From: an uncultured Candidatus Micrarchaeota archaeon
Lineage (GTDB): Archaea > Micrarchaeota > Micrarchaeia > Burarchaeales > Fermentimicrarchaeaceae
DNA: 64,000 bases
Direction of reading: 5' to 3'
NCBI GenBank assembly: GCA_903884505.1
Contig: CAISET010000030.1
Span: 29,701 to 93,700 of the forward strand
The notes beneath the pieces were generated by a model, which was not told the DNA's origin, searched no databases, and was given only the letters and a program-made list of their open reading frames with translations. Made by a program: the position numbers and the translations under genes. How positions within the stretch are numbered: position 1 is the first letter of the stretch; the number at the start of each line of letters is the position of its first letter. Shown in pieces: positions 1-64,000 of this stretch.

Positions 1-17
1 TGACTGCCCAGAACAGC

Positions 18-575
18 GTGCTGCTTTTGGTGGATTACCAGCCTGCGATGTTCAAGGGAGTGGAGTCGGGAGACAGGACCATCATGAAGAATTGCGCGGT
101 TGGCGCGGCAAAGGCCGCAAGCATCCTGCAGATTCCGGTGGTCTTGACTTCCATCGGCCCCAAGCTAAACGGGGAGTTCATCAAGGAAATCACGGACCTT
201 TTCCCGGGGCAGGAGGTGTTTGCGCGCAAGGTGCCGGGCTTTGACGCCTTGGAGGACGAGCGTGTCTTGGCCGCCATCAAAAAAACCGGGCGCAAGAAAG
301 TGATTGTATCCGGCCTGTGGACGAGCATGTGCTTTGCGTTCACCGCCATCCACGGAGTGCGTGAGGGGTTCGATGTGTACGGTCTGATTGACGCTTCGGG
401 CGACGCCTCGCACGACGCACACAAGTACGGCGTGAAGCGCATGACGCAGGTCGGTGTCGTGCCGGTTACGCTGCTGCAGGTAGTGTCGGAATGGATGCAC
501 GATTGGGCAAATCCGAAGGCGGGCGACCTTGTAAAAGAGGTATACTCCAAGTTCGACGCAATGCTTGGGATGTAA
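18..575 (+). CDS. Isochorismatase-family cysteine hydrolase. The ORF is open to the window edge, so the N-terminus may begin upstream.
   Basis: Translation has the isochorismatase-like beta-strand 'LLLVDYQ' and a conserved Cys region 'SGLWTSMCF'. GTG at position 18; no upstream in-frame stop before position 1. Confidence 0.6.
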   Translation: MLLLVDYQPAMFKGVESGDRTIMKNCAVGAAKAASILQIPVVLTSIGPKLNGEFIKEITDLFPGQEVFARKVPGFDALEDERVLAAIKKTGRKKVIVSGLWTSMCFAFTAIHGVREGFDVYGLIDASGDASHDAHKYGVKRMTQVGVVPVTLLQVVSEWMHDWANPKAGDLVKEVYSKFDAMLGM

Positions 576-666
576 CCCGGGTTCGCCGGCTTCGCGCACG
601 GGCTTGTCGCGCATAAGCCAGCTCATCCTAAAGCAAAAAATCTAGGGCCTGCAGACGTGAAGTGGC

Positions 667-1632
667 TCACAATCTAGCTATCTTTCTTATCTCGCCGGCC
701 GATTTCGCCTTCATGATTTTCCGCCGCATCCCAACGGCGCCTTCAAACCCCTTTGCGAAATAAGCCGCATGAGCCCTGGTCACGGCAATCGGCGCTCCCC
801 GTGCGTAATCCAGAAACCGCAGGAGCATCCCAATCCTCCCGCTCCTGTCCGGAATAACATATTCCCCGTCCCGGAAATATTCGGCCATCTGCCGGAATAT
901 GGAGGGGTTTCCCAGCGCCCCCCTGCCCACCATCACGCCGTCGCACCCTGTTTTCTTGAGCATCCTTTCCGCATCCTCCGGCGTGAAAATGTCCCCGTTC
1001 CCAATGACTGGAATCGAAAGCGCCTTCTTTATCCTGCATATTGCGCCGAGGTCGGCCTTCTCGGAATAGTTCTGCTTCGCCGTCCTCCCGTGGACCGTGA
1101 GCGCAGCCGCGCCTCCCTGCTCGATAAGCCGGGCAATCCCAACGCACCCTGCCTTAGTGGCGAACCCGAGCCGCATTTTCACAGTAACCGGGATTTTCAG
1201 CGTTGTGAGGGCATCGAAAATCCCCCTGATTTTCGCGGGCTTCCCCAGAAGCGCGGCGCCGCCCCCCTGCTCCGTTATGCGGTGCATAGGGCAGCCCAGA
1301 TTTATGTCGATGATTTCGCATCTTTTCTCCAGCGCCTCCGCGGCTAGCGCAATCCTTTTCGGTTCGCTTCCGAAGACCTGGATTGCGAAAGGCTTCTCGT
1401 TCCTTGCGCGGGCCACAAGCCTTTCCGTCTTCCAGTTCTCGTGGATGGCAGCCTCGCAGGAGACCATCTCGCTTGTGGTCAGCCCCGCGCCATGCTCCCT
1501 GCACAGCCGCCTGAATGGGGCTGTGGAAAAATTTGCCATCGGCGCGAGGAAAAATCCGTTTTTGAGCCGAATCCTGCCTATGTGCATCTCCTCACTCTCT
1601 GAATTTCCTGAACAGAGTATGAAATGGCTCAC
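667..1632 (-). CDS. dus: tRNA-dihydrouridine synthase (Dus family, FMN TIM-barrel)
   Basis: 321 aa with motifs 'LAPMANFST', 'DINLGCP' and 'KMRLG', typical of DusB-like enzymes. Confidence 0.8.
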   Translation of the reverse strand: MSHFILCSGNSESEEMHIGRIRLKNGFFLAPMANFSTAPFRRLCREHGAGLTTSEMVSCEAAIHENWKTERLVARARNEKPFAIQVFGSEPKRIALAAEALEKRCEIIDINLGCPMHRITEQGGGAALLGKPAKIRGIFDALTTLKIPVTVKMRLGFATKAGCVGIARLIEQGGAAALTVHGRTAKQNYSEKADLGAICRIKKALSIPVIGNGDIFTPEDAERMLKKTGCDGVMVGRGALGNPSIFRQMAEYFRDGEYVIPDRSGRIGMLLRFLDYARGAPIAVTRAHAAYFAKGFEGAVGMRRKIMKAKSAGEIRKIARL

Positions 1633-1669
1633 AAGCTACTCCGTCAATCATGACCTTTCGGTTCATCCT

Positions 1670-1991
1670 GGGACGGTGCGATCATCGCCGGCTAATACTC
1701 TGATTCGCAACTTTAAAAACAAGCCGGAAGCCGTGGAGGTTCAGGAACCAAGGATGTCCGACCGAGGAGCGAAGCGACGACCGAGGACACCATTGGTTCT
1801 GATGGGACGGTGCGATCATCGCCGGCTAATACTCTGATTCGCAACTTTAAAAACAAGCCGGAAGCCGTGGAGGTTCAGGAACCAAGGACGTCTGCGGGAG
1901 GAGCCCGCGACAAGCTTCGCCCCGTGGGGCGAAGGTGTCCCTTTGCGCTGAAGCGCAAAGAGGACGACCAAAGACACCATTGGTTCTGATG
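1670..1991 (+). repeat. Tandem duplication of an ~88-bp unit. Each unit carries a TTTAAAAA promoter-like box and is followed by a hairpin-module cassette closed by GAACCAAGG...CCATTGGTTC.
   Basis: Unit copies sit at ~1670-1758 and ~1804-1892 and are near identical. Cassette 1 is ~1745-1803 and cassette 2 is ~1878-1991. Cassette 2 contains the palindromes cttcgccccgtggggcgaag and ctttgcgctgaagcgcaaag. Both end with gacaccattggttctgatg. Confidence 0.7.
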
Positions 1992-2026
1992 CAGGCTTTT
2001 AAATTCCCACCGAGAATTAACCGCCC

Positions 2027-2512
2027 GTGGCAAGGAAACTGAAGGCCGGGTTCTTCTCATTCACAGGCGACGAGGGCTGCATGATAGTCCTGCTGGAGCT
2101 CATAAGCGACAGGTTCGACGAGCTCTCGCAGAAGATGGAGATAGCCTACTGGCACGTGCTCCGCTCGAAGAAGTGGCGGGACATAAATGATTTCGACGTG
2201 GCGATTATCGAGGGCGCGGTTTCCACCAACGGCGAGGTGGAGAGGCTGAAGGACATACGTTCCCGCGCGAAGAAGGTGGTTGCGGTCGGCTCTTGCGCAA
2301 CAACCGGCGCGCCATCGAACCACAGGAACTTCTTCGATGAGAGGAGGCTCGGGGAGATAGACAGCGTCATCCGCAGGTTCGGCTACAGAGAGAAGGTGCA
2401 GCCTCTCAAGGATTTTGTGAAAGTTGATGACGAGGTGCCGGGCTGCCCGGTAATGGAGGAGCCTTTCCTCCAGGTCATGCAGAAATATTTCAAGGAGTTC
2501 GGAGTGGGATGA
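2027..2512 (+). CDS. [NiFe] hydrogenase small subunit with proximal cluster only (HoxY / sulfhydrogenase-delta-like, group 3)
   Basis: 161 aa with 'GDEGC', 'GSCATTG' and 'PGCP' Cys motifs. GTG start ~25 bp after a TTTTAAATT box. Confidence 0.75.
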   Translation: MARKLKAGFFSFTGDEGCMIVLLELISDRFDELSQKMEIAYWHVLRSKKWRDINDFDVAIIEGAVSTNGEVERLKDIRSRAKKVVAVGSCATTGAPSNHRNFFDERRLGEIDSVIRRFGYREKVQPLKDFVKVDDEVPGCPVMEEPFLQVMQKYFKEFGVG

Positions 2513-3799
2513 ATGCACGACGCTGACTTTGAGATAGCGGTCGAGAGCCTCTCGAAGATTGAGGGGCACGCCAACCTAGTGGTCTCCGTGCACGAGGACC
2601 GCGTGGTGGATGCGAGGCTGGAGATAGACGAGAGCAAGAGATTCTACACGCAGGCGATACGGGGGAAGCCCTACGCCGCGCTCCCGCAGATGGTCTCGAG
2701 GATATGCGGAACCTGCAGCACGGCGCACCTCCTCTGCTCGATGGAGGCGGTCGAAGAGGCGGTCGGCATAGTGCCCTCAGAGCAAGTGATGACTGTCAGG
2801 AAGCTCGCCATGTATGCCGCGTGGATAAGGGACCACGCGATGCACCTTTACTTCTTCTCCCTGCCGGACCTTCTCGGGAAGGACTCTGCGCTCGAGTTCG
2901 ACGGCAAGGAGCACGAGCTCCTCCACGATGCGCTCAAGGTGAAAGGGGCAGGGAACAGGTTCGCCAAGCTCATAGGCGGAAGGGCCGTGCACCCCACCTA
3001 CTTCCAGCCCGGGGCCGTCACGAGGCTGCCGAAGAAGGAGGAGGCGAAGGCAACCATCAAGGAGCTGCGGGAGATAAGGCCGATGGTCCTCAAGCTCATA
3101 GACCTGTTCTACCATTCTGGGCAGGAATTCCACAGGACCACGCACTTCGCTGCGGTGGTAAATAACGACTACAGCTTCTGCGGAGAGGAGATAATGCTGT
3201 CGAGCGGGATGTCCGTGAAGGAGGACGACTACTTCAACCACCTGATGCGCGTTGTCCTTCCCTACTCGACCGCCACTGGGTTCGCCTTCGAGGGCTCGGC
3301 ATTCATGGTAGGCGCGCTCGCGAGGATGGATCTGAACAGGGGAAGCCTTCATCCAGACACGAAGAAGGACGCTTCACAGCCGATGAGCGCTTTCCCGACG
3401 AAGAACATCTTCCGCAACAACCTCGCCCAGGCGATAGAAATACTCCACGCGATAGACGCCTCATGCGAAATCCTCGAGCGCACCGACTTCAAGGAGGAGC
3501 AGCCAGCGAAGCCGCAGAGGAAGGGAGGCGTTGGGATGGCGGCGATCGAGGCACCGCGCGGAATTCTTTTTTACCAGGTTGATGTTGGCGAGGACGGGCT
3601 CGTGCGCGACGGCACGCTCGTAATCCCCACGCAGCAGAACCAGATAAACATGGTGAAGGACATGAAGACGGTCGTGCAGGCGAACATCAGGAAGGACCAT
3701 GAGGAGATAAGGAAGGAGCTCGAGGCTTTGATACGCGCCTACGACCCTTGCATGAGCTGCGCCTCCCACTTCCTGAAGATAAAGTGGGTAAAAGCCTAG
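2513..3799 (+). CDS. [NiFe] hydrogenase large (catalytic) subunit
   Basis: N-terminal 'RICGTCSTAH' and C-terminal 'DPCMSCASH' Ni-Fe ligand motifs. Start overlaps the small-subunit stop (TGAATG). Confidence 0.85.
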   Translation: MHDADFEIAVESLSKIEGHANLVVSVHEDRVVDARLEIDESKRFYTQAIRGKPYAALPQMVSRICGTCSTAHLLCSMEAVEEAVGIVPSEQVMTVRKLAMYAAWIRDHAMHLYFFSLPDLLGKDSALEFDGKEHELLHDALKVKGAGNRFAKLIGGRAVHPTYFQPGAVTRLPKKEEAKATIKELREIRPMVLKLIDLFYHSGQEFHRTTHFAAVVNNDYSFCGEEIMLSSGMSVKEDDYFNHLMRVVLPYSTATGFAFEGSAFMVGALARMDLNRGSLHPDTKKDASQPMSAFPTKNIFRNNLAQAIEILHAIDASCEILERTDFKEEQPAKPQRKGGVGMAAIEAPRGILFYQVDVGEDGLVRDGTLVIPTQQNQINMVKDMKTVVQANIRKDHEEIRKELEALIRAYDPCMSCASHFLKIKWVKA

Positions 3800-4160
3800 C
3801 GAGCTCGGCAAGCGCCTTTTTTTCAGGGTACTCTGGGGGAATTCCCAGGATACGCACCTTCCCCAGCATCCCCATCTTCGCCAGAATCTTCAGGTCCAGC
3901 GCCAGGTCAAAATCATGCATCGATGCGGAAGGAGGAAGCTCGAGCCGGCCGATGTCCTTGTTTGTGAGCATCCTGACCTTCCTTATCCCATAAACCGCAT
4001 CAATCGCCACGAACCCTTTCGCGCCCTCCTCTTCGATATCCTCATTTGGGTCGAACTCCACGAACTCGATTTTGGGGAATTTCTTCCGCAGCCTGCCTAT
4101 CAGCCTGAGCGGAAGGCTGTCCTCGGGAATGAGCGGGTTGCCGAGGACAAGGACGCGCAT
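3687..4160 (-). CDS. Hydrogenase maturation endopeptidase (HycI/FrhD family). The C-terminus may be shorter than called.
   Basis: 'MRVLVLGNPLIPEDSLPL' and 'FDLALDL' motifs. The called 3' end overlaps the hydrogenase large subunit by ~110 bp with a low-complexity tail, which may indicate a frameshift or read-through. Confidence 0.6.
   Translation of the reverse strand: MRVLVLGNPLIPEDSLPLRLIGRLRKKFPKIEFVEFDPNEDIEEEGAKGFVAIDAVYGIRKVRMLTNKDIGRLELPPSASMHDFDLALDLKILAKMGMLGKVRILGIPPEYPEKKALAELARLLPTLSSGSGRRSSCKGRRRVSKPRAPSLSPHGPS
3811..3825 (+). terminator. Oligo-T archaeal terminator after the hydrogenase genes
   Basis: gcgccttttttt, located 12 bp after the large-subunit stop. Confidence 0.4.
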
Positions 4161-4173
4161 GCAACCACTCCGC

Positions 4174-7100
4174 TCAGTTGAACGGCACAAGCGCCCAGTA
4201 GCTCTGGCATGGGTCGCCGTCGCCCGCGCACATCTCACCAGGATATGCGATTTCGGTTTTCACCACAAGGTATTTGGTGCCGTCCCAAACATCAACCGGT
4301 ATGTCAAGCCCTGAAAGCGTCGTGGTGACCGGCGATTCGCTTGGGCTCAGGTGCGGGCCGCCCGGAATCTCCTGGACCGCATGCTGATTGGCGTCCCTTA
4401 TCACTATTGAGTTAACCTGCAGTGCGGTGCCCCCTTCGCCCGAGGCGGCAGTAATGTCCTGGAACATCGACTCCGCGTCCGCGTCGCTCACAGCATCGAT
4501 GAGTGCAGGGCCCGAGTGCAGGGTGTAGCTTATCTGGTGGATTACATGGTCGTCTGTGTACTTTATCTCATAATCGACCCTGAAGAACCCGTACCAAACA
4601 GCAGCGCACGGGCACCCCTCTCCTGGCTCGTAGACGTGGAGGTGCGCATAGAAGACCGAGCTGCCGGTCTTCGTTCTCATGGCCGGCGCATTCGTGACAC
4701 TCACGGTCGCAGTATCACTCGCGACCGCGCCATTGTCATCGGTCACAATCACGCTTACTGTGCGCGTTCCTGTGCTTGAGTAGGCATGGGATGCGCCTTC
4801 AGGCCCGGTCGTGGCGGTCTGCCCGTCCCCGAAGTTCCAGACCATGGAAACGATGTGTCCGTCCGGGTCGGAGGCGTAGACTGGGAAGGTGCTTTCAACA
4901 TTAGTGTACATGCTCGTGTCCTCAAGCTGGACGGTTGGGGCGACATTCTGCGCTATTTCGATTGTCGAGCTCGCAGTGTCGGTTCCGCCGTCAGTGTCAG
5001 TGACAGTCACCTCAATCGTGTGCGTGCCCGGGGTTGTGAACTGGTGGTCGATGGCCTGCCCAGTGTAGTCGTATCCCTCCGAGTCCTTTGAAACCCCGTC
5101 GAACTTCCATGCGCAGCTGAACCAGGCGAAGTCAGGGTAGTCCGGGTCGGTTGACCTCTCGCAGCTGAACTGCACCGGCTGATTCCGCAAGGCATCCGTT
5201 GCGCTCTGGTTGATGACCGCATTAGGAAGCTGGTTCGCGTACAAGGTGGCGGTTGCCTGGGCCGCGTTGTTGTCATCGGTAATCTCGGTAACGGTGTTGT
5301 CCGGGTCCACAATCGCATTGAAGGTGTAGCTGCCCGCAGGGGTGCTGGAGTTGAACAGGTACCCGAACCTGGCACTGGAGTTTGCGCCGGCATTTATGGA
5401 GGGGATGGCCAGTTCCCCGAAGGTGGCGCCGTTCACAAGAAGCCTTACGGGAACGTTCTGCGCCCTGTCCGTGCCGCCGTTGTATACCGCAACATACACG
5501 CTCATCTCCTTGTTGCGGCCAGGATTGCTCGGGATTATCGGGTGCCGCGGGGAGGTGGTTATGGAAGCCGAGAGGTCGGGAAGCCTTGCGTTAAGGGCAA
5601 GCGCCCCCTGGTTGTTGCTGAAGTCGGACTCGTAAATCGCCTCATCCTCGTTCGCCTTCACTATTATTACGGGGTTCGCGCTTATCCCTGCGGGGACCGT
5701 CCAGGTGATGGTTGCAGTTGTCTTTCCGCCCGCGTTGAGGGTCACGTTCTTCTCCCCGATGAGGGTCTCGCCCTCGGTCGGGTGCCTGCTGTAGAACCTG
5801 ATTACCGCGCGCTGCGCCTTCGCGTTGCCGATGTTGCTCACGTTCGCCTTGATTGTCACCTGGCTGCCCACCGCGACGTTGCCGGTCACCGAGATGTCGT
5901 TCCCGGAAAGCTCCAGGTCTGGCAGGAAAACAGTGACGTTCTTCTGCGCCTCGTTGTTCGTCTTGTTCAATTCGCCGATTGCGTTCCAGGGGTCGACCCT
6001 AACTAGGAATGTCGCCATCTGCACACCGGCAGGGATGGTCCAGTTCACCGCTACCTGCGAATTGGTCTTCGCGCTAATCTTGCGCACGGTGATGTTGGCG
6101 AGCGATGAGAATGGCCCGCCATCCTGCGAGATGTAGAATGCCACAAGAACATTTTCCGCAGCGAGCGTGCCGCTGTTCCGAACAGCTGCCTTCACACTCA
6201 CCTTGTCACCCACCGCAGGGCTCGCGGGGTTGTAGGTTATGCTGCTGCTGTTGATCGAAAGGTCGGGGTAGAGCAAGTCGACAGGAATAGTCTTCATTGC
6301 GATGTTGTTGTCCTCGTTCGTCTCGCCTATTTCATTCTCAGGGTCAACGGTCACCCCTATCGGGAGTGCGCTGGTTCCCGCAGGCACGATGAAAGTCACC
6401 CTCACGGTCTTGGATGTTCCGGGCGCGATTGACGCAATCGTTGCGTTCCCTATCACCGGGCCGCGGATGGTCGTCCTGTGCCTGCGCATCAGCTCCTCAA
6501 TCAGCAAGGCCCCTGCGCCATGCCCGGGCACAACCTCCTGGTCCGAGCCCTGCGCCGTGTCCCTGTACTCGTCTGCGTTCTCCACAATCTGGAATATCAC
6601 CCTCACGTTCTGCGCGGTCACTGCGCCGTTGTTGTAGACCTTTGCTGTGATTGCAACCGTGCTTCCCGTTCTTACAGATGAAGGTGCGTAGGTTATTCCG
6701 GATGCGTTGATTGAAAGGTCGGGCGCCATGCCTTCGGCTGAAACCGTGTGGTGCGCGGCATTGTTCCCCTCGTCCGCTTCGCTTATCCTGTTCTCCGGGT
6801 CAACGGTGACTGTGAACTGCGTGTTTCCGGCAGCGGGCAGCGTTACACTCACAAGGCCCCTGCCTCCCGCGGAGATGGAGGAGATGGTCTTGGTGGTTGT
6901 CGTGCTCTCGCTCTGCACCTTCACCTTCACGCTTGTCGCCTTCGCGGTCCCGGTGTTGCTGACGTAGATGTTCAGCGTCACCTTCATCACGCCGCTTGTT
7001 TCCTTCAGCGTGTGCGTGATATCCGCATCGGTAATCACAAGCTCCGGCCTGGGCGCAGTGCCATAGGCAACAGTCGAATTCAGGAGGTTGTTGGATTCGT

Positions 7101-7707
7101 CTGACTCACTGATTGCATCCGCCGGGTCAACATCAGCAATAATCTGGTATGCGCCGGCTGCGGCTGGCGGAGGACACGTTATCGAAACGGTGGAGGAGCC
7201 CGATGCGCTTATGGAGGAGATAGTCTTGCTCTGCGTGACGCCGTCGGCGCACGTGAACTTCACCAGCACGTTCTGCGCTGTCGCATCCCCCAGATTCTTA
7301 ACATACGCCTTCACGGAAACGTTCTTGTCGAGCGTAGTATTATTGGGGGTGACGGTCAGCTTTGTTATTGTGAGATCCGGGAATGAAACCAAAGTGGCGA
7401 ATGTGTAGTCAGTCGAGTTTTCGGAGTATGTCGAGTTAACCTGGCACATGAGCTTGTAGTGATAGGTGCTGTTCGCGGTGAGGCCTGAGATTGAGAGGCT
7501 GTGCGCAGTTGTTTTCGCGCTCTTCAAAGAGGTCTTGCCGTAGCTCGTGTTAATGCCATAAACGAGCTTCGATGAGCAGTTGATGTCCGTGCTCCAGGTG
7601 ATGTTCGCCTTGGTGGTTGACGCATTGGCCGCGACATCAGAAAATGTGACTGCGAACGCGGAGGTTGCAAGCGCGATTAAGGCGACAAAAGCAATCAGTT
7701 TCTTCAT
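4174..7707 (-). CDS. Large secreted surface protein with FN3-like, multiple CARDB-like and PKD domains
   Basis: Signal peptide 'MKKLIAFVALIALATSAFA'. Repeated 'PDL..SxxxItxxP....G..VTI.A.V.N.G...A' CARDB-like units. PKD-like 'WNFGDGQTATTG...VTDDNG'. Confidence 0.7.
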   Translation of the reverse strand: MKKLIAFVALIALATSAFAVTFSDVAANASTTKANITWSTDINCSSKLVYGINTSYGKTSLKSAKTTAHSLSISGLTANSTYHYKLMCQVNSTYSENSTDYTFATLVSFPDLTITKLTVTPNNTTLDKNVSVKAYVKNLGDATAQNVLVKFTCADGVTQSKTISSISASGSSTVSITCPPPAAAGAYQIIADVDPADAISESDESNNLLNSTVAYGTAPRPELVITDADITHTLKETSGVMKVTLNIYVSNTGTAKATSVKVKVQSESTTTTKTISSISAGGRGLVSVTLPAAGNTQFTVTVDPENRISEADEGNNAAHHTVSAEGMAPDLSINASGITYAPSSVRTGSTVAITAKVYNNGAVTAQNVRVIFQIVENADEYRDTAQGSDQEVVPGHGAGALLIEELMRRHRTTIRGPVIGNATIASIAPGTSKTVRVTFIVPAGTSALPIGVTVDPENEIGETNEDNNIAMKTIPVDLLYPDLSINSSSITYNPASPAVGDKVSVKAAVRNSGTLAAENVLVAFYISQDGGPFSSLANITVRKISAKTNSQVAVNWTIPAGVQMATFLVRVDPWNAIGELNKTNNEAQKNVTVFLPDLELSGNDISVTGNVAVGSQVTIKANVSNIGNAKAQRAVIRFYSRHPTEGETLIGEKNVTLNAGGKTTATITWTVPAGISANPVIIVKANEDEAIYESDFSNNQGALALNARLPDLSASITTSPRHPIIPSNPGRNKEMSVYVAVYNGGTDRAQNVPVRLLVNGATFGELAIPSINAGANSSARFGYLFNSSTPAGSYTFNAIVDPDNTVTEITDDNNAAQATATLYANQLPNAVINQSATDALRNQPVQFSCERSTDPDYPDFAWFSCAWKFDGVSKDSEGYDYTGQAIDHQFTTPGTHTIEVTVTDTDGGTDTASSTIEIAQNVAPTVQLEDTSMYTNVESTFPVYASDPDGHIVSMVWNFGDGQTATTGPEGASHAYSSTGTRTVSVIVTDDNGAVASDTATVSVTNAPAMRTKTGSSVFYAHLHVYEPGEGCPCAAVWYGFFRVDYEIKYTDDHVIHQISYTLHSGPALIDAVSDADAESMFQDITAASGEGGTALQVNSIVIRDANQHAVQEIPGGPHLSPSESPVTTTLSGLDIPVDVWDGTKYLVVKTEIAYPGEMCAGDGDPCQSYWALVPFN

Positions 7708-7708
7708 T

Positions 7709-8254
7709 TCAATCACCCTCAATCTTCTGCCCGCTGGTCGCATTGACCTCGCAGACCGTTGCGCCTGATATGAATGTCCAGACCGGTGTCCCATCCCTCA
7801 TCTCAATTGAGCAGTCACTATCACTCATCCTGCAGGCTGAGGCGGCCTGCGTGCTGTCAACCCACTGCCCGCCGAGCGGCTGGCTGAAAGAGAACGTTGC
7901 GTCGCGCATGCTTGCTGCGCCCCCTGGCACGCTGACGACGTAGCCCCTGCCCGCTGCAACGGAATCGAAGTGGTAGTCCCACTGCGGCGCTTTCCCGTCC
8001 CCACCGCATGCGCCCTGAACTCCCACAAGCTGCGCATCGCCCCTCAGCCAGGTTATTCCACCGGCAGCAGCCGTGCGGCCTTCCGAAGCGGAAAATGGCG
8101 CCATCTCAGGCGTCTCGTTTTCCAGTGGCGTTTCCGTGGGTGTAATTTCGGGGGTTGGGCTCCCTCCAGTTGGCGGCTGCGGAGGGGTTATGCAGCATCC
8201 CGAAAAGATAACGCATGCGCAAATAAGCGCTAGTAGTAAATGCTCCGGCTTCAT
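7709..8254 (-). CDS. Putative lipoprotein (lipobox-like FSGC)
   Basis: 'MKPEHLLLALICACVIFSGCCITPPQPPTGGSPTPEITPTETP', followed by a globular domain. Confidence 0.5.
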   Translation of the reverse strand: MKPEHLLLALICACVIFSGCCITPPQPPTGGSPTPEITPTETPLENETPEMAPFSASEGRTAAAGGITWLRGDAQLVGVQGACGGDGKAPQWDYHFDSVAAGRGYVVSVPGGAASMRDATFSFSQPLGGQWVDSTQAASACRMSDSDCSIEMRDGTPVWTFISGATVCEVNATSGQKIEGD

Positions 8255-8291
8255 GTCTCGACCACCTTTGATTGTTATGCGTGCGCGCCCG

Positions 8292-9212
8292 TTAAAAAGG
8301 TAGCTTTGTGGGCTTTGGGGCAGGAATCTTCTTCGGCAGGAAGGTTATTGCGACAACTCCGCAAATCACCGCGCCCGCGGCAGCCATCTCAATCATTCCA
8401 GGCATCTTCCCGGCGGTTGCAGCGAGTGCCGTGGTGACCACCGAGCCGAAAACAAGCATGGCGGTCGCCTCGCCCACCTTCAGCCTTGAAAGGCCAGAAT
8501 AGAAGGTGAGGTTGTAGCCGAGCAGCAGAAGTGATGTGGCAAGGAGCCAGAGGTAGTGGTTCGGAGTGAATGCAGCGAAGTTTGGAAGCTGGGAAGTGGC
8601 TGCAAGAAACGCAACCATCACTAGTGAGCCGAAGAACATCCTTCCGAAAACAACCGTGCTCGGCGAGAGATTGCGCAAAACATATCTGGAGATCACATCC
8701 TCGATGCTCCAGAGGAGGACTGCGGCTATGATGGCGATGTCGCCTGTCGCCAATGCAGTGAAATTCACGCCCGCGTACAATGCCGCGCCAATGAACAGCA
8801 AGCCAGCGCCGAGCAGCTGCACCCTGCTGAGTTTTTCCTTCAGGAACAGGAACGCGAGCGCTGATGCGGGAATGAAGAGCGACTTCTGCAGCAGCGAGCC
8901 GTTCGCTGCCGAAGTCTGGGAAAGCCCCCAGAAGAAGAGCAGGAAAGGAATTGAGCCTCCGATGATTCCGATCGCGAGAAGGTTGCGCCAATCCTTCAGC
9001 TTCAGCCTCAGCAATTCGCCGTATCGCGCTGTGAGGAGCACTCCCGAAATGACAAATATCGCGACGACCGAGTTCTTCAGCGTAGTAAATACGAACGGGT
9101 TGAAGGAGGCGAGCGCATACTTGTTGAGGAAGATGGAGACCCCTGAAATCACCGCGGTCGCGAACACGAAAAGCAATCCCTTCTCCCTTTCGTTCATTTT
9201 TTCACCTTCCAC
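8292..9212 (-). CDS. DMT/EamA-family membrane transporter
   Basis: 306 aa, ~10 TM helices, two EamA-like halves. Confidence 0.65.
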   Translation of the reverse strand: MEGEKMNEREKGLLFVFATAVISGVSIFLNKYALASFNPFVFTTLKNSVVAIFVISGVLLTARYGELLRLKLKDWRNLLAIGIIGGSIPFLLFFWGLSQTSAANGSLLQKSLFIPASALAFLFLKEKLSRVQLLGAGLLFIGAALYAGVNFTALATGDIAIIAAVLLWSIEDVISRYVLRNLSPSTVVFGRMFFGSLVMVAFLAATSQLPNFAAFTPNHYLWLLATSLLLLGYNLTFYSGLSRLKVGEATAMLVFGSVVTTALAATAGKMPGMIEMAAAGAVICGVVAITFLPKKIPAPKPTKLPF

Positions 9213-9895
9213 AAGCGGTCGAAGTCATCCTTCCCAATCTTCTCGCAGGCATATTGGTAATGGATTGCCAGCAAATCTCCCGGCTTTACTTTGTCAACCA
9301 TCGAAATATTAACGTTTCTCAGGCCAAGCGGGGTGGAGACTAGCGCGTTGGAGCCGTCAATCTTCAGGGCCTTCGCCGGGAGGATGCGGCAGTTCGCCCT
9401 GTCCTCAACAACATCGTCGTGGTCGAACCAGAAATGCCGGCGGATTGAGGATTCATCCATGAGCGGAAGGCTGAGGCGCGAGGCAGTGATGCCGAGCCGC
9501 TCAACCGCTTTCTCAAAAAGGAGCGGTGATTCCCTGGGAACTCCGCCATTGAGGAGTGACTTGCGGACAGATGCGAGCTGCGCGGGTTTTATTCTTCCCT
9601 TCGCAACTAAAACTTCGCCGCAGGGATGCGCGTAGAGGAAGAAAAGGCGGAGCGGGGAGGCAGATGCCTTTTCGCCATTGCCTTCTTGCTTCAGCGCCGC
9701 CTTCCAAGCGGAAAGGGCCTCTTTCGCCTCCTTTACGCCAGCTTTGTCTACTACGAAGCCGCCCTGTACGTAGACATAATCGCCAGGCTTCAGCTTAATG
9801 CCGTCAGTTCTCGCAATTCTTTTCTCGCCGAAATAGTCTATGGTCGCAAGGTTTCCGCTGACTTTCTCCACTTTTCCCGGAATCGACTGGCACAC
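9194..9895 (-). CDS. Tandem HypC/HupF-like hydrogenase maturation chaperone (two HypC-like domains fused)
   Basis: N-terminal 'MCQSIPGKVEKV...PGDYVYVQGGFVV' (HypC signature with MC start). Second half 'CRILPAKALKIDG...VKPGDLLAIHYQYACEKI' repeats the fold. Confidence 0.55.
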   Translation of the reverse strand: MCQSIPGKVEKVSGNLATIDYFGEKRIARTDGIKLKPGDYVYVQGGFVVDKAGVKEAKEALSAWKAALKQEGNGEKASASPLRLFFLYAHPCGEVLVAKGRIKPAQLASVRKSLLNGGVPRESPLLFEKAVERLGITASRLSLPLMDESSIRRHFWFDHDDVVEDRANCRILPAKALKIDGSNALVSTPLGLRNVNISMVDKVKPGDLLAIHYQYACEKIGKDDFDRLWKVKK

Positions 9896-9940
9896 GGCAT
9901 TCCTTTCGGCAGCCGGCTATTAATTGGTTTGGGGGTAGAG

Positions 9941-10060
9941 GGAACCAGCGATGTTGCCGAGCAGGGCGAGGCAACAGGCAGTCGCCAACGAAGTTGGCGA
10001 TGCGCAACGTGAGTTGCGTAGTTGTCGCCGAAGGCGACTTGAAGCCATCGGTTGGTTCCT
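9941..10060 (+). repeat. Hairpin-module MITE-like element (copy C), with GAGGGAACCAGCGATG...CATCGGTTGGTTCCTC inverted termini
   Basis: ~100 bp near-identical to the reverse complement of 20975-21072. Contains the hairpins gtcgccaacgaagttggcgat, gcgcaacgtgagttgcg and tcgccgaaggcga. Confidence 0.75.
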
Positions 10061-10546
10061 CTAAATTCTGTCCCCGAAGAAGTCGATTAACAGGTGAAGG
10101 AGGTAGCCAAGGGCGGCGAAAACGCCCACGAGCAGCGAATCATCTACTGAGAGATTGAGAAGAAGAAGGAAGGCGAAAACCAAAATTCCCCAGAGGAAGG
10201 CCGCTGACCACGAATGCATGACGCCGCGGTGGCCCGGGATGGAGAGTTCGGCAAGGGCGAGCAGCAGGAAGGGAAGGAAGAGCGCAAGGAGCGGGGAGAT
10301 TGCCGAGAATGTGGAGTAGAAGAGGACTACAATCAGGATTCCGAGCAAAAACACGGCAAGCCGGAAAGCCCTCCTGGGTTTTGATTTCCTGCTGTCTATG
10401 TCAGGCAGGAGCGAGCTGATGATGAAGACGAGCGAGGCAACGGCAGCGGTGGGGACTGGAAAGCCATGCATCTCGGCGATGAACGCGGATATGAATACTG
10501 CGCCAAGTATTCCGCCGATGAAATGCTCCCGAAACCCGGTCTCCAC
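10061..10546 (-). CDS. Membrane-bound metal-dependent hydrolase-like protein (DUF457/YdjM family)
   Basis: 161 aa polytopic, with conserved His/Asp 'LLPDIDS' and 'HLLIDFFGD'. Confidence 0.5.
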   Translation of the reverse strand: METGFREHFIGGILGAVFISAFIAEMHGFPVPTAAVASLVFIISSLLPDIDSRKSKPRRAFRLAVFLLGILIVVLFYSTFSAISPLLALFLPFLLLALAELSIPGHRGVMHSWSAAFLWGILVFAFLLLLNLSVDDSLLVGVFAALGYLLHLLIDFFGDRI

Positions 10547-10575
10547 GAACTCTTGTCACGGTGTGTCTAAATAAG

Positions 10576-11568
10576 CTATTCCTTCGGGGTGAGGACCTTC
10601 CTGAGCCTTTCCCCAACGCTCTCAATCTGGTGCGTTGACTCGGCCTTTCTCATCGCATCGAATTTGCCCATTCCGCTTTCATATTCGCGTATCCATTCCC
10701 TAGTGAAAGTGCCGTCCTTCACCTCATCGAAAATTTCCTGCATCTTTTTCCGCGCCTTCTCATCAACAACGAGCTTCCCCCGGGTCATGGCGCCGTAGCC
10801 GGCTGTGCGCGAAACGCCGTAAATGGTCTTCTTCAGCCCGTCCCTCTCAATGAGGTCGAGCATGAGCCTCGAAACCCCGATGCATTCGAAATAGGCGATT
10901 TCCGGCGGGATGCCGTTCTTCACCATGGTCTCGAAGCCGGCCTTCAGGAGCGCAAGCTGGCCCCCGACCGTGACGCCCTGCTCGGCGAATAGGTTCGCGT
11001 AGGTCTCCTGGTCGAAGGTGCACTCGAAGACCGCCTTGCGCGTGAGCCTCATCGCCTTTGCGAGCGCGAGCGCAACCTGCCTCGCCTTGCCCGTGTAATC
11101 CTGGTGCACGGCCATAAGCCCGGGCACGCCCTCCTCGTGCAGGTAAGCCTCCCTGAGCCTGCTGCCCGTGGATTTTGGCGCGAGGAGCACCACATCGACG
11201 TTCTTCGGGGGCCTGATGAGCTTATAGGTTATGTTGAAGCCGTGCGAGAAGCAGAGAACCTTCCCCGGTCTGAGGTTCTTCGCGATGAATCGCTCATAAA
11301 CTTCGCGCTGCGCCATGTCAGGCACGAGCATGCAGACGATGTCCGCCTTCTCCGCTGCCTCGGCAATGCCCATCACGGCCATGCGGTCGTCCTCCGCGGC
11401 CTTGAGCGAGTTGCCTGGGCGCACCCCGACTATGACATTCAGCCCGGAGTCACGGAGGCACTTCGCCTGTGCGCTCCCCTGGTTGCCGTAGCCGATAATC
11501 CCTATCATCTTCCCTGAAATAGGCGCAGTCGAAATCCCCTCATCATGGTACATCCTGGTGTGCGGCAT
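10576..11568 (-). CDS. ilvC: Ketol-acid reductoisomerase, class I
   Basis: 'IGIIGYGNQG' Rossmann motif, 330 aa, strong family resemblance throughout. Confidence 0.9.
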   Translation of the reverse strand: MPHTRMYHDEGISTAPISGKMIGIIGYGNQGSAQAKCLRDSGLNVIVGVRPGNSLKAAEDDRMAVMGIAEAAEKADIVCMLVPDMAQREVYERFIAKNLRPGKVLCFSHGFNITYKLIRPPKNVDVVLLAPKSTGSRLREAYLHEEGVPGLMAVHQDYTGKARQVALALAKAMRLTRKAVFECTFDQETYANLFAEQGVTVGGQLALLKAGFETMVKNGIPPEIAYFECIGVSRLMLDLIERDGLKKTIYGVSRTAGYGAMTRGKLVVDEKARKKMQEIFDEVKDGTFTREWIREYESGMGKFDAMRKAESTHQIESVGERLRKVLTPKE

Positions 11569-11583
11569 CCTGCGGTCCCTCCG

Positions 11584-12774
11584 TTATCTGGCTGAGATTA
11601 GCCTCGCGCCCCGCACCGTGACGTTCGCGACGGACGCGACATCATCTCCGATGCTGGCGTTTAGGGGCAGGGCCCCGACTACCGTCATTCCAGGGGATGC
11701 TATGAACTCCTTCCCTCTTATCTCGACCAGCCTGCCGAGTTCCAGCGTGCCCACCCTCCTTACGGTTGCGTTTTCCCCAAGGATTCCGCTCACGGCGCTC
11801 TCGTTAATATCGGGTGAGTTGATGTTCGCGAGCAGCTGGCTTTCGGGGAATATTATGGAAGCGTTCGCGGCTATACCGGTTATGTCCGCCTCGGCCCTGC
11901 TCCTGTTCGCGAAGTCATCCTCGACGTAAAAAGTCTCGCCAATGGCAAAGGTGACATAGGTCAGGTTCTGAACCAGCGCTGCCTGCTCCGCGCTAAGGCC
12001 CGTGACCTGGATGTAGCTGTTGGCTCTGTATGATACGCTCGAATTGGGATACTTCGCCTTAAGGTTCGCCCCGAGCACCGTGGCGTTCACCGCCCTCGCC
12101 TCCCACGGATACGTCGCATTCACCCGCCAGCTATCGCTCAGCGCGGCCACTGTCGCGTTTATCGGGACAACCCCCGACTTCTCCGCAACCTGCACCTCGA
12201 ACCCGGATGCCGTGCCGTTCGCAACCATTGCGCCCACAAGCACGTCGAAGCTGGCATTGGTAGGCACGAGCGGCTCCATATAGATGAAAATCCTTGCGCT
12301 GGCCGGGGCGGTAACATTCCCGGCATCGGTCTGGAAAGTCAGGTTTCCTAGCGGCAGGGAAAGCTGCGCCTTTGATGAGAGCGAATAGCTCGGGAAAGCG
12401 AGCGCCAGGCCAGTCGCGATTTCACTGATGTTCGCGCCCTGCGCAAGGACCGCGCTCACGCTGTCCTGCCCCGAGGCATCGAAATATGAGACCTTGCCCT
12501 CCCGCTGCAGCGCGGAGAGGCTCGCCGAGAGGTTCGCATCAGCGCCAGCCCCGGTGCCGCTCACCGCTATCACGCCGTCGGGGTAGGAGACGACGGTCGC
12601 GTTCGCCGCAGCGGTCCCGAACAGCAGCCCTCCGGGCGTCGGGCTTTCCACGGGCGTGGGCCCTGTCCCGCCCTGATTCAGGTATCTCTGCGCCCCCGAG
12701 ATCTGGAACATCTCGAGCATGAATACTAAGACTATTACCGTAACTGCTATCTGTATTAAAACCTTTTTCTCCAT
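11584..12774 (-). CDS. N-terminally anchored secreted hypothetical protein
   Basis: 'MEKKVLIQIAVTVIVLVFMLEMF' TM/signal, then a Ser/Thr/Asn/Ala-rich extracellular region. The upstream part of the longer ORF lacks support. Confidence 0.5.
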   Translation of the reverse strand: MEKKVLIQIAVTVIVLVFMLEMFQISGAQRYLNQGGTGPTPVESPTPGGLLFGTAAANATVVSYPDGVIAVSGTGAGADANLSASLSALQREGKVSYFDASGQDSVSAVLAQGANISEIATGLALAFPSYSLSSKAQLSLPLGNLTFQTDAGNVTAPASARIFIYMEPLVPTNASFDVLVGAMVANGTASGFEVQVAEKSGVVPINATVAALSDSWRVNATYPWEARAVNATVLGANLKAKYPNSSVSYRANSYIQVTGLSAEQAALVQNLTYVTFAIGETFYVEDDFANRSRAEADITGIAANASIIFPESQLLANINSPDINESAVSGILGENATVRRVGTLELGRLVEIRGKEFIASPGMTVVGALPLNASIGDDVASVANVTVRGARLISAR

Positions 12775-12847
12775 AAAATACCCCGAGGAAGGTATTTTTG
12801 CCAGCGAAGGCTTATAATTAGAAATCCTTGTTTGGGGTTTTGGTGAT

Positions 12848-13531
12848 TTGATGGTGAATGAAAAAGTGGCTGCAGGGGACTTTGTGCGCATAGCATACAC
12901 TGCGCGGCAGGGAAGCACCGGCGCGGTCGTCGACACGACCGATGGGGCCGTGGCGAAGGAGGCGAAGATATACGATGAGAAGTACGCCTACGGCCCGGCG
13001 CTCGTGGTAGTGGGCAAGGGCATGGTCGTGAAGGGCCTGGACGAAGCGCTCGCGGGCATGGCTGTCGGCGAGGAGAAGAAGCTGGAGCTGCAGCCCGAGA
13101 ATGCATTCGGTCCCAGGAACCCGAAGCTCGTGCGCGTGCTTCCGCTTGCGGAGTTCAGGAAGCGCGACCTCAATCCGGCTCCGGGAATGGTCATGGAGCT
13201 CGACGGCAACCCCGCGCTAATACGCAGCGTGACCTCGGGCCGCGTGATGGTCGACATGAACCACAGCCTCGCGGGCGAGAAGATAAGCTATGATGTCAAG
13301 ATTGCTGAGAAGCTCTCCACAACCGACTCCAAGATAGCCGCGCTCCTCGAGAGCAACGGCCTGAAGGGCGCGGGCGTGAAGGTGACGGAGGGCGCGCTTG
13401 AGCTCTCGTTCCCCAATTCCATCGAGAAGGACGCAAGGTATTTCGTGGGCAAAACCGCGGCCGTGCGCGCGATAAAGGAGCTCATCCCGGAAGTGAAGAA
13501 GATCGAGGTGAAGGAGGAATACCTGGCCTGA
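12848..13531 (+). CDS. FKBP-type peptidyl-prolyl cis-trans isomerase (archaeal long type with IF/chaperone insert)
   Basis: 'FVRIAYTAR...GAVVDTT', 'LVVVGKGMVVKGLDEALAGMAVGEEKKLEL', 227 aa. A TATA-like 'gcttataatt' lies upstream. Confidence 0.8.
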   Translation: MMVNEKVAAGDFVRIAYTARQGSTGAVVDTTDGAVAKEAKIYDEKYAYGPALVVVGKGMVVKGLDEALAGMAVGEEKKLELQPENAFGPRNPKLVRVLPLAEFRKRDLNPAPGMVMELDGNPALIRSVTSGRVMVDMNHSLAGEKISYDVKIAEKLSTTDSKIAALLESNGLKGAGVKVTEGALELSFPNSIEKDARYFVGKTAAVRAIKELIPEVKKIEVKEEYLA

Positions 13532-13539
13532 GGCGCCGC

Positions 13540-14346
13540 ATGTGCAAGCTCTGCGAGTACGCAAGGACGAACGCGGCCTTCCGCAGTGACATGGCCAAGG
13601 GCGCGCTCGCGGACCTGGACCGTTTCTTCAAGACGAAGGCCCATGCGCCCGAGAGCACATCCCTCTTCTCGAACATGCCGGGCTGGGCCGCGCTGAAATC
13701 CGACTTCGCGCTCTTCGAGCCCCTTGCGGCATTTCCCAACCCCCAGTCTTACTACCAGCCCCTATATATAAACGGAGAGAAGCTGCGGAACGACTGGCAG
13801 AGCGGCTGGACCCGCAGCATCGGCTTCCTCCCGAACGGCAACCTCCTGCTCTTCGCGAAGGCTGTCGAGCGCGGGAGGTTCGCAGCCGCGCTGGAGACCT
13901 TCCAGCACCTCTTCATCGTCGAATTCAGGCCGGATGAGCTGCAGGTGGAATACTCGCCCCCGCAGTTCACCCTCCGCGCGGAAGAGGTCACGAAGGAGGG
14001 CACAACTCTCATTAGCGGTGCCAAGGTTTCGCACACATTTTCGTTCGCCTTCTCCCACCTCGCTGCGGAGAAGAGCGCTATGCGCGCAGATGCGATCAAG
14101 CAGAGCGCGTTCCTCCGCCAGGTCCTGCGCAGGGGGAAAACCGAGGAGGAGGCTGCGAAGGACAGGGGCATCACGGACGCCCCGAAGTCTGACTTCGAGA
14201 AGTTCATCATCACAACCCTCCATTATGCCCCCCACCCGCTCCTAATGAGGGGGTTCAAGGAGATGGGCTACGAGAATCGGTTCGCCCTGCAGATGGACGT
14301 GCCGAAATTCCTTGATGAGCACTTCAAGAGGCTGAAAGGGGCTTAG
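13540..14346 (+). CDS. Hypothetical protein
   Basis: 268-aa ORF with coding-like composition and no recognised motifs. Confidence 0.4.
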   Translation: MCKLCEYARTNAAFRSDMAKGALADLDRFFKTKAHAPESTSLFSNMPGWAALKSDFALFEPLAAFPNPQSYYQPLYINGEKLRNDWQSGWTRSIGFLPNGNLLLFAKAVERGRFAAALETFQHLFIVEFRPDELQVEYSPPQFTLRAEEVTKEGTTLISGAKVSHTFSFAFSHLAAEKSAMRADAIKQSAFLRQVLRRGKTEEEAAKDRGITDAPKSDFEKFIITTLHYAPHPLLMRGFKEMGYENRFALQMDVPKFLDEHFKRLKGA

Positions 14347-14362
14347 AGCTTCTTCTCAACCG

Positions 14363-14600
14363 AGAAACCCCCGATGCGCAGGTTTGAGTCGCCTTCGGCG
14401 ACAGCTGCGCAACTTCTGTTGCGCATCGCTCTTCGTTGCCAACGCGATTTGCGCTCGTTGCGCAACAAGCATCGCCCTTTGGGGCGATGATGCCCCCTTG
14501 TGCTTTCGCACAAGGAGGGATGCGTCGCTGTTCGCCCGCTGGCGAACATGCGAACGAACTCGCTCGCCGCGCATATCGTCGGTTTCTACGTTACTTCCGG
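14363..14600. mobile_element. Hairpin-module MITE-like element (copy D) flanked by an 18-bp direct repeat that duplicates the AMMECR1 gene 3' end
   Basis: Direct repeat TYAGAGYTTCTTCTCAAC at 14343-14360 and 14601-14618. Start of D matches the reverse complement of the 3' part of copy C (agtcgccttcggcgaca...gcgcaact...gttgcgcatcgc). Confidence 0.7.
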
Positions 14601-15200
14601 TCAGAGTTTCTTCTCAACTACTTTTCCGCCAGGCGTTTCCTCAGAGAAGATTTGCGCCTGGAATTTCAAAACCCTTACCCCTGGCTTCAGCCACGAATCC
14701 GGCGGAAGCCCTGCCTTCCAGCAGGCCTGGCAAAGGAATTCCTCGCTCCCCCATTTCTGCTCGACAGGCACCTGGGGGAGAAGCAATCCGGATTGCCGTC
14801 CTGCCTCAATAATCAGCCCGTCCCTGCCAACCTTCACCTGCTCAACGAGCTTCTTCCTGTCCTTCGCCTCAATAGGCTCGGGCACGGTCAGCACCGAGAC
14901 CTCAATCATGATGTTTTTCAATTCTTCCGCAGTCACTTCCGGGAACCTCGGGTCGCCTGTCGCAGCCTCAACCGCCATCTCAACAACCGATTCAGCGAGC
15001 GGCCCCTGCGGCCTGGGATAGCCTATGCAGCCCTTCAGCTCGCGCTCAGGGTAGCTTTCAAGAGTCACGAACACGCCCCTCGGTTCCATCAGGTGCTTCG
15101 GCGCGCCGCCGGGTGGCAGCCTGCTTCCGTTCTCAAGGTACGCGGCTATCGCCTTTCTCGCGAGCCGCACGAGGAATTCGCCGTCCGAAATCTTGAGCAT
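14601..15200 (-). CDS. AMMECR1-domain protein
   Basis: 'GCIGY', 'PRGVFVTL' and 'LLLPQVP' motifs, 199 aa, typical archaeal AMMECR1. Confidence 0.8.
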   Translation of the reverse strand: MLKISDGEFLVRLARKAIAAYLENGSRLPPGGAPKHLMEPRGVFVTLESYPERELKGCIGYPRPQGPLAESVVEMAVEAATGDPRFPEVTAEELKNIMIEVSVLTVPEPIEAKDRKKLVEQVKVGRDGLIIEAGRQSGLLLPQVPVEQKWGSEEFLCQACWKAGLPPDSWLKPGVRVLKFQAQIFSEETPGGKVVEKKL

Positions 15201-15388
15201 GCTTAGGATGAAGTGCAGCCTGCTAAATAAACATTAGCTCGCATTTTACTCAACTACAAGACAATAGATTTAAATATATTTCGGCACAAAACGATTCCGC
15301 TGGTTCTTCGTCTTTTGAGGTGGTTGCACCACCTCAGCTGTGCGGGAACTGTGAAAAGACTGGTTCTGTAAATTCTGAGGTGGTGTGG

Positions 15389-18300
15389 ATGTCGACTTCC
15401 GTGAACTCCGCGAAGTGGTTCCTGCTGGCAGCGCTGCTGCTGGCAGGCATGGCATGCGCAGCGGGCAATTCGGACATACCCGAAAGCTACAACAGGTTCT
15501 GGGAAGGCCCGAACACGGGATTATTTCCATGCATAACCAACCTCCCGCTTCTCAACCTCGAGAAAACCGATGTGATGGATGCGCCGGCAATTGCACGGCT
15601 TGAACTTCCAGCGGGCTTCTCGGCGGTGAGGGAAAAGATGCAGAACGCAAGCGAAAAAATCAAGGCGGCCAAGGAAGGCTCCGTGCGTTTTCTCGGCATA
15701 TCGTTCTTAATCTTCGAGGTCGGAGAGAAAGTCCGCCTTTATGCAGATGGAAATCCCTACCCGATGTTGGCGAGCACGACATTTTGCGGGATGTCGGAAG
15801 AATCAGCGGATATATGGATAATAACCGAACCAGCCATGTACTGGAAGTGCCATGAGCTTTGGCAGGCGAACGAACAGGCCTGCAAGGCAATGGGCGATTC
15901 CCTTGACGCGCTGCAGGCGGCGGCATACGCCTCAAACGATGCGCGGGATGCAGCCGCTTCGCACCTTGAAACCCTCGGGAGGATGGGCGCCGATTACGGG
16001 AACTACTCCGGCTCCGCGAGAGGCGTTTATTCCGATTCAAAGGAAGCCCTGGAGGCTGACCCAATCATCGCTTTTAACGGCTCGCGGGAGATAACGCTGA
16101 GATACGATGACCAGGCGCCTAGGTTCGCTGCCGCATACGTTTCCGCATACGATGTGAAGACGGCATTCGAGAACGGCTCTGCCCAGTTCGAACGGCCGGA
16201 TTCCTACGCCGCGGCGATAGACCTTATGGCGGGGAGGGACGAGAACCTGGTGACCGGCTGGGCCGCAGTCTACTGGAACATCGATTCCGCAATCTCCGGC
16301 ATGGAAAGCGAATGGAACGGCAGTGAACGGGCGGCGGATGCGGAATATAGCGACGCGGATTCGGCCGTGGCCGCACTGGAGGAAGACGGTTACTCCAAGA
16401 TTACCGCAGACCTCATCTCGAATTTCAGCGAGGCAGCCACGGGCCCAATCCACGGCTCATTCAACGCGGCGCCTCCTGATGAGCGGGTGGCGAACGCAAG
16501 GGCGATGCTGCAGGGCGCAAATGCGAACATAACGGAAGCGCGCCGCCTTTCAAATGCGGAGTACGAAGAGGATTACCTCGCGCGGGCGATTGAAACTAGC
16601 CAGCGGGCGCACAGCTCCATCACGTCCGCGAAAAGCATGGCTGAGGAGGCGAAGGCGGAGGTTGAGGAGATAATCTCGGCAGCAGACGGGCTCTATGGCC
16701 TGAAGAGCAGCGAGGTGAGGAGCGCAATCGATTCCTTCAGCACAGAAACTCCCGGAAGCGCGAGGCTGAAGGCGAATGCCGAAACGGACTACCGAGAAGC
16801 GGTTGGGCTCGCGGCTACAGCGAGAGCCGGAACTTCCGGAAAGCACCTTGCCGGCCTTGCAGCTGCGCTTGGGAAGCTCGAATCCGCAAAGCTCTGGCTC
16901 AGCGATGAGAACGTGAGCATCGCAATCAGAAGGGATGCGGCCCGCGATGAACTGGCGAGGCTGAATGCAACGCTGAACAAGGCGGAGCATGACGGGATTG
17001 GCGTCACCTCCGAGCGGGACTGGCTCAACAATGCCATGCAGGGGCGTGACTCCGGGACTGCAGAAGATATGGAAAACTTCAAGGAGAAGGCGGAGCTGGC
17101 TGAGGAGGAGGTTTATGCGAAGGCAGCTGCGCAGTTCGGCTATCTTGACTGGCAGGTCTCCGCGCTTGACTCGACAATCTCCGCAATCCGCAGCTACCGC
17201 TCCATCCTGGGGAGCGCTGCCGAGCTCGAGGCGAAGTTCCGCGAATTCGACGAGCTGAAGAGGAATTACGCGAGTGGGGGGACGCTGGTTCCCGAGAAGG
17301 CGCTTGGCCATTATCTAGAGATAGCGGACAAGCTTGATGCGATTTCGCAGGAAGTGGAAAGCAACAAGGCGAAGATGATCCAGGAAATGATGGAGAAGAG
17401 CGCCAGATATGATGTGGCCTGGGAGGGCGAGCCAATCCTCGATGAAGAGATGTCGGCGCTGGTCTCGGTAAGGCTCGCGAACGAGCTTCCGTTCGGCACA
17501 AACAGCTCGCTCAGCGTTTCCATTCCCGGAGATTTCCCATCGGGCCTTTCCGTGGTCTCAAAAGATGCGGCAATCTTCTCCGTTGATGCGACCGGCACGA
17601 AGATTACGGCCTACTTTACCTCGGTTTCCGCAGGCAGCGCATATTCCATTTCGCTGAAGGGAAGCGGCGCGGAGCCGGCACGCAGCGTCGGAAGGCAGCA
17701 GGGGAACATAACCTCCCTCCACGAGCAGGAGCTTGTTGGCAGCGAAACGCTGGAGTTCGAGGCCCTGCGGGACCTTGACCGCCTGGCAATTCCTATGGAA
17801 ATCCCGGAAGGCACGGGCAGGCTTTCCGCGGAGATGGAGAACGGCAGGGTTGCGGAAGTGGTGAATTCCGATGGAATGGCACTTGTCTCCGCCGAAAGGG
17901 TGCGCAAGGGAAGAGGTAGCGTCACACTGGCATACCACATCCCGAACCCCTACTTAGTAACCGAGGGCGATGCGGAAGTGCGGAAAATAGACAACCTGAC
18001 CGCACGCATCACCTACAATGTTACGGTATCTTCGCGCGCCATGGACCTTTCGGACGTTCCAGTCCTCATATTCGTCCAGAACGTGAGCGGCGAGGAAGGC
18101 GTTTCCGTCCGCGGGCTGGATGGCGCATCGCTGCGTAACTTCGAGCAGCAGCCTTCGCAGGGAGGCGTGTCAGTCTCCTGGAGCATCAGGAGTCTTGGCA
18201 AGGGGGAGAGCGCAACCTACGAAGTCTCTTACGCGATAAGCGACCCCGGCGAATATGCCGAGTGGTTTTATTCGCAGGATGCTTTGCTCATCAATTCGCT

Positions 18301-19612
18301 TGATGAGGCCGGTCTCATTCCCGAGGCGCGCTTGGATGCTTTGAAGGGAAAGCTCGCGGACGCCCGCGGCCTGCTCGACAGCCAGAAATGTATGGAGGCG
18401 ATAGCGGAACTGAAGGGGCTCAGTGCGGACGCGCAGAAAGCAGCCAAAGACTCGCAAATTCAGGAGACTGCGAGGGCAGGTTACTACGATGAATTGGCGC
18501 AGTTTAAGAAGGAGAAGGCGGCGCTCGGGAATCTGCACGATGGGCTCTTCTCCGCGGGCTTGGACAGCGAGGCACGCAAAGTACAAACTGCGCTCGATGC
18601 TGCGGGCGAATCCGAGGATGAGGCGGCAGGGCTTGCGGACGATTTGAATTTTGGCTCCGCAAAGGCGAAAATTTCCGACGCGCGCAAGTCGCTCCATGTC
18701 GACCTTTCGGGCCCGCTCAACAACAGGGTGGAGTCGCTTTCCAAGGAGGCTGACCTGCTGAATAAGCGGGGCCATGCCCTTTCGCTCCTGGACAATGAGG
18801 CAAACCTCAGCGATTTCCAGGTGGAACTCGCGGGAATCCGCTCGTCCATCTCCGATGCGGACTATTCTTCGGCAGCAACCGGCATCGCGGGACTGAACCG
18901 CTCGCTTTCGGCAAAGGAAGGCGAAACGGACGCGGGCTTCGGCCGGCTTGTCCCGGAGTTCGAAGGCTATGCGCGCGAAGTCTCCGAATTGAAGATAGTA
19001 TTCGGGGCGAACTTGGTGGAATTCTCAAAATCTTCGAAAAACGAGACCATCCTGGGGCAGGCGAGAAACGATTTGGCCGAGCTCGGCAGGCTCGATTCCC
19101 TGCTCTCAAACTTCTCGAGCTCCCCGGAGAAGCCGAAGTTCCTAGAGGCGAACGCAGAGAAGCTCGCAGGGATAAGCGCGGAGATCGCCACGCTGAACGG
19201 CACGAGCGCCAGCCTCGCCCAGGCAACGCAGGCCTACGCCAAGCTCGCGAACAGCTCCTTCTCGGAGGCCAGCCTGAAGCTCGAGCAGGCGCGGAAAATA
19301 GTCCCTGCAAGCGGGCAATACGCGGATAGGCTGCAGAACCTCACCTCAATCCTCAGCGATGCCGAGTCCGCACTCACTGCAAACAATTACGCGGATGCGG
19401 CAGTCCTTTCGGAGAAGGTAAGGGCGGGGGCGGAGCTGCTGCTTTCCGCAGCCTCGCAGGTCGAGCAGAAGGAGGCGGGCGCCGGCTTTTCGTTCCAGCC
19501 GGTCTATCTCCTTCTTCCGCTCCTCTTCTTCCTCGCGCTCGGCTACGTCTTCCTGAAGAAGAGGCCCGAGAAACCGCAAGAGGCCAAGCCAATCCAGCGC
19601 CTAGAATTCTAA
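15389..19612 (+). CDS. Giant alpha-helical, coiled-coil-rich surface protein with signal peptide and C-terminal TM anchor
   Basis: Probable start 'MSTSVNSAKWFLLAALLLAGMACAAG'. C-terminus 'FSFQPVYLLLPLLFFLALGYVFLKKRPEK'. AT-rich TATA region upstream contains the palindrome gaggtggttgcaccacctcag. Confidence 0.65.
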   Translation: MSTSVNSAKWFLLAALLLAGMACAAGNSDIPESYNRFWEGPNTGLFPCITNLPLLNLEKTDVMDAPAIARLELPAGFSAVREKMQNASEKIKAAKEGSVRFLGISFLIFEVGEKVRLYADGNPYPMLASTTFCGMSEESADIWIITEPAMYWKCHELWQANEQACKAMGDSLDALQAAAYASNDARDAAASHLETLGRMGADYGNYSGSARGVYSDSKEALEADPIIAFNGSREITLRYDDQAPRFAAAYVSAYDVKTAFENGSAQFERPDSYAAAIDLMAGRDENLVTGWAAVYWNIDSAISGMESEWNGSERAADAEYSDADSAVAALEEDGYSKITADLISNFSEAATGPIHGSFNAAPPDERVANARAMLQGANANITEARRLSNAEYEEDYLARAIETSQRAHSSITSAKSMAEEAKAEVEEIISAADGLYGLKSSEVRSAIDSFSTETPGSARLKANAETDYREAVGLAATARAGTSGKHLAGLAAALGKLESAKLWLSDENVSIAIRRDAARDELARLNATLNKAEHDGIGVTSERDWLNNAMQGRDSGTAEDMENFKEKAELAEEEVYAKAAAQFGYLDWQVSALDSTISAIRSYRSILGSAAELEAKFREFDELKRNYASGGTLVPEKALGHYLEIADKLDAISQEVESNKAKMIQEMMEKSARYDVAWEGEPILDEEMSALVSVRLANELPFGTNSSLSVSIPGDFPSGLSVVSKDAAIFSVDATGTKITAYFTSVSAGSAYSISLKGSGAEPARSVGRQQGNITSLHEQELVGSETLEFEALRDLDRLAIPMEIPEGTGRLSAEMENGRVAEVVNSDGMALVSAERVRKGRGSVTLAYHIPNPYLVTEGDAEVRKIDNLTARITYNVTVSSRAMDLSDVPVLIFVQNVSGEEGVSVRGLDGASLRNFEQQPSQGGVSVSWSIRSLGKGESATYEVSYAISDPGEYAEWFYSQDALLINSLDEAGLIPEARLDALKGKLADARGLLDSQKCMEAIAELKGLSADAQKAAKDSQIQETARAGYYDELAQFKKEKAALGNLHDGLFSAGLDSEARKVQTALDAAGESEDEAAGLADDLNFGSAKAKISDARKSLHVDLSGPLNNRVESLSKEADLLNKRGHALSLLDNEANLSDFQVELAGIRSSISDADYSSAATGIAGLNRSLSAKEGETDAGFGRLVPEFEGYAREVSELKIVFGANLVEFSKSSKNETILGQARNDLAELGRLDSLLSNFSSSPEKPKFLEANAEKLAGISAEIATLNGTSASLAQATQAYAKLANSSFSEASLKLEQARKIVPASGQYADRLQNLTSILSDAESALTANNYADAAVLSEKVRAGAELLLSAASQVEQKEAGAGFSFQPVYLLLPLLFFLALGYVFLKKRPEKPQEAKPIQRLEF

Positions 19613-19662
19613 CAAGAGCATTCGCATCCCGCAAAGAATTCGCGGGCAGCGCATTCGCGAGC

Positions 19663-19832
19663 TCAGCAGGAAAACTCGCATAACCTTTCTTTGGTGTCGC
19701 CCTTCGGGACGAATTCGCCTTCGGGCGAAATGTCCGCGTCCGAGACGCGGACGCTCCTCGCCATCCAGCAGGGGCTCGTCGCTCGACATCCTAAGAAACG
19801 TTAACGAAAGAATTCAGCAGGAAAACTCGCAT
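19663..19832. mobile_element. Small hairpin-rich element (G) flanked by the 19-bp direct repeat TCAGCAGGAAAACTCGCAT, which duplicates the 3' end of the Cas4-like gene
   Basis: Direct repeats at 19663-19681 and 19814-19832; both encode 'CEFSC*' on the minus strand. Internal hairpins tcgccttcgggcga and gtccgcgtccgagacgcggac. Confidence 0.55.
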
Positions 19833-20494
19833 CCTTCCCTGAATTCACAGACAAGGCATTTCGCAGGCTCCCCGCACGCGAGCTCCCTCCGCTCGAATCT
19901 TCCCTCAAGTATTCCCGCAAACCTTTCAAGCCTGGAAGCCACAAACCCCGCGTCGAACGGCTTGGGCTCTCCTTTTCCAAGTGGATGCCTTCCCAGCAAA
20001 TCCCGCTCGATTATCCGGTAGTAGATATCGAAGCCGCGCAGGACTCCCTCCCCGAGTTCCCTTCCCCTCACCCTCATAATCCCGTTCGCCAGCCCGTTGC
20101 AGTAAGCGGACAGCTGGCATTCGTATTTCCCCGAGAACAGCCCGCCAGCCCTCGATGTGAATTTCTCATCGCAGACAACAACCGACCTTCCGAATTTCAG
20201 CAGCTTGTCGAGCCTTCCGGAGAAGGTGAGGCCGCCAAACGCAAATCTCACGCTCACCGCCTCATTCGGGAACTCGAGCGCGCTTCCCTCGTCCTGCAGC
20301 CGGCGCAGCAGTTCATCAACGCTGACAGCCTCGTATTCCTTCTCCGCATCCTCCTCCGCGGAGATGGCATGCTGCCTAGTGCCAATTGCCACGCAGGGGC
20401 GGAAGTGCGGCCTCCTTTCCTCAAGAAAATGATAGACGGGCTTGAGGCCGCAGAACTCCACGTCCGCGAATTTGGAGATAGGGACGGCTCTCAT
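19814..20494 (-). CDS. Cas4-like / RecB-family PD-(D/E)xK nuclease with Fe-S Cys cluster (DUF83-like), standalone
   Basis: N-terminal Cys ('FCGLKP'), 'GRLDKLL', 'VVVCDEKF', QxxxY motif ('QLSAY'), C-terminal 'CGEPAKCLVCEFREGC'. Confidence 0.65.
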   Translation of the reverse strand: MRAVPISKFADVEFCGLKPVYHFLEERRPHFRPCVAIGTRQHAISAEEDAEKEYEAVSVDELLRRLQDEGSALEFPNEAVSVRFAFGGLTFSGRLDKLLKFGRSVVVCDEKFTSRAGGLFSGKYECQLSAYCNGLANGIMRVRGRELGEGVLRGFDIYYRIIERDLLGRHPLGKGEPKPFDAGFVASRLERFAGILEGRFERRELACGEPAKCLVCEFREGCEFSC

Positions 20495-20497
20495 AGC

Positions 20498-20623
20498 CTA
20501 TCCGACCTTCAGCTCAAGCCGCGCCCCATTCCGCTGTATGACGGCTCCGGTGCTCACCCTTTCCAGCCTCGCAATCAGCTCCTCCAGCTGGTCGAACGTC
20601 AATTCGGTCACATCCATTTTCAT
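20498..20623 (-). CDS. Small 41-aa protein immediately upstream of the Cas4-like nuclease
   Basis: 'MKMDVTELTFDQLEELIARLERVSTGAVIQRNGARLELKVG'. RBS gaggtgagggca precedes the ATG. The longer ORF call runs through repeat element E and is unlikely. Confidence 0.4.
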   Translation of the reverse strand: MKMDVTELTFDQLEELIARLERVSTGAVIQRNGARLELKVG

Positions 20624-20627
20624 TGCC

Positions 20628-20780
20628 CTCACCTCGGAACCCCGGTTGGCGCTGCGCTCGCTTGCGCGACCACGCAACACCTTCGGTGTTGCGCAAACGC
20701 ACCTTCGCTTGCGCCATATCCAGTCGCCTCCGGCGACTGCCTGTTGCGCGTTGCGCAACATCCTCGGTTCCTGAACCTCC
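20628..20780. repeat. Hairpin-module MITE-like element (copy E)
   Basis: GGAACCCCGGTTGG...CCTCGGTTCC termini. Modules gcgcaacaccttcggtgttgcgc and gtcgcctccggcgac. Ends ggttcctgaacctcc, as copy F does. Confidence 0.7.
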
Positions 20781-20829
20781 GTGAGCTGGTGCTGGACTGC
20801 TTTTAAAGAAGGGGAAGCGCACGTGGTTT

Positions 20830-21080
20830 CCAGTAAGAACCAATGGTTGGCATCCTCGCTGGCGCTCGTTGCCATATCCGGTCGCCTCCGGCGATTGATT
20901 TCGCCTTGCGGCGAAAGCTGTCGCTTTGCCGCGGGCAAAGCGCCATTGAGTCGCCTTCCGGCGACAGCTCAAATCGCCTGCGGCGATAACTGCGCAACTC
21001 ACGTTGCGCATCGCCAACTTCGTTGGCGACTGCCCGTTGCCTCGCGCTGCTCGGCAACATCCTTGGTTCCTTAACCTCCA
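20830..21080. repeat. Hairpin-module MITE-like element (copy F, longest; about seven tandem hairpin modules)
   Basis: GAACCAATGGTTGG...CCTTGGTTCCTTAACCTCC termini. 20975-21072 is the reverse complement of copy C. Modules gtcgccttccggcgac, gctttgccgcgggcaaagc, tgcgcaactcacgttgcgca and tcgccaacttcgttggcga. Confidence 0.75.
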
Positions 21081-21087
21081 CGCAAAA

Positions 21088-21597
21088 TCAGGGCTCTGCG
21101 CTGAACTCGTCCGCCTCGGTCAAATCAACGACTTCCCCAGCGCTCTGCAAGCCTTTCCCAACATAGACGAGCGAGGATGAGAACACGATGCGGTAAACGC
21201 CGTTGAACTCCTCAATCTCGCTCTTCATCATCCTCAAATATTTGTGTAGGGTCTGCGGGGAAATCTTAGTCTCCTTCTGTATCTCGTTGAAGGTCTTGGC
21301 GCGGGACTTGAGGCAGTTCCTCACCATCTGCTTCATGTCCTCGTCAGAAACAATATACTCCTCGGTCGCGAACTGCAGCTTCTCCTGCACGGACTCTATC
21401 CTCTTCGTTATCTCGTCCCTGCTCAGCACATCGCAACTTTTCAGCTCGCGCAGCTCCCTGAGGATGTGGTGCGCGCTCTCCCTCTGCGCGCCATCGAGCC
21501 GCTTAACATGCGCGGAAAGCTCCTCCAGCTTCCCGGAGACGCCGTCATTCCCGTTATTTTCCTTTCTCGCGCCGAACAGAATGTCCAATAAACCCAT
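21088..21597 (-). CDS. Hypothetical protein with C-terminal winged-helix-like region
   Basis: 169 aa; 'KTFNEIQKETKISPQTLHKYLRMMK' HTH-like segment. Confidence 0.4.
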   Translation of the reverse strand: MGLLDILFGARKENNGNDGVSGKLEELSAHVKRLDGAQRESAHHILRELRELKSCDVLSRDEITKRIESVQEKLQFATEEYIVSDEDMKQMVRNCLKSRAKTFNEIQKETKISPQTLHKYLRMMKSEIEEFNGVYRIVFSSSLVYVGKGLQSAGEVVDLTEADEFSAEP

Positions 21598-21861
21598 AAT
21601 AAAGTCGCCTAGGGCGCATATTAGATGCCGAAAATATTTAAAGAGTGCGGTAATTCGGTTTCGCAGCCTGTCAGCCGGCGGCTTCCCCGAAGCCCCTTCG
21701 CAAAAAGCAGGCGCTCGCTTCCGCTATTCGTCCGAAGTGGCGCCATCTCACTTTAAAAAGGGTTCAAACAAAACCACTGTCCCCAAAACATCAAGTATCT
21801 GCGCCTGGTCCGCGCGGACGCCGGAAAATTCTTGGGGAAAAGGGAAGCAATCGGAGGGGTG

Positions 21862-22077
21862 ATGGCGATGTTCGAGTTGCCGATTCTAGAAGTTGAGAGG
21901 TTCATCAGGAATGCAGGGGCGCAGCGCGTCACGGAGGCCGCTGGGAAGAAGCTCACGAGGCTGCTTGAATGCCGCGCAGAGAAGATAATAGAGAATGCGG
22001 CGATGATTTCGAGGTATGCCGGCAGGAAGACAATTACAAGGGAAGACATCATCCTCGCGCTTGAATTCGAGAATTAG
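21862..22077 (+). CDS. Archaeal histone (HMf family). The 3' end lies in a 25-bp direct repeat.
   Basis: 'MAMFELPILEVERFIRNAGAQRVTEAAGKKLTRLLE...AGRKTITREDIILA'. GGAGG RBS. Ends with an atypical 'LEFEN*'. Confidence 0.85.
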   Translation: MAMFELPILEVERFIRNAGAQRVTEAAGKKLTRLLECRAEKIIENAAMISRYAGRKTITREDIILALEFEN

Positions 22078-23469
22078 GATTCAACTTGATTTGCGGAACA
22101 GTTTTATTCTTCCTCCACCAAAATCCATGCATGCCAACGACCGTGGCCCCAAACCAAACTAAGACTAAAACCGGCAGCGAAGCGGCTCTGGAGAATAGGG
22201 CGAAAGGGCTTCTCAATCGCTTTGGAGATGCGATGGCAGAACTTCGTGGGCCTGAGTTTTACAGTTCAGCCCATTGGCTGTTCAAACTCCATGATGAAGA
22301 CCCCGCCCTCTTCAATCTTGTCTGGTACCGCTACACGGAGAAGATGGGACGCGTCGAGCCGACCAAGACGCTCACCGTTCCCCAGCAGCGCGTGGACCTC
22401 GAACGGGCATGCCCTCCAACAGAAAGAGAAAAGATGAAATCCGAATGCGATGCTTTAGGCGAAGCGCTGACGCAGAGGATTCCGAGCCGCCGCTTCGCCT
22501 CCATAATCTTCTCCCTCCGGTCTCATTTTGTGATTGGAGATTTATTTATCCAACATCATCCTTTGTGGGAAGATAATGACTCAAAGCTTGCTGCGAAGGT
22601 CATGCGTCTTCTAGCCAGCACCGATAATTTAGCGCATCGTGACCTAATCATGCGCGCGCTGTCAAACGGCGCCGAATTCAAGGGGGATGTGCTCAACGAG
22701 GATATGCTTGCGGGGCGGATTCATAGGATTGTGAATGGGAACAAGGAACTGCGGCTGTTCATAATCTGGGGCGGAGTAAAATGGAGCGAGGAGGGGACCG
22801 CGGACCTTTGGGATGAAAAGGCGGTGGAAACGCTGAAGGCAATCCAGGGGCGCGTCCGCGCCGTCTACCCGAACACCTCGGTGGAGCTTATTATCTGCGA
22901 CGTCCATGCCGCCGACTTTGCGGGCAAGCCGCTGGAACACGTCTACCGCTACGCCGGAAACCAGGGCTCAGCCGCGGATGCGAAGACGCTCCACGCCCTC
23001 GCAAAAAAGCACGGGCTTAAGATGGTGCCGCTTTCGGAGATATATGACTATTTCAAAGGAAGAGGGATGCAGGGGGAGCTTGCGAGAGCTGAGCGCAAGG
23101 AATATCTGAAGTCGCGCGAGATACTGAAAAGAGACGTGGCGTATGCGCGTCTCCTCGACGATGCGGCAGAGAAGCATTCAGATCTTGTCAGGGAAGGAAT
23201 CAAGAAGAAGGAGCAGGCGGCATTGGACTACTTGGCAAGGAGGCGCTTCGAGGCGAAGCTCTTCCAGATGTGGTGTCCGGATGCAGTTTTCTTGAGCTTT
23301 GCCGGTGATACGGAGAGAGAGAAATACATCATCAGCTCGCCAATTCCCGTAATTTGTATCTATCCATACAGGAAGAGCACGAAGAGCGACCTGCCCTGGT
23401 TCAGGGACATGCGCACAGAGGACCGAGAGTCGTTCCCACCTCAAGAATTCGAGAATTAGGATTCAACTT
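22063..23469. mobile_element. 1.38-kb insertion between convergent histone genes, bounded by a 25-bp direct repeat GAATTCGAGAATTAGGATTCAACTT
   Basis: Direct-repeat copies at 22063-22087 (histone 3' end) and 23445-23469 (3' end of the 457-aa ORF). Both encode 'EFEN*'. Confidence 0.6.
22086..23459 (+). CDS. Hypothetical 457-aa protein (cargo of the direct-repeat-flanked insertion); alternative start at 22131
   Basis: Long ORF with coding-like composition and no recognised catalytic motif. The C-terminus 'QEFEN*' is encoded by the direct repeat. Confidence 0.5.
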   Translation: MICGTVLFFLHQNPCMPTTVAPNQTKTKTGSEAALENRAKGLLNRFGDAMAELRGPEFYSSAHWLFKLHDEDPALFNLVWYRYTEKMGRVEPTKTLTVPQQRVDLERACPPTEREKMKSECDALGEALTQRIPSRRFASIIFSLRSHFVIGDLFIQHHPLWEDNDSKLAAKVMRLLASTDNLAHRDLIMRALSNGAEFKGDVLNEDMLAGRIHRIVNGNKELRLFIIWGGVKWSEEGTADLWDEKAVETLKAIQGRVRAVYPNTSVELIICDVHAADFAGKPLEHVYRYAGNQGSAADAKTLHALAKKHGLKMVPLSEIYDYFKGRGMQGELARAERKEYLKSREILKRDVAYARLLDDAAEKHSDLVREGIKKKEQAALDYLARRRFEAKLFQMWCPDAVFLSFAGDTEREKYIISSPIPVICIYPYRKSTKSDLPWFRDMRTEDRESFPPQEFEN

Positions 23470-23479
23470 ATTTCTTTCT

Positions 23480-23686
23480 TTAGTCTGCCAGCCGGATATC
23501 TTCTTCCGTTACTGTCTTTCTCCCGGCGTGTTTCGCCAGTTTCGCGGCCTTTGCCGCGATGCGGCCCGCCTGCTCCTCAAGAACGTCGCGGAGAGCCGAG
23601 GCTGCCTGCGGAGAGACGCGCGTCGCGCCGGATTTCCTGATGAGCCGCTCGACGGCGGCTATCGGAAGTTCTGCCATAAGAAGCAC
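23480..23686 (-). CDS. Archaeal histone (HMf family), second copy
   Basis: 'MLLMAELPIAAVERLIRKSGATRVSPQAASALRDVLEE...AGRKTVTEEDIRLAD'. Confidence 0.85.
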   Translation of the reverse strand: MLLMAELPIAAVERLIRKSGATRVSPQAASALRDVLEEQAGRIAAKAAKLAKHAGRKTVTEEDIRLAD

Positions 23687-23696
23687 CTAACAGAAT

Positions 23697-23777
23697 CTAC
23701 TCGAACTCCTCCTCTTCCTCCTCTTCGTACTCCTCCTCATCCCAGTCTTCCTCTTCCTCCTCGTCATCGTCAAACAT
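23697..23777 (-). CDS. Ultra-acidic 26-aa micro-protein (MFDDDEEEEEDWDEEEYEEEEEEEFE), 10 nt upstream of histone 2
   Basis: ATG preceded by a gaggtga RBS at appropriate spacing. Uninterrupted GAG/GAA run. Not in the ORF track (<60 aa). Confidence 0.35.
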   Translation of the reverse strand: MFDDDEEEEEDWDEEEYEEEEEEEFE

Positions 23778-23847
23778 TTAGGGCTCACCTCGTTGAAAGC
23801 GCGTTTCTTATTGCCCATGTGGTTAATAAGGCTATCGCCGCCCCCTT

Positions 23848-24465
23848 TCAGCTGACGCGGCTCTTCTGCGGCTTTTTCGGGGTTTCCGGGCTTTCCGTTA
23901 TCTTCCGGAGGGCTTTCTCACTAATCTTCTGATAACTATTTAGGCGGAAGAGCAAGTTCTCCAGCGTCTGCTTCGGGACGAGCCACTCGTTCTCGTGCTC
24001 CCTGCGCCAAGCGGCAATCTCTCCGCCTGCCTCTTTGTGGATAATGCTTGACACTTCCACCGCGCCGTTCATCTTCACCATGGTCCAGGCCTTCTTGTTG
24101 AGCACCTGCCAGAGCTTGAGTCCGGGCTTTTCCCCAAGAATGAGATTGGAATCGCCAATTGGCGCAACCGCATAAACTTCAACCCCGCGGAACTTGGGTG
24201 CGACATACATCCAGCCGATTGCGCCGGCCTTCAGGTCAGCGATTGAGAAGCCAGCAGGCTTATCGATTCCATAGGCCGCGACAACCGCGAGCTTTAGCCC
24301 GCCCTTTATCTGCCTCTCCATCTCTTCGAGCGTTTCGCCTCCCTTCACCGCCGCCTTCCATTCCTTGTAAAGGCTCCGGAAATCATCCCAGTCAAAGTCG
24401 TCGCCGACGTCGCCGCAGAGTATGCGGACGCGGACCTTTTTGGCCTCATTTTCTGCCATGCCCAT
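23848..24465 (-). CDS. Hypothetical protein
   Basis: 205-aa ORF with no recognised motif. Confidence 0.4.
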   Translation of the reverse strand: MGMAENEAKKVRVRILCGDVGDDFDWDDFRSLYKEWKAAVKGGETLEEMERQIKGGLKLAVVAAYGIDKPAGFSIADLKAGAIGWMYVAPKFRGVEVYAVAPIGDSNLILGEKPGLKLWQVLNKKAWTMVKMNGAVEVSSIIHKEAGGEIAAWRREHENEWLVPKQTLENLLFRLNSYQKISEKALRKITESPETPKKPQKSRVS

Positions 24466-24699
24466 ATTTTCACAAGAGCAGTATAAAAGCTATTAAACTT
24501 GAACCGAGCGGTAAAAAGGGGCTGATTTGGAATGACTGGGCGTGGCGCTAAAACGAGAGAAATGAAACAGAAACCGGAACTAACAGATGCGGCGAAGCCG
24601 CCTGCGCCGCAACAGGCTGGCGATACCCACCGACAACCACCGTGGCACAACAATGCCTACTGGCAGGAGCAGTGGAATCAGGGCTTGGGCGGGAAGGAG

Positions 24700-26304
24700 A
24701 TGGTGGAGCTCTTCCAAACGCTCCTGAGGATTGATACGACCACTGTGCCGGATGATGCCACTTCATTGCCCGTGCCAAAGGAGAACTACGAGGCATTCGT
24801 AAATGCCGTTACGAGATTCGCAGAAAAAGAGGGATTCCAAGCCGACGTCTTTTACGCCCTGGGAGGAAGAACAAAACACGGAGCCCGGATGGGGAACATC
24901 CTGATTGCGTTCGATTGCGGTGCTAAAGAGACAATCGCCATCATAGACCACTGGGACAAAATGCCGTATGATGCCAACCACTGGAACAAATTGACCCCTC
25001 CCCTCGGGGGCGTGATTGTCGCGGAGAGGCTGTACGGCAGGGGGGCTTCCGACAACATCGGCGGTTTCATGGCCGCGTTCCAGGCCCTGAGGGAGTTGAA
25101 AAAAAGTGGAAACTCCAAGGTGAACATAGACCTCTGGCTGACCTGGGGCGAAGAGGCGCAGTGCGAAAGCGGCCTGCATTACGTTGCGAACAACAAGCTG
25201 AGCGGGTTCGACGGCTATTCCGGGATACTTATGCCCGATGTGGCGCCGGACCCGATAATGGTGGGCTCGAGCGGGGTGTACTGGAATACCGCGACATGCA
25301 AGGGAACAATATCAAGCATCGCGGGATTCACTGAAGCCCTGGCTTCCTACCACGCCGAGGCCTTGAAGGATGTATCGAGATTTGTGCCTCCGGACGGCTC
25401 GCCTTACAAGCACGTGCCCGGGCAGTTCTCGGTCGTGAAGATTGAATTCAAGCCGGAACTGAAATCCGGCAGTAAGTTCCAGGTGACCAGAATCGCCACC
25501 GGCCTGGTTGAAGACGAAACGGGCAAAGTGGCCGGAACAAAACCGTTCAAGGACATTCCGCACAACACAATCCCGGGAAAGTGCGGCATCTTCTTCATGC
25601 TGGAGGCGGACAGGAAAAAGGAATTCAATGGCTTGTTCGGCAAGCTCAACGATGCAAACGGAGGGAAAGCAAAACTGTCATTCGACCCGGCCGAAGGCGG
25701 CAAAGTGACCGGGGTAATCGAGGTGAACGGCAAGCCAACCCATTCCAGCAGGCCTTATCTCGGCGAGAACGCGCTCCTGAACGCAATCCCCTACTTGAAG
25801 GGTCTCGCCGCATATGGGGAGACCGAGGGAGAGGCAACGCTCGGCTTCGACATGCGGACAATCCCCGAACGCAGGGGAGATGGATACTGGGAGGCGGTGC
25901 GGAATTTTGAAAGCTGGTTCAATGCAGAGGTAAGGCCCAGATTCAAAGGATGCGAGGTAAATACGCACGTGAATGCGAAGGGCGCAAAGGAGCCGGTAGT
26001 CGAGCTGCAAGGCTCGTTCTCGGACCCCGACTCCGTTCTCGCGCAGCTGATTGCCAGGAAGACGGGCAGGCCGTTCGGCGCGGAGCTCGGCGGAACGGAC
26101 GCATCCGTCATCGAGGGGGCCGGAATAAAAACCCCGCGCGGCAAGCCGGTTCCGATAGTGCTCTGCGGTTGCGAGGTGGACGAGGATAACGGCCACGGCG
26201 ACAACGAAAGCGTATCCCTCACCGGCCTGGTGGACGTGAAGGACACAATCGCATATGTGGCGGAGAACTGGGAAAACGCCAAAACAGGAAAACGCGGGCG
26301 TTAG
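24700..26304 (+). CDS. M20-family metallopeptidase (dipeptidase / ArgE-DapE-like)
   Basis: 'YGRGASDNIGG' metal-ligand motif and dimerisation-domain architecture. GGGAAGGAG RBS before ATG 24700. The upstream ORF extension 24532-24699 is low-complexity. Confidence 0.65.
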   Translation: MVELFQTLLRIDTTTVPDDATSLPVPKENYEAFVNAVTRFAEKEGFQADVFYALGGRTKHGARMGNILIAFDCGAKETIAIIDHWDKMPYDANHWNKLTPPLGGVIVAERLYGRGASDNIGGFMAAFQALRELKKSGNSKVNIDLWLTWGEEAQCESGLHYVANNKLSGFDGYSGILMPDVAPDPIMVGSSGVYWNTATCKGTISSIAGFTEALASYHAEALKDVSRFVPPDGSPYKHVPGQFSVVKIEFKPELKSGSKFQVTRIATGLVEDETGKVAGTKPFKDIPHNTIPGKCGIFFMLEADRKKEFNGLFGKLNDANGGKAKLSFDPAEGGKVTGVIEVNGKPTHSSRPYLGENALLNAIPYLKGLAAYGETEGEATLGFDMRTIPERRGDGYWEAVRNFESWFNAEVRPRFKGCEVNTHVNAKGAKEPVVELQGSFSDPDSVLAQLIARKTGRPFGAELGGTDASVIEGAGIKTPRGKPVPIVLCGCEVDEDNGHGDNESVSLTGLVDVKDTIAYVAENWENAKTGKRGR

Positions 26305-26319
26305 GCAACCCGCCAGCGC

Positions 26320-26459
26320 CGCGAGGTTTATAAATTCCCACTTCCCCAATACAGTCCTGCTCATTTTACTGTCGTAGATGAGCTTGATGAACCCCCAACG
26401 GGGGATTCGCAACATGCGAGCATGTTGCGGGTTTGCACGGGGGGCGAGGGTGATTTCAA
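26320..26459 (+). promoter_or_regulatory. Promoter (TTTATAAATT) plus structured 5' leader of the L7Ae operon, with a tandem GATGA...GATGA (C-box/K-turn-like) motif and palindromes
   Basis: TATA at 26327-26336. gtaGATGAgcttGATGAacc at 26374-26393. Hairpins cccccaacggggg and gcaacatgcgagcatgttgc. Confidence 0.4.
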
Positions 26460-26978
26460 ATGGCAAAGGGTTACGTGGAATTCGAGACTTCGAAGGAGCT
26501 CCAGGAGAAGGCCTATCAGGCCATAGAGATGGCCAAGGACACTGGAAGGCTCAGGAAGGGGATGAACGAGGCGACTAAGGCCGTTGAGAAGACCGGCTGC
26601 GCACTAGTCGTAATCGCCGAGGACATTGACCCGCCTGAGGTCGTGATGCACCTGCCAGGGCTCTGCAGGGAGAAGAAGATTCCCTTCATGTATGTTGCTG
26701 GGAAGAAGGAGCTCGGCAAGAGCGCGGGCCTAACTGTTCCCTGTGCTGCTATCGCGATCGAGAAGCCGGGGAACGCTCAGGACCTTGTGAACGAGATAGT
26801 CGCGGGCCTGGGCGGAAAGGGCAAGAAGGCCGAAAAGAAGGAGGAGGCCCCGGTTGAGGCGCCTGCGGCAGAGGCTCCAGCGGAGAAGCCCAAGAAAGAA
26901 AAGAAGCCCCGCGTGAAGAAGGAGAAGCCCGCTGAGGCGAAGCCAGCAGAGATTAAGCCTGAGGAGGCAAAGGCCTAA
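26460..26978 (+). CDS. rpl7ae: Ribosomal protein L7Ae with an unusual C-terminal K/E/A/P-rich ~50-aa tail
   Basis: '[51 protein letters not shown]', followed by '[44 protein letters not shown]'. Confidence 0.85.
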
Positions 26979-27000
26979 GGGCTTCAGCTAGGTGTTGATT

Positions 27001-27288
27001 ATGGCTGAGAAAGGTGGAAGGCCCAAGAAGGAAGAGGTCCAGCAGAAGGGCAAGGAGGAGCGCCCGGTCGCAAAGGGCGTTCCGGCGCAGGGCTTCGCAG
27101 CCGAGGTCGTGCAGGTGCTCGGGAAGACCGGAATCTACGGCGAGGTCTACCAGACGATGTGCAAGATTCTCGAGGGTAGGGACAAAGGCCGCGTAATCCG
27201 CAGGAACATTAAGGGGCCTGTGAAGCGCGGGGACAAGCTCATGCTGCTCGAGACCGAGCGCGAGGCCAAGGCCATCAAGGCAAGGTGA
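27001..27288 (+). CDS. rps28e: Ribosomal protein S28e
   Basis: '[56 protein letters not shown]'. Confidence 0.85.
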
Positions 27289-27292
27289 TGAG

Positions 27293-27457
27293 ATGAACTG
27301 CAGCTTTTGCAACTCGGACATGGAGAAGGGGACGGGCGTCATGTACGTGAAGCGCGACGGCTCCGTGACTTACTTCTGCTCCAACAAATGCAGGAAGAAC
27401 AAATTGAAATTGGGAAGGAACCCAAGGAAGTTGAAGTGGACCGGAAAGGGCGTCTGA
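27293..27457 (+). CDS. rpl24e: Ribosomal protein L24e (zinc-ribbon), 54 aa; missed by the ORF track
   Basis: '[36 protein letters not shown]'. Confidence 0.8.
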
Positions 27458-27467
27458 GGCGCGTTGA

Positions 27468-27935
27468 ATGGCACTCGAAAAAACCTTTGTGATGCTGAAG
27501 CCGGATGCGCTCCAGAGGGGCCTTTACGGGGAAATCATCTCGCGGATTGAGAGGAAGGGCTTCAAGATCGCGGCCGTGAAGATGTTCCGCTTCACGCCTG
27601 AGCTCTGCAAGGCGCATTACGCGCACCACGCGAGCAAGCCATTCTTCCCGAGGCTCATGGAGTTCATGTGCTCGGCGCCGGTCCTCGCGATGGTAATCGA
27701 GGGAAAGGACGCCGTGAACCAGCTGAGGAACTTCTGTGGCGCAACCGACTGCGGGAAGGCGGCTGCTGGGACGATCAGGGGAGACCTCGGCTTGAGCGTC
27801 CAGTCGAACCTCATCCACGCTTCCGACTCAAAAGAAACTGCTGAGGCTGAGATTAAGAGATTCTTCAAGCCCGAAGAGATCCAGAAGTATGACAGGCTCA
27901 CCGAGCCCGCAGTTCACTCGAAGGATGAGCTTTAG
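27468..27935 (+). CDS. ndk: Nucleoside diphosphate kinase
   Basis: 'TFVMLKPDALQRGL', 'NLIHASDS' active-site His. Confidence 0.9.
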   Translation: MALEKTFVMLKPDALQRGLYGEIISRIERKGFKIAAVKMFRFTPELCKAHYAHHASKPFFPRLMEFMCSAPVLAMVIEGKDAVNQLRNFCGATDCGKAAAGTIRGDLGLSVQSNLIHASDSKETAEAEIKRFFKPEEIQKYDRLTEPAVHSKDEL

Positions 27936-27957
27936 GTTAACCAAAAGGTGATACAAA

Positions 27958-28242
27958 ATGGCAATTGAGGAACCAATGGCAAGCGCGGCGCCCAGGACGG
28001 GAAGGCCGCCAAGGGAAGAGTACGAGACCATCAAGGTCGAAACCGTGAACTACGGGACCAACAACTTCATCGAGGTCTCGAAGAAGAAGGCGCCGAACGG
28101 CAACCTCTTCATCTCCGTGTCCAAGGGCTGGTACCCTACGGGGAGCACCGAGAAGAGGTACAGGGCGGGCGTCGGCTTCCCGAACGAGAAGGAGCTCATT
28201 GACCGCATAATGGCGGCATTCGACACCGTCCTGACGGAGTAA
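27958..28242 (+). CDS. Small hypothetical protein (94 aa)
   Basis: ORF in operon position after ndk, followed by an oligo-T tract. Confidence 0.4.
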
Positions 28243-28246
28243 ATCC

Positions 28247-28266
28247 CTTTTCATTTTTTATTTTCA
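28247..28266 (+). terminator. Oligo-T terminator (cttttcattttttattttc)
   Basis: T-rich run immediately after the stop of the 27958-28242 ORF. Confidence 0.45.
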
Positions 28267-28343
28267 ATTCTGCGCATTTTCCGAATTTAGCTGCGGCGCT
28301 TTGTCCGCAAGTTTCAAATATACTGCATCACAATACGCATAGC

Positions 28344-29486
28344 ATGGCTAAATCGTATTCCGCATTAATAGTATTGTGCCTAGCTTGTCTCGTGTTCACA
28401 ACAGGTAGCGCATTCGGCAATGTAATCCAGATTGATCTTGGCGTGCCAGTGAATGGCTCGGTAAGCGCATCGCAACGTATCATCAATTATTCGTACCACG
28501 TACATGCCGGCGAGGAATACGAGTTCATATTCGAACCGCATCTTGCAGATGCCCGGATAATAACCGTTGGATATGCAACCGCTGCGTCCGCAGGTCACGA
28601 AAATAGAGGGCGCGTGACTGCAGAGCGGACAGGGTTGCAGTACTTCCAGATTGCATTCGAAGACCCATACTCTACGACGTATACGGTCACTGTAAACCAG
28701 ACCACCCACTATGGCTGCAGTACGCACACAACATGCGGAACGTGTGTTCAGGTATCGTCCTGCGGCTGGTCAAAATTTGAAGGATGCGTGCATAATAGCT
28801 CGGGCGAACTGGACTGGTTAGTTTTTTCAGCCTCACAATGCCCCACGTCAAGCCCGGTTGATTGCGCCAGTTCAGATGCGGCAGTACAAATCGAAGCCAA
28901 TTCCCTGACAAATGGTTTCCTTGGTCGGGACAATGTGCAGGCGTGCTACGGGTTTGCCACAATCGGCAGTGGGACGTATACCGTTATGCTTATCACAGAT
29001 GCACAAAACATCGCGCTCGCAGTTTACGACGCGGACGGCTATATAATCTCGGCCGGACCCGGAATAACCGGTTCCGTTTTCGGCGCTTCTGGCGGCAGCC
29101 ATTATTCAATTGCAGTATGGAAGAACAATTCCAATCCTGCGGCGTTCAACCTTTCAGTCGCGCAGGGGCTCAATGCGATATTCACGCCTACCCCTACACC
29201 TTCGCCAACCGCAACTCCGACACCAACTCCGACGCCGAACTCGACTCCTACCTCTGCGCCGACCGCAACTCCATCTCAAACGCCCTCACCTGTGCCATCT
29301 CCATCACCGACTCCCAGCAGCACTGCGACTCCGCTGGTGATAGCAACTCCTGGCGGGAATGCGCGCGATTCACATAACGGAAGCGTGCTGCTGGTTGCCG
29401 GTGGGGCTTTGCTGGCCGTGGTACTCGTTGCACTGGCGGCCATTCTAGCCTATTTCCTGCTTAGGAGGCGTCGAAAGCACCTGTGA
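28344..29486 (+). CDS. Secreted protein with PT-rich linker and C-terminal TM anchor plus basic tail (archaeosortase-signal-like)
   Basis: Signal '[25 protein letters not shown]', '[23 protein letters not shown]...', C-terminus '[32 protein letters not shown]'. Confidence 0.65.
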
Positions 29487-29546
29487 GCTTGCGTTTAGGC
29501 AGGCGCCCCTGGAAGGCCTATTAAGCCTTATCGACAAAAGCAATTC

Positions 29547-30038
29547 ATGATTCTTCCGAAGCATGAGCTCCAGGAGCGGAAGGCAGTCTCTGGCTTCCTC
29601 TCGGACTCCCAGTTCCAGCCCGCGGGCGTCGATTTGACGCTCCGCGAGGCCTTTTCCTTTTCTTCAGAAGGCAGCGTAGATTTCGACAACTCGGAGAGGA
29701 AGTTAGCGGAGACAAAACCGCTGGCATTCGATGAAAAAGGCTGGCTCCATCTTCCGAAGGGCGCATACAAAGTCGTATATAATGAAATAGTTTCCATCCC
29801 TTCCGACTGCGCGGGCCTTGCATACCCGCGCTCAACTCTTCTGAGGTGCGGCGCGTTCCTCCATTGCGCGGTCTGGGACCCGGGCTACAAGGGGAGGAGC
29901 GAGAGTTTGCTTGTGGTGGAGAATGAAAAGGGCATAAGGCTGAAGAAAAATGCAAAGTTGGTCCAGCTAATCCTCATCAAGCTGACCTGCGATGCGAAGG
30001 AAACCTACAAGGGCAAATACCACAACGAGAACCTCTGA
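29547..30038 (+). CDS. dCTP deaminase / dUTPase-family protein
   Basis: 'AGVDLTL' and 'VWDPGYKGRSE' motifs. Confidence 0.65.
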   Translation: MILPKHELQERKAVSGFLSDSQFQPAGVDLTLREAFSFSSEGSVDFDNSERKLAETKPLAFDEKGWLHLPKGAYKVVYNEIVSIPSDCAGLAYPRSTLLRCGAFLHCAVWDPGYKGRSESLLVVENEKGIRLKKNAKLVQLILIKLTCDAKETYKGKYHNENL

Positions 30039-30088
30039 GCGCAATCTGATTTTAAAACCATCGCCCCAAACGTACTTCGGGTGTCACC

Positions 30089-31033
30089 ATGAAGTATGTC
30101 CTCGTCCTGCTAACTCTTGCCGTTTTCCTGCTGCCTGCCTTCGCGATCATGCCGAGCCCAACGCCGGTTGATTCGGACCACGATGGCATTCCTGACAGCA
30201 CGGACAATTGCGTGCTCGTCCCCAACCCCACACAGGCGGACAGGGACCTCGACGGGATAGGCGATGCCTGCGACACGTGCATACGCGTCTCCAATCCCGG
30301 CCAGGAGGACCGCGACGGCGACGGCGTTGGCGACGTTTGCGACAATTGCGTGGATATCTCCAACGCAAACCAGAATGACGGCGATGGCGATAACATTGGT
30401 GATTTGTGCGACAACTGCATTCTCGTTCCCAACCCGGACCAGCTGGACAGCAACGGAAACGGGATAGGCGATGCCTGCGAGGCCGCGGCGCCAACCCCAA
30501 CGCCTACGCCAACTGCAATCCCGACACCTACTCCCACTGCAACGCCAACCCCAACACCAACCCCAGTTGCCTGCGGCAACTACTGCGAGTACGGCGTCCT
30601 TTATAGCGGCGGCTACTACGATGCTGGACAGATGAAATGCGTTTATCAGAACAGGTATGGCTGCCTCACCATCTGCAATGCGAACGGTACGGCTTGCGCG
30701 ACAGCCACATCAACTCCGGCACCAACGCCCACTCCTACGTCCGCGCCAAGCCCGACTTCCACTTCGGAGCCGACTGCAACGCCAACCCCGACATCTGCTC
30801 CAACTCAGACGCCGGCGCCAGAGCCAACTGCAACTCCAACTCCGGTTCCAACGCCTACTCCGGCACCCACGCCCGTTCCAACTCCTACGCCAACCCCCAC
30901 ACCATACAGTGCTACGCCAACGGCAACGCCAGCCGCATCCCCCACCCCGCAGCCCAGCGCATGCCCGCTATTCTTCGTGCTGCCGCTCTTCGGGAGTGCG
31001 GCTGCGCTGTTTGCGCTGAGAAGAATGGAATAG
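30089..31033 (+). CDS. Secreted Ca-binding thrombospondin type-3-repeat protein with PT-rich linkers and hydrophobic C-terminus
   Basis: Repeated 'D.D.DG..D..DNC' units (DSDHDGIPDSTDNC; DRDLDGIGDACDTC; DRDGDGVGDVCDNC; DGDGDNIGDLCDNC; DSNGNGIGDACE). C-terminus 'CPLFFVLPLFGSAAALFALRRME'. Confidence 0.7.
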   Translation: MKYVLVLLTLAVFLLPAFAIMPSPTPVDSDHDGIPDSTDNCVLVPNPTQADRDLDGIGDACDTCIRVSNPGQEDRDGDGVGDVCDNCVDISNANQNDGDGDNIGDLCDNCILVPNPDQLDSNGNGIGDACEAAAPTPTPTPTAIPTPTPTATPTPTPTPVACGNYCEYGVLYSGGYYDAGQMKCVYQNRYGCLTICNANGTACATATSTPAPTPTPTSAPSPTSTSEPTATPTPTSAPTQTPAPEPTATPTPVPTPTPAPTPVPTPTPTPTPYSATPTATPAASPTPQPSACPLFFVLPLFGSAAALFALRRME

Positions 31034-31043
31034 CCCGCTAGCA

Positions 31044-31793
31044 TCAGATGGGCAGGCCGTAAAGCAAGTAGCTTAATCCTACGATAAGAATGAACGCGGC
31101 GAGGAATGCGGGAACGAGTGCGATTGTGCGCCTAAGCTCGAGCTCGCGCGGAATTTTGCCCTGCACGGCCAGGCTTATCAGCTTCAAAATCTCCTCCTTT
31201 GACAGCCCATCCGCGCTCCAGCCGACCACGCAATCCGCGTCGGCCATCCGTTCATACATGTTCCGCGTGTTGTTGAACGAGCTGAACGGGCTGTGCAGCC
31301 AGTGCATCGGGGTCGAAGGAAGGAATTCCTCGACTTTGCCTCCTTTCACAATGAACTGGCGAACAGGCACGTCTCCTTCCGCGAGTTCCTCCACTTTTTT
31401 GGTTTCCCTGAAGATATTCCTGCGCTGAAGTGATAATGTCATCACATAGGTTGCGGCTATTCCAAGCGTAACCCAAATCAGCAGCAGCGGGAACGGCGGG
31501 AACGCAAGCCAGGGGAGGGCGGGGATAAGCATTCCGATTGCCACGAGAAGCTTGATGTCCCCGGATGCGATGGCGCCGAGTACGTAAAGCAAAAGCCCTG
31601 CGGTCAGCGAAGTGATAAATCCGTAAGCCATTAGTGGAACAGAACCCTGAATGATGTGGTAGCCGATGGCAAGCGCAAGCAACGCGATGATGAGCAGGTT
31701 GGGCACCGTCCTATTTCTTACGTCAGTATATGATGCGACGGCAAGGCCCAGGAAGCCGATTGCGATGTTGATGAACTGAAAGGAGTCCGCCAA
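31044..31793 (-). CDS. A24-family prepilin/preflagellin peptidase (FlaK/PibD-like) with C-terminal extension
   Basis: Two catalytic Asp contexts: 'ASYTDVRNRTVPN' and 'ASGDIKLLVAIGML'. Polytopic. Confidence 0.65.
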   Translation of the reverse strand: MADSFQFINIAIGFLGLAVASYTDVRNRTVPNLLIIALLALAIGYHIIQGSVPLMAYGFITSLTAGLLLYVLGAIASGDIKLLVAIGMLIPALPWLAFPPFPLLLIWVTLGIAATYVMTLSLQRRNIFRETKKVEELAEGDVPVRQFIVKGGKVEEFLPSTPMHWLHSPFSSFNNTRNMYERMADADCVVGWSADGLSKEEILKLISLAVQGKIPRELELRRTIALVPAFLAAFILIVGLSYLLYGLPI

Positions 31794-31798
31794 GCAAA

Positions 31799-32566
31799 TT
31801 ACCTCAGCTTTACCTTACCGAAAAGCTGCCTTATCCCCTGCCCCATCAGGCCGAGCCTTAGCCTCACCCTTTTGGCGAGTGTCTTCGGGAGCCTTGCGGC
31901 TTTTTCCGCCTCAAGCTTCTTCTTAATCATCTCCCTTCTGCGCAGCTGCTCAAGCTTTCGAAGCTTCTCGGCCTCGCGCTCCTTCTCCTCAAAAGTCGGG
32001 GGGCGCCTTATCCGCGTTCGCTCAGTCCCCTTGGCCTTCTCCTTCTTTGCCTTGACTCGTTTCCTCTCTTCCCCGAACTTCTCCCCCTTCGCCTTTTCCT
32101 CCTGCCGCACGCGCTCCTCTAGGGCGCGTTCCCTAACCTCTGCGGTCTTCGACTCGAGCCTGAACTCGTCGCGCCGGACCTCTTCGGGCAGCTTCTGCTC
32201 GGAAGCTTTTATGCGCGAAGCCTCCTCTTCAAGCTGGAGCGACTTCTCGGGCCTGCTCTCCTGCACCTCGCCCTTGTGCTCGGGAATGCGCTCCTTCTCC
32301 TGGCGCACCGCATCTTTCTGCTCCTCCTGCTTCTCCTGCCCCTTCCGCCCGCGGACCTCCTCCTTCTTTTCTTCTGCAATCTTCTCGGAAGCAACCTTGT
32401 TTATCTCCCGCTTAAGGTCCTCCCTCTCGACTTCCAAAGAATGCTTCGCTATCTCGCGCTTCAGCTCCTGCTTTTCCACGGGAGGTTTCGCCTTCTCCTT
32501 CGGCTCTTCTTCGAGCTGCCGCTTTCGGGCCTCCTTTTCCGCAAGTTCGCCGCTTCCGCTGCCCAT
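31799..32566 (-). CDS. Highly charged E/K/R-rich coiled-coil protein
   Basis: Start assumed at 'MGSGSGELAEK'. Low-complexity charged sequence. The longer ORF would overlap the corA start. Confidence 0.4.
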   Translation of the reverse strand: MGSGSGELAEKEARKRQLEEEPKEKAKPPVEKQELKREIAKHSLEVEREDLKREINKVASEKIAEEKKEEVRGRKGQEKQEEQKDAVRQEKERIPEHKGEVQESRPEKSLQLEEEASRIKASEQKLPEEVRRDEFRLESKTAEVRERALEERVRQEEKAKGEKFGEERKRVKAKKEKAKGTERTRIRRPPTFEEKEREAEKLRKLEQLRRREMIKKKLEAEKAARLPKTLAKRVRLRLGLMGQGIRQLFGKVKLR

Positions 32567-32613
32567 GCTACGCTTTCCTTCCTCGGAACATTTAAATATG
32601 CGGGCAAGGTATA

Positions 32614-33594
32614 GTGAGGCCGATGGGCAAGACGAGGGCATTCACTTTCGACAAGGGCAAGGTCTCAAAGGTCTCGATTGATGAGGTGGTCAGGCTTAGG
32701 GGCAAGGCCGGAACCATGACATGGGTGGACATCGAGGACCCGACAAGGAAGGAGCTACAGTCCATCGGCAAGAAATTCAAATTCCATCACCTCGCGATAG
32801 AGGATGCGAGCAATACGAACCAGCGCTGCAAGGTGGAGGAGTACGAGGGCTTCGCGTTCATCGTCCTGCACGTCTTCCCCAAGGGGGAATGCATGGAGCA
32901 GACGCAGCTCAACCTTTTTCTTGACGGCAACCTGCTCGTGACCGCCCATTTCAAGTGCGTTGAGGCGATTGACGAGGTTGCCAAAACGGTTGAAGAGAAT
33001 CCATCCATCCTTGAGCGCGGGCCCGACTTCCTTGCCTACCAGATAATGGACCTCGCAGTCGACAGCCTCTTTCCCCACCTCGATGAGGTGGAGACTGGCA
33101 TAGACGACTTCGAGGACAGGATGCTCAAGGCGACCTCGCCCGAGCAGATTACCGCGACGCTTGGGGGCCTCTTCGACCTCAAGAGGAGGAACCTCGCCAT
33201 AAGGAAGATCGCATGGCCGATGCGCGATGTCCTAACAGTCTTCTCCCACAGGGATTCCAAATATGTCAGGCCGGAGAACACAGTCTACTTCCGCGACGTC
33301 TACGACCACATGCTGCGCATCACGGACATGACCGAAATGAACAGGGAGGTCCTCTCCGCATCCATGGAGGCCTACCTGGCGGTAATCTCGAACAATCTCA
33401 ACGTTGCGATGAAGAAGCTCGCCGCGCTTGCCGGCATATTCGCGGTTCCGATGCTCATATCGTCAATCTACGGGATGAACTTCCACGTCATGCCCGAGCT
33501 CGATGACTTATACGGATTTTACGTAGCGGTCTGCGTGATGCTGCTCGGCGCTGTGCTCACCTTCGCATTCTTCAGGATAAACAAGTGGATTTAG
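32614..33594 (+). CDS. corA: CorA-family Mg2+/Co2+ transporter
   Basis: 'YGMNF' signature and two C-terminal TM helices. Confidence 0.85.
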   Translation: MRPMGKTRAFTFDKGKVSKVSIDEVVRLRGKAGTMTWVDIEDPTRKELQSIGKKFKFHHLAIEDASNTNQRCKVEEYEGFAFIVLHVFPKGECMEQTQLNLFLDGNLLVTAHFKCVEAIDEVAKTVEENPSILERGPDFLAYQIMDLAVDSLFPHLDEVETGIDDFEDRMLKATSPEQITATLGGLFDLKRRNLAIRKIAWPMRDVLTVFSHRDSKYVRPENTVYFRDVYDHMLRITDMTEMNREVLSASMEAYLAVISNNLNVAMKKLAALAGIFAVPMLISSIYGMNFHVMPELDDLYGFYVAVCVMLLGAVLTFAFFRINKWI

Positions 33595-36518
33595 CCGGCC
33601 GGGTAAATCGTCCTGATTATGCTGACGACCTTCTCCACTATCTCAAGCGCCTGCTTCGTCTCCTCGAGAACTTCCTTTCTCTTCTCCTTCGTCTCATTGC
33701 GCATCCGCAGCCTTTCAAGCACCATCTCAAAGTCGCGGTTGTAGGTCTTTCCCACCCTGTCCAGGTGATTCAGCTGGTGAATTATACCCCAAGGGGCGAC
33801 TTCGTTTTTCAGCGCGTTGAAAACTACCTCGGCCCCGTGCCTGCCAATGGCATCCCGGATATAGTTTGAAAGGCTCCACATCGTGGAGGCGCTGCGCGTG
33901 TACTGGTACCCCTTCTGATTAGCAATTGCCTGCGCCTCGTCAGTAACCATCTTGCTGTCCTCGATAAGCTTGCGCTTGATGCTCTTCTTGAAAGCTTCAG
34001 CGCACTTGTCTTTGCTGGCAGGGTCGGGATTACGGCCCTTTGCCATCCTCATGCACTTTTCGGTAATGGTAATATCATTCGGATTTCGAGGCCGGACAAA
34101 GTCCCTGAATTCATCGAATTTCAGGTACTCGGTATATGAAGAAATCCCCTCACTTTCGGATTGATTTGCAAAGGCTGCCTGGCGCAGCTCCTTGACCCTG
34201 TTATTGAGCTGCAATATGTGAGTAGGCGCTTCTATTCCCAGCGCCTTCATGTAAATCCTTAGCACCTTGTGTTTTGCCTTGGTGGGATTGGTTATCTCCT
34301 TTAGGCGCAGCGCCCAAAAATCCGCAACAAGCGCCTTCTCCTCTTCGGTTGCGCTTCCCAAGCCCGCGGCCTTCTCCGCCCAATACCCCCTGATTCTCTC
34401 CCTTGAGTACGCATGCGTCACAACGTGTATCAACGCGTCGAACACTTCCTGCTTCCCGATGAATTCGAGCTTCTCCCTCTGCCGCTCGCTCAAAGGCCCC
34501 TCAAGCCTCCATCCCGGGGCTGGAAGGTCGCGCATTGCCTCGTAGGCCTTCTCGCCATATCGCCGTCTTATGTGCTCGCTTGGCCTAGAGCTGCGCCATG
34601 CAAGCTGCAGTTCCCTGAACATGAATCCTTTCTCATCGAGCTCATGGTATGCCTGCGCGAGTACGTCCATGCCTATCTTGCCGAAGTCGTTCTCCCTTAT
34701 CGCATCGATGACTTTTGGATGGATGAGGATTACGGACACCGTTCCGCACTCTTTTGTCGGAAATTGGAACAGCAGCGCAAGGCGCCCGTTCGGCTTCTCT
34801 TCAGTCTCTAAAACAATCGTGTTCTCGGGTATCATGCTGTTCGCAGGGTGGTTCTTCTTTATGGCGCCATTGAGCGCGAGGAATGTGCTCATCGGCAGCA
34901 CTTTTCCCGGTATGTTGCCCAGGAAGGGGTGCTTGAGGATGGCTTCGCATGCTCCAGTCTCGCGGTCTGTCCTTCTTATCTCAAGGAACGAATCGTGGGC
35001 GAGCGCATCCCTTAGCTGTGCGATTCGCTCCGCATTGTGCCTGCTGGCCTCTTCGAAGGTTGCAGGCTCCCACTCCGCCGGCTCCAGCGCCAGCTTTGCA
35101 AGGTATCTTTCGGCAGGCCCGCACTGCTTCCGTGCCCTCTCGAGGATTCGGTTGAAATCCAGGTGGATTTCCTCCTTCTCGCCAAGTTCGGGCTCGCGCT
35201 CAAACCTGCAGGCTATTGCATTGAAGTTCTTGATGAGCTTCTCGCCTTCCTCCCCAGTAACCACCTTGCCTTTCCTGTCAAGTATGGCACAGCTGATTGC
35301 ATCGCCCGTTGGGACCGTGAACAGCCAATTGCCCTCCGCATCCCCGACCAGCACCTTCGCGCCCTTCTCATCGTAAAGCACAGTGTTCCCGTCCACATCC
35401 CTCATCTGGCGCAGCCGCCCCTTCGGGTCGTATATCGCGTCCTCGCCGAGCTTGTTCACGACGAGAGTGTAGTTCTTCGAGAAGACGACGTCGCTGCCAT
35501 CCATGCATATCTCCAGCACATTTGTGCCATCCGCATTGGAAGTCACCCCGTATCCGTCAATCGAGAAGCGCGTCTTCATGCCCGGCGCGCGCACGGATTC
35601 GGTCGTGACCGGCGCTCCCTTCTTCGCATTCTCCTCCACCATCTGTATGTCCGCTTCAACTAGCCCTGCGAATTCCGGCCTTGCGTCCCTCTTCCTGGCC
35701 TCAAGGAAATCCAGCGCCTTGTTCCAGGAGCCGGCATAGGACCCGTAGTCGCGCACAAGGGAGACCAGGCTTTCCATCGCCTTCTCGCGAATCTTCGGCC
35801 CGGTATCCCTGCCGGTGACGATTGCAAGCGGCAATTTCGCCCCATGCCTCAGTGAATTCGAAATGTAATGGTAGCCAAGCTCGTACTCCAATTTCAGCGT
35901 GAGCTTATTGAACTGCTCGACAATATGCAACTGTTTCGCGTCAAATGTGGCGAGCCCTATCTCCTTTTCCAACCGTTTTTTCTCGCGCAAATATGCCTCT
36001 TTTGAAATCTTCCCTTCGTCGCACGCCCTCTTGCACTCCTCAATCTTCTTTTCAAGTTCGGGTATGCATTTCTCGAGCAGGTATGCCTCGGCATTCGCCG
36101 CAGTGGAAGCGACTTTGGCATATTCCTCCTCAAGCTTGCCGAACGCCTCCCCAGTTTTCCGCTCGTAATCCCCTTCGCTCTCCTCAATCGCCGCGGCCCT
36201 TTCGTGTTCATTCCTGAATTTTGCTTTCCCTATCTCCGCCTTCTCCGCCTTCAACTCCTCTTCATACCTCGTCTTTATCCCGCTCCTCTCAGCAATATAC
36301 CTGTCCTTGAGGTATTTGGAACGCGCATTCAGGTCGTTCCACATGTCGCTCATGGCCTTCCTTTCCGTATATTCCTTGAAGCTTTCCTTGGGAGCCAGGG
36401 CTACCGATTTCTGGGGTTCCTTGCTCTTTTCGGTCTCAGCGGGCGCCATGCTATTCTCACGATTTTCAGGTATATAATGCAGTCGCTTCGGCGGAGGCTT
36501 TAAATTCCGCACCGGCAA
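33591..36518 (-). CDS. Large cytoplasmic hypothetical protein (975 aa; alternative leaderless start at 36449), with YD-repeat-like segment
   Basis: No signal peptide. N-terminal coiled coil. 'YDPKGRLRQMRDVDGNTVLYDEKGAKV' resembles the RHS/YD consensus. TATA-like cattatatacc lies ~30 bp upstream of ATG 36449. Confidence 0.5.
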   Translation of the reverse strand: MPVRNLKPPPKRLHYIPENRENSMAPAETEKSKEPQKSVALAPKESFKEYTERKAMSDMWNDLNARSKYLKDRYIAERSGIKTRYEEELKAEKAEIGKAKFRNEHERAAAIEESEGDYERKTGEAFGKLEEEYAKVASTAANAEAYLLEKCIPELEKKIEECKRACDEGKISKEAYLREKKRLEKEIGLATFDAKQLHIVEQFNKLTLKLEYELGYHYISNSLRHGAKLPLAIVTGRDTGPKIREKAMESLVSLVRDYGSYAGSWNKALDFLEARKRDARPEFAGLVEADIQMVEENAKKGAPVTTESVRAPGMKTRFSIDGYGVTSNADGTNVLEICMDGSDVVFSKNYTLVVNKLGEDAIYDPKGRLRQMRDVDGNTVLYDEKGAKVLVGDAEGNWLFTVPTGDAISCAILDRKGKVVTGEEGEKLIKNFNAIACRFEREPELGEKEEIHLDFNRILERARKQCGPAERYLAKLALEPAEWEPATFEEASRHNAERIAQLRDALAHDSFLEIRRTDRETGACEAILKHPFLGNIPGKVLPMSTFLALNGAIKKNHPANSMIPENTIVLETEEKPNGRLALLFQFPTKECGTVSVILIHPKVIDAIRENDFGKIGMDVLAQAYHELDEKGFMFRELQLAWRSSRPSEHIRRRYGEKAYEAMRDLPAPGWRLEGPLSERQREKLEFIGKQEVFDALIHVVTHAYSRERIRGYWAEKAAGLGSATEEEKALVADFWALRLKEITNPTKAKHKVLRIYMKALGIEAPTHILQLNNRVKELRQAAFANQSESEGISSYTEYLKFDEFRDFVRPRNPNDITITEKCMRMAKGRNPDPASKDKCAEAFKKSIKRKLIEDSKMVTDEAQAIANQKGYQYTRSASTMWSLSNYIRDAIGRHGAEVVFNALKNEVAPWGIIHQLNHLDRVGKTYNRDFEMVLERLRMRNETKEKRKEVLEETKQALEIVEKVVSIIRTIYPAG

Positions 36519-36527
36519 AACAACTTC

Positions 36528-38051
36528 ATGAAGAAGGAGGCTCCGAGGGGAGACGCCGCAGCATTCCTGCTTATCTTCGTGATTGCGGCAGCCGCATTGG
36601 CATTGCTCCCCAGCCTCTTCCTTACCAAATGGTTCATCGATGACAAGGACCCTTCCTCATTCGCGGGCATAGTGCTCCTTATGGCGCTCCTGCAACTGGT
36701 GTTCTTCTTCACAAAGGAGGCTACGCCTTCCATTGACTGGAGGGGCTGGGCTGCGGCCTTGGTCCTTTTCGCCCTTGGCGCGTCCGTCCTCCTCTTCCTT
36801 CCGTTCGAGCTCTCCTTGGGCTTCTGGTATTTCAGGATGGACATGCTTGCGCTTTCCTTCTTCCTCGCGGGCGCGCTCGCCCTTCTCTTCGGCGCTGAAG
36901 CCCTCTGGAGGATGCGCTTCCTCCCGATATACTCCCTCCTCGCCTGGCCCGTCATCGCCTTGCCGCTCATCTGGCTCGAGCCCCATCTGACGAGTTTCAC
37001 CGCAGACTTCCTGCAATTCTTCGCATCCACGTTCGGGCTTGCGATAACCCGCGGGGCCGGCAACGTATTCACGACGCCTGCCAGCGAGATACCGATAATA
37101 ATCGCGCCGGCATGCGCGGCCCTTGCGGCAATCCTCGGCTTCGCGGCCTTCGTCCTGCCGTTCGCCTACCACCTTCGCGGGAAGCTCAACAAGAGGGTGA
37201 CCTGGCTCGCACTCGGAGTCGTGCTTGTGGGGCTGCTCAACCTTGCGAGAATCGCAATCGTGGCCCTGCTCTGGAGCTACTTCGGACTCACGAGCGCGGT
37301 TTCGTTCTTCTACAATTTCAGCGGAACCATGCTCTTCAACATCTCGGTCCTCGCGGTGCTGCTCCTCATCCCCGTCTTCGGGCTCTCCTTCCCGCCCCTG
37401 CGCGGCGCATCGGTTTTCAGGGAAGGAATACATGCATCATTCTCCAAGTCCATCCGCAGCCTGCGCGCCTCCGCCAAAATGCTTGCGCCGCCCATTCTCG
37501 CGCTCGTAATCCTGACCGCGGGCTTCTATCTGCTCGATTCGAGCGTGATGGTGAATTACTCCTGGCTTGAAAATTTCGGCGGGCAGCAGTTCTCCACGGT
37601 CCAGGCGAACCCTGACGAGCTCCCATACCCTGACGACTGGGACTTCATCGCCTCGGACACCGGCTTCTCCGCAAACTACACTGTGAGCAGGTTCATCTTT
37701 GAAATGCCGGACGGCAGCCAGGTGCAGGCCATGGCCTTCTCCTCTTCGAACTCCTCCGCGCTCTCATTTAGCGCTGAGGATAAGTTGCGCTCGGAAGGCT
37801 ATACACTCCAGCGCGAAACCCTCACGCCAATCGGGTACGGAATAACCGGGAGGGGCGTTTCCTACTATAAGAACGGCACCTACTACTCGACATTCTACTG
37901 GACGCAGCCCGCGGTGTTCGGCGGAAGCCCCACCTATGCCGCCTTCCTCTTCACAATGGGCGATGATGAAAACTACTCCCATGCCTCCAGCCTGCTGCCT
38001 ATCGCACGGGAGTTCAGGAGAAGGCTCAACACAATGCCGGAACCCGCCTGA
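36528..38051 (+). CDS. Exosortase/archaeosortase-like polytopic membrane protein with ~200-aa C-terminal extracytoplasmic domain
   Basis: ~8 TM helices. Candidate catalytic Cys in 'IIAPACAAL', followed by an 'LLNLARIAIV' N..R motif, in the order expected for exosortases. Confidence 0.45.
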   Translation: MKKEAPRGDAAAFLLIFVIAAAALALLPSLFLTKWFIDDKDPSSFAGIVLLMALLQLVFFFTKEATPSIDWRGWAAALVLFALGASVLLFLPFELSLGFWYFRMDMLALSFFLAGALALLFGAEALWRMRFLPIYSLLAWPVIALPLIWLEPHLTSFTADFLQFFASTFGLAITRGAGNVFTTPASEIPIIIAPACAALAAILGFAAFVLPFAYHLRGKLNKRVTWLALGVVLVGLLNLARIAIVALLWSYFGLTSAVSFFYNFSGTMLFNISVLAVLLLIPVFGLSFPPLRGASVFREGIHASFSKSIRSLRASAKMLAPPILALVILTAGFYLLDSSVMVNYSWLENFGGQQFSTVQANPDELPYPDDWDFIASDTGFSANYTVSRFIFEMPDGSQVQAMAFSSSNSSALSFSAEDKLRSEGYTLQRETLTPIGYGITGRGVSYYKNGTYYSTFYWTQPAVFGGSPTYAAFLFTMGDDENYSHASSLLPIAREFRRRLNTMPEPA

Positions 38052-38109
38052 TAATTGCCCTCGGTGCCCAGCTATCCTTCGCTTCCCGGCAGCAGGGAAT
38101 TCGCAGCGC

Positions 38110-38709
38110 TCAGCGCTCTTCGTAAATGCGCCCATGCGCCGAACTGACGAATTCCCAGTCTATGTTCTTCATGAAGGCCTCGATATACTTCTTCCTCGCG
38201 GTCCCGTAATCGAGGAAGTAGGCATGCTCGTAAACATCGAGCACGAGCAATGGTGTGGCATTCCAAACCCCGTGCGTGTGGATGTCCAGCGAGTAGTTGT
38301 GCAGCTTCCTGTCATTCCAGTTGTAAGCCAGCACCACCCAACCGCGCGCAGCAAGCCCGGAAGCCTTGAAGTCCTCCTCCCATTTCGCATAGGAGCCGAA
38401 GTCCCCCCCAATCATCCCCTGAATCTTTCCCTTCGGCTTCCCGTCCCCTCCGAGAGAATCGAAGTAGGCCTCGTGGAGCAGGATGGCGTTCGTGGCGAAA
38501 GCCTCCTCCCTCCAAAGCTCGCCGACAAGACTGTAGGTCGCGTTCGCCTCGCTCCTGTCCGCAGCCGCGAGCTTCGCCTCGATCTCGCCCAGCTTCTTCA
38601 CATAGCCGGCATAGAGCACATCGTGGTGCTCCTGAAGCTGCCTCAGGGAAAGCCCCTCGATTCCCTTCTGCAATGCCGCTTTCAGCGGCTTAACTACTCT
38701 TTCCACCAT
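38110..38709 (-). CDS. sod: Fe/Mn superoxide dismutase
   Basis: 'DVYEHAYFLDY' signature and N-terminal His pair region. Confidence 0.85.
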   Translation of the reverse strand: MVERVVKPLKAALQKGIEGLSLRQLQEHHDVLYAGYVKKLGEIEAKLAAADRSEANATYSLVGELWREEAFATNAILLHEAYFDSLGGDGKPKGKIQGMIGGDFGSYAKWEEDFKASGLAARGWVVLAYNWNDRKLHNYSLDIHTHGVWNATPLLVLDVYEHAYFLDYGTARKKYIEAFMKNIDWEFVSSAHGRIYEER

Positions 38710-40957
38710 GCCACCACCTCATCAACAGAGAATTGCCTACGACTGAAAACGAGCTGAATGCCATCGCGGCGCCAGCAATCATCGGGTTCAGCAGGAAGCC
38801 TGAGAACGGATAAAGAATGCCTGCCGCAACCGGAATCGTGATTATGTTGTAGAAGAAAGCCCAGAAGAGATTCTGCCTTATCTTCTTCATCGTATATCTG
38901 CTCAAATCAATCGCAGCAACCACGTCGCGCAAATCGTCCTTGATCAGCACGATATTTCCGGTCTCGAGCGCCACGTCGGTTCCGGAGCCAATCGCGATGC
39001 CCACGTCCGCCTGCGCGAGCGCGGGCGCATCATTAATTCCGTCGCCGACCATCGCCACAATCTCCCCTTTCTTCTGCAGCTCCTTCACCCTCTTCTCTTT
39101 CTCTTCAGGCAGCACGTTCGCCATGACTTCCGTTATCCCCGCTTCGTGCGCAACCGCCATCGCGGTCTTCTCATTGTCTCCGGTAATCATTGCCACCTTA
39201 AGACCCATTTTTTGCAGCGCCAGAACGGCTTCCGCTGAGCCTGGCTTGAGCGCATCCGCGACCCCAAGCACGCCAACCAGCTTTCCGCCAACCGAAACGA
39301 GCACGGCCGTCTTGCCTTCCTCCTCCAGTTTAGTAACCTCGTTCCCAGCCCTCGCCGCAACTTCTACCTTCTCCTTCGCCATCAGCGCGCGGTTCCCAAC
39401 AGCAACGCGCCGCCCCCCAACCTCAGCAAGCACCCCTCTTCCCGGAACCGCCTTGAAATTTCTCGCCTTCTCCACTCGCACCTTTCTCTTCTCCGCCCCG
39501 CCCACAATCGCCTCGCCAATGGGGTGCTCGGACCCCTTCTCAGCCGAAGCAGCGCAAGCCAGCAGCTCCTTCTCGCTGAGGGTGCCGAGTGGCATGATGT
39601 CAATCAGTTCAGGCTTGCCCGTAGTCAGCGTCCCTGTCTTGTCCAGGATTACAACGCTGATTTTCCCGGCGGCCTCGAGCGCCTCTCCGCCCTTAATCAG
39701 GATTCCATTCTCAGCGCCCTTCCCTGTCCCGACCATTATCGCGGTAGGCGTAGCCAGCCCCAATGCGCACGGGCAGGCGATAATCAGCACGGAAACTAGG
39801 ATTGACATCGCAAAAACCAGCGGTGGCGCACCGAGTACCATCATCGCTGGCGCAACAAAATACCAGAATCCGAAGGCGAGAAGCGCAATCGCAATCACCA
39901 CGGGCACGAAATACGCGGCAACAACATCAGCGAGCCGCTGTATCGGCGCCTTGCTGCCCTGCGCTTCCTCAACCAGGCGTATTATCTGCGCGAGCGTAGT
40001 GTCCTTGCCCACTTTCGTTGCCTTCATCCTGAAAGAGCCCAGCTTGTTCATCGTTGCGCCGATCACTTCGCTTCCCTTCCTCTTCCCAACAGGCCTGCTC
40101 TCCCCGCTAATCATCGACTCGTCAACATGGGATTCGCCTTCGACTACGATTCCATCGACAGGAATTCGCGCTCCTGGCCTGATTACAAGGATGTCGCCCA
40201 TCCGTACATCCTCAGCAGCCACCTCAACCTCTCTCCCACTCCTAACAATTCTCGCGGTCTTCGGCTGCAGGCTGATGAGCCTTTTCACAGCCTCGCCTGT
40301 CCTCCCTTTCGCAGCCGCCTCAAGGTATTTGCCGAGCAGGATGAAGGTGATGATGACCGCCGCGCCGTCGTAATACGTCACCGCAAGCGCAGGCCCGAGA
40401 AAGGCAGGCGCGAAGGTGGCGACAGCGCTATACAGGTAGGCTGCGCTAGTGCCCATCGCAATCAGGGTGTCCATGTTTGCGGAAAGCGACCTGAGCGCTG
40501 CCAGGGTTCCCCGGTAGAATCTCCAGCCCGCGATGAACTGCACCGGCGTCGCCAGGATGAAGAGAAGCAGGTTCGTGGTTCCCGCGTCCGCAATCCTCGC
40601 CCCGAAAATCTCCGGGAAGGAGAGGATGAAAATCGGGATGGCGAGCGCGGCGGCGAGAACGACGTCCATCTCGAGCCTGCCCATCTCCTTCTCCCGCATA
40701 TGGTGCGCGTGCTCACCAGCACCCATGCCTTCCATGAGCGGCTCCGCATCATATCCGGCGTTCCTTATCGCCGCAATCAGCTTCCCGGGCCCGACATGCT
40801 GCTCTGCCTCGATATATGCCTTCTCGCTTGCGTAATTCACATTAGCAGAAGAAACTCCCGGCACCTTCCTCAGCCGCTTCTCAATAGTAGCCGCGCAGCC
40901 GGCACAGTCCATTCCGGAAACGCCGAGAATGATGCGCCTACCTTTCGTCCCAGCCAC
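38690..40957 (-). CDS. copA: Copper-translocating P1B-type ATPase
   Basis: HMA 'GMDCAGCA', 'CPC', 'DKTGTLT', 'GDGINDAP'. Confidence 0.9.
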   Translation of the reverse strand: MAGTKGRRIILGVSGMDCAGCAATIEKRLRKVPGVSSANVNYASEKAYIEAEQHVGPGKLIAAIRNAGYDAEPLMEGMGAGEHAHHMREKEMGRLEMDVVLAAALAIPIFILSFPEIFGARIADAGTTNLLLFILATPVQFIAGWRFYRGTLAALRSLSANMDTLIAMGTSAAYLYSAVATFAPAFLGPALAVTYYDGAAVIITFILLGKYLEAAAKGRTGEAVKRLISLQPKTARIVRSGREVEVAAEDVRMGDILVIRPGARIPVDGIVVEGESHVDESMISGESRPVGKRKGSEVIGATMNKLGSFRMKATKVGKDTTLAQIIRLVEEAQGSKAPIQRLADVVAAYFVPVVIAIALLAFGFWYFVAPAMMVLGAPPLVFAMSILVSVLIIACPCALGLATPTAIMVGTGKGAENGILIKGGEALEAAGKISVVILDKTGTLTTGKPELIDIMPLGTLSEKELLACAASAEKGSEHPIGEAIVGGAEKRKVRVEKARNFKAVPGRGVLAEVGGRRVAVGNRALMAKEKVEVAARAGNEVTKLEEEGKTAVLVSVGGKLVGVLGVADALKPGSAEAVLALQKMGLKVAMITGDNEKTAMAVAHEAGITEVMANVLPEEKEKRVKELQKKGEIVAMVGDGINDAPALAQADVGIAIGSGTDVALETGNIVLIKDDLRDVVAAIDLSRYTMKKIRQNLFWAFFYNIITIPVAAGILYPFSGFLLNPMIAGAAMAFSSFSVVGNSLLMRWWHGGKSS

Positions 40958-41008
40958 GCAGATAATGGCGCCGCAACCTGTTTATATATTTGCGGGCAAA
41001 TCCCGTTT

Positions 41009-41845
41009 ATGGTCTGGATACTGAACGCGGGCGGGCTGAGGGAGGAGTTCGACCAGCTCAAAGTGCAGCGCACCTGCCTGCGTGCAGGCGCTGAAAAGGA
41101 GACTGCGGAGAGGATTGCAGCCGAGGTCGCATCCAGCGTGCGCGATGGCATGACTACCAAGCACATACTCAAGCTCACGCTCAAGCTGCTCGAGAAGCTG
41201 GAGGCGCCGCACGTCGTCGCCCGCTACGACCTGAAAGGCGCAATCATGAGGCTCGGCCCGGCGGGCTTCCCGTTCGAGACCTTCCTGGGCGAGGTGCTCG
41301 GGGAATTTGGCTACAAGACCAGGCTGAGGCAGATTCTCCAGGGGTTCTGCGTCACCCACGAGATTGACGTAATCGCGGAGAAAGACGGCGCAAGGGGAAT
41401 GATAGAGTGCAAGTATCGCAACTCCTCAGGAGACTACATCGGAATAAAGGATGCGCTCTACACCTACGCCCGCTTCCTCGACCTGGTAGATGGCCACAAA
41501 GCGGGCAAGTGCGAGGAGTTCGGTCAGGTCTGGCTCGCGACCAACACCAAGTTCTCCGAGGAGGTGCTCAAATACGCGACATGCAAGGGGATGAGGCTTA
41601 TAGGATGGAGATACCCGAAGGGCGGAAGCCTGGAGGAGATGGTTGAGTCTAAGCGCCTCTATCCCATAACAGTCCTCCGCACCCTCGATCCCCTTTCCCA
41701 GCGGAGGTTCGCCGCGGCCGACCTGATGCTCTGCACGCACGCGGCCCGGCTCTCCCTCGATGAGCTGCACGATAAAACTGCGCTCCCAACGAGGAAGCTC
41801 GCAATAATAATGGACGAGATAGCACAGGTCTGCGGAGGGGACTGA
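41009..41845 (+). CDS. ATP-cone domain fused to Mrr-like restriction-endonuclease-fold (PD-(D/E)xK) domain protein
   Basis: N-terminal ATP-cone-like helix pattern. 'IDVIAEKDGARGMIECKYR' D...E.K core. The annotated long ORF 40127-41845 is antisense to copA and rejected upstream of 41009. Confidence 0.5.
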   Translation: MVWILNAGGLREEFDQLKVQRTCLRAGAEKETAERIAAEVASSVRDGMTTKHILKLTLKLLEKLEAPHVVARYDLKGAIMRLGPAGFPFETFLGEVLGEFGYKTRLRQILQGFCVTHEIDVIAEKDGARGMIECKYRNSSGDYIGIKDALYTYARFLDLVDGHKAGKCEEFGQVWLATNTKFSEEVLKYATCKGMRLIGWRYPKGGSLEEMVESKRLYPITVLRTLDPLSQRRFAAADLMLCTHAARLSLDELHDKTALPTRKLAIIMDEIAQVCGGD

Positions 41846-41851
41846 AGGCAT

Positions 41852-43003
41852 ATGGCAATGTACGACGTGATTGTTGTCGGCGCCGGCCCTGGCGGCTCGA
41901 GCGCGGCCCGCGCATGCGCGAAGAAGGGGCTGACGGTGCTCCTCATTGACCAAGCGGAATTCCCGCGCTACAAGCTGTGCGGGGGCGGCGTAACTGAAGC
42001 GGCGAGGCGCCTCCTCGGCTTCAACATCCCGAAGGAGATTGCCGAGAGGGAGGCGCGCGGGATGAGGTTCATCCACGAAAATGTCTCCCTTGAATTCAAA
42101 TCCAGCAGGCGCGTGGTCACCATGGTGATGCGCGACGCCTTTGACAATTTTCTCGCGGAGAAAGCCGTTGATGCGGGCGCTGAATTCGCCCAGGGCGAGA
42201 GGGTGCTCGGAATGAAGAAAGGCAGCAACTGCGTCGAACTCGCCACCTCAAAAGGCATGAGAAAGGCGCGCTGCGCAATCGGCGCGGACGGGATAACCAG
42301 CGTGCTTGCCAGCTCCGTCCGCCCGCCATTCCACAGGGACGAGATTGGCGCGACCGTCGGTGCGGAGATCCCGGCGAAGGAGAAAGAGATAGACCGTGAA
42401 TTCGGTGACATGGTAGAGATAGAGACCGGCATGCTCGGGTTCGGCTACGGCTGGATATTCCCTAAAAGGCGCACGCTCTCCTTCGGCTACGGCGCATACC
42501 TTGACAACTCCGCGGGAGTCCGCGGCGCGCTCATAGGCTATCTGGGGAGGCACGGTTTCCGCAGCGGCTACAAGATAACCGGGCACATGATTCCGTTCGG
42601 CGGAACCATGAAGCGGTGCTGGGGCAACCGCATCCTGCTCGCAGGCGATGCCGCGGGCTTCGCGGACCCGTTCCACGGGGAGGGGATAAGATATGCCATT
42701 CGCTCGGGCCAGATAGCGAGCGAGGTCCTTGCGACTGCGCTCGAGGACAGCGACCTTTCGGAAAAATCCCTCGCCCACTACGGCGCGCGCTGCTACGACG
42801 AGTTCGGCAGGGAGCTGAAATGGGCGCGCAGGCTCGCGAGGGTCGTATACCGCGACTTCGGCCTCTTCTTCCACCTCGCGAAGAAGAACCCGTCCGTCCT
42901 CGAGAACTACTGCAAGACCATTTTCGGCGAGCTCGGCTACAAGGAGTTCTTCCTCTGGTCCGCGCCCCGCTTCCCCATGTTCGCGCTCAAGAGCGTAGTC
43001 TGA
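41852..43003 (+). CDS. Geranylgeranyl reductase-family FAD-dependent oxidoreductase
   Basis: 'YDVIVVGAGPGGSSAA' FAD motif and 'LLAGDAAGFADPFHGEGI'. Confidence 0.8.
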   Translation: MAMYDVIVVGAGPGGSSAARACAKKGLTVLLIDQAEFPRYKLCGGGVTEAARRLLGFNIPKEIAEREARGMRFIHENVSLEFKSSRRVVTMVMRDAFDNFLAEKAVDAGAEFAQGERVLGMKKGSNCVELATSKGMRKARCAIGADGITSVLASSVRPPFHRDEIGATVGAEIPAKEKEIDREFGDMVEIETGMLGFGYGWIFPKRRTLSFGYGAYLDNSAGVRGALIGYLGRHGFRSGYKITGHMIPFGGTMKRCWGNRILLAGDAAGFADPFHGEGIRYAIRSGQIASEVLATALEDSDLSEKSLAHYGARCYDEFGRELKWARRLARVVYRDFGLFFHLAKKNPSVLENYCKTIFGELGYKEFFLWSAPRFPMFALKSVV

Positions 43004-43032
43004 GCATAAGGTTTAAAGGCGGGCCAAAATAA

Positions 43033-43416
43033 GTGATACCTGTGAGACGGATGAAAAGTTCCGCATATCTGCTCGTGGGCGCTTTGTTAGCCGCTACCGT
43101 GCTTCTCTTCGGGTGCCTTGGGCAAAACTCAAAACAGGCCAGCTTCACCGGCGGCGGAGGGTGCGTAAGAACGGGCAGCGCCGTGGACGGATGCAAGGTC
43201 TTTTGCAACGGTACCATCACGAACAGCGGTGGCGCGCCCGGGTCCGCAAGAATGAGCTTTGACATTGTCGAGGACAACGGTTGGCACAAATCGTATACGC
43301 TCGGCCCATATCCCCTGCAGCCCAACCAGACCCAGCGTTGGAGCATGACCATGTTGTATGCCGACTGCAACAGGGCATATGGCATCGGCGGTGTTAGCAT
43401 ACAGGGCGTGGATTGA
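43033..43416 (+). CDS. Small putative lipoprotein (lipobox-like LFGC)
   Basis: 'MKSSAYLLVGALLAATVLLFGCLGQ'. Confidence 0.45.
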   Translation: MIPVRRMKSSAYLLVGALLAATVLLFGCLGQNSKQASFTGGGGCVRTGSAVDGCKVFCNGTITNSGGAPGSARMSFDIVEDNGWHKSYTLGPYPLQPNQTQRWSMTMLYADCNRAYGIGGVSIQGVD

Positions 43417-43640
43417 AAGAAGAAGGGCTTTTTGGAAGCAACCGGTTTCAGAAATTATTCCTAATTTCTTTCTTCCGTCAGGCCCTGGCATGCAACTGTT
43501 GGCCTCCAACGCACGTTTTTGCCTTTTTTTTGCGCTTTCGTCGTTGCATTCCAGCGTTTTTCCCACCGGATGCTTCCGTAGGTAATTACGCAGTACTTAT
43601 ATAAATACTTACGCTTCCTAGGCGTAATGAAATAATAAAT

Positions 43641-43668
43641 TCGGAAAAAGAAAAGGAAAACTGAAACG
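43641..43668 (-). terminator. Oligo-T terminator for the minus-strand SPFH operon
   Basis: The minus strand reads ccgtttcagttttccttttctttttcc just after the SPFH stop. Confidence 0.35.
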
Positions 43669-43670
43669 GT

Positions 43671-44633
43671 TTATTTCTTCCCTTTTTTCGCAGGACCGAA
43701 TTTCGCCCCACATTCAGGGCAGAATTTCGCGTCCTTTGCGATGAGCGCGCCGCATTTCACGCAAGCTTTCTGCCCGCCTCCTGCGGCTGGCTGCTGGCCC
43801 GCCTGCTGCGCCATCCCTGCGCCCATGGTCGGAATCATCGCGATTCCTGCGCCGAACGCAGCGCCGCCTCCGCCGCCTTTCGCGAGCTCGCGGCTGCTCT
43901 GCACCATCATGTCCTTCGTCAGGACCATCTCGCTGCGCGCGCCGCTCTTGATGTAGAATAGCCGCTCCTGCCACTCTTTCCAGGTAGCCTCATCCTCTGG
44001 CCTCAGGCTAACTCCTGAAATCTTCAGGTCAATCAGCCCGATTCCGAACCTTGAGAGCTCCTCACCAATCTTGCTCTTCACTTCCGCGCTCGTCTCATCG
44101 AGCTTCGTGTAAATCTCGTCGAACGGGAAGCCCGCGAGCGTGTCCATGAACTTCTCCAGGAAGAACCCGTTCAGGTAGTCGCGGATTTCCTGCGCGCCAT
44201 ATCCCGGCTTCGTTCCCACAACTCCGATAACGAAAAGCTTGGGGTCATCAATTTTGAACCAGAATTCACCGAAAGCCCGGATTCCGACCTGGACAAATTT
44301 CGGCACCTGCGGGTCGTTCGAGAGCTTCAGCATAACGGGCTGGGGCGTCCCGAATTTCCCCTGCGCCTTCCGTACAGTCACGAACACCACTTTGCACTGG
44401 AACGGCGACTTCCCGAAAACGAGCTTGAACGCCTTCGTCAGCAGCGGCAGGTTCGCAGTCGTGAGGGTGGTCCTTCCAGGCCCAATCACGTCGTATGCCT
44501 TCCCATCGCGGTAGAAGACCGCCTGCTGGCTCTCGTCAACTATCAATTGCGAGCCCCACTGGAACTCCGTCCCCGGGTAGGTGTAGACTATCTCGTCGTC
44601 GGTCGTCTGGTCCCATTTGATTACATCAACCAT
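43671..44633 (-). CDS. SPFH/Band-7-family protein (Band_7_1 / T7 gp14-like) with C-terminal zinc ribbon
   Basis: 'VDESQQAVFYRDGKAYDVIGPGRTTL' and C-terminal 'CVKCGALIAKDAKFCPECGAKF'. Confidence 0.6.
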   Translation of the reverse strand: MVDVIKWDQTTDDEIVYTYPGTEFQWGSQLIVDESQQAVFYRDGKAYDVIGPGRTTLTTANLPLLTKAFKLVFGKSPFQCKVVFVTVRKAQGKFGTPQPVMLKLSNDPQVPKFVQVGIRAFGEFWFKIDDPKLFVIGVVGTKPGYGAQEIRDYLNGFFLEKFMDTLAGFPFDEIYTKLDETSAEVKSKIGEELSRFGIGLIDLKISGVSLRPEDEATWKEWQERLFYIKSGARSEMVLTKDMMVQSSRELAKGGGGGAAFGAGIAMIPTMGAGMAQQAGQQPAAGGGQKACVKCGALIAKDAKFCPECGAKFGPAKKGKK

Positions 44634-44643
44634 TCATCTCACC

Positions 44644-45177
44644 TCATTCAAGCCTCAGAAGAACATCCTTTCGCTGGTCGAACTTCTTGTCAAAATCATT
44701 CACGGCACCCTTCAGCTCCTTCACCGTTTTCGGGATGCCGGCGGAGTCGTCAGTTATTTCACTCGCAAGCCCGTCAACAATCTTGCCCATCTCATTCGCA
44801 TCCTTGAAAAGGGCCATGTCGAACTCATAGACCTCATCCAGCGCATCCTCCTTGATTTTAATTGCGCTGAAGAAGCCGGCATAGCCGTAATCGGCCATCT
44901 CCACCTTCCCGATAATCTTGTCCATCAGCGCGGTTATGGCATTCATGGCGGAATACTGCGCAGCCATCTTCGAGTCCACCATGTCCCCATAAGCAGCATC
45001 AATCTTCGAATCAACCTCTTTCAGCTGCCCTGCAAGCTTCATCCTCAGGAGCTTGTCCGCCTCCCTTCTCAGCTCCTTCTCCTTGTAGCCGGCGAACCCG
45101 GGAACCCATGTCTCGAGTTGCTCTAAAAATCGCTTGTTTCCCATTACCCTTCCCTTGACATCCTTAGGAGCGGCCAT
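44644..45177 (-). CDS. Hypothetical protein, probably co-transcribed with the SPFH protein
   Basis: 177-aa helical ORF, 10-bp spacing. Confidence 0.4.
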   Translation of the reverse strand: MAAPKDVKGRVMGNKRFLEQLETWVPGFAGYKEKELRREADKLLRMKLAGQLKEVDSKIDAAYGDMVDSKMAAQYSAMNAITALMDKIIGKVEMADYGYAGFFSAIKIKEDALDEVYEFDMALFKDANEMGKIVDGLASEITDDSAGIPKTVKELKGAVNDFDKKFDQRKDVLLRLE

Positions 45178-45224
45178 CTGTCCACCTCCAAATCCTTCTG
45201 TTCCCGCTCGTTATTAAACGTTTT

Positions 45225-47300
45225 CTATCTTGCCTTTTTCACATCTCCCTTAATCAGTTCCCAGAGAACCGGCCTGAGCTTCTCCCCGAGCAGTTCGGAC
45301 TGCCTCGCCTCCTCGATCATGTCCCCGTCTTTCGGCTTCAGCTCTGAGTATATCGCCCCTGCGATGTTGTAAGCCATCATCGAGAGCTCGGTCATTTCGC
45401 CGCTGTATTCGGCTGGAAACGCGTCCGACTTCTTCCTGCAGACATATTCCAAGTACTCGTAATGCGATTCGTTCCTTGCAATCCTCCCGAGCTTCTCCAT
45501 GTCAATCCTCGCCATCAGCCCGGACACGGTTTTCTCCCGTTCTGCATTATTGTGCATCCCGGTGACAATCGGGGGCATGCTCGTCTCCTGCTGCGGTGCC
45601 GAAGCCTTGCCGTTTATGCGCGTGACGAAAACATGCGCGCCCTGCAGCTTCCCGTTCTGAAACACGGATTGCGGAACGCAGTAGAACTCGAGCTCCCCAT
45701 ATTTCACAAAGTAGCTGCCATTACTTCCCCGCGTTACGTTTCCGGAGAGTATGGCGCCTATAGCCTCATCCTTTGAGAGCATTTCCCTGCAGTTCTTGTT
45801 TATCTTTATCAGCAGCTTCATTTCCCTGACCTCTTTCTTCATCTCATCGGGCTCCAGCTCCAGATTCTTGAATTCCACCTTATCCCCATTCTGCTGCTGG
45901 CCCACTACATCCATACGCCGCGGCCTCAGCCTTCCGAGCTCCCTTCGGATTTTCTCCTTTGAGCCCCCGTCGTTCACAGCCACCAGCCCCTTCCCAAGCG
46001 CGTCCATTGCCCTGTATTCCTGCCCCCACTCCATGTAAATCGCCGCAGCCCCGAGCCATCCTTCCCCGTCATCGGGCCTTACCTCGGCATAGGCGATGAA
46101 ATCCTTCAGCGCTTCTTCGGGCCTTCCCATCCGCTTCCTCACCTCGCCTCTCCTCCTCAAGGCAGGCGGAAAGGCCGGGCTTGCCTTAAGAAGTTCGTTA
46201 AGCGCCATCTCAGCCTTCGGAAAGTTCCCCGCGTCCTGGTAAATTTCCGCCTTCCTCAGCCGCAGGAAAAGATATTCCGGATGCTGCGCAAGCTCCCTGT
46301 CGATGAGCAGAAGTCTCCGTTCCTTCGACTCCTCGCCATTTAGCCTATCCATCGCCTTCTTCTCATCTTCAGCAAGCCTGAAGGCAGGCACCGCATTTGG
46401 CTTCTCGCAGCCCATCTTATCCACGGCGTTCCTCTCGTTCCCGGTCAGTGTTAAGACTGGCGCCGCACTTCTCTGCAGCTCGGCAGCAGGCGCAGCTTCC
46501 GCCTTTTTTTCCGTTCTAACCCGCGCAGACTTGGGCTGGTCCATGAACCTTCCTTTAAACCAGTCTTCCATCCCCGGGACGCGCGCCAGCTCCCGTTGCA
46601 GGTCCGAGAGGAATACTTCCTTGCTCTGGGTTGATGCGCGGGAAGCTGCCACCAGCAGCATGCAGGCCCTGAACGGCTCCTCCTCCACCATCTTGTCGAA
46701 GCGCCCGTCCCCAAGCAGCCTCCTGGCAGTCTTGAGCCTCTCGACCCCGAGCGTTTCCACGGCCTCGCAAAATGATTTGAGAATGAACTGGTTGTTCAGC
46801 AGCTCCAGCTCCAGCACCCACTCCTTCCCGAAAACACCCTCTTCCACAAGCTCGCACATCACCCTTCCCTTCTTCCCGACCTTCGCCGTGCCGATCTGGA
46901 CCGCAAATGCCCAAGAGAACCATTCCCGCGTCCCCACGAAATAGTTGCTCAGCTCTTCCAGCATCTTCGGGAAAAAGACATCGGGCTGCTCCACCGGCAC
47001 CTTGTATGCCGCGTACAGGATGCTGCACATGACCGACGGTGTCTCATCCATCTCCCGCATGAAGCTCTTCTTCCCGAGGTGCTCAAGCACCTGGCCGAAC
47101 GAATGGATGCCGAGCCTGTCCGCCGATTCGCAGAACTCGGCAAAATACCTGCCGCCTTCCAGCCTTATCAGCCATTCCTTCGTGAACATTCCGTTATCAA
47201 CGAGCCCGCTAAGCATCTTGTCGTGCTTTCCGTTCCTCTTAAGAAGCCCCTGCCACGCATCCGTTTCCTTCGGCGGCTGCACCTGGTGCGGTTTGAACAC
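45225..47300 (-). CDS. TPR-repeat-containing hypothetical protein (691 aa)
   Basis: TPR-like helical repeats around 'AEIYQDAGNFPKAEMALNELLKASP...ALKDFIAYAEVRPDDGEGW'. Confidence 0.5.
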   Translation of the reverse strand: MFKPHQVQPPKETDAWQGLLKRNGKHDKMLSGLVDNGMFTKEWLIRLEGGRYFAEFCESADRLGIHSFGQVLEHLGKKSFMREMDETPSVMCSILYAAYKVPVEQPDVFFPKMLEELSNYFVGTREWFSWAFAVQIGTAKVGKKGRVMCELVEEGVFGKEWVLELELLNNQFILKSFCEAVETLGVERLKTARRLLGDGRFDKMVEEEPFRACMLLVAASRASTQSKEVFLSDLQRELARVPGMEDWFKGRFMDQPKSARVRTEKKAEAAPAAELQRSAAPVLTLTGNERNAVDKMGCEKPNAVPAFRLAEDEKKAMDRLNGEESKERRLLLIDRELAQHPEYLFLRLRKAEIYQDAGNFPKAEMALNELLKASPAFPPALRRRGEVRKRMGRPEEALKDFIAYAEVRPDDGEGWLGAAAIYMEWGQEYRAMDALGKGLVAVNDGGSKEKIRRELGRLRPRRMDVVGQQQNGDKVEFKNLELEPDEMKKEVREMKLLIKINKNCREMLSKDEAIGAILSGNVTRGSNGSYFVKYGELEFYCVPQSVFQNGKLQGAHVFVTRINGKASAPQQETSMPPIVTGMHNNAEREKTVSGLMARIDMEKLGRIARNESHYEYLEYVCRKKSDAFPAEYSGEMTELSMMAYNIAGAIYSELKPKDGDMIEEARQSELLGEKLRPVLWELIKGDVKKAR

Positions 47301-47323
47301 GGGCTATTCCGCTCAGTTCAGGA

Positions 47324-48511
47324 TTAATACCTTATCCTCTCGACGAACCCCTCAACCAGCCTGACTGCATTCCGCGCCCCGTTCTCCGAATCCCTTGCCA
47401 GTTCCGCAAGCTTCCCCAGCTTCCCGTTGTGCTTCCTCTCGTTCTCCCGCAATCTTCTCAGCGCGCCCCCCAGGCTCCCGATTTCATCGACCGTAAGCAT
47501 TCTCCCCAAACCCAATTTCTCATACTGCCTCGCATTGCTCTCCTGCTCGGGCTGCCCCCTGTCCGGGACAACGACCGCGGGCTTCTCGAGAAGGATTGAT
47601 TCCATCACCGATGAATGGCCGGCGGGAATAACGAGGAAATCGGCCGCAGCGGCATAGGGGAGCACCTCGGGCAGGAACCTTCTCAGCTTCAGGTTCCCGA
47701 TATCCGCATCCTTCTTCACGAAAAAGCTCGCAACCATGAACTCGAACTCGGGCATCCTCTTCGCGGCCTTCACGACCTCTCCGAGCAGCCCTCCCCTGAA
47801 CCGCTGCCCCCCGAAAGTCACCAAAACCTTCGGCTTCCCCGATTCCCATTTTGCAGGCCTTGCTTTCCTGAAGCACAACTGGTTCATCGGGCCCGTGAAA
47901 AATGTCTTCTTCCTCATCTCCATGCCCTTCGAAAGCAGGGGCAGGCAAATGGTGTTCGGCGGGCTGAAATCGGGTATGAGCACCTCATCGGAAAAGCCGT
48001 AGGGCATGGAGAGCGGCATGTCCACCAGCCGCCTCACCGCTTCCGCAGGCACCCTCGCCCTCGCAAGGATTCTCAGCGCCCTCAGCCTCCTGCTCCCCAT
48101 GACCGGCAGGCGCGAGAACTGGAATTCGCTCTGGTTGGTTACGTAGAAGGTAGGCAGCCCCGCAATCGAGCCCGCAATGACCGTTGAAAGCCTCGAATCC
48201 GAGATTACGGCATCCGCCCCCATCTGCCCTATCTTCCATCTCTCCCTCCCATAAGAGCGCATCAAATCCAGCGGAGTGTCATAGCTCTTTATGATGCTGG
48301 AGACGATGTCGAACCTTCCGCCTTTCCCGGTCATCCTTATCTCGGGGAAAGTCTCGAAGGTATTCATCCCCTCCTTCTTCATGACTTCCAGCGAATCCCC
48401 ATAACCCGCAAAAACAGCCTCGTGCCCCCTCTCCTTGAGCGCGTGGTGGAGGCCAATCATCCTGCTTGTATGCCCGAGCCCTTCACCGCAGAGAGAAATG
48501 AAGAAACGCAT
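47324..48511 (-). CDS. GT1/GT28-like glycosyltransferase (MGT/MurG-like)
   Basis: 'FFISLCGEGLGHTSRMIGL' N-terminal motif. C-terminal donor-binding region 'FGGQ...'. Confidence 0.65.
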   Translation of the reverse strand: MRFFISLCGEGLGHTSRMIGLHHALKERGHEAVFAGYGDSLEVMKKEGMNTFETFPEIRMTGKGGRFDIVSSIIKSYDTPLDLMRSYGRERWKIGQMGADAVISDSRLSTVIAGSIAGLPTFYVTNQSEFQFSRLPVMGSRRLRALRILARARVPAEAVRRLVDMPLSMPYGFSDEVLIPDFSPPNTICLPLLSKGMEMRKKTFFTGPMNQLCFRKARPAKWESGKPKVLVTFGGQRFRGGLLGEVVKAAKRMPEFEFMVASFFVKKDADIGNLKLRRFLPEVLPYAAAADFLVIPAGHSSVMESILLEKPAVVVPDRGQPEQESNARQYEKLGLGRMLTVDEIGSLGGALRRLRENERKHNGKLGKLAELARDSENGARNAVRLVEGFVERIRY

Positions 48512-48628
48512 GGAACGGATTAGCCTCAGGCGGATATTTAAAATGCAGTCTTCTTGCGCGACCGGCCCTACCCGGAGATGTTCTCGATTCTAGAACGGTA
48601 TCCGTATCCGAATCCCAGATGCGCCTGC

Positions 48629-49711
48629 CTATCTCTTCCACGCGATTGCCATTCCCGCGGCTAGCGCCAGCGCGATTCCCGGGATGCATTGCTGCGAGGG
48701 CGCAGGGGTGGGCGTCTCGATTGGAGACGGGCAGGGCGCGAAGTTGCAGTCAGGCGGAATCCTTCCCACCGCACTCCCATCCGGGCAAATCAGCGCATCG
48801 ACGGTGCAGGCAACCGGGGTTTGCGTCCCCTCAGGGGTTGGCGTAATCTCAGGAGTCTGCGTGGGTTGCGGGGTTGCGGTTGGCGCAGGCGTCGCTGTTG
48901 GGGCGAGTGTCGGAGAGCTGACTGGCGTTGGCGTGATGGCTGGCGAGGAGGTTGGCGAAGGCGTTGCTATCGGCGTAGGCGTTGGAGTCGGAGCGGGAGT
49001 CGGCGTCGCCTCTGGAGTCGGCGTTGGCGTTGCTGTTGGTGACGGAGTCGGCGTAGGCGTGGGTGTCGACAGCTCGCTAGCCCTCAGTAGGATGAACGGC
49101 TTATTAGTGCCCGTCCCTGAAGTGATATTCACGGCCCCGGAAGTGTAGACATAGCCGTCAGCACTCACACCCATTGAGCCAGTGCCAGGGGGGACGCCTG
49201 GAAACACATAATAGCCCGCGCTGTCCGTGGTGGTGCTCAGCACAGTCGAAGGCGGCACGGTTATCGCCACGTGCGCACCCTCTATTCCTGCCCCACTGCT
49301 GTTCAGCACATGGCCGTAGACGCTGCCAGAAAGGGTTTCGCCAGCCCTCAGAAGGACGAAATCCTTCCTACTACTTCCGTTCGGGGTGACGTTCACATTG
49401 TCGGAAATCACCAGATAGCCGTCCTTGCTCACGCCCATCAGGCCCATGCCTGCGGGGACATTTTGAATCCTATAAAAGCCCGTACTGTCCGTGGTGGCAT
49501 ACAGCGTCGGTCCAGATGTGTGGAGTGATACGCTCACACCTTCCACCCCAGTTCCACTGTTGTTAGTAACAGTGCCGTAGACCTGGCCCGGAAGGGGCGT
49601 TGGCGTAGGAGTTGGCGTGTTCGGGTTGAACGGAGTCGGCGTTGCGGCAAAGGCCGCTGCAGATGCCAGTACTACCAGCAGAAGAATCGGATATGCTTTC
49701 ATAACACTCAC
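48629..49711 (-). CDS. Secreted protein with two carboxypeptidase-regulatory-like domains, PT-rich linkers and C-terminal TM anchor
   Basis: Signal 'MKAYPILLLVVLASAAAFA'. 'SDSTGFYRIQNVPAG' and 'TDSAGYYVFPGVPPG'. C-terminus 'CIPGIALALAAGMAIAWKR'. Confidence 0.65.
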   Translation of the reverse strand: MSVMKAYPILLLVVLASAAAFAATPTPFNPNTPTPTPTPLPGQVYGTVTNNSGTGVEGVSVSLHTSGPTLYATTDSTGFYRIQNVPAGMGLMGVSKDGYLVISDNVNVTPNGSSRKDFVLLRAGETLSGSVYGHVLNSSGAGIEGAHVAITVPPSTVLSTTTDSAGYYVFPGVPPGTGSMGVSADGYVYTSGAVNITSGTGTNKPFILLRASELSTPTPTPTPSPTATPTPTPEATPTPAPTPTPTPIATPSPTSSPAITPTPVSSPTLAPTATPAPTATPQPTQTPEITPTPEGTQTPVACTVDALICPDGSAVGRIPPDCNFAPCPSPIETPTPAPSQQCIPGIALALAAGMAIAWKR

Positions 49712-49807
49712 CGCATCTTGTTCGTAGCCGCTGTTTAAAATTGTTTTGGGGCTATCTCTCCACGCGCTTACCCGGGACTATTTATATCCGAATCTCATAA
49801 AATCAGC

Positions 49808-50743
49808 ATGACTGGTGAAAGGGCAGAGGGCGCCTCCGCTGAATTTCTCGCAGCGCCCGTCAAATCGGCCCTTATCGTCCGCAACCCCAAGAAGACGGAG
49901 TTCGCGGAAATCGAATCCTCGGTCCGCCACTACCTGAAAACGCACAAAATCGCGATAGCCAGGAACGCTGCGGACGCGGACTTCCTCATTACGCTTGGCG
50001 GGGACGGGACTATCTTCTACGCCCATGCGAAATACCGCGATGCCAACCTGCCCATTTTCGGCATCGGCACGGTAAAGAGCTACATCTGCCAGGCCACCAA
50101 TGAGAACTGGGCGCAGAAGCTCAGTGAGATGCTAAAGGGCGCTGAACTGGAGAAACGGTACCTTCTTTCCTACACGCTCGGCAGCTTCAAGGGCACGGAC
50201 GCGCTCTGTGACATCGTGCTCGTGCGGAGCATCCACAACAAGCACCTCCAAAACCCCTACCGCATCATACCCTTCCAGATAACGGTTGATGGAGAGCCGG
50301 TGCAGATGCGCGCCGACGGCCTCATCTTCTCGACCGCAACGGGCTCCACGGCATACAACAGCTCGGTCGGCGGCCCGGCCCTTCCGATGGATTCCACCAA
50401 CTACGTAATGGCAGGCATAGCGCCATACCGGGTTCCGGAACGGTTCCGCATCCTTTCGGGAAAATGCACCTGCCGGGTGGAGGCCTGGCCCGAAATCAAC
50501 CTTGCGCTCGTGGTTGACGGCATGGTTGCCAAGGACCCTGCTTACGACTGCACCAAAAGCCGCAATCCGCCTCCGCTCGAAATCTTCCAGAGCAAGGATG
50601 CGGCGAAATTCCTCAAATCGGAATCCCCTTCCCACGTCAGAGGCTTAGAAGGCAAGGACCAGTTCTTCGCCTACCATTTCAATAAGCGCCCGCGCATTGC
50701 CCCGGTATGCGAGACAAAGAAGAGGTGCCCGGATGCACGTTGA
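49808..50743 (+). CDS. nadK: NAD+ kinase
   Basis: 'GGDGT' motif and 'DGLIFSTATGSTAYNSSVGGPAL'. Confidence 0.8.
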   Translation: MTGERAEGASAEFLAAPVKSALIVRNPKKTEFAEIESSVRHYLKTHKIAIARNAADADFLITLGGDGTIFYAHAKYRDANLPIFGIGTVKSYICQATNENWAQKLSEMLKGAELEKRYLLSYTLGSFKGTDALCDIVLVRSIHNKHLQNPYRIIPFQITVDGEPVQMRADGLIFSTATGSTAYNSSVGGPALPMDSTNYVMAGIAPYRVPERFRILSGKCTCRVEAWPEINLALVVDGMVAKDPAYDCTKSRNPPPLEIFQSKDAAKFLKSESPSHVRGLEGKDQFFAYHFNKRPRIAPVCETKKRCPDAR

Positions 50744-51761
50744 GGTCAAGTCCAACAACCTCACGAAGGACAGGGTTCCCGCATTAGAATCGCCCTTCCG
50801 CAGGATACCCGCCTTCGACGTCACGATTTCCGCCCTTGACAAGGAAATTCCCTATGTCCTGGGGCGCAACGCAACGGGCAAATCGCAGCCGGGCGGGTTC
50901 GAGACCGCAAAAGTCCACACAATCCGCAACGCCTTGCTGATGAAGGATTTCGCATGGGTCTCCCCTTCCCTTACACAAGAAGGCAAGACCACCCTTCGCG
51001 ACACAATCTTCAACCTCTACGAATACGCCAGGCGCGTCTACTCCTACGATAAGATGGACCTCCACTTCGACTCCACGAAATATGGCGCGGTCTGGGCCCC
51101 GAGCATAGACACATTCTTCGTCGTGGACGGGCTCAAGGCATACGCAAAGAAGCTGCTCGGCGATACCGTCCACAAGGCGATTGAGCTTGGAAGCGGCTCC
51201 GGCTTCATCTCCAAATACGTGCTCAGCAGTGCGCGGAAGCTCAAGGAGCTCCATGCCATTGACCTGGACCCGGATGCGGTCAGGTGCAGCGCGGACAACA
51301 TCCGCCCCCTTGCGGAGAAAAAGGGCGTCTATGACGTTGAGGCGCGGGCTGATGGCCTGGAATACATAATGAAGAATGGCGGGCAGTTCGACCTGGTTAT
51401 ATCCAATCCCCCTTACGTTCCCAGGCATTTCACTGAGGAGGGCAACCCCTATTCCGGCACCGGCCTTTTCATGGGGCTCGTGGAGAACTGCAATTCCTTC
51501 CTCTCATCCGGCGGAATCCTGCTTCTTAACGTCTCCAGCCTCGCGGAGCCCGAGCGCCTCACCGCAATCAGGAAGGCGGAGGCTGGCGGACTGAAATGCT
51601 ACCAGATTTCCGAAATGACCGTCCCCTTCAAGGTGATGCCGGTCCAGAACGATTCGCAGTGGATGCAGTTCCTCCAGCAGAAGCGCGGGCTGCAAACCCA
51701 GTTCCACGATGGCTACGACTACTGGCACAAGCTCAATCTTTTTGCCGTGAAGAAGAGATAA
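50733..51761 (+). CDS. SAM-dependent methyltransferase with NPPY motif (HemK/PrmC-like or N6-adenine MTase family)
   Basis: 'LGSGSGFIS' motif I and 'VISNPPYVP' motif IV. 11-nt overlap with the nadK end. Confidence 0.6.
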   Translation: MHVEVKSNNLTKDRVPALESPFRRIPAFDVTISALDKEIPYVLGRNATGKSQPGGFETAKVHTIRNALLMKDFAWVSPSLTQEGKTTLRDTIFNLYEYARRVYSYDKMDLHFDSTKYGAVWAPSIDTFFVVDGLKAYAKKLLGDTVHKAIELGSGSGFISKYVLSSARKLKELHAIDLDPDAVRCSADNIRPLAEKKGVYDVEARADGLEYIMKNGGQFDLVISNPPYVPRHFTEEGNPYSGTGLFMGLVENCNSFLSSGGILLLNVSSLAEPERLTAIRKAEAGGLKCYQISEMTVPFKVMPVQNDSQWMQFLQQKRGLQTQFHDGYDYWHKLNLFAVKKR

Positions 51762-51790
51762 GTGTGGCCAGTTGGCAGTCAATACGGCGG

Positions 51791-52210
51791 CTACCTAATC
51801 TTCTGCAGCGGCTTCTTCACCTTTTCTACTATGACATCCACTTTCTCAAGTCTAGCTCTGGCTAATACTATAACATCGCTCCATTTCGCTTCATTGCGTA
51901 TCTCGTCCAGGTCAATCGACCTAGTAGCAACCGCAAACTGGATAACCTGATTCTCGTTTATTCTGACACCTCTGAGCACCGTCCCCCCCGCATCCATGAG
52001 GTCGACGCGTTCCAGCAGCCGGGGGTCAGCACCCCTGAGATCAGCGCCTGCGATAACGCAATGCGTGAGATCGAATCCGATTGCCATCAGATCTTCCCTG
52101 AACTTCTTGTTATCGGGTTTGTCAGTCCCAAAGCCGTAAACACCATTCTTGATATTTGCAATCACTTGCCACTTAGTCAGTTCTTCATTCGACCCCATCC
52201 GTATCACCAC
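51791..52210 (-). CDS. Hypothetical protein (139 aa)
   Basis: ORF with coding-like composition only. Confidence 0.35.
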   Translation of the reverse strand: MVIRMGSNEELTKWQVIANIKNGVYGFGTDKPDNKKFREDLMAIGFDLTHCVIAGADLRGADPRLLERVDLMDAGGTVLRGVRINENQVIQFAVATRSIDLDEIRNEAKWSDVIVLARARLEKVDVIVEKVKKPLQKIR

Positions 52211-52400
52211 ACATTTTTTTGCATTAAGAAGAATATATACCTCTGCCCTTCAGCTTCCCGTAAGCATCGAACAGCTTTTGGTCAACAAAGCGTACCCGCC
52301 TCACGCGTAAGTCGTCCTTCATGCTTCCACGCCCTCGCGTTTCACACGCTTCAAGAGCTTCGGGTTCCAGATCCACACGATTGTCTGGCCGGCGAATGAA

Positions 52401-52802
52401 TCATTCCACGTTTCCTTTCAGGTACTTGATGGCAAGCTCCCTGTAACGCCGTGCTTCCGTGTCATCCGGATTTATTTCAAGCGCCTTGTCGAAAGCAGCT
52501 ATTGCTTCCTCAAACCTGCCCAAATCGCCCAGAACGTTTCCCTTGCTATAATACGCATCCGAATTTCTTGGGTTTCTTTTTATCTCCTCATTAAAACATT
52601 CGATGGCGTCCTCATGGCGTCCCAGGGCACGAAGGGAGTTGCCCTTGTTTATCCGTGCAGCACTATTCGGGTTCAGTTTGAGAGCCTTATCAAAAGTTAT
52701 GATTGCCTCCTCATGCCGGTTTGCGTGCTGAAGCTCAACGCCAGTCTCGTTCAACGCAAGCGCGGCCTGGAAAGCTGTTTTCTGCGCCAGTTTCACTGCC
52801 AT
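52401..52802 (-). CDS. TPR-repeat protein (133 aa)
   Basis: Three or four TPR units ('AIECFNEEIKRNPRNSDAYYSKGNVLGDLGRFEEAIAAFDKALEINP'). Confidence 0.6.
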   Translation of the reverse strand: MAVKLAQKTAFQAALALNETGVELQHANRHEEAIITFDKALKLNPNSAARINKGNSLRALGRHEDAIECFNEEIKRNPRNSDAYYSKGNVLGDLGRFEEAIAAFDKALEINPDDTEARRYRELAIKYLKGNVE

Positions 52803-52956
52803 GCCCTGACTTGCTCACGCGGAGAATATAATTATGCATCCTGGAGGAAGGGTTTCTTTCTAATGCTCATTGCTATTTCTTCGCCTTCCTCTCGCTCCGA
52901 ACGCCCACCCAGATGCCGTCCGGGTCCTTCACGAAGCCCGTGGGCATCTCCCTGCC

Positions 52957-54363
52957 TCAGGACCAGTATTGCGATGGCAGCCCGGTCCGCTTAATCTCGT
53001 CCTGCGTCAGCAGCCCGAGCTTGTTCATCTCTCTAAGCACGCTAATGCTTCCGTTGATGGCAATGTTAAGCTCCTGGATTTCCGCTTTTTCGGCAATGTT
53101 TCTTGCAGCGCGCGCCGACATTTTCTCTGGAAATGCCGACTTAAGGAAGTCATATACTCCTTCCTGCACAAAGTTCCGAAGATCCTTTTCATTGATTTTG
53201 GCCCTTTCAACGCATCCGTTAACTATCTCGTCCCTTTCCGCCTTGCCGACAAGGCCATCCCTTGCCAGCAGCGCAATGAGCTGGACGCAGTTCTCCCTGA
53301 CATAAGTATAGCCAGCATCGTCACCGCCTGAGTGGAGCGCACTGTTCATCACATCGCGAATAAGCGTTTCAGGCATGTAGTCCTGTTTTATCATCCCTTT
53401 GCGTGCAAGTTCCAAAAGCATGCCGCTATACTTATAACGTCGGCTAGAATCGATTGTGAAACCCGAGGCCAGGGTTTGGACGAGGGCAGGACAACGTGCC
53501 TCTCCGATAAGGTTTGCCTTCACCAAAGGCTCGAGCACCTTAAACGCGTTGTACCAATCATCGGGCTTCAGCTTAGGCAGGATGGCCTGCACCAGCTCAT
53601 CAGCCTTCCCGGCCTCAATCGGGTGCGCCTCCACTGAATTTACAAAGAGCTCCAAGGCAGGTCCAGCAGTATAGGTATCGTACTCAAGCGACTTGGCTGC
53701 AATCTCAGCCAGTATTCCCCTAATCTTGGCTTCCGGTAGGATGGTGAACGTTATTCTCAAAAACGCGGCGCTTCTTTTCCTGTGATGCTCGTCTTTATCA
53801 TAGAGAGAACGAGTGAATTCGGATGGCAGCGTGCCGGAGATGTCATCCATCTTGAGCACCTTGGTTTCAACGAGCTTGCTGAACAGCGAGAGTGCATGGT
53901 CTCCGGTCACGGAGTCATAAATGCCCATGTTTCCCTCCAAGTAATTGATAAAGCCCTTCACGTGCTTGCTCTCGAATAGGCTTTTGCCAGCTAGGTCATT
54001 GAGGCACTTGAACAGGTACTTGGAAATAGGCGCGGCAGAAAGCCCCTGCATCAGCTTTTCCGATGCAATTTTCGAAGAAGCTTCATCGAGCAGGTCCTGC
54101 TTTGCCAGGGAAGAAAAAACGTTCGCAGCCTCGAAATCCCAGTCTCTATCTTTGTTGGTGATATCGAAAACAACTCCCTCAACCAAGTCCTTGGAAACCA
54201 GCGTTTTGGTCAATTTCTCTTCTTTTATCAAATTGCCTAGGGAAGTCAAAGCGTTTCCCCGTATGATCATATCCGGGTCCTTAAGGTCCAGTTCCAATAG
54301 CTTGACCTGCTGTTGCGTGCGCTTATCAGGTGCGAATCTAGTGTGCATGCATAGATTGCTCAC
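52957..54363 (-). CDS. Alpha-helical-repeat (HEAT/ARM-like) hypothetical protein
   Basis: 468 aa, helical repeat composition, no catalytic motifs. Confidence 0.4.
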   Translation of the reverse strand: MSNLCMHTRFAPDKRTQQQVKLLELDLKDPDMIIRGNALTSLGNLIKEEKLTKTLVSKDLVEGVVFDITNKDRDWDFEAANVFSSLAKQDLLDEASSKIASEKLMQGLSAAPISKYLFKCLNDLAGKSLFESKHVKGFINYLEGNMGIYDSVTGDHALSLFSKLVETKVLKMDDISGTLPSEFTRSLYDKDEHHRKRSAAFLRITFTILPEAKIRGILAEIAAKSLEYDTYTAGPALELFVNSVEAHPIEAGKADELVQAILPKLKPDDWYNAFKVLEPLVKANLIGEARCPALVQTLASGFTIDSSRRYKYSGMLLELARKGMIKQDYMPETLIRDVMNSALHSGGDDAGYTYVRENCVQLIALLARDGLVGKAERDEIVNGCVERAKINEKDLRNFVQEGVYDFLKSAFPEKMSARAARNIAEKAEIQELNIAINGSISVLREMNKLGLLTQDEIKRTGLPSQYWS

Positions 54364-54441
54364 TTCCCGAATAATAAGCTAATCCCTAAGGCGGCGGGCT
54401 GCCTTTTAAATTCTGCCCGCTTAACCTTCTTCGCCTGACTT

Positions 54442-55275
54442 GTGGCCCGGCCGGCGGCGATTTCCGATGGCCGAAGTGCGCAGGATAATGGTGTGTGGCT
54501 GATGGGGAAGATTCCGACTCTGAACTGCAGGCAGTGCGGGGCTGAGATAAAGCTGCCCGAGCAGGCGGGGCAGATAACGTGCCCATACTGCGGGACGCCC
54601 CAGGTCCTCGACACTGGAGGCCTGCTTTTCCACTATTACATGCCCCCGGGTCTGAATGCCGCCGAAGGGAAGAAGGTCCTGATGGAGTGGATGAGCCGCC
54701 CGGACAAGGCTAAGAACCTCAACCTCAAGGCAGGCATCTCGAAGTTTGAGCTCAAGTTCGCGCCAATCTGGCTCTTCAAGTTCGTGCAGGGCGGAAAGGA
54801 GGAGGTCATCCTCGAGACCGCCAACCCCGAGTTGCACTGGTGCCCGCAGAAGCTGCCGCCCGGCGAGCTGAAGTTCTTTGATGAAACGAAGGTGAAGAAC
54901 GCCGTCGAACCGTCAATCAAGGCGGATAACGCGCTGACCAGGATGGAGACAAGGCTCGGCTTCGGGGAGCAGGCAGGGCATGGCGAGGCCGTGGAGAAAG
55001 AGCTCGTCCACTTCCCGATGTACCTCGCCTCCTATGGGTTTGGCGGCACCGAGTATACCGCAGCGGTTGACGCCTCCTCGGGCGAGGTGTTCGCCACGTC
55101 CTTCCCAAGGCGGGGAGAGCACCCCTTCATACTCCTCGGCGCAGGGACGGTCGTGCTGCTTACTATCATCCATTCGCTCACGGTCTTCGGGATTTACGAT
55201 GCCACCTGCACGCTTCTCCCGATAGGGATTCTGCTCACGTTTGCCGCCGCGATGCTGGTGGCGGAGAGGTACTGA
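54442..55275 (+). CDS. Zinc-ribbon protein paralog 1 (C-terminal 2 TM); alternative start 54502
   Basis: 'CRQCGAEI...CPYCGT', 'KFAPIWLFKF', 'VHFPMYLASYGF', TM tail. Confidence 0.55.
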   Translation: MARPAAISDGRSAQDNGVWLMGKIPTLNCRQCGAEIKLPEQAGQITCPYCGTPQVLDTGGLLFHYYMPPGLNAAEGKKVLMEWMSRPDKAKNLNLKAGISKFELKFAPIWLFKFVQGGKEEVILETANPELHWCPQKLPPGELKFFDETKVKNAVEPSIKADNALTRMETRLGFGEQAGHGEAVEKELVHFPMYLASYGFGGTEYTAAVDASSGEVFATSFPRRGEHPFILLGAGTVVLLTIIHSLTVFGIYDATCTLLPIGILLTFAAAMLVAERY

Positions 55276-56231
55276 TGGCAGGAATCACCTCGCTCCTGTG
55301 CCCGTCCTGCGGCGCGCCCCTCCCAATGGAAGAGGGCGACCTGATTGCAGAATGCGCGCATTGCGGAACGAATTCCTATCTAGCGGAGGAGGAAGACTAC
55401 CCGAAGTTCATGGTGCGCAACTGCGTCGGCGCGCAGAGCGCGCGGGAGATTTGCAAGGAGTGGTGGGGCGGGCTTAACAAAGCTAGGGACATCGCAAAGG
55501 TCGCAGCCATAGACGATGTGCGGCTCGTCTACCTGCCGTTCTGGAATGTGAAGAGCAGCATCTTTGCCTGGTTCACCGGCTATACTAGGGGAAGCAAGGG
55601 TGCGATACATCCCCGTGAGGCCGTGACGGCGGACGGGATGAAATGGAACGGGCTCGCATGCAACGCCGGCGACCTGGGAGTTGAGAGCCTGCCGAGCCTC
55701 GAAGGCGATATGGAACCGTTCGACGCATCGAAGCTTGAGCCCTTTGCGATTCCCTACGCGGTGACGGAATCGCTCACGGCTGCCATTTCCGATGCAAGGA
55801 GCGCAATGATGACAAGGGTGCGAAAAGAAATCCAGATGAGCGGCATCTACCAAGAGGAATCGTATATGATTGGGAAGGGAGCAGGCATCGTGTATTACCC
55901 CGTCTGGATAGTTGACTATTCCTACAAGGGCAGACTTTACAAAGTGCTTCTCGATGGCTTCTGGGGCAGGGTGATATTCGCCAAGGCACCGGGCAGCGCG
56001 CTCTACCGCTCGGCGGTATTCACGGGCGCGGCAACAATAGGCACATTCCTGGTTCCACTTGGATTAAAGGCGCTGTCGGTCTGCACTGGAAGGAATTGCG
56101 GAGGAACGCTGGGTATTTCCCTGCTGGGGCTGGGGATATGCCTCGCGGGCTATGCCGCTTTCAGGGCGTTGAGCATAATACAGGATGGGAAGGCGATAGG
56201 CGCCACGGGCATCGAAAAGGTGAGGATATGA
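55275..56231 (+). CDS. Zinc-ribbon protein paralog 2 (C-terminal TMs); start overlaps the paralog-1 stop
   Basis: 'CPSCGAPL...CAHCGT', 'LVYLPFWNVK', 'IVYYPVWIVDYSY', TM tail. Confidence 0.6.
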   Translation: MAGITSLLCPSCGAPLPMEEGDLIAECAHCGTNSYLAEEEDYPKFMVRNCVGAQSAREICKEWWGGLNKARDIAKVAAIDDVRLVYLPFWNVKSSIFAWFTGYTRGSKGAIHPREAVTADGMKWNGLACNAGDLGVESLPSLEGDMEPFDASKLEPFAIPYAVTESLTAAISDARSAMMTRVRKEIQMSGIYQEESYMIGKGAGIVYYPVWIVDYSYKGRLYKVLLDGFWGRVIFAKAPGSALYRSAVFTGAATIGTFLVPLGLKALSVCTGRNCGGTLGISLLGLGICLAGYAAFRALSIIQDGKAIGATGIEKVRI

Positions 56232-56836
56232 AGCTTGTCCCGCTCGTATGCAGAAAGTGCAATGGAAAGTTGAACGGCAAAGGCGCACTTGCCGGGGTAG
56301 TCTGCCCTTCCTGCGGCTCCGCGTACCTGCTTGGGAAGGATGGGCTTGAGCCTGTTCCTGCGAAGTATACTGCGGATTCTGCCCCGGAGGGCGCGGACGT
56401 TGTCTATGTGCCGTTCTGGCGCGAAACTTTCGACTTCAAGATAACCAGTGAGAAATCCTCAGGCATTTTCTCGCCTAACTATGCGGGGCCGCACACCGAG
56501 CCTTACGATATGAAGATTCCGGCGTTCGAGCTGCGCGCGGAGGCGTTGCAGGGGATGGCAGAGGATTCCGTATCCTGGAGCCAGAAGCTGACGGATAAGC
56601 CGCCAGCAGGCGCCAGGTTTGCAAACATCTCGCTTTCCGAGACGGACGCGAGAAAGCTCGCCCAGTTTGTGGCCTGCAGCATCGAGGTCAAAAAGTCGGG
56701 CACAATGCAGGCGCTCTCCTATGAAACGGCCTTCCAGAAGCCGGAACTCGTGTTTCTTCCCTTCCGCTGGAAGGACAAGCAGCTCTTCGACCTGGAGGAC
56801 AGGAGCTGGACTGATGCGGTTTTGTCAATTCCCTGA
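56228..56836 (+). CDS. Zinc-ribbon protein paralog 3 (soluble); ATGA overlap with paralog 2
   Basis: 'CRKCNGKL...CPSCGS', 'VVYVPFWRETFDF', 'LVFLPFRWKDK'. Confidence 0.55.
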   Translation: MKLVPLVCRKCNGKLNGKGALAGVVCPSCGSAYLLGKDGLEPVPAKYTADSAPEGADVVYVPFWRETFDFKITSEKSSGIFSPNYAGPHTEPYDMKIPAFELRAEALQGMAEDSVSWSQKLTDKPPAGARFANISLSETDARKLAQFVACSIEVKKSGTMQALSYETAFQKPELVFLPFRWKDKQLFDLEDRSWTDAVLSIP

Positions 56837-56877
56837 GTAGGCTTTATATCCGGCGCTTCGCAAAGCCTTTTTCAGCG

Positions 56878-56968
56878 GATTGTGACACACTGCCACGCTT
56901 GGACGCGTGGCTGGTGTGCTGCTGCCAGTAAGCGTGGCAGTGTGCGTCCGGCGGTGATTTCTGTGGTT
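56878..56968 (+). repeat. Upstream copy of the duplicated rtcB 5' region (GGATTGTGA...CGTCCGGCGGTGATTTCTGTGGTTGAACTGAA), interrupted by a 60-bp perfect-arm palindrome
   Basis: Matches 58466-58510. Palindrome cacactgccacgctt...aagcgtggcagtgtg at 56888-56947. Confidence 0.6.
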
Positions 56969-57068
56969 GAACTGAAGACTTTGCCCACAGAAAGGCGGTT
57001 TTGAAGCAAACATTTATAATATACAAATTGTTTATTATTGCGTGTTTTCTGAAAGTGTGACGCAGAGG

Positions 57069-57644
57069 ATGTTGAAGGCTGTCGAGGGCTCCCCATCAGG
57101 GATTGCCCGGCTCGACGTCTTGGAGAGCCTGGGCTTGTGCAGCCCTGCCACCCTGAAGATAACATTGAGCAGGCTCGGAAGGAGCGGGAGGATTATCCGG
57201 CTGAAGCGGGGTGTGTACTCTGCAAGCCCCATCCGTGACGCATTCGCCTCCGCGCAGGCGGTTTTCAACGGGTACGTCGGCTTTTCGGCCGCCCTCTACC
57301 TGCATAGGCTCATAAGCGAGGTGCCCTTCACTGTGGCCGTGGTCACGGGGAGGAAGTCAGGCGTGAAGCGCATCGGGAACTACGAATTCAGGGCAGTTGC
57401 CCTGGGCGGCAAGGCAGTTGGCTTTGAACGGAACGGGCCATACGTGGTATCGACCCGCGCGAAGACGTTGTTTGACTGCCTTTACCTGCCTAAATATTCG
57501 GTCGAGCAGGAGAAGCTTGTCGCGGCATTTCGGGAAGCGCGCCTTGGGGCGGAAGAGCGGCGCGAGTTCACGGGCTATGTGAAAAAGTTCGCCTCGGGGA
57601 AGACCCGCGCAAAGATGCTGAAGGCAGCAAAGCTGTTGTGGTGA
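57069..57644 (+). CDS. abiEi: AbiEi-like antitoxin / transcriptional regulator (type IV toxin-antitoxin)
   Basis: N-terminal wHTH, C-terminal AbiEi_4-like region. Alternative GTG start at 57042. AT-rich promoter catttataatatac upstream. Confidence 0.55.
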   Translation: MLKAVEGSPSGIARLDVLESLGLCSPATLKITLSRLGRSGRIIRLKRGVYSASPIRDAFASAQAVFNGYVGFSAALYLHRLISEVPFTVAVVTGRKSGVKRIGNYEFRAVALGGKAVGFERNGPYVVSTRAKTLFDCLYLPKYSVEQEKLVAAFREARLGAEERREFTGYVKKFASGKTRAKMLKAAKLLW

Positions 57645-57648
57645 TGGA

Positions 57649-58434
57649 ATGGTTGAAATCAATCTGGAGGCTTGCAGGGTGTTGGCAATACAGCACGGGC
57701 TCCCGCTGCAATTCCTTGTGAAGGAGTTCTGCGTGTTCGATGTGCTGGGCCAGGTTGTGATGTTCACGGCTCCGTCGAAACGCCTCATCTTCAAGGGTGG
57801 CACCGCGCTGAACAAAGTCTACCTGGGCGGCATGCAGCGGTTCTCCGAGGACCTGGACTTCGATTTTGATACTGAGAATATAAGCGAAGCCCGTGCGGAA
57901 GCGCAGCGAATCTCCGAGCACATCGAAGGGTATCGCATCTCGGATTTCAGAACGGTCAGGCGAACGGTGCAGTTCGATTGCGAGTATGACAGCCCGCTGG
58001 GCGGAAAGGACCACGTGCGGATTGATGTGGCTGCGAAGAGAATAATTACGGAAAAGCCTCCGCTGGTAAAGCCAGCCGTTTCTGCCTACACGCAGCGTTT
58101 CGTAACCGGATTTTACGTGTATGCTCTCGAAGACTTGGTTGCGAGGAAGCTTCACGCGCTCCAGACCCGGGGCGAAGGGAAAGACATCTATGATGCTTCC
58201 AATGCCCTTCCGCTGTGCGGCAAGATGGAGCACGCGCTCCAGAAGATGCTGGAATCGGAAAAGCGGCCGGACACTCCGACTGAGTTCATTAGAACGACCA
58301 TCAAGAAGGTTCAAGCGGCAGACCCTAAGAGGCTCCGCAACCTGGCAAACCCTTTCATCCCTGCGGGCAACCGCCCGAAGGACTGGCTCGAACTGAAAAA
58401 TGACCTCCTGCTTAGGCTCGAAAAGCTGGTATAG
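57649..58434 (+). CDS. abiEii: AbiEii-like nucleotidyltransferase toxin (DUF1814)
   Basis: 'FKGGTALNKVYL...QRFSEDLDFDF' NTase signature. 4-nt spacing from abiEi. Confidence 0.65.
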   Translation: MVEINLEACRVLAIQHGLPLQFLVKEFCVFDVLGQVVMFTAPSKRLIFKGGTALNKVYLGGMQRFSEDLDFDFDTENISEARAEAQRISEHIEGYRISDFRTVRRTVQFDCEYDSPLGGKDHVRIDVAAKRIITEKPPLVKPAVSAYTQRFVTGFYVYALEDLVARKLHALQTRGEGKDIYDASNALPLCGKMEHALQKMLESEKRPDTPTEFIRTTIKKVQAADPKRLRNLANPFIPAGNRPKDWLELKNDLLLRLEKLV

Positions 58435-58487
58435 GTTATTAATCCTCACTTCCAAACCTCTTTCGCCTGGATTGTGAACGTCCGGCG

Positions 58488-59930
58488 GTGATTTCTGTGG
58501 TTGAACTGAAAGCTCTTGGGCCTGCGAAGTGGGAGATTCCCCACGAGGGCAAGATTCCTGTCTGGCTTTACGCGAACAAGCAGCTAGCGGAGAACATGGG
58601 GAGGGACCGGACGCTCTGGCAGGCGCAGAACGTGGCGAAGCTGCCGGGAATCATAAAGGCAAGCGAAGTGATGCCGGACGGGCACGAGGGGTATGGCTTT
58701 CCGATTGGAGGGGTAGCCGCCTTTGACATGGAAGAGGGAATCATCTCGCCCGGCGGAGTCGGTTATGACATCAACTGCGGAGTTAGGATGATTCTGACGA
58801 ATCTGACTGCCGCAGATGTAAAACCGAAAATCGGAGAGCTGATGAGCAAGCTTTTCCAGAATATTCCTTCCGGGGTCGGAAGCAAGGGGAGAATCAGGCT
58901 TACAAGGGAGGAGCTGGCTGCGCCGCTCATGGAAGGCGCGCAGTGGGCAATTGAGAAAGGGTACGGATGGAAGGAGGATTCGGAGAGAATTGAAGAGAAC
59001 GGAAGGATGGAGGGCGCGGACCCGGCCAAATGCTCGGATATGGCGATGAAAAGGGGAGCGCCGCAGTTCGGAACTCTGGGAGCGGGAAACCACTTCCTTG
59101 AAGTGCAGAAGGTGACCGAGATTCTGGACGAGAAGGTGGCGAAGGCGTTCGGAATCACGGCGAAGGACCAAGTCGTGGTGATGCTGCATTGCGGAAGCAG
59201 GGGATTCGGGCACCAGGTCTGCGACGACTATATCCGCGTGATGCTGCAGGCTTCCGAGAAGTATGGCATCCCGCTTCCTGACAAGGAGCTATGCTGCGCG
59301 CCTATCAATTCCAAGGAGGCGCAAGATTATGTGGGCGCCATGTACGCGGCAGTGAACTATGCCTTCTGCAACAGGCAGGTCATGACGCACTGGATTAGGG
59401 AGACGTTCCAGGACGTGTTCAAGAAGGCGCCGGATGCGCTCGGGATGCATGTTGTTTACGACGTCTGCCACAATATTGCGAAATTCGAGGAGCACAAGGT
59501 TGATGGCGGAGTGAAGAAGGTCTGCGTGCACAGGAAGGGCGCGACAAGGGCTTTTGCAGCGGGAAGGAAGGAGATTCCGCAAATCTACCGCAGCGTTGGG
59601 CAGCCGGTCATCATCCCAGGAAGCATGGGGACTGCAAGCTATCTTCTCGTGGGAACCGAGGGAGCGATGGTGGAAAGCTGGGGAAGCACGTGCCACGGCG
59701 CGGGAAGGACGATGAGCAGGCATGAGGCAATCCGGAGATACCCTGCGCAGATGGTTGAGGGCGAACTGGAGAAGAAGGGAATCGTTCTCAGGGCGACTGG
59801 GAAGGAGATTATTTCCGAGGAGGCGAGCGGCGCATACAAGGACGTTTCCGCAGTCGTCTCCAGCGTGCAGGAGGCAGGCCTTTCAAGGATAGTCGCAAGG
59901 GTCGAGCCGATGGGAGTCGCGAAGGGATAA
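58488..59930 (+). CDS. rtcB: RNA-splicing ligase RtcB
   Basis: 480 aa with 'GYDINCGVRM', 'GAGNHFLEVQ', 'HCGSRGFGHQV', 'STCHGAGR'. Confidence 0.9.
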   Translation: MISVVELKALGPAKWEIPHEGKIPVWLYANKQLAENMGRDRTLWQAQNVAKLPGIIKASEVMPDGHEGYGFPIGGVAAFDMEEGIISPGGVGYDINCGVRMILTNLTAADVKPKIGELMSKLFQNIPSGVGSKGRIRLTREELAAPLMEGAQWAIEKGYGWKEDSERIEENGRMEGADPAKCSDMAMKRGAPQFGTLGAGNHFLEVQKVTEILDEKVAKAFGITAKDQVVVMLHCGSRGFGHQVCDDYIRVMLQASEKYGIPLPDKELCCAPINSKEAQDYVGAMYAAVNYAFCNRQVMTHWIRETFQDVFKKAPDALGMHVVYDVCHNIAKFEEHKVDGGVKKVCVHRKGATRAFAAGRKEIPQIYRSVGQPVIIPGSMGTASYLLVGTEGAMVESWGSTCHGAGRTMSRHEAIRRYPAQMVEGELEKKGIVLRATGKEIISEEASGAYKDVSAVVSSVQEAGLSRIVARVEPMGVAKG

Positions 59931-60185
59931 TCACTTGCCTTTTTCGCCTTTCCGTGGTTCCTTTTTGCCCTGTTCTGCAACGTAGTCTTCGAACTTTATG
60001 AGTGGCGGCGGAAAGGGTGGGCTATCAGCTGTCTTGTCGCCGCCTTTCCTTTTCTCGGCTGCCATGAAAACCACCCGGCAGGATTATGCGGCTCGCCCTA
60101 TAAAAGGGTGGGCGAGGCGGCAGCTCAGCTCAAGTCGGAATGGAAAATGAAAAAAGGAACAAAAAGAAAGGAGAATCGGTGCCGC

Positions 60186-60908
60186 TCAGGATGAGTATGT
60201 CACCAATTCCATGGTCGCGTTCGCTGCGGTCATCTTGACCGGCACGCTTATTGACGGAGCAACCCACACATCAGACGTGTAGCTGCCGTCCGCACCGACC
60301 ATATGGTACCTGACCGCAGGCCCGCTGTATGCCGGAACGCTGACTTGTTCGGTCCCAATGGTCGTTATGGTCGGGTTCGCGCCGCCCCCTCCGCCTCCCT
60401 GCGCAGCGCTCGGGCATTGCCCGGGTATCGTCTGCCCTGCATATACTGACTCAACCTTCACGCAGCTGCAGCCGACTCTCGCGTTCCATGTGTGCGTGAC
60501 CATCTGCACCCCACCCGTGCTTAGGGTCACGGTTTGGAGCACGGTGGCAACACCGCTCACCATCCCGCCGTCGCTGGTCGCATACTGCATGTCCATCGCG
60601 GTCCCCTGCACCGTTGTGCGGTAGGTGTAGCTCAGGCCTGCCCTGTCGCAGCCCGTCAAGCTCGCCCAGGTCGCATTGCTTCCCGGCGTGGGCGTGGCAG
60701 CCGCTGCAGTCCCTGTTGGCGCAGGCGTTGGCGTCGCGCTCGCTGCCGGAGTCGCAGTCGGCACCGGCGTCGCTGTGCTCACTGGCGTTGGCGTCTGCAC
60801 TGGTGTCGCAGTCGGCACAGGAGTCGGCGTAGCTACGCCTCCTCCGCTTATGCATCCGAAGAGCACGGCAGCCGCTATCAGCAGCACGATTATTCCTGTC
60901 AATCTCAC
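60186..60908 (-). CDS. Putative lipoprotein with PT-rich linker
   Basis: 'MRLTGIIVLLIAAAVLFGCISGGG', followed by a TPTPVPTATPV linker. Confidence 0.5.
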   Translation of the reverse strand: MRLTGIIVLLIAAAVLFGCISGGGVATPTPVPTATPVQTPTPVSTATPVPTATPAASATPTPAPTGTAAAATPTPGSNATWASLTGCDRAGLSYTYRTTVQGTAMDMQYATSDGGMVSGVATVLQTVTLSTGGVQMVTHTWNARVGCSCVKVESVYAGQTIPGQCPSAAQGGGGGGANPTITTIGTEQVSVPAYSGPAVRYHMVGADGSYTSDVWVAPSISVPVKMTAANATMELVTYSS

Positions 60909-61015
60909 TTAACCACCTCGCTATTCCTTCTTTTTCGCCTATTCTTATAAAGATGAGCCATCAAGCTGCCGGCGGGATGCTGGGCCCGGCAAAACTTTAA
61001 TTAACCGCGTGGCAA

Positions 61016-61321
61016 ATGTCTTTGGAGGCTGAGACTATGGTTTGCTATGCAGTTCCGCTGGTTGGCGCAATCATCTGCTCCGTGTGGAGGGCGCACGGGC
61101 ACGAGAAGAGGCCGAAGTACCTCTGGCTGAACCTTATGCTCATGGGCGGCGCGATTTTCGGCGTTGTCGACCACATCTGGAACGGGGAGCTCCTTCTCAT
61201 CGGGCCCAACATAGTATCGGATTTGGCCCTGGGTGTTGTGATAACCATAGCTATAGTCGCCACCTGGGCGGTTGTGGCAAGGATGAGTGCGGTTGTTCCG
61301 CGGCCAGCTGAAGCGGCTTGA
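61016..61321 (+). CDS. Small membrane protein (2 TM)
   Basis: 101 aa with two hydrophobic helices. Confidence 0.35.
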   Translation: MSLEAETMVCYAVPLVGAIICSVWRAHGHEKRPKYLWLNLMLMGGAIFGVVDHIWNGELLLIGPNIVSDLALGVVITIAIVATWAVVARMSAVVPRPAEAA

Positions 61322-61602
61322 GGCGTGCCCCGATGACCTGCTGGCTCCGCTACCTCCAAAGGGTTGCGGATGGGCTGAAGCCTCTTGAGCCGAACCTCGC
61401 AAATAGGAAGCGCCTGGGGATAGAGATTCTGAAGAACCTTGAGCGGGAGAAGGGCCACGATGTTGTGAAGATAGGGAAGGCATTAGACGAGCTGGGAGAG
61501 GAAGGCCTGCTGAAGCGGGGCGAGGCAAAGCTCGGGAAGAAGAAAAGGCGGCGCACGTGGATTGCTGAAGGCGAGAAGGAAGAGGCAACCGCCCAGGAGT
61601 GA
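61318..61602 (+). CDS. Small basic hypothetical protein
   Basis: 94 aa. Overlapping starts/stops link it to the neighbouring genes. Confidence 0.35.
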   Translation: MRRAPMTCWLRYLQRVADGLKPLEPNLANRKRLGIEILKNLEREKGHDVVKIGKALDELGEEGLLKRGEAKLGKKKRRRTWIAEGEKEEATAQE

Positions 61603-62462
61603 AGGTTATGCCGGAACTAGATGCCACTTCGCTTCTCCTCAATGGATTCTCAAAAGTGATGCTTCAGGAAAACCGCATCACAGGTCTCCTTTTCCTTATC
61701 GGAATAGGCATTAACTCGCTCCCGCTTCTAGGGTTCGCAATCCTCGGCCTGCTGGCCGGCACAATATTCGCGGTGCTTGCGGGCTATGGCAGAAGGCAAA
61801 TCAACGCAGGAACGTATGGGTATAATGGCGTGCTCGTGGGCATAGCCTGCGGCCTGTTCATCACAAACATGCCCGCAGCCGCACTGCTCACAATCTTCTT
61901 CGGAGCGCTATCGTCCTTGATTACCAGATTATGGCCGGGATACGGGCTGCCTGCTTTGACTGCGCCTTTCTGCATCATGGGCCTGACCGCCTATTGCATC
62001 TCCCTGCTCTTCGGCCTTGCCAACCCAGGCGGCGCGGGCATTGCGGCGAGCCAGCTGGACCCTGCAGCAATCCTGTTCAAGGGAATCGCCCAAGTGATGT
62101 TCCAGAACAACATTGCGACAGGCATTCTCTTCTCCCTGGGCCTCGCCGCAAACGGTATTCCAGTTTTGTATGCGATTCTGGGTTCCGCCATCGGTTCCCT
62201 TGTCGCGAGTCCATTCATAGATGCGGGAACGCTCAATGCGGGGACATACGGATTCAACGGAGCGCTCTGCGGAATCGCGCTTGGAAGCGGGGAGGGCAAA
62301 ACTCCGGTGCGCAAGGCAGTAGCGGTTCTGGGTGCGGTCGCATTCTCCTCTGTTCTCTCCTATCTTTTCATTCAGGGCAGCATTCCGCCGCTCACGATGC
62401 CTTTCGTGATTTCGACCTGGGCTTTTCTGCCCCTGAAGAGTGGGAAGCGGAAAACGAAGTGA
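61599..62462 (+). CDS. Urea transporter (UT family)
   Basis: Duplicated 'NAGTYG(Y/F)NG(V/A)L(V/C)GIA' motifs. Confidence 0.7.
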   Translation: MKVMPELDATSLLLNGFSKVMLQENRITGLLFLIGIGINSLPLLGFAILGLLAGTIFAVLAGYGRRQINAGTYGYNGVLVGIACGLFITNMPAAALLTIFFGALSSLITRLWPGYGLPALTAPFCIMGLTAYCISLLFGLANPGGAGIAASQLDPAAILFKGIAQVMFQNNIATGILFSLGLAANGIPVLYAILGSAIGSLVASPFIDAGTLNAGTYGFNGALCGIALGSGEGKTPVRKAVAVLGAVAFSSVLSYLFIQGSIPPLTMPFVISTWAFLPLKSGKRKTK

Positions 62463-62466
62463 AACC

Positions 62467-62949
62467 ATGCCGACCATCGGACACGCAATCTTCCCGTTTC
62501 TCACCTTCCGCAGGCAGAAGATGGAGCTTTTCGGCTGGGGGATTCTCATCTTCTTCTCGCTCCTTCCTGATATAGACGTGATAATAGGCTTCCTGGCGAC
62601 CGGCAATCTCTTCGGCTTCCACAGGATGCTCACGCACTCGTTCCTCTTCATCCTCTTCTTTGCAGCCATATACGTTTTCATCAAGCGCATCGAGGTTGTC
62701 CTCGCATTCATCGGCGTTTCCGGCCACATCTTCCTCGATTCGCTGGACACGCACGGCGTGCCGTTCCTCTGGCCGTTCTCCCAGAAATTTTACGGCCTTG
62801 GCCTGTGGTCATCCTCCGACCTGCGCAACCTGAATCCCGAGGGGCTGCTCAATCCGGCGAACTTCGTTCCTGACAAGATTCTACTCGCTTTATTAATTCT
62901 GTGGCTCATCTACTACTTCGGCTCAAGGTGGTACAATGGCAAGCGTTGA
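62467..62949 (+). CDS. Membrane-bound metal-dependent hydrolase-like protein (DUF457), second paralog
   Basis: 'LLPDIDVIIGF' and 'HIFLDSLDTHG'. Confidence 0.5.
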   Translation: MPTIGHAIFPFLTFRRQKMELFGWGILIFFSLLPDIDVIIGFLATGNLFGFHRMLTHSFLFILFFAAIYVFIKRIEVVLAFIGVSGHIFLDSLDTHGVPFLWPFSQKFYGLGLWSSSDLRNLNPEGLLNPANFVPDKILLALLILWLIYYFGSRWYNGKR

Positions 62950-63829
62950 TTGGATTTACACGAAGCGGACTATTCTGATTCTGGCCATAGTGCTTGCTAT
63001 TGTTTCAGTTTCTATCTACGTGTATGGGACGACAACTAAATACTACTGGAATTACCCATCCATATCGCTTGGCGTATTTTTCGGTGGCATGATCGTCTTC
63101 CTCATATTCATCTGGCTTCCTGGGAGGGCAAGGCATAGAACGGAGTCGCTCGCTAAATCACTAGGTGGAACTTTTGTGAAAACGGGAGACGAGGAGCTTG
63201 TTTCCGTGGTTTTCAATGGTTTAGATATTGAGGCGGGCTTCTCACAATCGCTGCGCAGGGAAACCACGCCGAGCGGGCACACTTACCGCTTTGCCGCAAG
63301 CCCCAGATCTCCTTCGAATATGCCCCCTATCGTAATTATTATCCCGGGAAGGCCACCGAACGCAAGGTATACGGCGAAACTTTACTTCCAAAGGACATTT
63401 GTTGATACGGGAGCATTCAATCTCCATGTCAGAAAGAGGTCGGGTGCGCTGGACAAATTCCAGGCGCTAATCCAATCTTCCCCCAAAGTCGATCCGACGC
63501 CGGAAGTCTCGAAGGAGGAACTCCAGCAGAAATTTACGGATGAGTTCAGAACCGGCGATACGGAATTTGACAATGAATTCCAGGTGTTTGTAACCGATCA
63601 GCGCAAGGCATCCGAAATGCTCGATTTTGAGGTGAGGCGGAAAATCCTGGAATTCAGCCACAGCCTTGGGGTTGCCGGGCTCAGGGAGATTATGATAGAT
63701 TTCGGACAGGTGTATTTTGATGCCTCTGAGCCAAGGGCAATTACAAATGCCGCTGATCCGAACCGCGCACGCAACGGCATGGCGTTATTGTCACTTCTCG
63801 CAGAGCGCCTAAGGAGGTCGATGAAGTGA
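62936..63829 (+). CDS. Hypothetical membrane-anchored protein
   Basis: Two N-terminal TM helices, then a soluble domain. Confidence 0.4.
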   Translation: MASVDWIYTKRTILILAIVLAIVSVSIYVYGTTTKYYWNYPSISLGVFFGGMIVFLIFIWLPGRARHRTESLAKSLGGTFVKTGDEELVSVVFNGLDIEAGFSQSLRRETTPSGHTYRFAASPRSPSNMPPIVIIIPGRPPNARYTAKLYFQRTFVDTGAFNLHVRKRSGALDKFQALIQSSPKVDPTPEVSKEELQQKFTDEFRTGDTEFDNEFQVFVTDQRKASEMLDFEVRRKILEFSHSLGVAGLREIMIDFGQVYFDASEPRAITNAADPNRARNGMALLSLLAERLRRSMK

Positions 63830-64000
63830 TTCTTTCAAACGAAGACGTTGAGAATTATCTTAAGAGGGGAGTCATCCGCATAACTCCCCAGCCGACACCG
63901 GAGCAGATAGGCCCGGGCTCGGTTGATTTGACGCTTTCGAACGAATTCTGGAGGTTCAGCGGGAAGGCGAAGGGCAAGACCTTTGATTTGGATGAGATAG
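63826..64000 (+). CDS. dcd: dCTP deaminase (Dcd), 5' fragment running off the window
   Basis: GTG start; 'ILSNEDVENYLKRGVIRITP...QIGPGSVDLTL'. Confidence 0.7.
   Translation, partial: MILSNEDVENYLKRGVIRITPQPTPEQIGPGSVDLTLSNEFWRFSGKAKGKTFDLDEI

Follow-up and report, generated by a model that had tools for sequence, protein, structure and literature searches.

A putative MITE-like hairpin element between two copies of a nuclease gene tail in a Candidatus Micrarchaeota archaeon

Genes and features at the nuclease junction

The window, i.e. the whole stretch of 64,000 nucleotides analysed here, has a gene content consistent with an archaeal chromosome (histones, L7Ae, S28e, L24e and RtcB), and relatives of its nuclease and AMMECR1 proteins belong to Candidatus Micrarchaeota MAGs. 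The junction in focus is that between a gene for a PD-(D/E)XK nuclease and a large gene converging on it, and it comprises the following features:

15320-19612, plus strand: large convergent gene coding for 1407-1430 aa (ORF of 1430 aa), without a Pfam family, stop codon TAA at 19610-19612
19609-19629, minus strand: third and putatively oldest relic copy of the nuclease tail, GGATGCGAATGCTCTTGTTAG = GCECSC*
19630-19662, minus strand: spacer of 33 nt separating the second and third tail copies, as read from the sequence
19663-19681, minus strand: far repeat copy, a non-functional tail duplicate adjoining the GGTTA end of E4
19682-19813, minus strand: element E4, 132 nt, non-coding, with the ends TTCTTTCGYTAACGTTTCTTAGGATGTCGAG ... 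GGCGACACCRAAGAAAGGTTA, delimited by covariance model, family alignment, arms and fold
19714-19752, plus strand: two perfect internal hairpins, TTCGCC-TTCG-GGCGAA at 19714-19729 and GTCCGCGTC-CGA-GACGCGGAC at 19732-19752
19814-19832, minus strand: near (gene-side) repeat copy, the functional nuclease tail, (A)TGC GAG TTT TCC TGC TGA = CEFSC*
19814-20494, minus strand: PD-(D/E)XK (Cas4-like) nuclease gene coding for 226 aa, matching the Pfam family PF12705 PDDEXK_1 with 26.9 bits against a cut-off of 22

The nuclease possesses both the PD-(D/E)XK domain and a conserved cysteine cluster, the residues C15, C207, C213, C216 and C222 being invariant in 10 homologues; the last of them, Cys222 of the C-terminal cluster, falls within the duplicated tail. 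The name 'Cas4-like nuclease', given to the protein by the sequence-only reading, holds for the PD-(D/E)XK fold (PF12705), but no CRISPR-Cas context was seen, so the label should be taken as referring to the fold only. Concerning the remaining convergent junctions of the window, they are tight, with gaps of -77, -26, -4, 10 and 29 nt; the wide gaps that are left (23459-23848, 59930-60186 and 43003-43129) were considered as further candidates and discarded, each being occupied by small genes and not by elements.

Copies of the nuclease tail

The 19-bp direct repeat noticed by the sequence-only reading is exact, TCAGCAGGAAAACTCGCAT having two occurrences in the 64-kb window, at 19663-19681 and 19814-19832, and no additional site with up to three mismatches in the same 64 kb, where 0.01 would be expected from shuffles. 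The downstream copy is, as had been proposed, the true 3' end of the nuclease gene: it corresponds to the final 18 nt plus one base of the ORF 19814-20494 on the minus strand, the C-terminus of which reads ...EGCEFSC*. It should be pointed out that the '21-bp insert' previously described in the context of the first copy, next to a GAATTC, has to be seen differently, since the stretch 19609-19662 consists of a degenerate third tail copy and the 33-nt spacer, and the supposed insert lies within the latter.

The third copy is identical to the real nuclease tail of L011, the closest related locus, at 18 of 21 positions—the sole match in 64 kb, with 0.01 expected—and its stop codon shares 2 nt with the TAA of the large convergent gene. 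This match and this overlap together point to at least two rounds of tail duplication at the nuclease locus, which would have left the three tail copies seen today. The spacer between the second and third copies contains, on the minus strand, CGAATTCTTTGCG, which is similar to TGAATTCTTTCG, the left-end junction of E4, as well as a hairpin, CCCGC...GCGGG; it may represent the remnant of an earlier insertion. A local direct-repeat scan of the whole window (17-mers with at most two mismatches, 30-450 nt apart) returned, outside coding repeats, only the nuclease case, the AMMECR1 case described below and the neighbouring hairpin elements.

Element E4 and its dispersed family

The segment between the two repeat copies is hairpin-rich, both hairpins named by the sequence-only reading being present, and the folding energy of the whole repeat-bounded segment is -90.4 kcal/mol compared with -69.6 +/- 4.8 kcal/mol for shuffles (z = -4.4). 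The 132-nt segment is enclosed by an imperfect inverted repeat, TAACCTTTCTTTGGTGTCG / CGACATCCTAAGAAACGTTA, the arms of which (approximately 19681-19700 and 19784-19803) close a long stem. The short non-coding element is thus bounded by terminal inverted repeats—the arms TAACGTTTCTTAGGATGTCG and CGACACCAAAGAAAGGTTA—whose 17-bp outer stem is invariant in the four copies folded, and the consensus fold of the family combines this outer stem with an inner stem containing two compensatory pairs. The only ORF spanning E4 codes for 62 aa, and no support was found for it.

BLAST linked E4 to none of the five other elements of the window, after which JGI sediment metagenome contigs were scanned with its left arm, AACGTTTCTTAGGATGTCG. 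Of the eight stretches that the scan matched, seven contain a complete element, and with the window copy included they represent five different loci; L020 was rejected as a chance 19-mer match lacking an element. The family members found in this way are located as follows:

L019 (= L005): nuclease tail, 81-nt copy
L014/L017: non-coding DNA
L015: non-coding DNA
L016: non-coding DNA, the element lying directly at the 3' end of a tRNA-Pro gene that contains an intron
L018/L021: purQ tail

The termini of E4 are 97.5-100% identical to those of the copies at no fewer than four other loci (at least four) in related Micrarchaeota metagenome contigs. In the six copies at five loci of the related contigs, the ends are invariant over 40 nt on the left (TTCTTTCGYTAACGTTTCTTAGGATGTCGAG...) and 21 nt on the right (...GGCGACACCRAAGAAAGGTTA), the interior covering 81-180 nt; in their short form, the terminal motifs can be written as TTCTTTCGYTAACGTTTCTTAGG...CCRAAGAAAGGTTA. 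The right flank always begins with (N)TG, which amounts to a weak preference. A covariance model built from four copies recovered the window copy with 82.5 bits (E 4.6e-20) as its sole match in the 64 kb; the window thus contains a single member of the family, its dispersal being known from the related contigs. Compared with the basic 81-nt form in L005, E4 has two additional internal hairpin stretches, and the hairpins at 19714-19752 lie within a 43-nt stretch that is missing from this shorter copy. Judged from the sequence comparisons, E4 is a mobile, dispersed, non-coding MITE-like element.

As far as a possible function is concerned, no match at gathering score was found in the window with Rfam 15, nor was any tRNA or tmRNA, and a scan of 19400-20000 for bacterial-type promoters and terminators gave zero sites. 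The T-rich runs of the arms, TTCTTTCGTT... and CCTTTCTTTGG (TTTCTT runs), lie in the path of both converging genes, and it is conceivable that the arms act as a two-way transcription stop. Viral contigs scanned with the arms of both element families gave no matches and therefore no link to a virus or plasmid.

Empty sites in relatives and the copy shared with L005

E4 is missing from the orthologous site in six relatives (L007, L008/L009, L011, L022 and L023), and the repeat is missing there, too; the repeat thus does not belong to a terminator structure that all orthologues would have in common. In L008/L009, L022 and L023, the proteins of which exhibit 49-53% amino acid identity, the synteny is retained and the stop codon of the large gene overlaps that of the nuclease gene by 4 nt (CTAG). 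In L011—the closest locus, with 82.7% nucleotide identity in the nuclease gene—and in L007, the gene ends with ...TGCGAATTCTCCTGCTAG (...TGCTAG), without the element. Other elements of the window have empty sites as well, E3 in L013 and both E5 and E6 in L011.

In L005/L006, with 78% nucleotide identity, this position is occupied by an E4 of only 81 nt between tail sequences of their own, TGCGAGTATTCGTGCTGA on the gene side and TGCGAGTATTCGTGCTAG beyond the element. The CTAG of the far copy in L005 is the stop shared with the convergent gene (...KKLDF*), because of which the far copy is the relic of the original gene tail, and what was inserted is E4 together with the near copy.

The copies of E4 in the window and in L005 have common subfamily markers (GACGAG/GAGGAG, CCAAAG and the GAA junction) and identical boundaries, and they look like one event. 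Three observations disagree with a single old insertion: E4 is lacking in L011, the closest relative; the 61 terminal nucleotides of E4 show no difference between two lineages that have only 78% identity in their genes; and both repeat copies carry the substitutions of their own lineage, i.e. TTTTCC in the window and TATTCG in L005, which neutral drift after one such insertion would not explain. Either sequence would pass between the copies across the hairpin, or the site would have been hit repeatedly.

Tail duplications at the AMMECR1 and purQ genes

The pattern of a duplicated gene tail is found at three places besides the nuclease junction of the window, i.e. at the AMMECR1 gene (14343-14618), at the nuclease gene of L005 and at the purQ gene of L018. 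The AMMECR1 junction is organized as follows:

14343-14360, minus strand: relic AMMECR1 tail, GTTGAGAAGAAGCTCTAA, on the other strand TTAGAGCTTCTTCTCAAC, VEKKL*
14361-14600, plus strand: element E3 of 240 nt with about 7 hairpins in an array and with a blastn match to E2 (88% over 43 nt) and also to E6
14601-14618, minus strand: functional AMMECR1 tail (gene 14601-15200, minus strand), GTTGAGAAGAAACTCTGA = VEKKL*, on the other strand TCAGAGTTTCTTCTCAAC

Here, an 18-nt repeat surrounds the 240-nt E3, its two copies matching at 16 of 18 positions, and the stop codon of the relic overlaps the TAG (14344-14346) of the convergent gene for a 268-aa protein (13540-14346, plus strand). Both repeats of the window, that of the nuclease and that of the AMMECR1 gene, are thus located between convergent genes. 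In L013 the AMMECR1 site is empty, the stop codon of the gene standing directly against the orthologue of the 268-aa gene. In L012 approximately 28-36 nt of the AMMECR1 tail are duplicated (shuffle p ~0.002), the two copies being separated by 15 nt and the far one showing a CTAG overlap, and no recognisable full element is present between them; either the tail would be duplicable without a full element, or an element would have collapsed afterwards. Concerning the purQ locus, the E4-family copy of L018 is flanked by GTGGAATTCGCGAAGAAGGAGTTCTGA and GTGGAGTTCGCGAAGGAGAAGCTCTAA, which encode the purQ tail in two variants, VEFAKKEF* and VEFAKEKL*, the far one abutting the TCA stop of a convergent gene for a 547-aa protein.

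The sequence-only reading had equated the architecture at 14343-14620 with that at the nuclease gene. The architecture is indeed the same, but the elements are not of one family, E4 and E3 representing two different families. In the four tail cases, the element lies within 0-2 nt of both repeat copies, and the repeat sequences differ at every locus. A gene-side stop codon of the TGA type in all four cases was also considered as a possible feature of the pattern and rejected as not significant, since TGA accounts for 51% of the stop codons in the window.

A second family of hairpin elements in the window

The other elements of the window—besides E3—constitute, together with it, the GGAACC-type family:

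1669-1991, plus strand: elements E1a and E1b (1735-1991) in a tandemly duplicated 134-nt unit
9925-10065 (approximately), plus strand: element E2, sharing 92% identity with E6 in a stretch of 102 nt
20625-21085, minus strand: elements E5 (about 20625-20790) and E6 (about 20825-21085), flanking a conserved promoter, without a long duplication

E1a/E1b, E2, E3, E5 and E6 are joined by significant similarity and have the common ends GGAGGTTMAGGAACCRAGGATG ... GGTTCC, in short form GGAGGTTMAGGAACC...GGTTCC. The hairpin modules of both families are of the types xTCGCC-loop-GGCGAx and TGCGCAAC-loop-GTTGCGCA, the words TCGCC/GGCGA and GCGCAA/TTGCGC being shared. The interior of the E4-family copy in L018 is 86% identical to that of E6 over 59 nt, a resemblance indicating that the two families share a common stock of small palindromic modules. 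The orientations of E2 and E6 are opposite, though both elements have minus-strand genes as neighbours. E5 and E6 are insertions relative to L011, and a gene call of 125 aa in the database reads through E5. The hairpin clusters are lacking in the relatives L009-L013, which, together with the 92% identity between E2 and E6, suggests a recent spread.

Duplication length and origin of the repeats

The length of the duplication varies markedly from 0-5 bp (E5, E6 and L014-L016) through 16-19 bp (E3, E4 and L005) to at least 25 bp (L018). With the element-free intergenic region of L011 as reference, no duplication is seen at E5 and E6, and small target deletions are possible at E5. A classical transposase generates duplications of fixed length; because the copies in non-coding DNA have only 0-5 bp, the duplication is not the fixed-length footprint of such an enzyme. 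The repeats differ from locus to locus and are therefore derived from the target and not carried by the element, which excludes integration of the att type. The close fit of element and repeats, with 0-2 nt between the element and either copy in all four tail cases, speaks for the insertion event itself as the source of the duplication. Among approximately 57 ORFs of the window and 10 ORFs of the related contigs, no transposase, integrase or Cas1 was recognized with Pfam, and no autonomous element with the same inverted repeats was present in the 64-kb window or at the related loci examined.

Taken together, the insertion of a MITE-like element probably duplicated the nuclease tail, and selection kept the result. 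The genome would have been colonised by small, non-coding and non-autonomous hairpin-array elements with inverted-repeat ends. In the ancestral state, the nuclease gene and the large convergent gene would have overlapped at their stops (CTAG) with zero intergenic DNA. A copy of E4 would then have entered the terminal codons of the nuclease gene, duplicating about 16-22 bp of the target, so that a complete CEFSC* with its stop codon came to stand on the gene side and the old tail was left on the far side, still against the stop of the convergent gene, both reading frames remaining intact. The insertion could have been coupled to a break with a variable stagger, the duplication arising by fill-in of the staggered ends, or to a replicative copy event, and E4 would have been enlarged afterwards by the nested gain of small palindromic modules. 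In a compact genome, selection at gene ends would keep only those events whose duplication spans the tail; long duplications would be met at gene tails and not at non-coding sites because only tail-spanning insertions survive there. Such a filter is plausible, the duplicated codons including the invariant Cys222 and the convergent junctions being otherwise tight.

A further-reaching version of the same reading, to which we attach clearly less credence, postulates an undescribed archaeal insertion mechanism that makes duplications of 16-25 bp and more and thereby allows entry into overlapping gene ends without harm. In that case the two copies would stay the same through templated exchange across the hairpin or through site-specific re-insertion that recurs, and each of these processes would explain why both tail copies follow the lineage-specific substitutions in the window and in L005.

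The alternative that survives best, although it is unlikely, reverses the order of events: slippage would have tandemly duplicated the overlapping gene ends and separated the two genes, the hairpin elements landing later in the neutral spacer. It would agree with the duplicated AMMECR1 tail of L012 and its 15-nt spacer, with the second and third nuclease tail copies of the window lying only 33 nt apart and with the local tandem duplication around E1a/E1b, and it would account for the absence of duplications at the non-coding insertions. The spacers concerned, however, resemble element ends (TCAGG...GGGGTTCC in L012 and GAATTCTTTGCG in the window) and may be collapsed elements. Moreover, a later insertion could split a neutral copy of about 17 nt anywhere, whereas the elements abut both copies within 0-2 nt in 4/4 tail cases, one of which, L018, was found via the element arm and not via the repeat, i.e. 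it represents an unbiased sample.

Replicative template switching of the MMBIR/FoSTeS type, in which a stalled strand would copy a hairpin element elsewhere and re-prime upstream, appears more doubtful still. No transposase would be needed, in line with the lack of one in the window, and both the spread of duplication lengths (0, 4-5, 16-19 and at least 25 bp) and the possible small target deletions at E5 would be natural outcomes, as would the mosaic interiors common to both families, exemplified by L018 and E6. Possible junction microhomologies, TTC/TTCT on the left and TG on the right, can be read at every E4-family copy, but they are only 1-4 nt long and the junctions are too few for statistics. 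All six copies of the family, furthermore, have the same two ends, which speaks for a defined cleavage or recognition event.

It is very improbable that the segment is an immobile structured RNA or two-way terminator bound to its locus, with the repeat as a part of the structure. The strong fold (z -4.4), the compensatory changes at the two inner pairs, the persistence of the 61 identical terminal nucleotides between lineages with genes only 78% identical, and the T-rich runs of both arms facing the incoming genes, as read from the sequence, would all suit such a role. The segment is, however, missing at the orthologous site in the six relatives, the same element occurs at unrelated loci, including a site beside the tRNA-Pro gene and sites upstream of promoters, and neither an Rfam match nor a terminator-like site was found. 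In addition, the direct repeats are unable to pair with each other, and the orientation of the elements relative to the flanking genes is inconstant (E2 vs E6).

Least credible of all would be a miniature integrative element moved by a tyrosine or serine recombinase with the repeats as attL/attR cores: insertions at gene 3' ends with the tail restored and the family copy at the 3' end of tRNA-Pro recall it, but the nuclease, purQ and AMMECR1 loci have wholly different repeats and the tRNA-Pro site has none, so that a matching core cannot be carried by the element, the window contains no integrase, and an element of 81-180 nt has no room for an attP arm.

Three other candidates were discarded: an integron attC site, the arms not fitting RYYYAAC / GTTRRRY by eye; ends of the IS200/IS605 type, there being neither separate subterminal hairpins nor a conserved target tetranucleotide; and translational bypass or a BHB intron, since the stop codon precedes the element and its removal leaves the protein unchanged.

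Comparison with known systems

The closest counterparts of E4 are the prokaryotic MITEs, such as the SM elements of Sulfolobus, the haloarchaeal MITEs and the Correia elements of Neisseria. The common features are the size of 81-240 nt, the non-coding character, the terminal inverted repeats of about 19 nt, near-identical dispersed copies, presence or absence among related genomes, a mostly intergenic location and target-derived flanking repeats at some sites. E4 itself exhibits the inverted repeats, the dispersed copies and the presence/absence pattern expected of a MITE, but not the characteristic duplication length: the duplication here is variable, reaching 16-25 bp and more at gene tails, whereas that of MITEs is usually 2-11 bp. 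The elements described here also differ from known MITEs in that their interior is an expandable array of palindromic modules common to two families and in that their host is a DPANN archaeon.

The REP, BIME and REPIN sequences resemble the present elements as short GC-rich palindrome arrays between genes with varying number and orientation, and the basic 81-nt E4, like a REPIN, is one long imperfect hairpin without a duplication at non-coding sites. The units seen here are, however, defined by distinct outer inverted repeats, and the long gene-tail duplications are not a feature of REPs. No RAYT, Y1 or HUH transposase was matched by Pfam in the ORFs of the window, and no conserved tetranucleotide was seen flanking the hairpin modules.

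Casposons resemble the present elements in generating unusually long target duplications and in preferring gene 3' ends, including those of tRNA genes; their duplications are fixed at about 14-15 bp and require the Cas1 casposase. Here, in contrast, the lengths range from 0 to at least 25 bp and no Cas1 is encoded in the window. With the integrative elements using att sites, the present cases have in common that the interrupted gene keeps a complete 3' end, a second copy of that end lying beyond the element, but the repeats of the former are carried by the element and are the same at each integration, whereas those found here are target-derived and locus-specific. The Rickettsia palindromic elements and the mycobacterial MIRUs are palindromic repeats that persist in gene-dense genomes without destroying reading frames; translation either passes through them in frame or uses overlapping start and stop codons that they provide, unlike the present elements, at which the tail of the host gene itself is duplicated.

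No specific description of elements like these in Micrarchaeota or DPANN was found in the literature. The IS200/IS605 elements are reported to be common in Micrarchaeota (PMC13343696), but the ends of the E4 family are unlike theirs. REP-like palindromes in archaea have been reported by a general survey tool, the architecture seen here not being among them (PMC12306157).

Implications for compact archaeal genomes

Among cellular genomes, those of the DPANN archaea belong to the most compact, with many overlaps between convergent genes, and, to our knowledge, the persistence of mobile DNA in them is poorly documented. The nuclease locus and its sister loci suggest that hairpin-array elements can enter head-on gene junctions of zero length because the gene tail is copied concurrently. 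If the long duplications were the footprint of an enzyme, they would point to an undescribed integration machinery in archaea. The nuclease locus, with its three tail copies and its nested hairpin modules, further suggests that new intergenic DNA may be built stepwise. For genome annotation, finally, such elements create false ORFs, such as the 125-aa gene call through E5, and leave pseudo-tails.

Insertions around the nuclease gene

Upstream of the PD-(D/E)XK (Cas4-like) nuclease gene, E5 and E6, both hairpin elements of the GGAACC-type family, are present as insertions flanking a conserved promoter-like stretch on both sides (20498-21087). This stretch (20793-20834) exhibits 93% identity to L011, the closest related contig, in which the corresponding intergenic region measures about 78 nt in all. 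The gene preceding the nuclease gene is the following:

20498-20623, minus strand: 41-aa gene, with E5 lying within its 5' leader

A 125-aa gene call of public assemblies (20498-20875), which runs across E5, is probably artefactual.

Concerning the related contigs, L007 carries at positions 1-101 an element of the E4 type with GGAACC-type ends nested inside; it is located upstream of the promoter, at a position equivalent to the E6 site in the window. A gene of the HVO_A0114 family adjoins the nuclease gene in both L007 (region 1314-1739) and L011 (region 1134-1873). In L011, the contig of which extends far enough for the pair to be seen, this gene and a DUF7718 gene form a toxin-antitoxin-like pair sited between the nuclease gene and the large convergent gene. 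This junction is thus an insertion hot spot.

It should also be pointed out that GAATTC occurs at five sites within 244 nt at the E4 junction (19604-19847). Glu-Phe codons account for three of them, located within or at the tails of the two convergent genes and their duplicated copies; of the other two, one is in the spacer remnant between tail copies and one within E4 itself.

Hairpin elements and indels at other loci

A member of the E4 family meets the 3' end of a tRNA gene in the related contig L016, overlapping it by 1 nt, and no duplication is present at this junction. The gene was detected by ARAGORN only with introns permitted:

L016 11427-11535, minus strand: tRNA-Pro(TGG) gene, interrupted by a 34-nt intron

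A tandem duplication at 1669-1991 has a 134-nt unit composed of 73 nt of flank and a GGAACC-type element, its copies sharing 95% identity across 102 nt. The second copy, E1b, possesses two additional perfect hairpins (1915-1934 and 1941-1960), both absent from the first, E1a, which shows that duplication and module gain occur locally around hairpin elements.

A solitary perfect hairpin of the same module type as in the elements, CGCAACATG-CGAG-CATGTTGCG, is positioned at 26408-26429; the L7Ae gene (26460-26978) follows about 30 nt downstream. The 53%-identity relative L009 has two neighbouring perfect hairpins at 3286-3334, GTTGCCCC-TGC-GGGGCAAC and CAGACTGGC-TCACG-GCCAGTCTG, and contains no hairpin clusters apart from this pair.

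The near-identical contigs L014 and L017 are distinguished by a 253-bp stretch (L017 2303-2577 versus L014 1838-1861) in which a promoter-like TTTATA occurs along with an ORF for a small membrane protein, and which has the 22-nt direct repeat ATCCTGAAGCCGAARCAAYAAA on both sides. This indel is devoid of hairpins, yet its repeat length is similar to that of the hairpin-element cases; the two contigs also diverge in the interior of a neighbouring hairpin element.

Repeats of a probable surface protein

The gene at 30089-31033 probably encodes a surface protein. In and around it (29193-30949) are found Pro/Thr-rich periodic repeats with a period of 12 nt as well as four thrombospondin type-3 repeats of 69 nt each (30203-30480, PF02412). 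Comparable low-complexity repeats are located at 48851-49068 and 60729-60826.

What the first reader, a model, noticed from the sequence alone, without database searches (positions are those of the whole stretch)
19814..21597. Solo Cas4-like Fe-S nuclease with a 41-aa upstream partner and a wHTH protein, embedded in a cluster of hairpin repeats
The 226-aa protein has the full RecB/Cas4 motif set (hhhD, D/ExK, QxxxY, 1+3 Cys). No cas1/cas2 and no CRISPR array are present in the window. A 41-aa ORF with a strong RBS sits 3 bp upstream on the same strand. A wHTH protein lies beyond two hairpin elements (E and F). The nuclease 3' end carries hairpin element G. The arrangement resembles a small defence or toxin-antitoxin-like module in a recombination-prone island.
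Basis: partly seen in the sequence, partly recalled or inferred. Interest (0 to 1): 0.55.

Follow-up and report, generated by a model that had tools for sequence, protein, structure and literature searches.

The report
Micrarchaeal solo Cas4-like nuclease with microprotein partner
A small uncultivated archaeon (Micrarchaeota) carries a two-gene operon, a 41-residue microprotein followed by a stand-alone Cas4/Exo5-type iron-sulfur DNA nuclease, and the two genes stay together in ten of the eleven related lineages found; the neighbouring regulator-like gene and the hairpin repeats are bystanders.

Summary
Window 19814-20494 (-) encodes a 226-aa PD-(D/E)XK nuclease with the full RecB/Cas4 motif set and 1+3 cysteines. 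Its AlphaFold2 model (pLDDT 90.6) best matches human EXO5, Cas4, the AdnA nuclease domain and SSO0001. The 41-aa ORF (20498-20623, -) is a real gene. It lies upstream of the nuclease in 10 independent lineages (nuclease identity 42-100%), has dN/dS of 0.10-0.20 and a GAGGTGA ribosome-binding site, and is absent only from a 38%-identical relative.

Both families are tiny (about 10-12 clusters among 5.8 billion proteins), confined to Candidatus Micrarchaeota, and never fused. A conserved upstream motif (ACTGGAAAnYAC, then TTTAAA) marks the pair's own promoter.

The HTH gene is not linked, because its homologues elsewhere lack the cassette. The hairpins belong to MITE-like elements scattered through intergenic DNA. 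The region is ordinary chromosome, with no island signature and no defence-family hits.

Best reading: a co-translated microprotein-nuclease pair that processes DNA ends, with the microprotein acting as a partner or modulator. This is inferred, not shown. A toxin-antitoxin reading remains possible but is less likely. This is a modestly novel variant of the known DPANN solo-Cas4.

The parts
19814..20494 (-). Solo Cas4/Exo5-like [4Fe-4S]-type PD-(D/E)XK nuclease, 226 aa. Motifs: C15; E78; D96 (GRLDKL); D109-E110-K111; Q127xxxY131; C213x2C216x5C222.
   Evidence: ORF. Pfam PF12705 26.9 bits. Invariant motif columns. AF2 pLDDT 90.6. Foldseek hits to EXO5, Cas4, AdnA and SSO0001 at E 1.5e-6 to 1e-4 and to viral DUF83/Cas4-like proteins. 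Profile match to the EXO5 Fe-S C-terminus, E 1.2e-3.
20498..20623 (-). Conserved 41-aa microprotein gene (MKMDVTELTFDQLEELIARLERVSTGAVIQRNGARLELKVG). Its stop codon lies 3 nt before the nuclease ATG.
   Evidence: Orthologues lie directly upstream of the nuclease in 10 distinct lineages. dN/dS is 0.10-0.20. M1, K2, D4, E14, R35, L36, E37 and L38 are invariant. A profile search finds only 12 clusters, all 40-69 aa and none fused.
20629..20635 (-). Shine-Dalgarno-like GAGGTGA, 5 nt upstream of the microprotein ATG.
   Evidence: Read from the sequence. GAGGTG or GGGGTG is present at the same position in L006, L008, L002, L009 and L019.
20801..20807 (-). TATA-like box TTTAAAA of the operon promoter.
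   Evidence: A TTTAA(A/T) box lies 12-15 nt downstream of the conserved motif in all loci.
20823..20834 (-). Conserved upstream cis-element ACTGGAAACCAC (consensus (T/A)ACTGGAAAnYAC), a putative operator or activator site.
   Evidence: It occurs exactly once per locus, always upstream of the cassette, in 10 fetched loci, plus window, L005 and L008 and the variant AGTGGAAAGCAC in L016. The motif together with a downstream TTWAA box occurs only once in the 64-kb window; the 8-mer ACTGGAAA alone occurs 3 times.
20636..20780 (-). MITE-like hairpin-array element, copy A, inserted in the operon's 5' UTR. It is an insertion and not a functional part of the module.
   Evidence: The corresponding TATA-to-ATG interval is about 45 nt in L006 and L008. 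Terminal inverted repeat GGAACCGAGG...GGGGTTCC. RNA fold z = -4.0. Related copies exist elsewhere in the window.
20836..21079 (-). MITE-like hairpin-array element, copy B, between the wHTH stop codon and the operon promoter. It is an insertion and not part of the module.
   Evidence: 92% identical over 102 nt to the copy at 9941-10042. Terminal inverted repeat TAAGGAACCAAGG / CCATTGGTTCTTA. RNA fold z = -5.3. The orthologous gap in L004 is 78 nt.
19663..19832 (.). 19-nt perfect direct repeat (TCAGCAGGAAAACTCGCAT) flanking a 132-nt hairpin-bearing insert at the nuclease 3' end. This is a local rearrangement.
   Evidence: Repeat D14 and blastn. In L004, L003, L002 and L016 the nuclease and the convergent giant gene overlap by 4 nt instead.
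21088..21597 (-). Neighbouring 169-aa probable HTH protein. It is a syntenic neighbour and not part of the module.
   Evidence: Sub-threshold HTH_24, HTH_10, Mga, HTH_5 and HTH_11 hits all map to residues 96-128. Orthologues lie next to the cassette only in L004 and L006. Homologues in L020-L023 have no cassette.

Best explanation
This is a self-contained, chromosomally encoded two-gene operon of a sub-lineage of Candidatus Micrarchaeota. It comprises a promoter (a conserved ACTGGAAAnYAC element plus a TATA box), a 40-41-aa microprotein gene with a strong ribosome-binding site, and immediately downstream a stand-alone Cas4/Exo5-type iron-sulfur PD-(D/E)XK nuclease.

Shown:
- The nuclease has an intact catalytic motif set and 1+3 cysteines, and it adopts the Cas4/EXO5 fold.
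- The microprotein is under purifying selection.
- The two genes are co-inherited as a unit and evolve at similar rates.
- In several lineages they are only 3-8 nt apart, and in window, L003 and L004 the nuclease lacks an obvious ribosome-binding site of its own. This suggests termination-reinitiation coupling.

Inferred:
- The nuclease is a 5'-end-dependent ssDNA exo/endonuclease, like Cas4, EXO5 and AdnA.
- It works in DNA-end processing (repair or recombination, or clearance of foreign linear DNA) in an organism without CRISPR-Cas.
- The microprotein is made in step with it and binds it as a small partner subunit that restrains, activates or targets it. Other Cas4-family nucleases likewise depend on partners (Cas1-Cas2, pAgo, AddA/AdnB).

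The adjacent HTH gene and the hairpin (MITE-like) elements are not components.
For: - Motifs and fold.
- Pairing in 10 of the 11 distinct lineages with upstream DNA.
- dN/dS is 0.10-0.20 for the microprotein and 0.06-0.10 for the nuclease.
- Pairwise identities of the two proteins correlate at r = 0.83 over 45 pairs, with mean identity 50.5% versus 53%.
- The ribosome-binding site and the short intergenic gaps.
- The conserved promoter element occurs once per locus.
- Both families are tiny and restricted to the same clade. The nuclease has 10 clusters among 5.8 billion proteins and 28 hits among 1.84 billion representatives; the microprotein has 12 clusters and no fusions.
- The organism is Micrarchaeota.
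- Neighbours are housekeeping genes and GC is uniform.
- Published background: solo-Cas4 is typical of DPANN archaea including Micrarchaeota, is mostly vertically inherited, has dN/dS of 0.06-0.18, and its function is unknown, with repair or defence suggested (PMC5704561).
Against: - No direct evidence of a physical interaction. The only co-fold attempt (a fused single sequence) failed with pLDDT 32.9.
- The microprotein has no detectable homology to any Pfam, NCBIfam, PADLOC or PDB entry.
- The 38%-identical relative L005 has the promoter element but no microprotein, so the nuclease can exist without it.
- The flanking context of the cassette varies: wHTH/giant gene, NosD/Big_1, an MBL-fold gene, an HVO_A0114-family gene. 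It is also absent between wHTH and the giant gene in L020/L021. This is the behaviour of an accessory cassette, not a core repair gene.
- The family is rare even within Micrarchaeota, with only 2 loci found among the GTDB species representatives using strict peptide patterns.
Confidence: 0.5

Rival explanations
1. Toxin-antitoxin-like or abortive-defence module. The nuclease is a DNA-degrading toxin held inactive by the labile 41-aa antitoxin encoded upstream. Stress or infection releases the nuclease.
For: - The architecture is typical of type II TA systems: a small upstream gene, tight or overlapping spacing, and a nuclease downstream.
- The cassette is a self-contained unit found in several different genomic contexts.
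- It shows presence/absence polymorphism at the wHTH/giant-gene junction.
- Its distribution is narrow and patchy.
Against: - No PADLOC hit and no known toxin or antitoxin family match.
- The microprotein has no recognisable DNA-binding domain and is too short to hold both a DNA-binding and a neutralising domain.
- There is a single copy per locus, no mobile-element or defence genes nearby, housekeeping neighbours and uniform GC.
- Selection on both genes resembles that on ordinary cellular genes.
- The L005 relative keeps the nuclease without any 'antitoxin'.
Confidence: 0.17
2. The microprotein is a miniature DNA-binding autoregulator, for example a ribbon-helix-helix-like dimer. It would bind the conserved ACTGGAAAnYAC element and control nuclease expression without touching the nuclease itself.
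For: - A conserved operator-like element lies upstream of every cassette.
- The N-terminal pattern (a short strand-like MKMDVxxL followed by an amphipathic helix) loosely recalls RHH proteins. This rests on my own recollection and was not tested.
- Invariant Arg and Lys residues: K2, R35.
Against: - No RHH or other DNA-binding family was hit for any of the 14 members, even at E <= 10.
- The second half is predicted, at low confidence, to be a beta-hairpin and not a helix.
- L005 keeps the promoter element although it lacks the microprotein.
Confidence: 0.13
3. The small ORF acts only as a translated leader (upstream ORF) that sets the translation rate of the nuclease by coupling. Its peptide would have no function of its own.
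For: The gap is 3-8 nt and the nuclease has no own ribosome-binding site in window, L003 and L004, while the small ORF has a strong one.
Against: - Amino-acid-level conservation: dN/dS 0.10-0.20, constant length of 40-41 aa, and 8 invariant residues across lineages whose synonymous sites are saturated.
- In L006, L008 and L019 the gap is 41-110 nt, so coupling is not universal, yet the peptide is still conserved.
Confidence: 0.08
4. The nuclease serves the surrounding hairpin (MITE-like) elements, for example as their mobilising or processing enzyme.
For: Three hairpin-bearing insertions lie within 1.5 kb of the gene.
Against: - Orthologous cassettes such as L004 have no such elements.
- The elements occur in many other intergenic regions of the window far from the nuclease.
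- A Cas4-fold exonuclease is not a known transposase type.
Confidence: 0.03

Closest known systems
Solo-Cas4 of DPANN archaea (Cas4 family sensu Hudaiberdiev et al. 2017, PMC5704561; structural examples SSO0001 4ic1 and Pcal_0546 4r5q)
   Same: - A stand-alone nuclease of about 200-230 aa with RecB motifs and 1+3 Cys.
- Encoded outside any CRISPR-cas locus in a small-genome archaeon lacking CRISPR.
- Purifying selection in the same range.
- Fold match.
   Different: - It does not reach Pfam PF01930/DUF83 (no hit at E <= 1) and matches only PF12705.
- It forms a tiny, divergent clade, with 28 hits among 1.84 billion representatives.
- It is preceded by a dedicated, conserved 40-41-aa microprotein and a conserved promoter element. 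The papers I read do not describe either for solo-Cas4.
Exonuclease V (EXO5; human 7lw7-7lwa), Pfam PF09810
   Same: - Best structural match (E 1.5e-6, TM 0.62).
- The only significant PDB sequence-profile match, over the Fe-S C-terminal segment with aligned CxxCx5C.
- A single-subunit Fe-S 5' ssDNA exonuclease.
   Different: - The PF09810 score is far below its cutoff (9.3 versus 25 bits).
- EXO5 is about 120 residues longer, eukaryotic or mitochondrial, and has no microprotein partner.
- The rmsd is high (about 8 A).
CRISPR-associated Cas4 in Cas4-Cas1-Cas2 complexes (7mi4, 8d3l)
   Same: Same fold, with the best rmsd values (4.2-4.5 A, TM 0.53-0.60). Activity depends on partner proteins.
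   Different: No cas1/cas2 genes or CRISPR array nearby. The partner here is a 41-aa peptide unrelated to Cas proteins.
Type II toxin-antitoxin operons
   Same: A small upstream gene tightly coupled to a downstream nuclease gene, forming an autonomous two-gene cassette.
   Different: - No homology to any known toxin or antitoxin family.
- No DNA-binding domain in the small protein.
- Chromosomal housekeeping context.
- One relative has the nuclease alone.
MITEs (miniature inverted-repeat transposable elements), for the hairpin clusters only
   Same: Short (70-245 nt), non-coding, multi-copy, intergenic, bounded by imperfect terminal inverted repeats, and present at different sites in close relatives.
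   Different: The interior is a variable array of 1-9 short GC-rich hairpins. No clear target-site duplication was found, and no cognate transposase was identified in the window.

Membership tests
Cas4 family (COG1468 / Pfam PF01930) | RecB-type PD-(D/E)XK motifs (E, D, D/ExK, QxxxY) | tested here: met
   E78, D96, K111, Q127 and Y131 are invariant in 21 sequences. D109 is invariant among the close homologues and is E in some distant ones.
Cas4 family (COG1468 / Pfam PF01930) | Four cysteines (one N-terminal plus C-terminal Cx2Cx5C) for an Fe-S cluster | tested here: met
   C15 is invariant and C213, C216 and C222 are nearly invariant. The three C-terminal cysteines align with the EXO5 cluster cysteines. 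Actual cluster binding cannot be tested here.
Cas4 family (COG1468 / Pfam PF01930) | Significant match to the PF01930 (DUF83) or PF06023 (Csa1) model | tested here: not met
   At E <= 1 only PF12705 (26.9 bits) and a sub-threshold Exo5 hit are reported. More distant relatives P0017, P0021 and P0024 do reach PF01930, so the link to that family is transitive only.
Cas4 family (COG1468 / Pfam PF01930) | Cas4 three-dimensional fold | tested here: met
   Foldseek hits 7mi4, 8d3l and 4ic1 at E 1.6e-5 to 3e-4 (4r5q weaker, E 1.4e-2); TM 0.53-0.60 for the Cas4-Cas1-Cas2 entries and 0.35-0.50 for SSO0001/Pcal_0546. Viral DUF83 proteins also match.
CRISPR-associated Cas4 (CAS-Cas4) | Adjacency to cas1/cas2 and a CRISPR array | tested here: not met
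   No array in the window. No cas domains in the 20 ORFs scanned or in the neighbourhoods of homologues. Not every small ORF of the window was scanned.
Pfam PF12705 PDDEXK_1 | Score above the gathering threshold | tested here: met
   26.9 bits against a cutoff of 22. PF12705 is also precomputed for 9 of the 10 homologue clusters.
Exonuclease V (Pfam PF09810) | Score above the gathering threshold, full-length match | tested here: not met
   9.3 bits against a cutoff of 25, covering only the last 16 residues. The structural similarity is nevertheless the top hit.
Type II toxin-antitoxin system | Small upstream gene tightly linked to the toxin gene, conserved as a pair | tested here: met
   The pair is present in 10 lineages, with gaps of 3-110 nt.
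Type II toxin-antitoxin system | Antitoxin with a recognisable DNA-binding or neutralising domain; toxin of a known toxin family | tested here: not met
   No Pfam, NCBIfam, PADLOC or PDB family for the microprotein. No PADLOC hit for the nuclease.
Type II toxin-antitoxin system | Toxicity of the toxin alone and rescue by the antitoxin | not testable with these tools
   Requires expression experiments.
Winged-HTH regulator (neighbouring 169-aa protein) | Significant match to an HTH/wHTH model or fold | tested here: inconclusive
   HTH_24 scores 16.8 bits against 21.9, and HTH_10, Mga, HTH_5, HTH_11 and HTH_7 are all below cutoff but map to the same residues 96-128. Homologue P0054 carries PF13412.
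MITE (hairpin elements) | Terminal inverted repeats, small size, multiple non-coding copies, variable insertion sites | tested here: met
   Copies lie at 1733-1803, 1867-1991, 9938-10062, 20636-20780 and 20836-21079, with terminal inverted repeats. An element head lies at a different site and orientation in L008. The element is absent at the orthologous site in L004.
MITE (hairpin elements) | Target-site duplication and a cognate transposase | tested here: inconclusive
   No consistent target-site duplication is recognisable. No transposase was found among the ORFs scanned.

The most novel reading that the evidence does not exclude
The 40-41-aa microprotein is an obligate, physically bound subunit of a solo Cas4/Exo5-type nuclease, acting as an inhibitor (antitoxin-like) or an activator/targeting factor. 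It would be the first dedicated partner described for a 'solo' Cas4. That would give an experimental handle on what solo-Cas4 nucleases do in CRISPR-less DPANN archaea, together with a conserved operator that places the pair under a specific, possibly damage- or infection-responsive, regulator.
Probability: 0.35. Interest if true: 0.5.

Novelty: new variant of a known kind. Interest (0 to 1): 0.35.

Why it matters
Solo-Cas4 genes are nearly universal in DPANN archaea and common in other small-genome microbes, yet their function is unknown. Repair, defence and anti-defence have all been proposed (PMC5704561). A strictly co-inherited microprotein partner and a conserved promoter element are concrete, testable clues. 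Co-purification, nuclease assays with and without the peptide, and identifying the factor that binds the operator could show how one such nuclease is controlled. The case also shows that conserved ORFs of about 40 codons, which gene callers often miss (it went uncalled in L002), can be integral parts of nuclease systems. The scope is limited: the family is confined to one uncultivated lineage.

Tried and rejected
- Co-fold hack. I submitted the window's in-frame read-through (microprotein-X-A-nuclease) as one chain. 
- Read-through or fusion idea. The two ORFs share a frame in the window (TAG GCT ATG) but not in any of the six other lineages checked. No fused homologue exists. The N-terminal extensions of distant homologues show no similarity to the microprotein. 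Rejected.
- Homology of the microprotein. Pfam on the single sequence and on all 14 members at E <= 10, NCBIfam, PADLOC and a PDB profile search found nothing consistent. PHROGs gave one marginal hit to a family of unknown function (phrog_8557, E 9e-4).
- The broad alignment A4 was too divergent for the metagenome scan. The scan was rerun with A5.
- Rfam and tRNA scans of the window found nothing.
- Compositional island: none.
- Nuclease as a MITE enzyme: rejected, because orthologous loci lack the elements.
- wHTH as the cassette's regulator: not supported by gene linkage. Whether it binds the operator could not be tested.
Full report
**1. What is at the coordinates**

The window is a 56.9% GC stretch of archaeal chromosome. 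On the minus strand, 19814-20494 encodes a 226-aa protein. Three nucleotides upstream of it, 20498-20623 encodes a 41-aa ORF (MKMDVTELTFDQLEELIARLERVSTGAVIQRNGARLELKVG). This ORF is preceded by GAGGTGA, 5 nt before its ATG. Further upstream, beyond a 464-nt intergenic region, 21088-21597 encodes a 169-aa protein.

**2. The nuclease**

- Pfam gives only PDDEXK_1 (PF12705, 26.9 bits against a cutoff of 22). PF01930 (Cas_Cas4) is not reported, and Exo5 is far below its cutoff. NCBIfam, PADLOC and PHROGs give nothing.
- In an alignment with close and distant homologues, C15, G38, H42, E78, G93, D96, K111, Q127 and Y131 are invariant, and C213, C216 and C222 are nearly so. This is the RecB/Cas4 motif set plus the 1+3 cysteine pattern Cx2Cx5C.
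- An AlphaFold2 model built on 10 sequences is confident (pLDDT 90.6, pTM 0.89).
- Its best PDB matches are human EXO5 (E 1.5e-6, TM 0.62), Cas4 within Cas4-Cas1-Cas2 complexes (TM 0.53-0.60, rmsd 4.2-4.5 A), the AdnA nuclease domain, Cas4 SSO0001 and MGME1.
- In the viral library it matches DUF83/Cas4-like proteins of archaeal rudiviruses and lipothrixviruses.
- A sequence profile finds only the Fe-S C-terminal segment of EXO5 in the PDB (E 1.2e-3), with the three cysteines aligned.

It is therefore a Cas4/Exo5-superfamily Fe-S nuclease. It belongs to PF12705 by the curated score, and is 'Cas4-like' by motifs and fold, but it is not a PF01930 member by score.

**3. Rarity and organism**

- A search of 5.8 billion protein clusters finds only 10 clusters, at 49-100% identity.
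- An exhaustive HMM search of 1.84 billion representatives finds 28 proteins at E <= 1e-3 and 12 at E <= 1e-10. The distant ones are PF12705, PF01930 or Exo5-like.
- The two matches among GTDB species representatives are both Candidatus Micrarchaeota / Micrarchaeia.
- Published work reports that most DPANN archaea, Micrarchaeota included, carry solo-Cas4 without CRISPR-Cas. It is mostly vertically inherited, has dN/dS of 0.06-0.18, and is of unknown function (PMC5704561).

**4. The small ORF is a real, co-inherited gene**

I recovered upstream DNA for homologous loci from several assemblies.

- A 40-41-aa orthologue sits directly upstream of the nuclease in ten distinct lineages. These are the window, L006/L010, L008, L004/L001, L003, L002/L018, L009/L013/L014, L012, L015/L016 and L019. 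Nuclease identity across them runs from 42% to 100%.
- An HMM of the peptide finds exactly one copy per nuclease locus and none elsewhere in about 170 kb of fetched DNA.
- M1, K2, D4, E14, R35, L36, E37 and L38 are invariant.
- Where synonymous sites are not saturated, dN/dS is 0.10-0.20 for the peptide and 0.06-0.10 for the nuclease.
- Pairwise identities of the two proteins correlate at r = 0.83 over 45 (non-independent) pairs, with similar means of 50.5% and 53%.
- A profile search of the big protein collection finds 12 clusters, all 40-69 aa, with no fusion to anything.
- The gap to the nuclease start is 3 nt (window), 4 nt (L003, L004), about 8 nt (L002, L009), 41-43 nt (L006, L008) and about 110 nt (L019).
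- Where the gap is 3-4 nt, the nuclease has no evident ribosome-binding site of its own, which suggests translational coupling.
- The only relative without the peptide is the most distant one, L005 at 38% identity. There the nuclease follows a CorA-like gene after 80 nt.

**5. A conserved promoter element**

All cassettes, L005 included, carry (T/A)ACTGGAAAnYAC followed 12-15 nt later by TTTAA(A/T), about 40-50 nt before the first start codon. The pattern occurs exactly once in each of 10 loci, and nowhere else in them. In the 64-kb window the motif with its downstream TTWAA box occurs only at 20802-20833, although the bare 8-mer ACTGGAAA occurs three times. This indicates specific regulation of the operon. 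The binding factor is unknown.

**6. What is not part of the module**

The HTH gene:
- Its orthologues sit next to the cassette only in the window, L004 and L006.
- Its homologues in L020/L021 are followed directly by the convergent giant gene, with no cassette between them. L022 and L023 also lack the cassette.
- Cassettes in L002, L009/L013, L012, L008 and L005 have other neighbours: Big_1/NosD surface proteins, an MBL-fold hydrolase, an HVO_A0114-family gene and CorA.
- Its HTH is supported only by convergent sub-threshold hits at residues 96-128, plus PF13412 on one homologue.

The hairpins:
- The 464-nt gap holds two elements, 20636-20780 and 20836-21079, one on each side of the promoter.
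- Each is bounded by imperfect terminal inverted repeats (GGAGGTTMAGGAACCRAGGATG ... CCAwyGGTTCY) and filled with short GC-rich hairpins.
- Related copies lie at 1733-1803, 1867-1991 and 9938-10062. Hairpin arrays lie at 14384-14550, 19695-19754 and 26408-26429. All are intergenic.
- They fold far better than shuffled controls, with z from -4 to -6.5.
- In L004 the same gap is 78 nt, and in L006 and L008 the 5' UTR is about 45 nt. The elements are therefore lineage-specific insertions of MITE type. An element head occurs at another site and orientation in L008.

The 3' end:
- A 19-nt perfect duplication of the last nuclease codons flanks a 132-nt hairpin-bearing insert.
- In L004, L003, L002 and L016 the nuclease and the giant convergent gene overlap by 4 nt instead.

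**7. Context**

- Neighbours are two histones, ketol-acid reductoisomerase, ribosomal protein L7Ae, an M20 peptidase, a hydrogenase subunit, a P-type ATPase, an exosortase-like protein, and CARDB/PKD surface proteins.
- GC is flat.
- There is no CRISPR-like array and no Rfam or tRNA hit.
- This is ordinary chromosome, not an island.

**8. Mechanism**

Shown: an intact Cas4/EXO5-type catalytic and Fe-S apparatus, a selected microprotein, co-inheritance, close coupling, and a dedicated promoter element.

Inferred from the biochemistry of Cas4, EXO5 and AdnA: 5'-end-dependent ssDNA exo/endonuclease activity used for DNA-end processing.

Inferred from gene linkage and coupling: the microprotein is produced with the nuclease and binds it as a modulating subunit. 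I put this at about 0.5.

The toxin-antitoxin reading (about 0.17) fits the architecture and the cassette-like presence/absence. It lacks any family-level support, and L005 keeps the nuclease alone. An autoregulator role (about 0.13) and a pure leader-ORF role (about 0.08) are weaker.

**9. Verdict**

The nuclease is a divergent member of the known DPANN solo-Cas4/PF12705 kind. The conserved microprotein partner and the operator are the new elements, so I rate it a new variant of a known kind, with modest interest (0.35).

Noticed in passing
window 1733-1803, 1867-1991, 9938-10062 (+); 20636-20780, 20836-21079 (-); hairpin arrays 14384-14550, 19695-19754, 26408-26429: A family of MITE-like elements. 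Imperfect terminal inverted repeats (GGAGGTTMAGGAACCRAGGATG ... CCATTGGTTCT) enclose a variable number (1-9) of short GC-rich hairpins that share a stem vocabulary (GTCGCC, GCGCAAC, TCGCCAAC). RNA folds have z from -4 to -6.5. There is no Rfam match and no transposase was identified. A head copy is also present in the close relative L008 (1-30), in the opposite orientation.
   Followed up: partly
window 1705-1720, 1839-1854, 9915-9925, 20801-20807: Four of the five complete elements begin about 20-28 nt downstream of a TATA-like box (CTTTAAAA or CTATTAAT). Either they insert preferentially at transcription starts or 5' UTRs, or they are transcribed as small structured RNAs. Window 1680-1754 and 1814-1888 are a tandem duplication of promoter plus element head, with 50 nt perfectly identical.
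   Followed up: no
window 19613-19832: A 19-nt perfect direct repeat (TCAGCAGGAAAACTCGCAT), equal to the last codons plus the stop of the nuclease, lies 151 nt apart. A scrambled 26-nt remnant (19639-19664) is 73% similar to the part of the gene coding ELACGEPAK (19860-19885). This is a footprint of an insertion or rearrangement between the nuclease and the convergent giant gene.
   Followed up: partly
window 15320-19612 (+): A 1430-aa protein with an N-terminal signal or transmembrane segment, long coiled-coil-like regions and a C-terminal membrane anchor. It has no Pfam family. Homologues of about 1140-1460 aa lie convergent to the nuclease, or to the HTH gene, in many Micrarchaeota loci (L003, L004, L013, L016, L020, L021). 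It is probably a lineage-specific surface protein.
   Followed up: no
window 21832-22077 (+) and 23480-23686 (-): Two archaeal histone genes (CBFD_NFYB_HMF) flank a 457-aa protein of unknown function that has a weak DIT1_PvcA similarity. The histone-HTH arrangement is conserved in L004 and L020/L021.
   Followed up: no
L005 6585-6615: In the 38%-identical relative without the microprotein, the sequence ATGAAAATG, identical to the first three codons (MKM) of the microprotein genes, lies 8 nt upstream of and out of frame with the nuclease's GTG start. It could be a relic of a lost small ORF or a coincidence.
   Followed up: no
L002 5870-5995: The 41-aa microprotein gene was not called by the source assembly's gene caller in this locus, and it was over-extended to 58-69 aa in others (L001, L006, L009). 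Its distribution is therefore under-reported in protein databases.
   Followed up: yes

What the first reader, a model, noticed from the sequence alone, without database searches (positions are those of the whole stretch)
22063..23469. 1.38-kb cargo (a 457-aa unknown protein) inserted at the 3' end of a histone gene, bounded by a 25-bp direct repeat that encodes 'EFEN*' for both genes
GAATTCGAGAATTAGGATTCAACTT occurs at 22063-22087 and 23445-23469. The first copy forms the last codons of histone 1, giving an atypical C-terminus 'ALEFEN' (histone 2 ends 'EDIRLAD'). The second copy forms the end of the 457-aa ORF. The insert sits exactly between two convergent histone genes. No integrase or transposase is recognisable in the cargo. 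The 457-aa protein has no motif I can assign. Either it is an integrated element whose recombinase lies elsewhere, or the cargo protein is itself a novel recombinase or defence gene.
Basis: partly seen in the sequence, partly recalled or inferred. Interest (0 to 1): 0.7.

Follow-up and report, generated by a model that had tools for sequence, protein, structure and literature searches.

The report
Single-gene insertion between two archaeal histone genes
A 1.36-kb piece of DNA carrying one enzyme-like gene sits between two histone genes in some strains of an uncultured Micrarchaeota archaeon and is absent in others, and it arrived with a 25-base duplication of the target; this is a clean case of recent gene gain, but the gene is not a recombinase.

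Summary
The 25-mer occurs exactly twice (22063-22087 and 23445-23469), against none expected by chance.

Two contigs from near-identical strains (L009, L013) carry the empty site. They have one copy of the 25-mer, and the two histone stop codons lie 20 bp apart. The 1,357-bp segment 22088-23444 is therefore a true strain-variable insertion with a 25-bp target duplication.

'EFEN*' is the native end of histone 1, because it is present in the empty allele. The cargo ORF has no stop codon inside the insert, so it is the cargo that borrows EFEN* from the duplicated target.

Composition and codon usage match the host. No integrase, transposase or terminal inverted repeats were found.

The same window holds two more inserts flanked by long duplications of gene ends (19 bp and 37 bp). 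Relatives carry other genes, or none, next to the histones.

Most likely mechanism (inferred): sequence-independent insertion at a staggered break, with fill-in. Integration by a recombinase encoded elsewhere is the main rival.

The parts
21868..22077 (+). Histone 1 gene (69 aa, ends ...ILALEFEN*). It is intact in both the occupied and the empty allele.
   Evidence: PF00808 E 1.1e-11. The same protein sits next to the empty site in L013, and a 99% identical one in L009. Orthologues end EFA* or EFSS*.
22063..22087 (+). Direct repeat copy 1 (25 bp): the last 4 codons and stop of histone 1, plus 10 nt downstream.
22088..23444 (+). Inserted segment (1,357 bp), absent from the empty alleles L009 and L013. 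No terminal inverted repeats.
   Evidence: L009 and L013 equal window 21651-22087 joined to 23470-24249. Test for inverted repeats at the ends: p=0.6.
22102..22108 (+). TTTTATT, a putative archaeal TATA box for the cargo gene, about 24 nt upstream of the ATG. The insert therefore carries its own promoter (inferred).
   Evidence: The stretch from the TATA box to ATGCC is conserved with the upstream region of homologue P0002 in L015. There is no similarity upstream of the TATA box.
22131..23459 (+). Cargo gene, 442 aa: an N-terminal helical region plus a C-terminal PvcA/IsnA-like domain (about aa 185-426). The last 5 codons (EFEN*) lie in repeat copy 2.
   Evidence: Residues 431-442 have pLDDT below 50.
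23445..23469 (+). Direct repeat copy 2 (25 bp). It provides the cargo ORF with its last 4 codons and its stop codon.
23470..23479 (.). T-rich 10-nt remainder of the native 20-nt spacer between the two histone stop codons.
   Evidence: Empty site L009 428-447 reads GATTCAACTTATTTCTTTCT.
23480..23677 (-). Histone 2 gene (65 aa, ends ...EEDIRLAD*), convergent with histone 1.
   Evidence: PF00808 E 2e-16. Many Micrarchaeota orthologues.

Best explanation
This is a recent, strain-variable gain of a one-gene cassette in the chromosome of an uncultured Micrarchaeota (DPANN) archaeon. A 1,357-bp DNA segment went into the 3' end region of histone 1, between two convergent histone genes. The segment holds a promoter and an ORF for a PvcA/IsnA-like enzyme, with no stop codon inside the segment.

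Shown: the insertion duplicated 25 bp of the target (the last codons and stop of histone 1 plus 10 nt of spacer). As a result the left copy keeps histone 1 intact, and the right copy happens to give the cargo ORF four extra codons and a stop.

Inferred: the duplication arose from a staggered break, with cuts 25 nt apart on the two strands. The segment was joined into this break and the single-stranded gaps were filled in. That is a sequence-independent, transposition-like or repair-mediated capture, carried out by factors not encoded in the insert.

In this very gene-dense genome such events survive only where the duplication regenerates the gene end. That would explain why the repeats 'encode' gene termini.

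The cargo came from the same or a closely related genome. It is probably a small-molecule or aminoacyl-utilising enzyme, and it plays no part in its own insertion.
For: - Empty site: two contigs from other assemblies have one 25-mer and a 20-bp spacer. They are 100% identical to the window over 780 bp on the right. Over the 437 bp on the left they differ at 9 (L013) or 10 (L009) positions, 9 of which lie in the first 80 bp.
- Occupied allele: seen in five ENA assemblies (by gene calls only; no DNA was available for them) and in L014, which is 100% identical at the left junction (L014).
- Outgroups have no cargo: the histone stop codons are 0, 2 or 15 bp apart.
- The family domain ends at the PWF motif. 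Most members stop within about 17 residues after it, so the EFEN tail is dispensable.
- The cargo's own promoter is conserved with that of homologue P0002, which sits in a different locus with no flanking repeats.
- No inverted repeats at the ends, no integrase or transposase, and host-like GC and codon usage (rank 11 of 33 genes).
- Two further inserts in the same window are flanked by duplications of gene ends, with different lengths and unrelated sequences. One has a 19-bp exact repeat (the PDDEXK gene's last codons and stop) around a 132-bp hairpin-rich insert. The other has a 37-bp repeat (35/37, the 5' end of rtcB) around an AbiEi/AbiEii pair. Three unrelated target sequences and three repeat lengths argue for a sequence-independent duplicating mechanism rather than one site-specific recombinase.
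Against: - 25 bp (and 19 or 37 bp) is longer than the target duplications of most characterised transposases, and no enzyme is identified.
- The insert has no transposon-like ends.
- A perfect repeat that reconstitutes the 3' end of a conserved gene is also the classic signature of att-site integration.
- The spot next to the histones carries different genes in related lineages, which could point to a targeted site.
- The direction of the event (insertion, versus precise deletion between the repeats in the empty strains) cannot be proven from sequence alone.
- The three repeat-flanked inserts may not share one mechanism.
Confidence: 0.5

Rival explanations
1. Site-specific integration of a small (1,382-bp) circular cassette, by a tyrosine or serine recombinase encoded elsewhere. 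The cassette's attachment site shares a 25-bp core with the 3' end of histone 1. This would resemble integrase-less, att-flanked elements (CIME-like), or elements that target tRNA genes and carry a replacement 3' end.
For: The repeats are perfect, and the single copy in the empty site is identical to them. The repeat spans the end of a conserved gene and leaves it intact. The cargo ORF ends inside the repeat, so it would be the same in a circular form. The neighbourhood of the histone pair varies among lineages. There is a weak dyad, GCTTGAATTC-N8-GGATTCAACT with 7/10 matching arms, read directly.
Against: No recombinase in the insert or in the window. The dyad is no better than chance by my rough estimate (about 0.5 expected). 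The insert has only 43 nt of non-coding sequence and no arm-type sites. The 25-mer is absent from JGI metagenome contigs and from IMG/VR. The cargo family has only one close relative, at an unrelated locus without repeats. The two other repeat-flanked inserts have unrelated repeat sequences.
Confidence: 0.25
2. Replication template switching (MMBIR/FoSTeS-like). The nascent strand left the histone spacer, copied the cargo gene from another place in the genome, and re-annealed 25 nt behind the point where it left. This would give an insertion plus a 25-bp duplication with no dedicated enzyme.
For: Host-like composition suggests a donor in the same or a related genome. The insert is an arbitrary fragment: it starts 15 nt before the TATA box and ends without a stop codon. 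Repeat lengths vary among the three inserts.
Against: No clear microhomology at either junction. No second copy of the cargo within the 64-kb window. The rest of the genome was not available.
Confidence: 0.12
3. The occupied allele is older. The 25-mer, including EFEN*, was originally the cargo gene's own 3' end. The empty alleles arose by precise deletion between the repeats, leaving EFEN as a scar on histone 1.
For: Histone 1 in the four more distant lineages examined ends EFA* or EFSS*, not EFEN*. The cargo ORF ends neatly in the repeat. 25-bp repeats can mediate precise deletion (general knowledge).
Against: This needs an incoming fragment with 25 bp of terminal redundancy and a junction at the shared GAATTC, which is more steps. 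The tail after LALEF varies anyway among lineages (A, SS, EN). The nearest outgroup is only about 75-80% identical in DNA, so EFEN had ample time to arise independently. The empty alleles sit on a different SNP haplotype.
Confidence: 0.08
4. Assembly artefact: either a chimeric join, or a collapse at the 25-bp repeat.
For: All data are metagenome assemblies. The empty contigs are short (1,217 bp).
Against: The occupied arrangement recurs in six independent assemblies (five by gene calls, L014 by DNA), and the empty one in two. The contig names k141_... suggest a final k-mer of 141, much longer than 25 bp, so a 25-bp repeat should not cause a collapse. The empty contigs carry their own SNPs.
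Confidence: 0.02

Closest known systems
att-flanked integrative elements without an integrase (CIME-like elements; remnants of tRNA-gene-targeting elements that carry a replacement gene end). Named from general knowledge.
   Same: Strain-variable segment bounded by perfect direct repeats. One repeat copy forms the intact 3' end of a conserved gene. The empty site has one copy.
   Different: Only 1.36 kb with a single gene, and no integrase anywhere in the 64 kb. No recombinase-type dyad and no arm sites. The target is a protein-coding (histone) gene end. There are no other copies or other cargo with the same core.
Transposable elements that make long, variable-length target duplications (e.g. 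IS1634 or IS1549 type). Recalled from memory, not checked here.
   Same: Long direct duplication of the target. The lengths differ between events in one genome (19, 25 and 37 bp here).
   Different: The histone insert has no inverted ends and no transposase, is single copy, and its cargo is an ordinary cellular-type gene with its promoter.
IsnA/PvcA isonitrile synthases (Pfam DIT1_PvcA, PF05141). These enzymes join the amino nitrogen of Tyr or Trp to a carbon from ribulose-5-phosphate (PMC7949033 abstract).
   Different: Below the Pfam gathering score (21.4 vs 26.4 bits). Only 13-14% identity. An extra 180-aa helical N-terminal region. No PvcB/IsnB-type dioxygenase next to it. Activity unknown.
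Flexible ('additive') genomic islands or gene-flux hotspots between conserved genes. Named from general knowledge.
   Same: Related lineages carry different genes, or none, at the same conserved landmark.
   Different: The landmark is a convergent histone gene pair rather than a tRNA gene. Each variant is a single gene.

Membership tests
Site-specific integrative element (att-flanked) | Direct repeats at both ends, identical to a single copy at the empty site | tested here: met
   25/25 identical copies. One copy in L009 and in L013.
Site-specific integrative element (att-flanked) | Integrase or recombinase gene in the element or nearby | tested here: not met
   The insert holds one ORF with a PvcA-like fold. 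No integrase Pfam hit among about 45 ORFs of the window, from my scans and from the precomputed hits of the public assembly.
Site-specific integrative element (att-flanked) | Core site with inverted recombinase-binding arms around a short overlap region | tested here: inconclusive
   Only a 7/10 dyad with an 8-nt spacer, read by eye. By my rough estimate this is about what chance gives.
Site-specific integrative element (att-flanked) | Excised circular form | not testable with these tools
   This needs raw reads. None are available here.
IS / MITE / transposon | Terminal inverted repeats | tested here: not met
   Best local alignment of the two ends scores 10 against a shuffle mean of 9.9, p=0.6.
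IS / MITE / transposon | Transposase gene, or multiple copies of the element | tested here: not met
   No transposase. The insert ends have no other copy in the window. The 25-mer is absent from JGI metagenome contigs and from IMG/VR.
Integron gene cassette | Promoterless ORF followed by an attC recombination site | tested here: not met
   The ORF runs to the last base of the insert, so there is no room for an attC. The insert also carries its own TATA box.
IsnA/PvcA isonitrile synthase (PF05141 DIT1_PvcA) | Sequence match above the Pfam gathering score | tested here: not met
   21.4 bits against a cut-off of 26.4, E 2e-4. P0002 scores 19.1 bits.
IsnA/PvcA isonitrile synthase (PF05141 DIT1_PvcA) | PvcA-type fold | tested here: met
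IsnA/PvcA isonitrile synthase (PF05141 DIT1_PvcA) | Adjacent Fe/2-oxoglutarate dioxygenase partner (PvcB/IsnB), and conserved substrate-binding residues | tested here: inconclusive
   No such neighbour at either locus, judged from gene lists and Pfam hits. Catalytic residues were not compared.
Known anti-phage defence proteins (PADLOC) | Match to a defence-system model | tested here: not met
   No hit for P0001 or P0002 at E<=1.
Archaeal histone (PF00808) | Histone-fold domain of about 65-70 aa | tested here: met
   Both flanking genes match, at E 1e-11 and 2e-16.

The most novel reading that the evidence does not exclude
Micrarchaeota (and perhaps other gene-dense DPANN archaea) may have an undescribed, sequence-independent DNA insertion route. 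It would create long target duplications of variable length (about 19-37 bp). Because these duplications regenerate the ends of the genes that were hit, single-gene cassettes could be slotted into genomes with almost no intergenic space, without any recombinase on the cassette. Three such events (a structured 132-bp element, a PvcA-like enzyme gene, and an AbiE toxin-antitoxin pair) are visible in this one 64-kb window.
Probability: 0.2. Interest if true: 0.7.

Novelty: new variant of a known kind. Interest (0 to 1): 0.45.

Why it matters
Both states of one event are available: a before-and-after pair for a very recent gene gain in a DPANN archaeon. These organisms have tiny, tightly packed genomes, and little is known about how they acquire genes.

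The case shows how an insertion can land inside the last codons of an essential-looking chromatin gene without harming it, because the long target duplication rebuilds the gene end. It also shows how the incoming ORF can recruit a stop codon from that duplication.

If the long, variable duplications seen three times in this window reflect a common mechanism, that mechanism is not described. It could be tested directly by comparing strains.

The cargo also defines a rare, uncharacterised branch of the isonitrile-synthase / class-I aminoacyl-tRNA-synthetase-like fold in archaea.

Tried and rejected
- Cargo as recombinase or defence gene: rejected by fold and by PADLOC and NCBIfam.
- EFEN as an insertion-derived histone end: rejected by the empty alleles.
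- Foreign origin by composition: no signal in GC, GC3 or codon usage.
- Terminal inverted repeats at the insert ends: none.
- Shared end motifs among the three repeat-flanked inserts: none.
- Repeats around the homologue P0002 in L015: none.
- Remnants of a second cargo domain or paralogues in the window: none.
- Rfam, tRNA, bacterial-type promoter and terminator scans: nothing relevant.
- First structure model from a 2-sequence alignment: too poor to use, pLDDT 51.
- Genome-contig scan with the M20 peptidase: found nothing. Alignment A2 was too diverse for the search for related loci.
- Metagenome-contig scans with the 25-mer and with histone 1: gave nothing useful.
- AFDB50 fold library: unavailable.
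- Literature searches for DPANN att-type elements and for PvcA-TyrRS-CDPS fold relations: nothing directly relevant.

Full report
**1. The observation**

The 25-mer GAATTCGAGAATTAGGATTCAACTT occurs at 22063-22087 and 23445-23469 and nowhere else in the window, even when 3 mismatches are allowed. None of 100 shuffles produced a match. The identity stops exactly at 25 bp.

Copy 1 ends histone 1 (21868-22077...ILALEFEN*). Copy 2 ends a long ORF. A second histone gene (23480-23677, minus strand...EEDIRLAD*) converges on them.

The ORF is best read from ATG 22131 (442 aa), as in public gene calls, rather than from TTG 22086.

**2. It is a true insertion/absence polymorphism**

The closest relatives of histone 1 were found in the protein collection and their contigs were fetched.

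- L009 (ERZ27313100) and L013 (ERZ18627097) carry a 99% identical and an identical histone 1, respectively.
- In both contigs the sequence reads ...CTTGAATTCGAGAATTAGGATTCAACTTATTTCTTTCTTTAGTCTGCC.... That is one copy of the 25-mer, followed 10 nt later by the stop codon of histone 2.
- Both contigs equal window 21651-22087 joined to 23470-24249.
- The right flank is 100% identical over 780 bp. The left flank differs at 9 (L013) or 10 (L009) positions, 9 of which lie in the first 80 bp.
- The empty allele therefore sits on its own haplotype.

The occupied arrangement recurs in five ENA assemblies (ERZ1426811, 12, 13, 34 and 43), as shown by gene calls only, since no DNA was available for them. 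It also recurs in L014, which is 100% identical to the window across the left junction (L014).

The contig names (k141_...) suggest an assembly k-mer of 141, far longer than 25 bp. Together with the independent assemblies, this rules out an assembly artefact.

**3. What is native and what came in**

EFEN* is present in the empty allele, so it is the native end of histone 1 in this species. In more distant lineages the tail after LALEF is A* (P0004, P0005, P0006) or SS* (L021). This tail therefore varies naturally.

The inserted segment is 22088-23444 (1,357 bp). It contains no stop codon for its ORF. The ORF reads on into repeat copy 2 and ends with the duplicated EFEN*. Only the histone frame gives a prompt stop there; I read the other two frames from the sequence and they run on into the antisense strand of histone 2.

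**4. The organism and the neighbourhood**

The only close homologue of the cargo is P0002 (698 aa, 50% identity). It lies on contig CAIXRF010000107.1 of 'uncultured Candidatus Micrarchaeota archaeon isolate AlinenSediments_bin-2344', next to a ribonucleotide reductase gene, with no flanking repeats. The name given to the window organism rests on this relative; no named genome of the species itself was found. Histone 2 orthologues are also named Micrarchaeota.

The window itself is ordinary chromosome. It holds ribosomal proteins L7Ae, S28e and L24e, NDK, KARI, Dus, RtcB, a P-type ATPase and similar genes.

**5. The site is variable among relatives**

- In L003-L008 the two histone stop codons abut (GAATTCGCCTGA|TTAATC). 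The downstream genes are syntenic with the window, except that the M20 peptidase gene (24532-26304 in the window) is absent there.
- In L021 the stop codons are 2 bp apart. In L010 they are 15 bp apart.
- In bin-2344 a 499-aa type-IV-pilin-like gene lies between the histones, on the other strand.
- L018, whose histone 2 is 94% identical to the window's, has a homologous pilin-like gene after histone 2 (39% identity, E 4e-36).
- L020, L022 and L019 have yet other genes after histone 2.
- For L018, L019, L020 and L022 the contigs end before a histone 1 could be seen. 'Between the histones' is shown only for the window and for bin-2344.

**6. The cargo protein**

Pfam gives only a sub-threshold hit to DIT1_PvcA: 21.4 bits against a cut-off of 26.4. 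P0002 hits the same profile region.

An exhaustive profile search found 37 matches at E <= 0.001. Apart from the query protein itself and a fragment of P0002, these are distant relatives. They share a domain of about 250 aa with the motifs WGGxKE, LFxDxHA, KHS, Y..R.FE and PWF. The domain ends a few residues after PWF, so the domain in P0001 is complete. The 18 residues after PWF, including EFEN, are an unstructured tail; residues 431-442 have pLDDT below 50.

With this alignment AlphaFold2 gave a confident model (pLDDT 85.9, pTM 0.82).

- Foldseek: the isonitrile synthases PIsnA (9dhm, 9dh4) and PvcA come first, at E 4e-5 to 1e-3.

IsnA-type enzymes join the amino nitrogen of Tyr or Trp to a carbon of ribulose-5-phosphate (PMC7949033). 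No partner dioxygenase is adjacent here. I therefore call the cargo a PvcA/IsnA-like enzyme of unknown reaction. It is not a recombinase, and it has no PADLOC or NCBIfam match.

**7. Anatomy of the insert**

- Homology between the P0001 and P0002 loci begins at a TATA-like TTTTAT(T/A) box about 24 nt before ATGCC. The sequences further upstream are unrelated.
- The insert therefore starts 15 nt upstream of its own promoter. It ends after the domain and a 13-residue tail.
- The insert has no terminal inverted repeats (p=0.6).
- GC is 0.543 against 0.569 for the window. GC3 is 0.65.
- Its codon-usage distance ranks 11th of 33 genes.
- The donor was therefore the same or a closely related genome.

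**8. Two more events of the same shape in the window**

(a) An exact 19-bp repeat lies at 19663-19681 and 19814-19832. It is the last codons plus stop of a PD-(D/E)XK nuclease gene (19814-20494, minus strand). It brackets a 132-bp hairpin-rich segment with inverted ends (p<0.001), between two convergent genes. In bin-2344 the same two genes overlap by 4 bp.

(b) A 37-bp repeat (35/37 identical) lies at 56940-56976 and 58474-58510. It covers the start of rtcB. It brackets a 1,497-bp AbiEi/AbiEii pair; the AbiEii match has E 6e-24.

The three repeats are unrelated in sequence and differ in length.

**9. Mechanism**

Shown:
- The target was duplicated.
- The insert encodes no recombinase.
- The cargo has its own promoter.
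- The histone gene is preserved.
- Both alleles circulate in nature.

Inferred, and favoured at about 0.5: sequence-independent insertion at a staggered break with fill-in, either transposition-like in trans or repair-mediated capture. This best accounts for three unrelated targets with three duplication lengths, and for the arbitrary boundaries of the insert.

The main rival, at about 0.25, is att-type integration by a recombinase encoded elsewhere. The perfect repeat, the reconstituted gene end and the variable locus fit it. The lack of any integrase, dyad, arm sites or further copies argues against it.

Template switching (about 0.12) and a scenario in which the repeat came with the cargo and the empty alleles are deletions (about 0.08) remain open.

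**10. Verdict**

This is a well-documented, recent single-gene gain with an unusually long target duplication, in a poorly known archaeal lineage. Its explanation of the histone end and its guess about the cargo do not.

Interest is moderate. It would rise if the long variable duplications prove to be a general insertion route in DPANN genomes.

Noticed in passing
window 19663-19832: An exact 19-bp direct repeat (TCAGCAGGAAAACTCGCAT) duplicates the last codons and stop of the PD-(D/E)XK nuclease gene (19814-20494, minus strand). It brackets a 132-bp hairpin-rich segment (MFE about -57 kcal/mol) with imperfect inverted ends, between convergent genes. In the sister lineage the same two genes overlap by 4 bp. 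It has the same architecture as the histone insertion.
   Followed up: partly
window 56940-58510: A 37-bp direct repeat (35/37 identical) includes the start of rtcB (58488-59930). It brackets a 1,497-bp AbiEi/AbiEii toxin-antitoxin pair (57042-57644 and 57649-58434) that has an AT-rich promoter region. This is a third insert flanked by a duplicated gene end.
   Followed up: partly
window 23697-23777 (minus strand); L003 2787-2867; L010 1111-1191: A conserved 26-aa extremely acidic micro-ORF (MFDDDEEEEEDWDEEEYEEEEEEEFE) lies immediately upstream of histone 2. It is kept in lineages whose DNA is only 73-79% identical across this region. It could be a small acidic partner of the histone or a histone-chaperone-like peptide.
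   Followed up: partly
window, whole: GAATTC is the most over-represented 6-bp palindrome (42 observed against 11 expected), with 5 sites within 19604-19841. GGATCC and CGTACG are absent (0 observed against 19 expected). This suggests restriction-site avoidance for those two sites and none for GAATTC.
   Followed up: partly
L001 541-2049 (minus strand); L018 1047-1526; bin-2344 contig (no DNA held): In two related lineages a type-IV-pilin-like gene (N-terminus QSAMEFLMTYGWA..., with a Thr/Pro-rich linker and a repeat-rich C-terminal region) follows histone 2. In bin-2344 it lies between the two histone genes.
   Followed up: partly
L015 8001-10097 (P0002); P0012: Homologues of the cargo carry additional C-terminal sequence. 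P0002 has an extra 270-aa region with a similar strand and motif pattern. The 1,200-aa P0012 matches the profile in three stretches. The family seems to grow by tandem duplication of its domain.
   Followed up: no
window 1669-1991: A 102-nt repeat (95% identical, spacing 134) and a 29-nt repeat (93%, spacing 187) lie next to the dihydrouridine synthase gene. They were not examined.
   Followed up: no
window 20713-21079: Pairs of 26-27-nt repeats (92-93% identical, spacings 158 and 299) lie in the region upstream of the 169-aa gene (21088-21597). No tandem array was detected and there is no Rfam hit.
   Followed up: no
window 29193-30949: Thr/Pro-rich 12-nt periodic repeats, and four 69-nt repeats that look like they encode Asp-rich (DxDxDG-like) units, lie within the surface-protein-like ORFs 28344-29486 and 30089-31033.
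   Followed up: no
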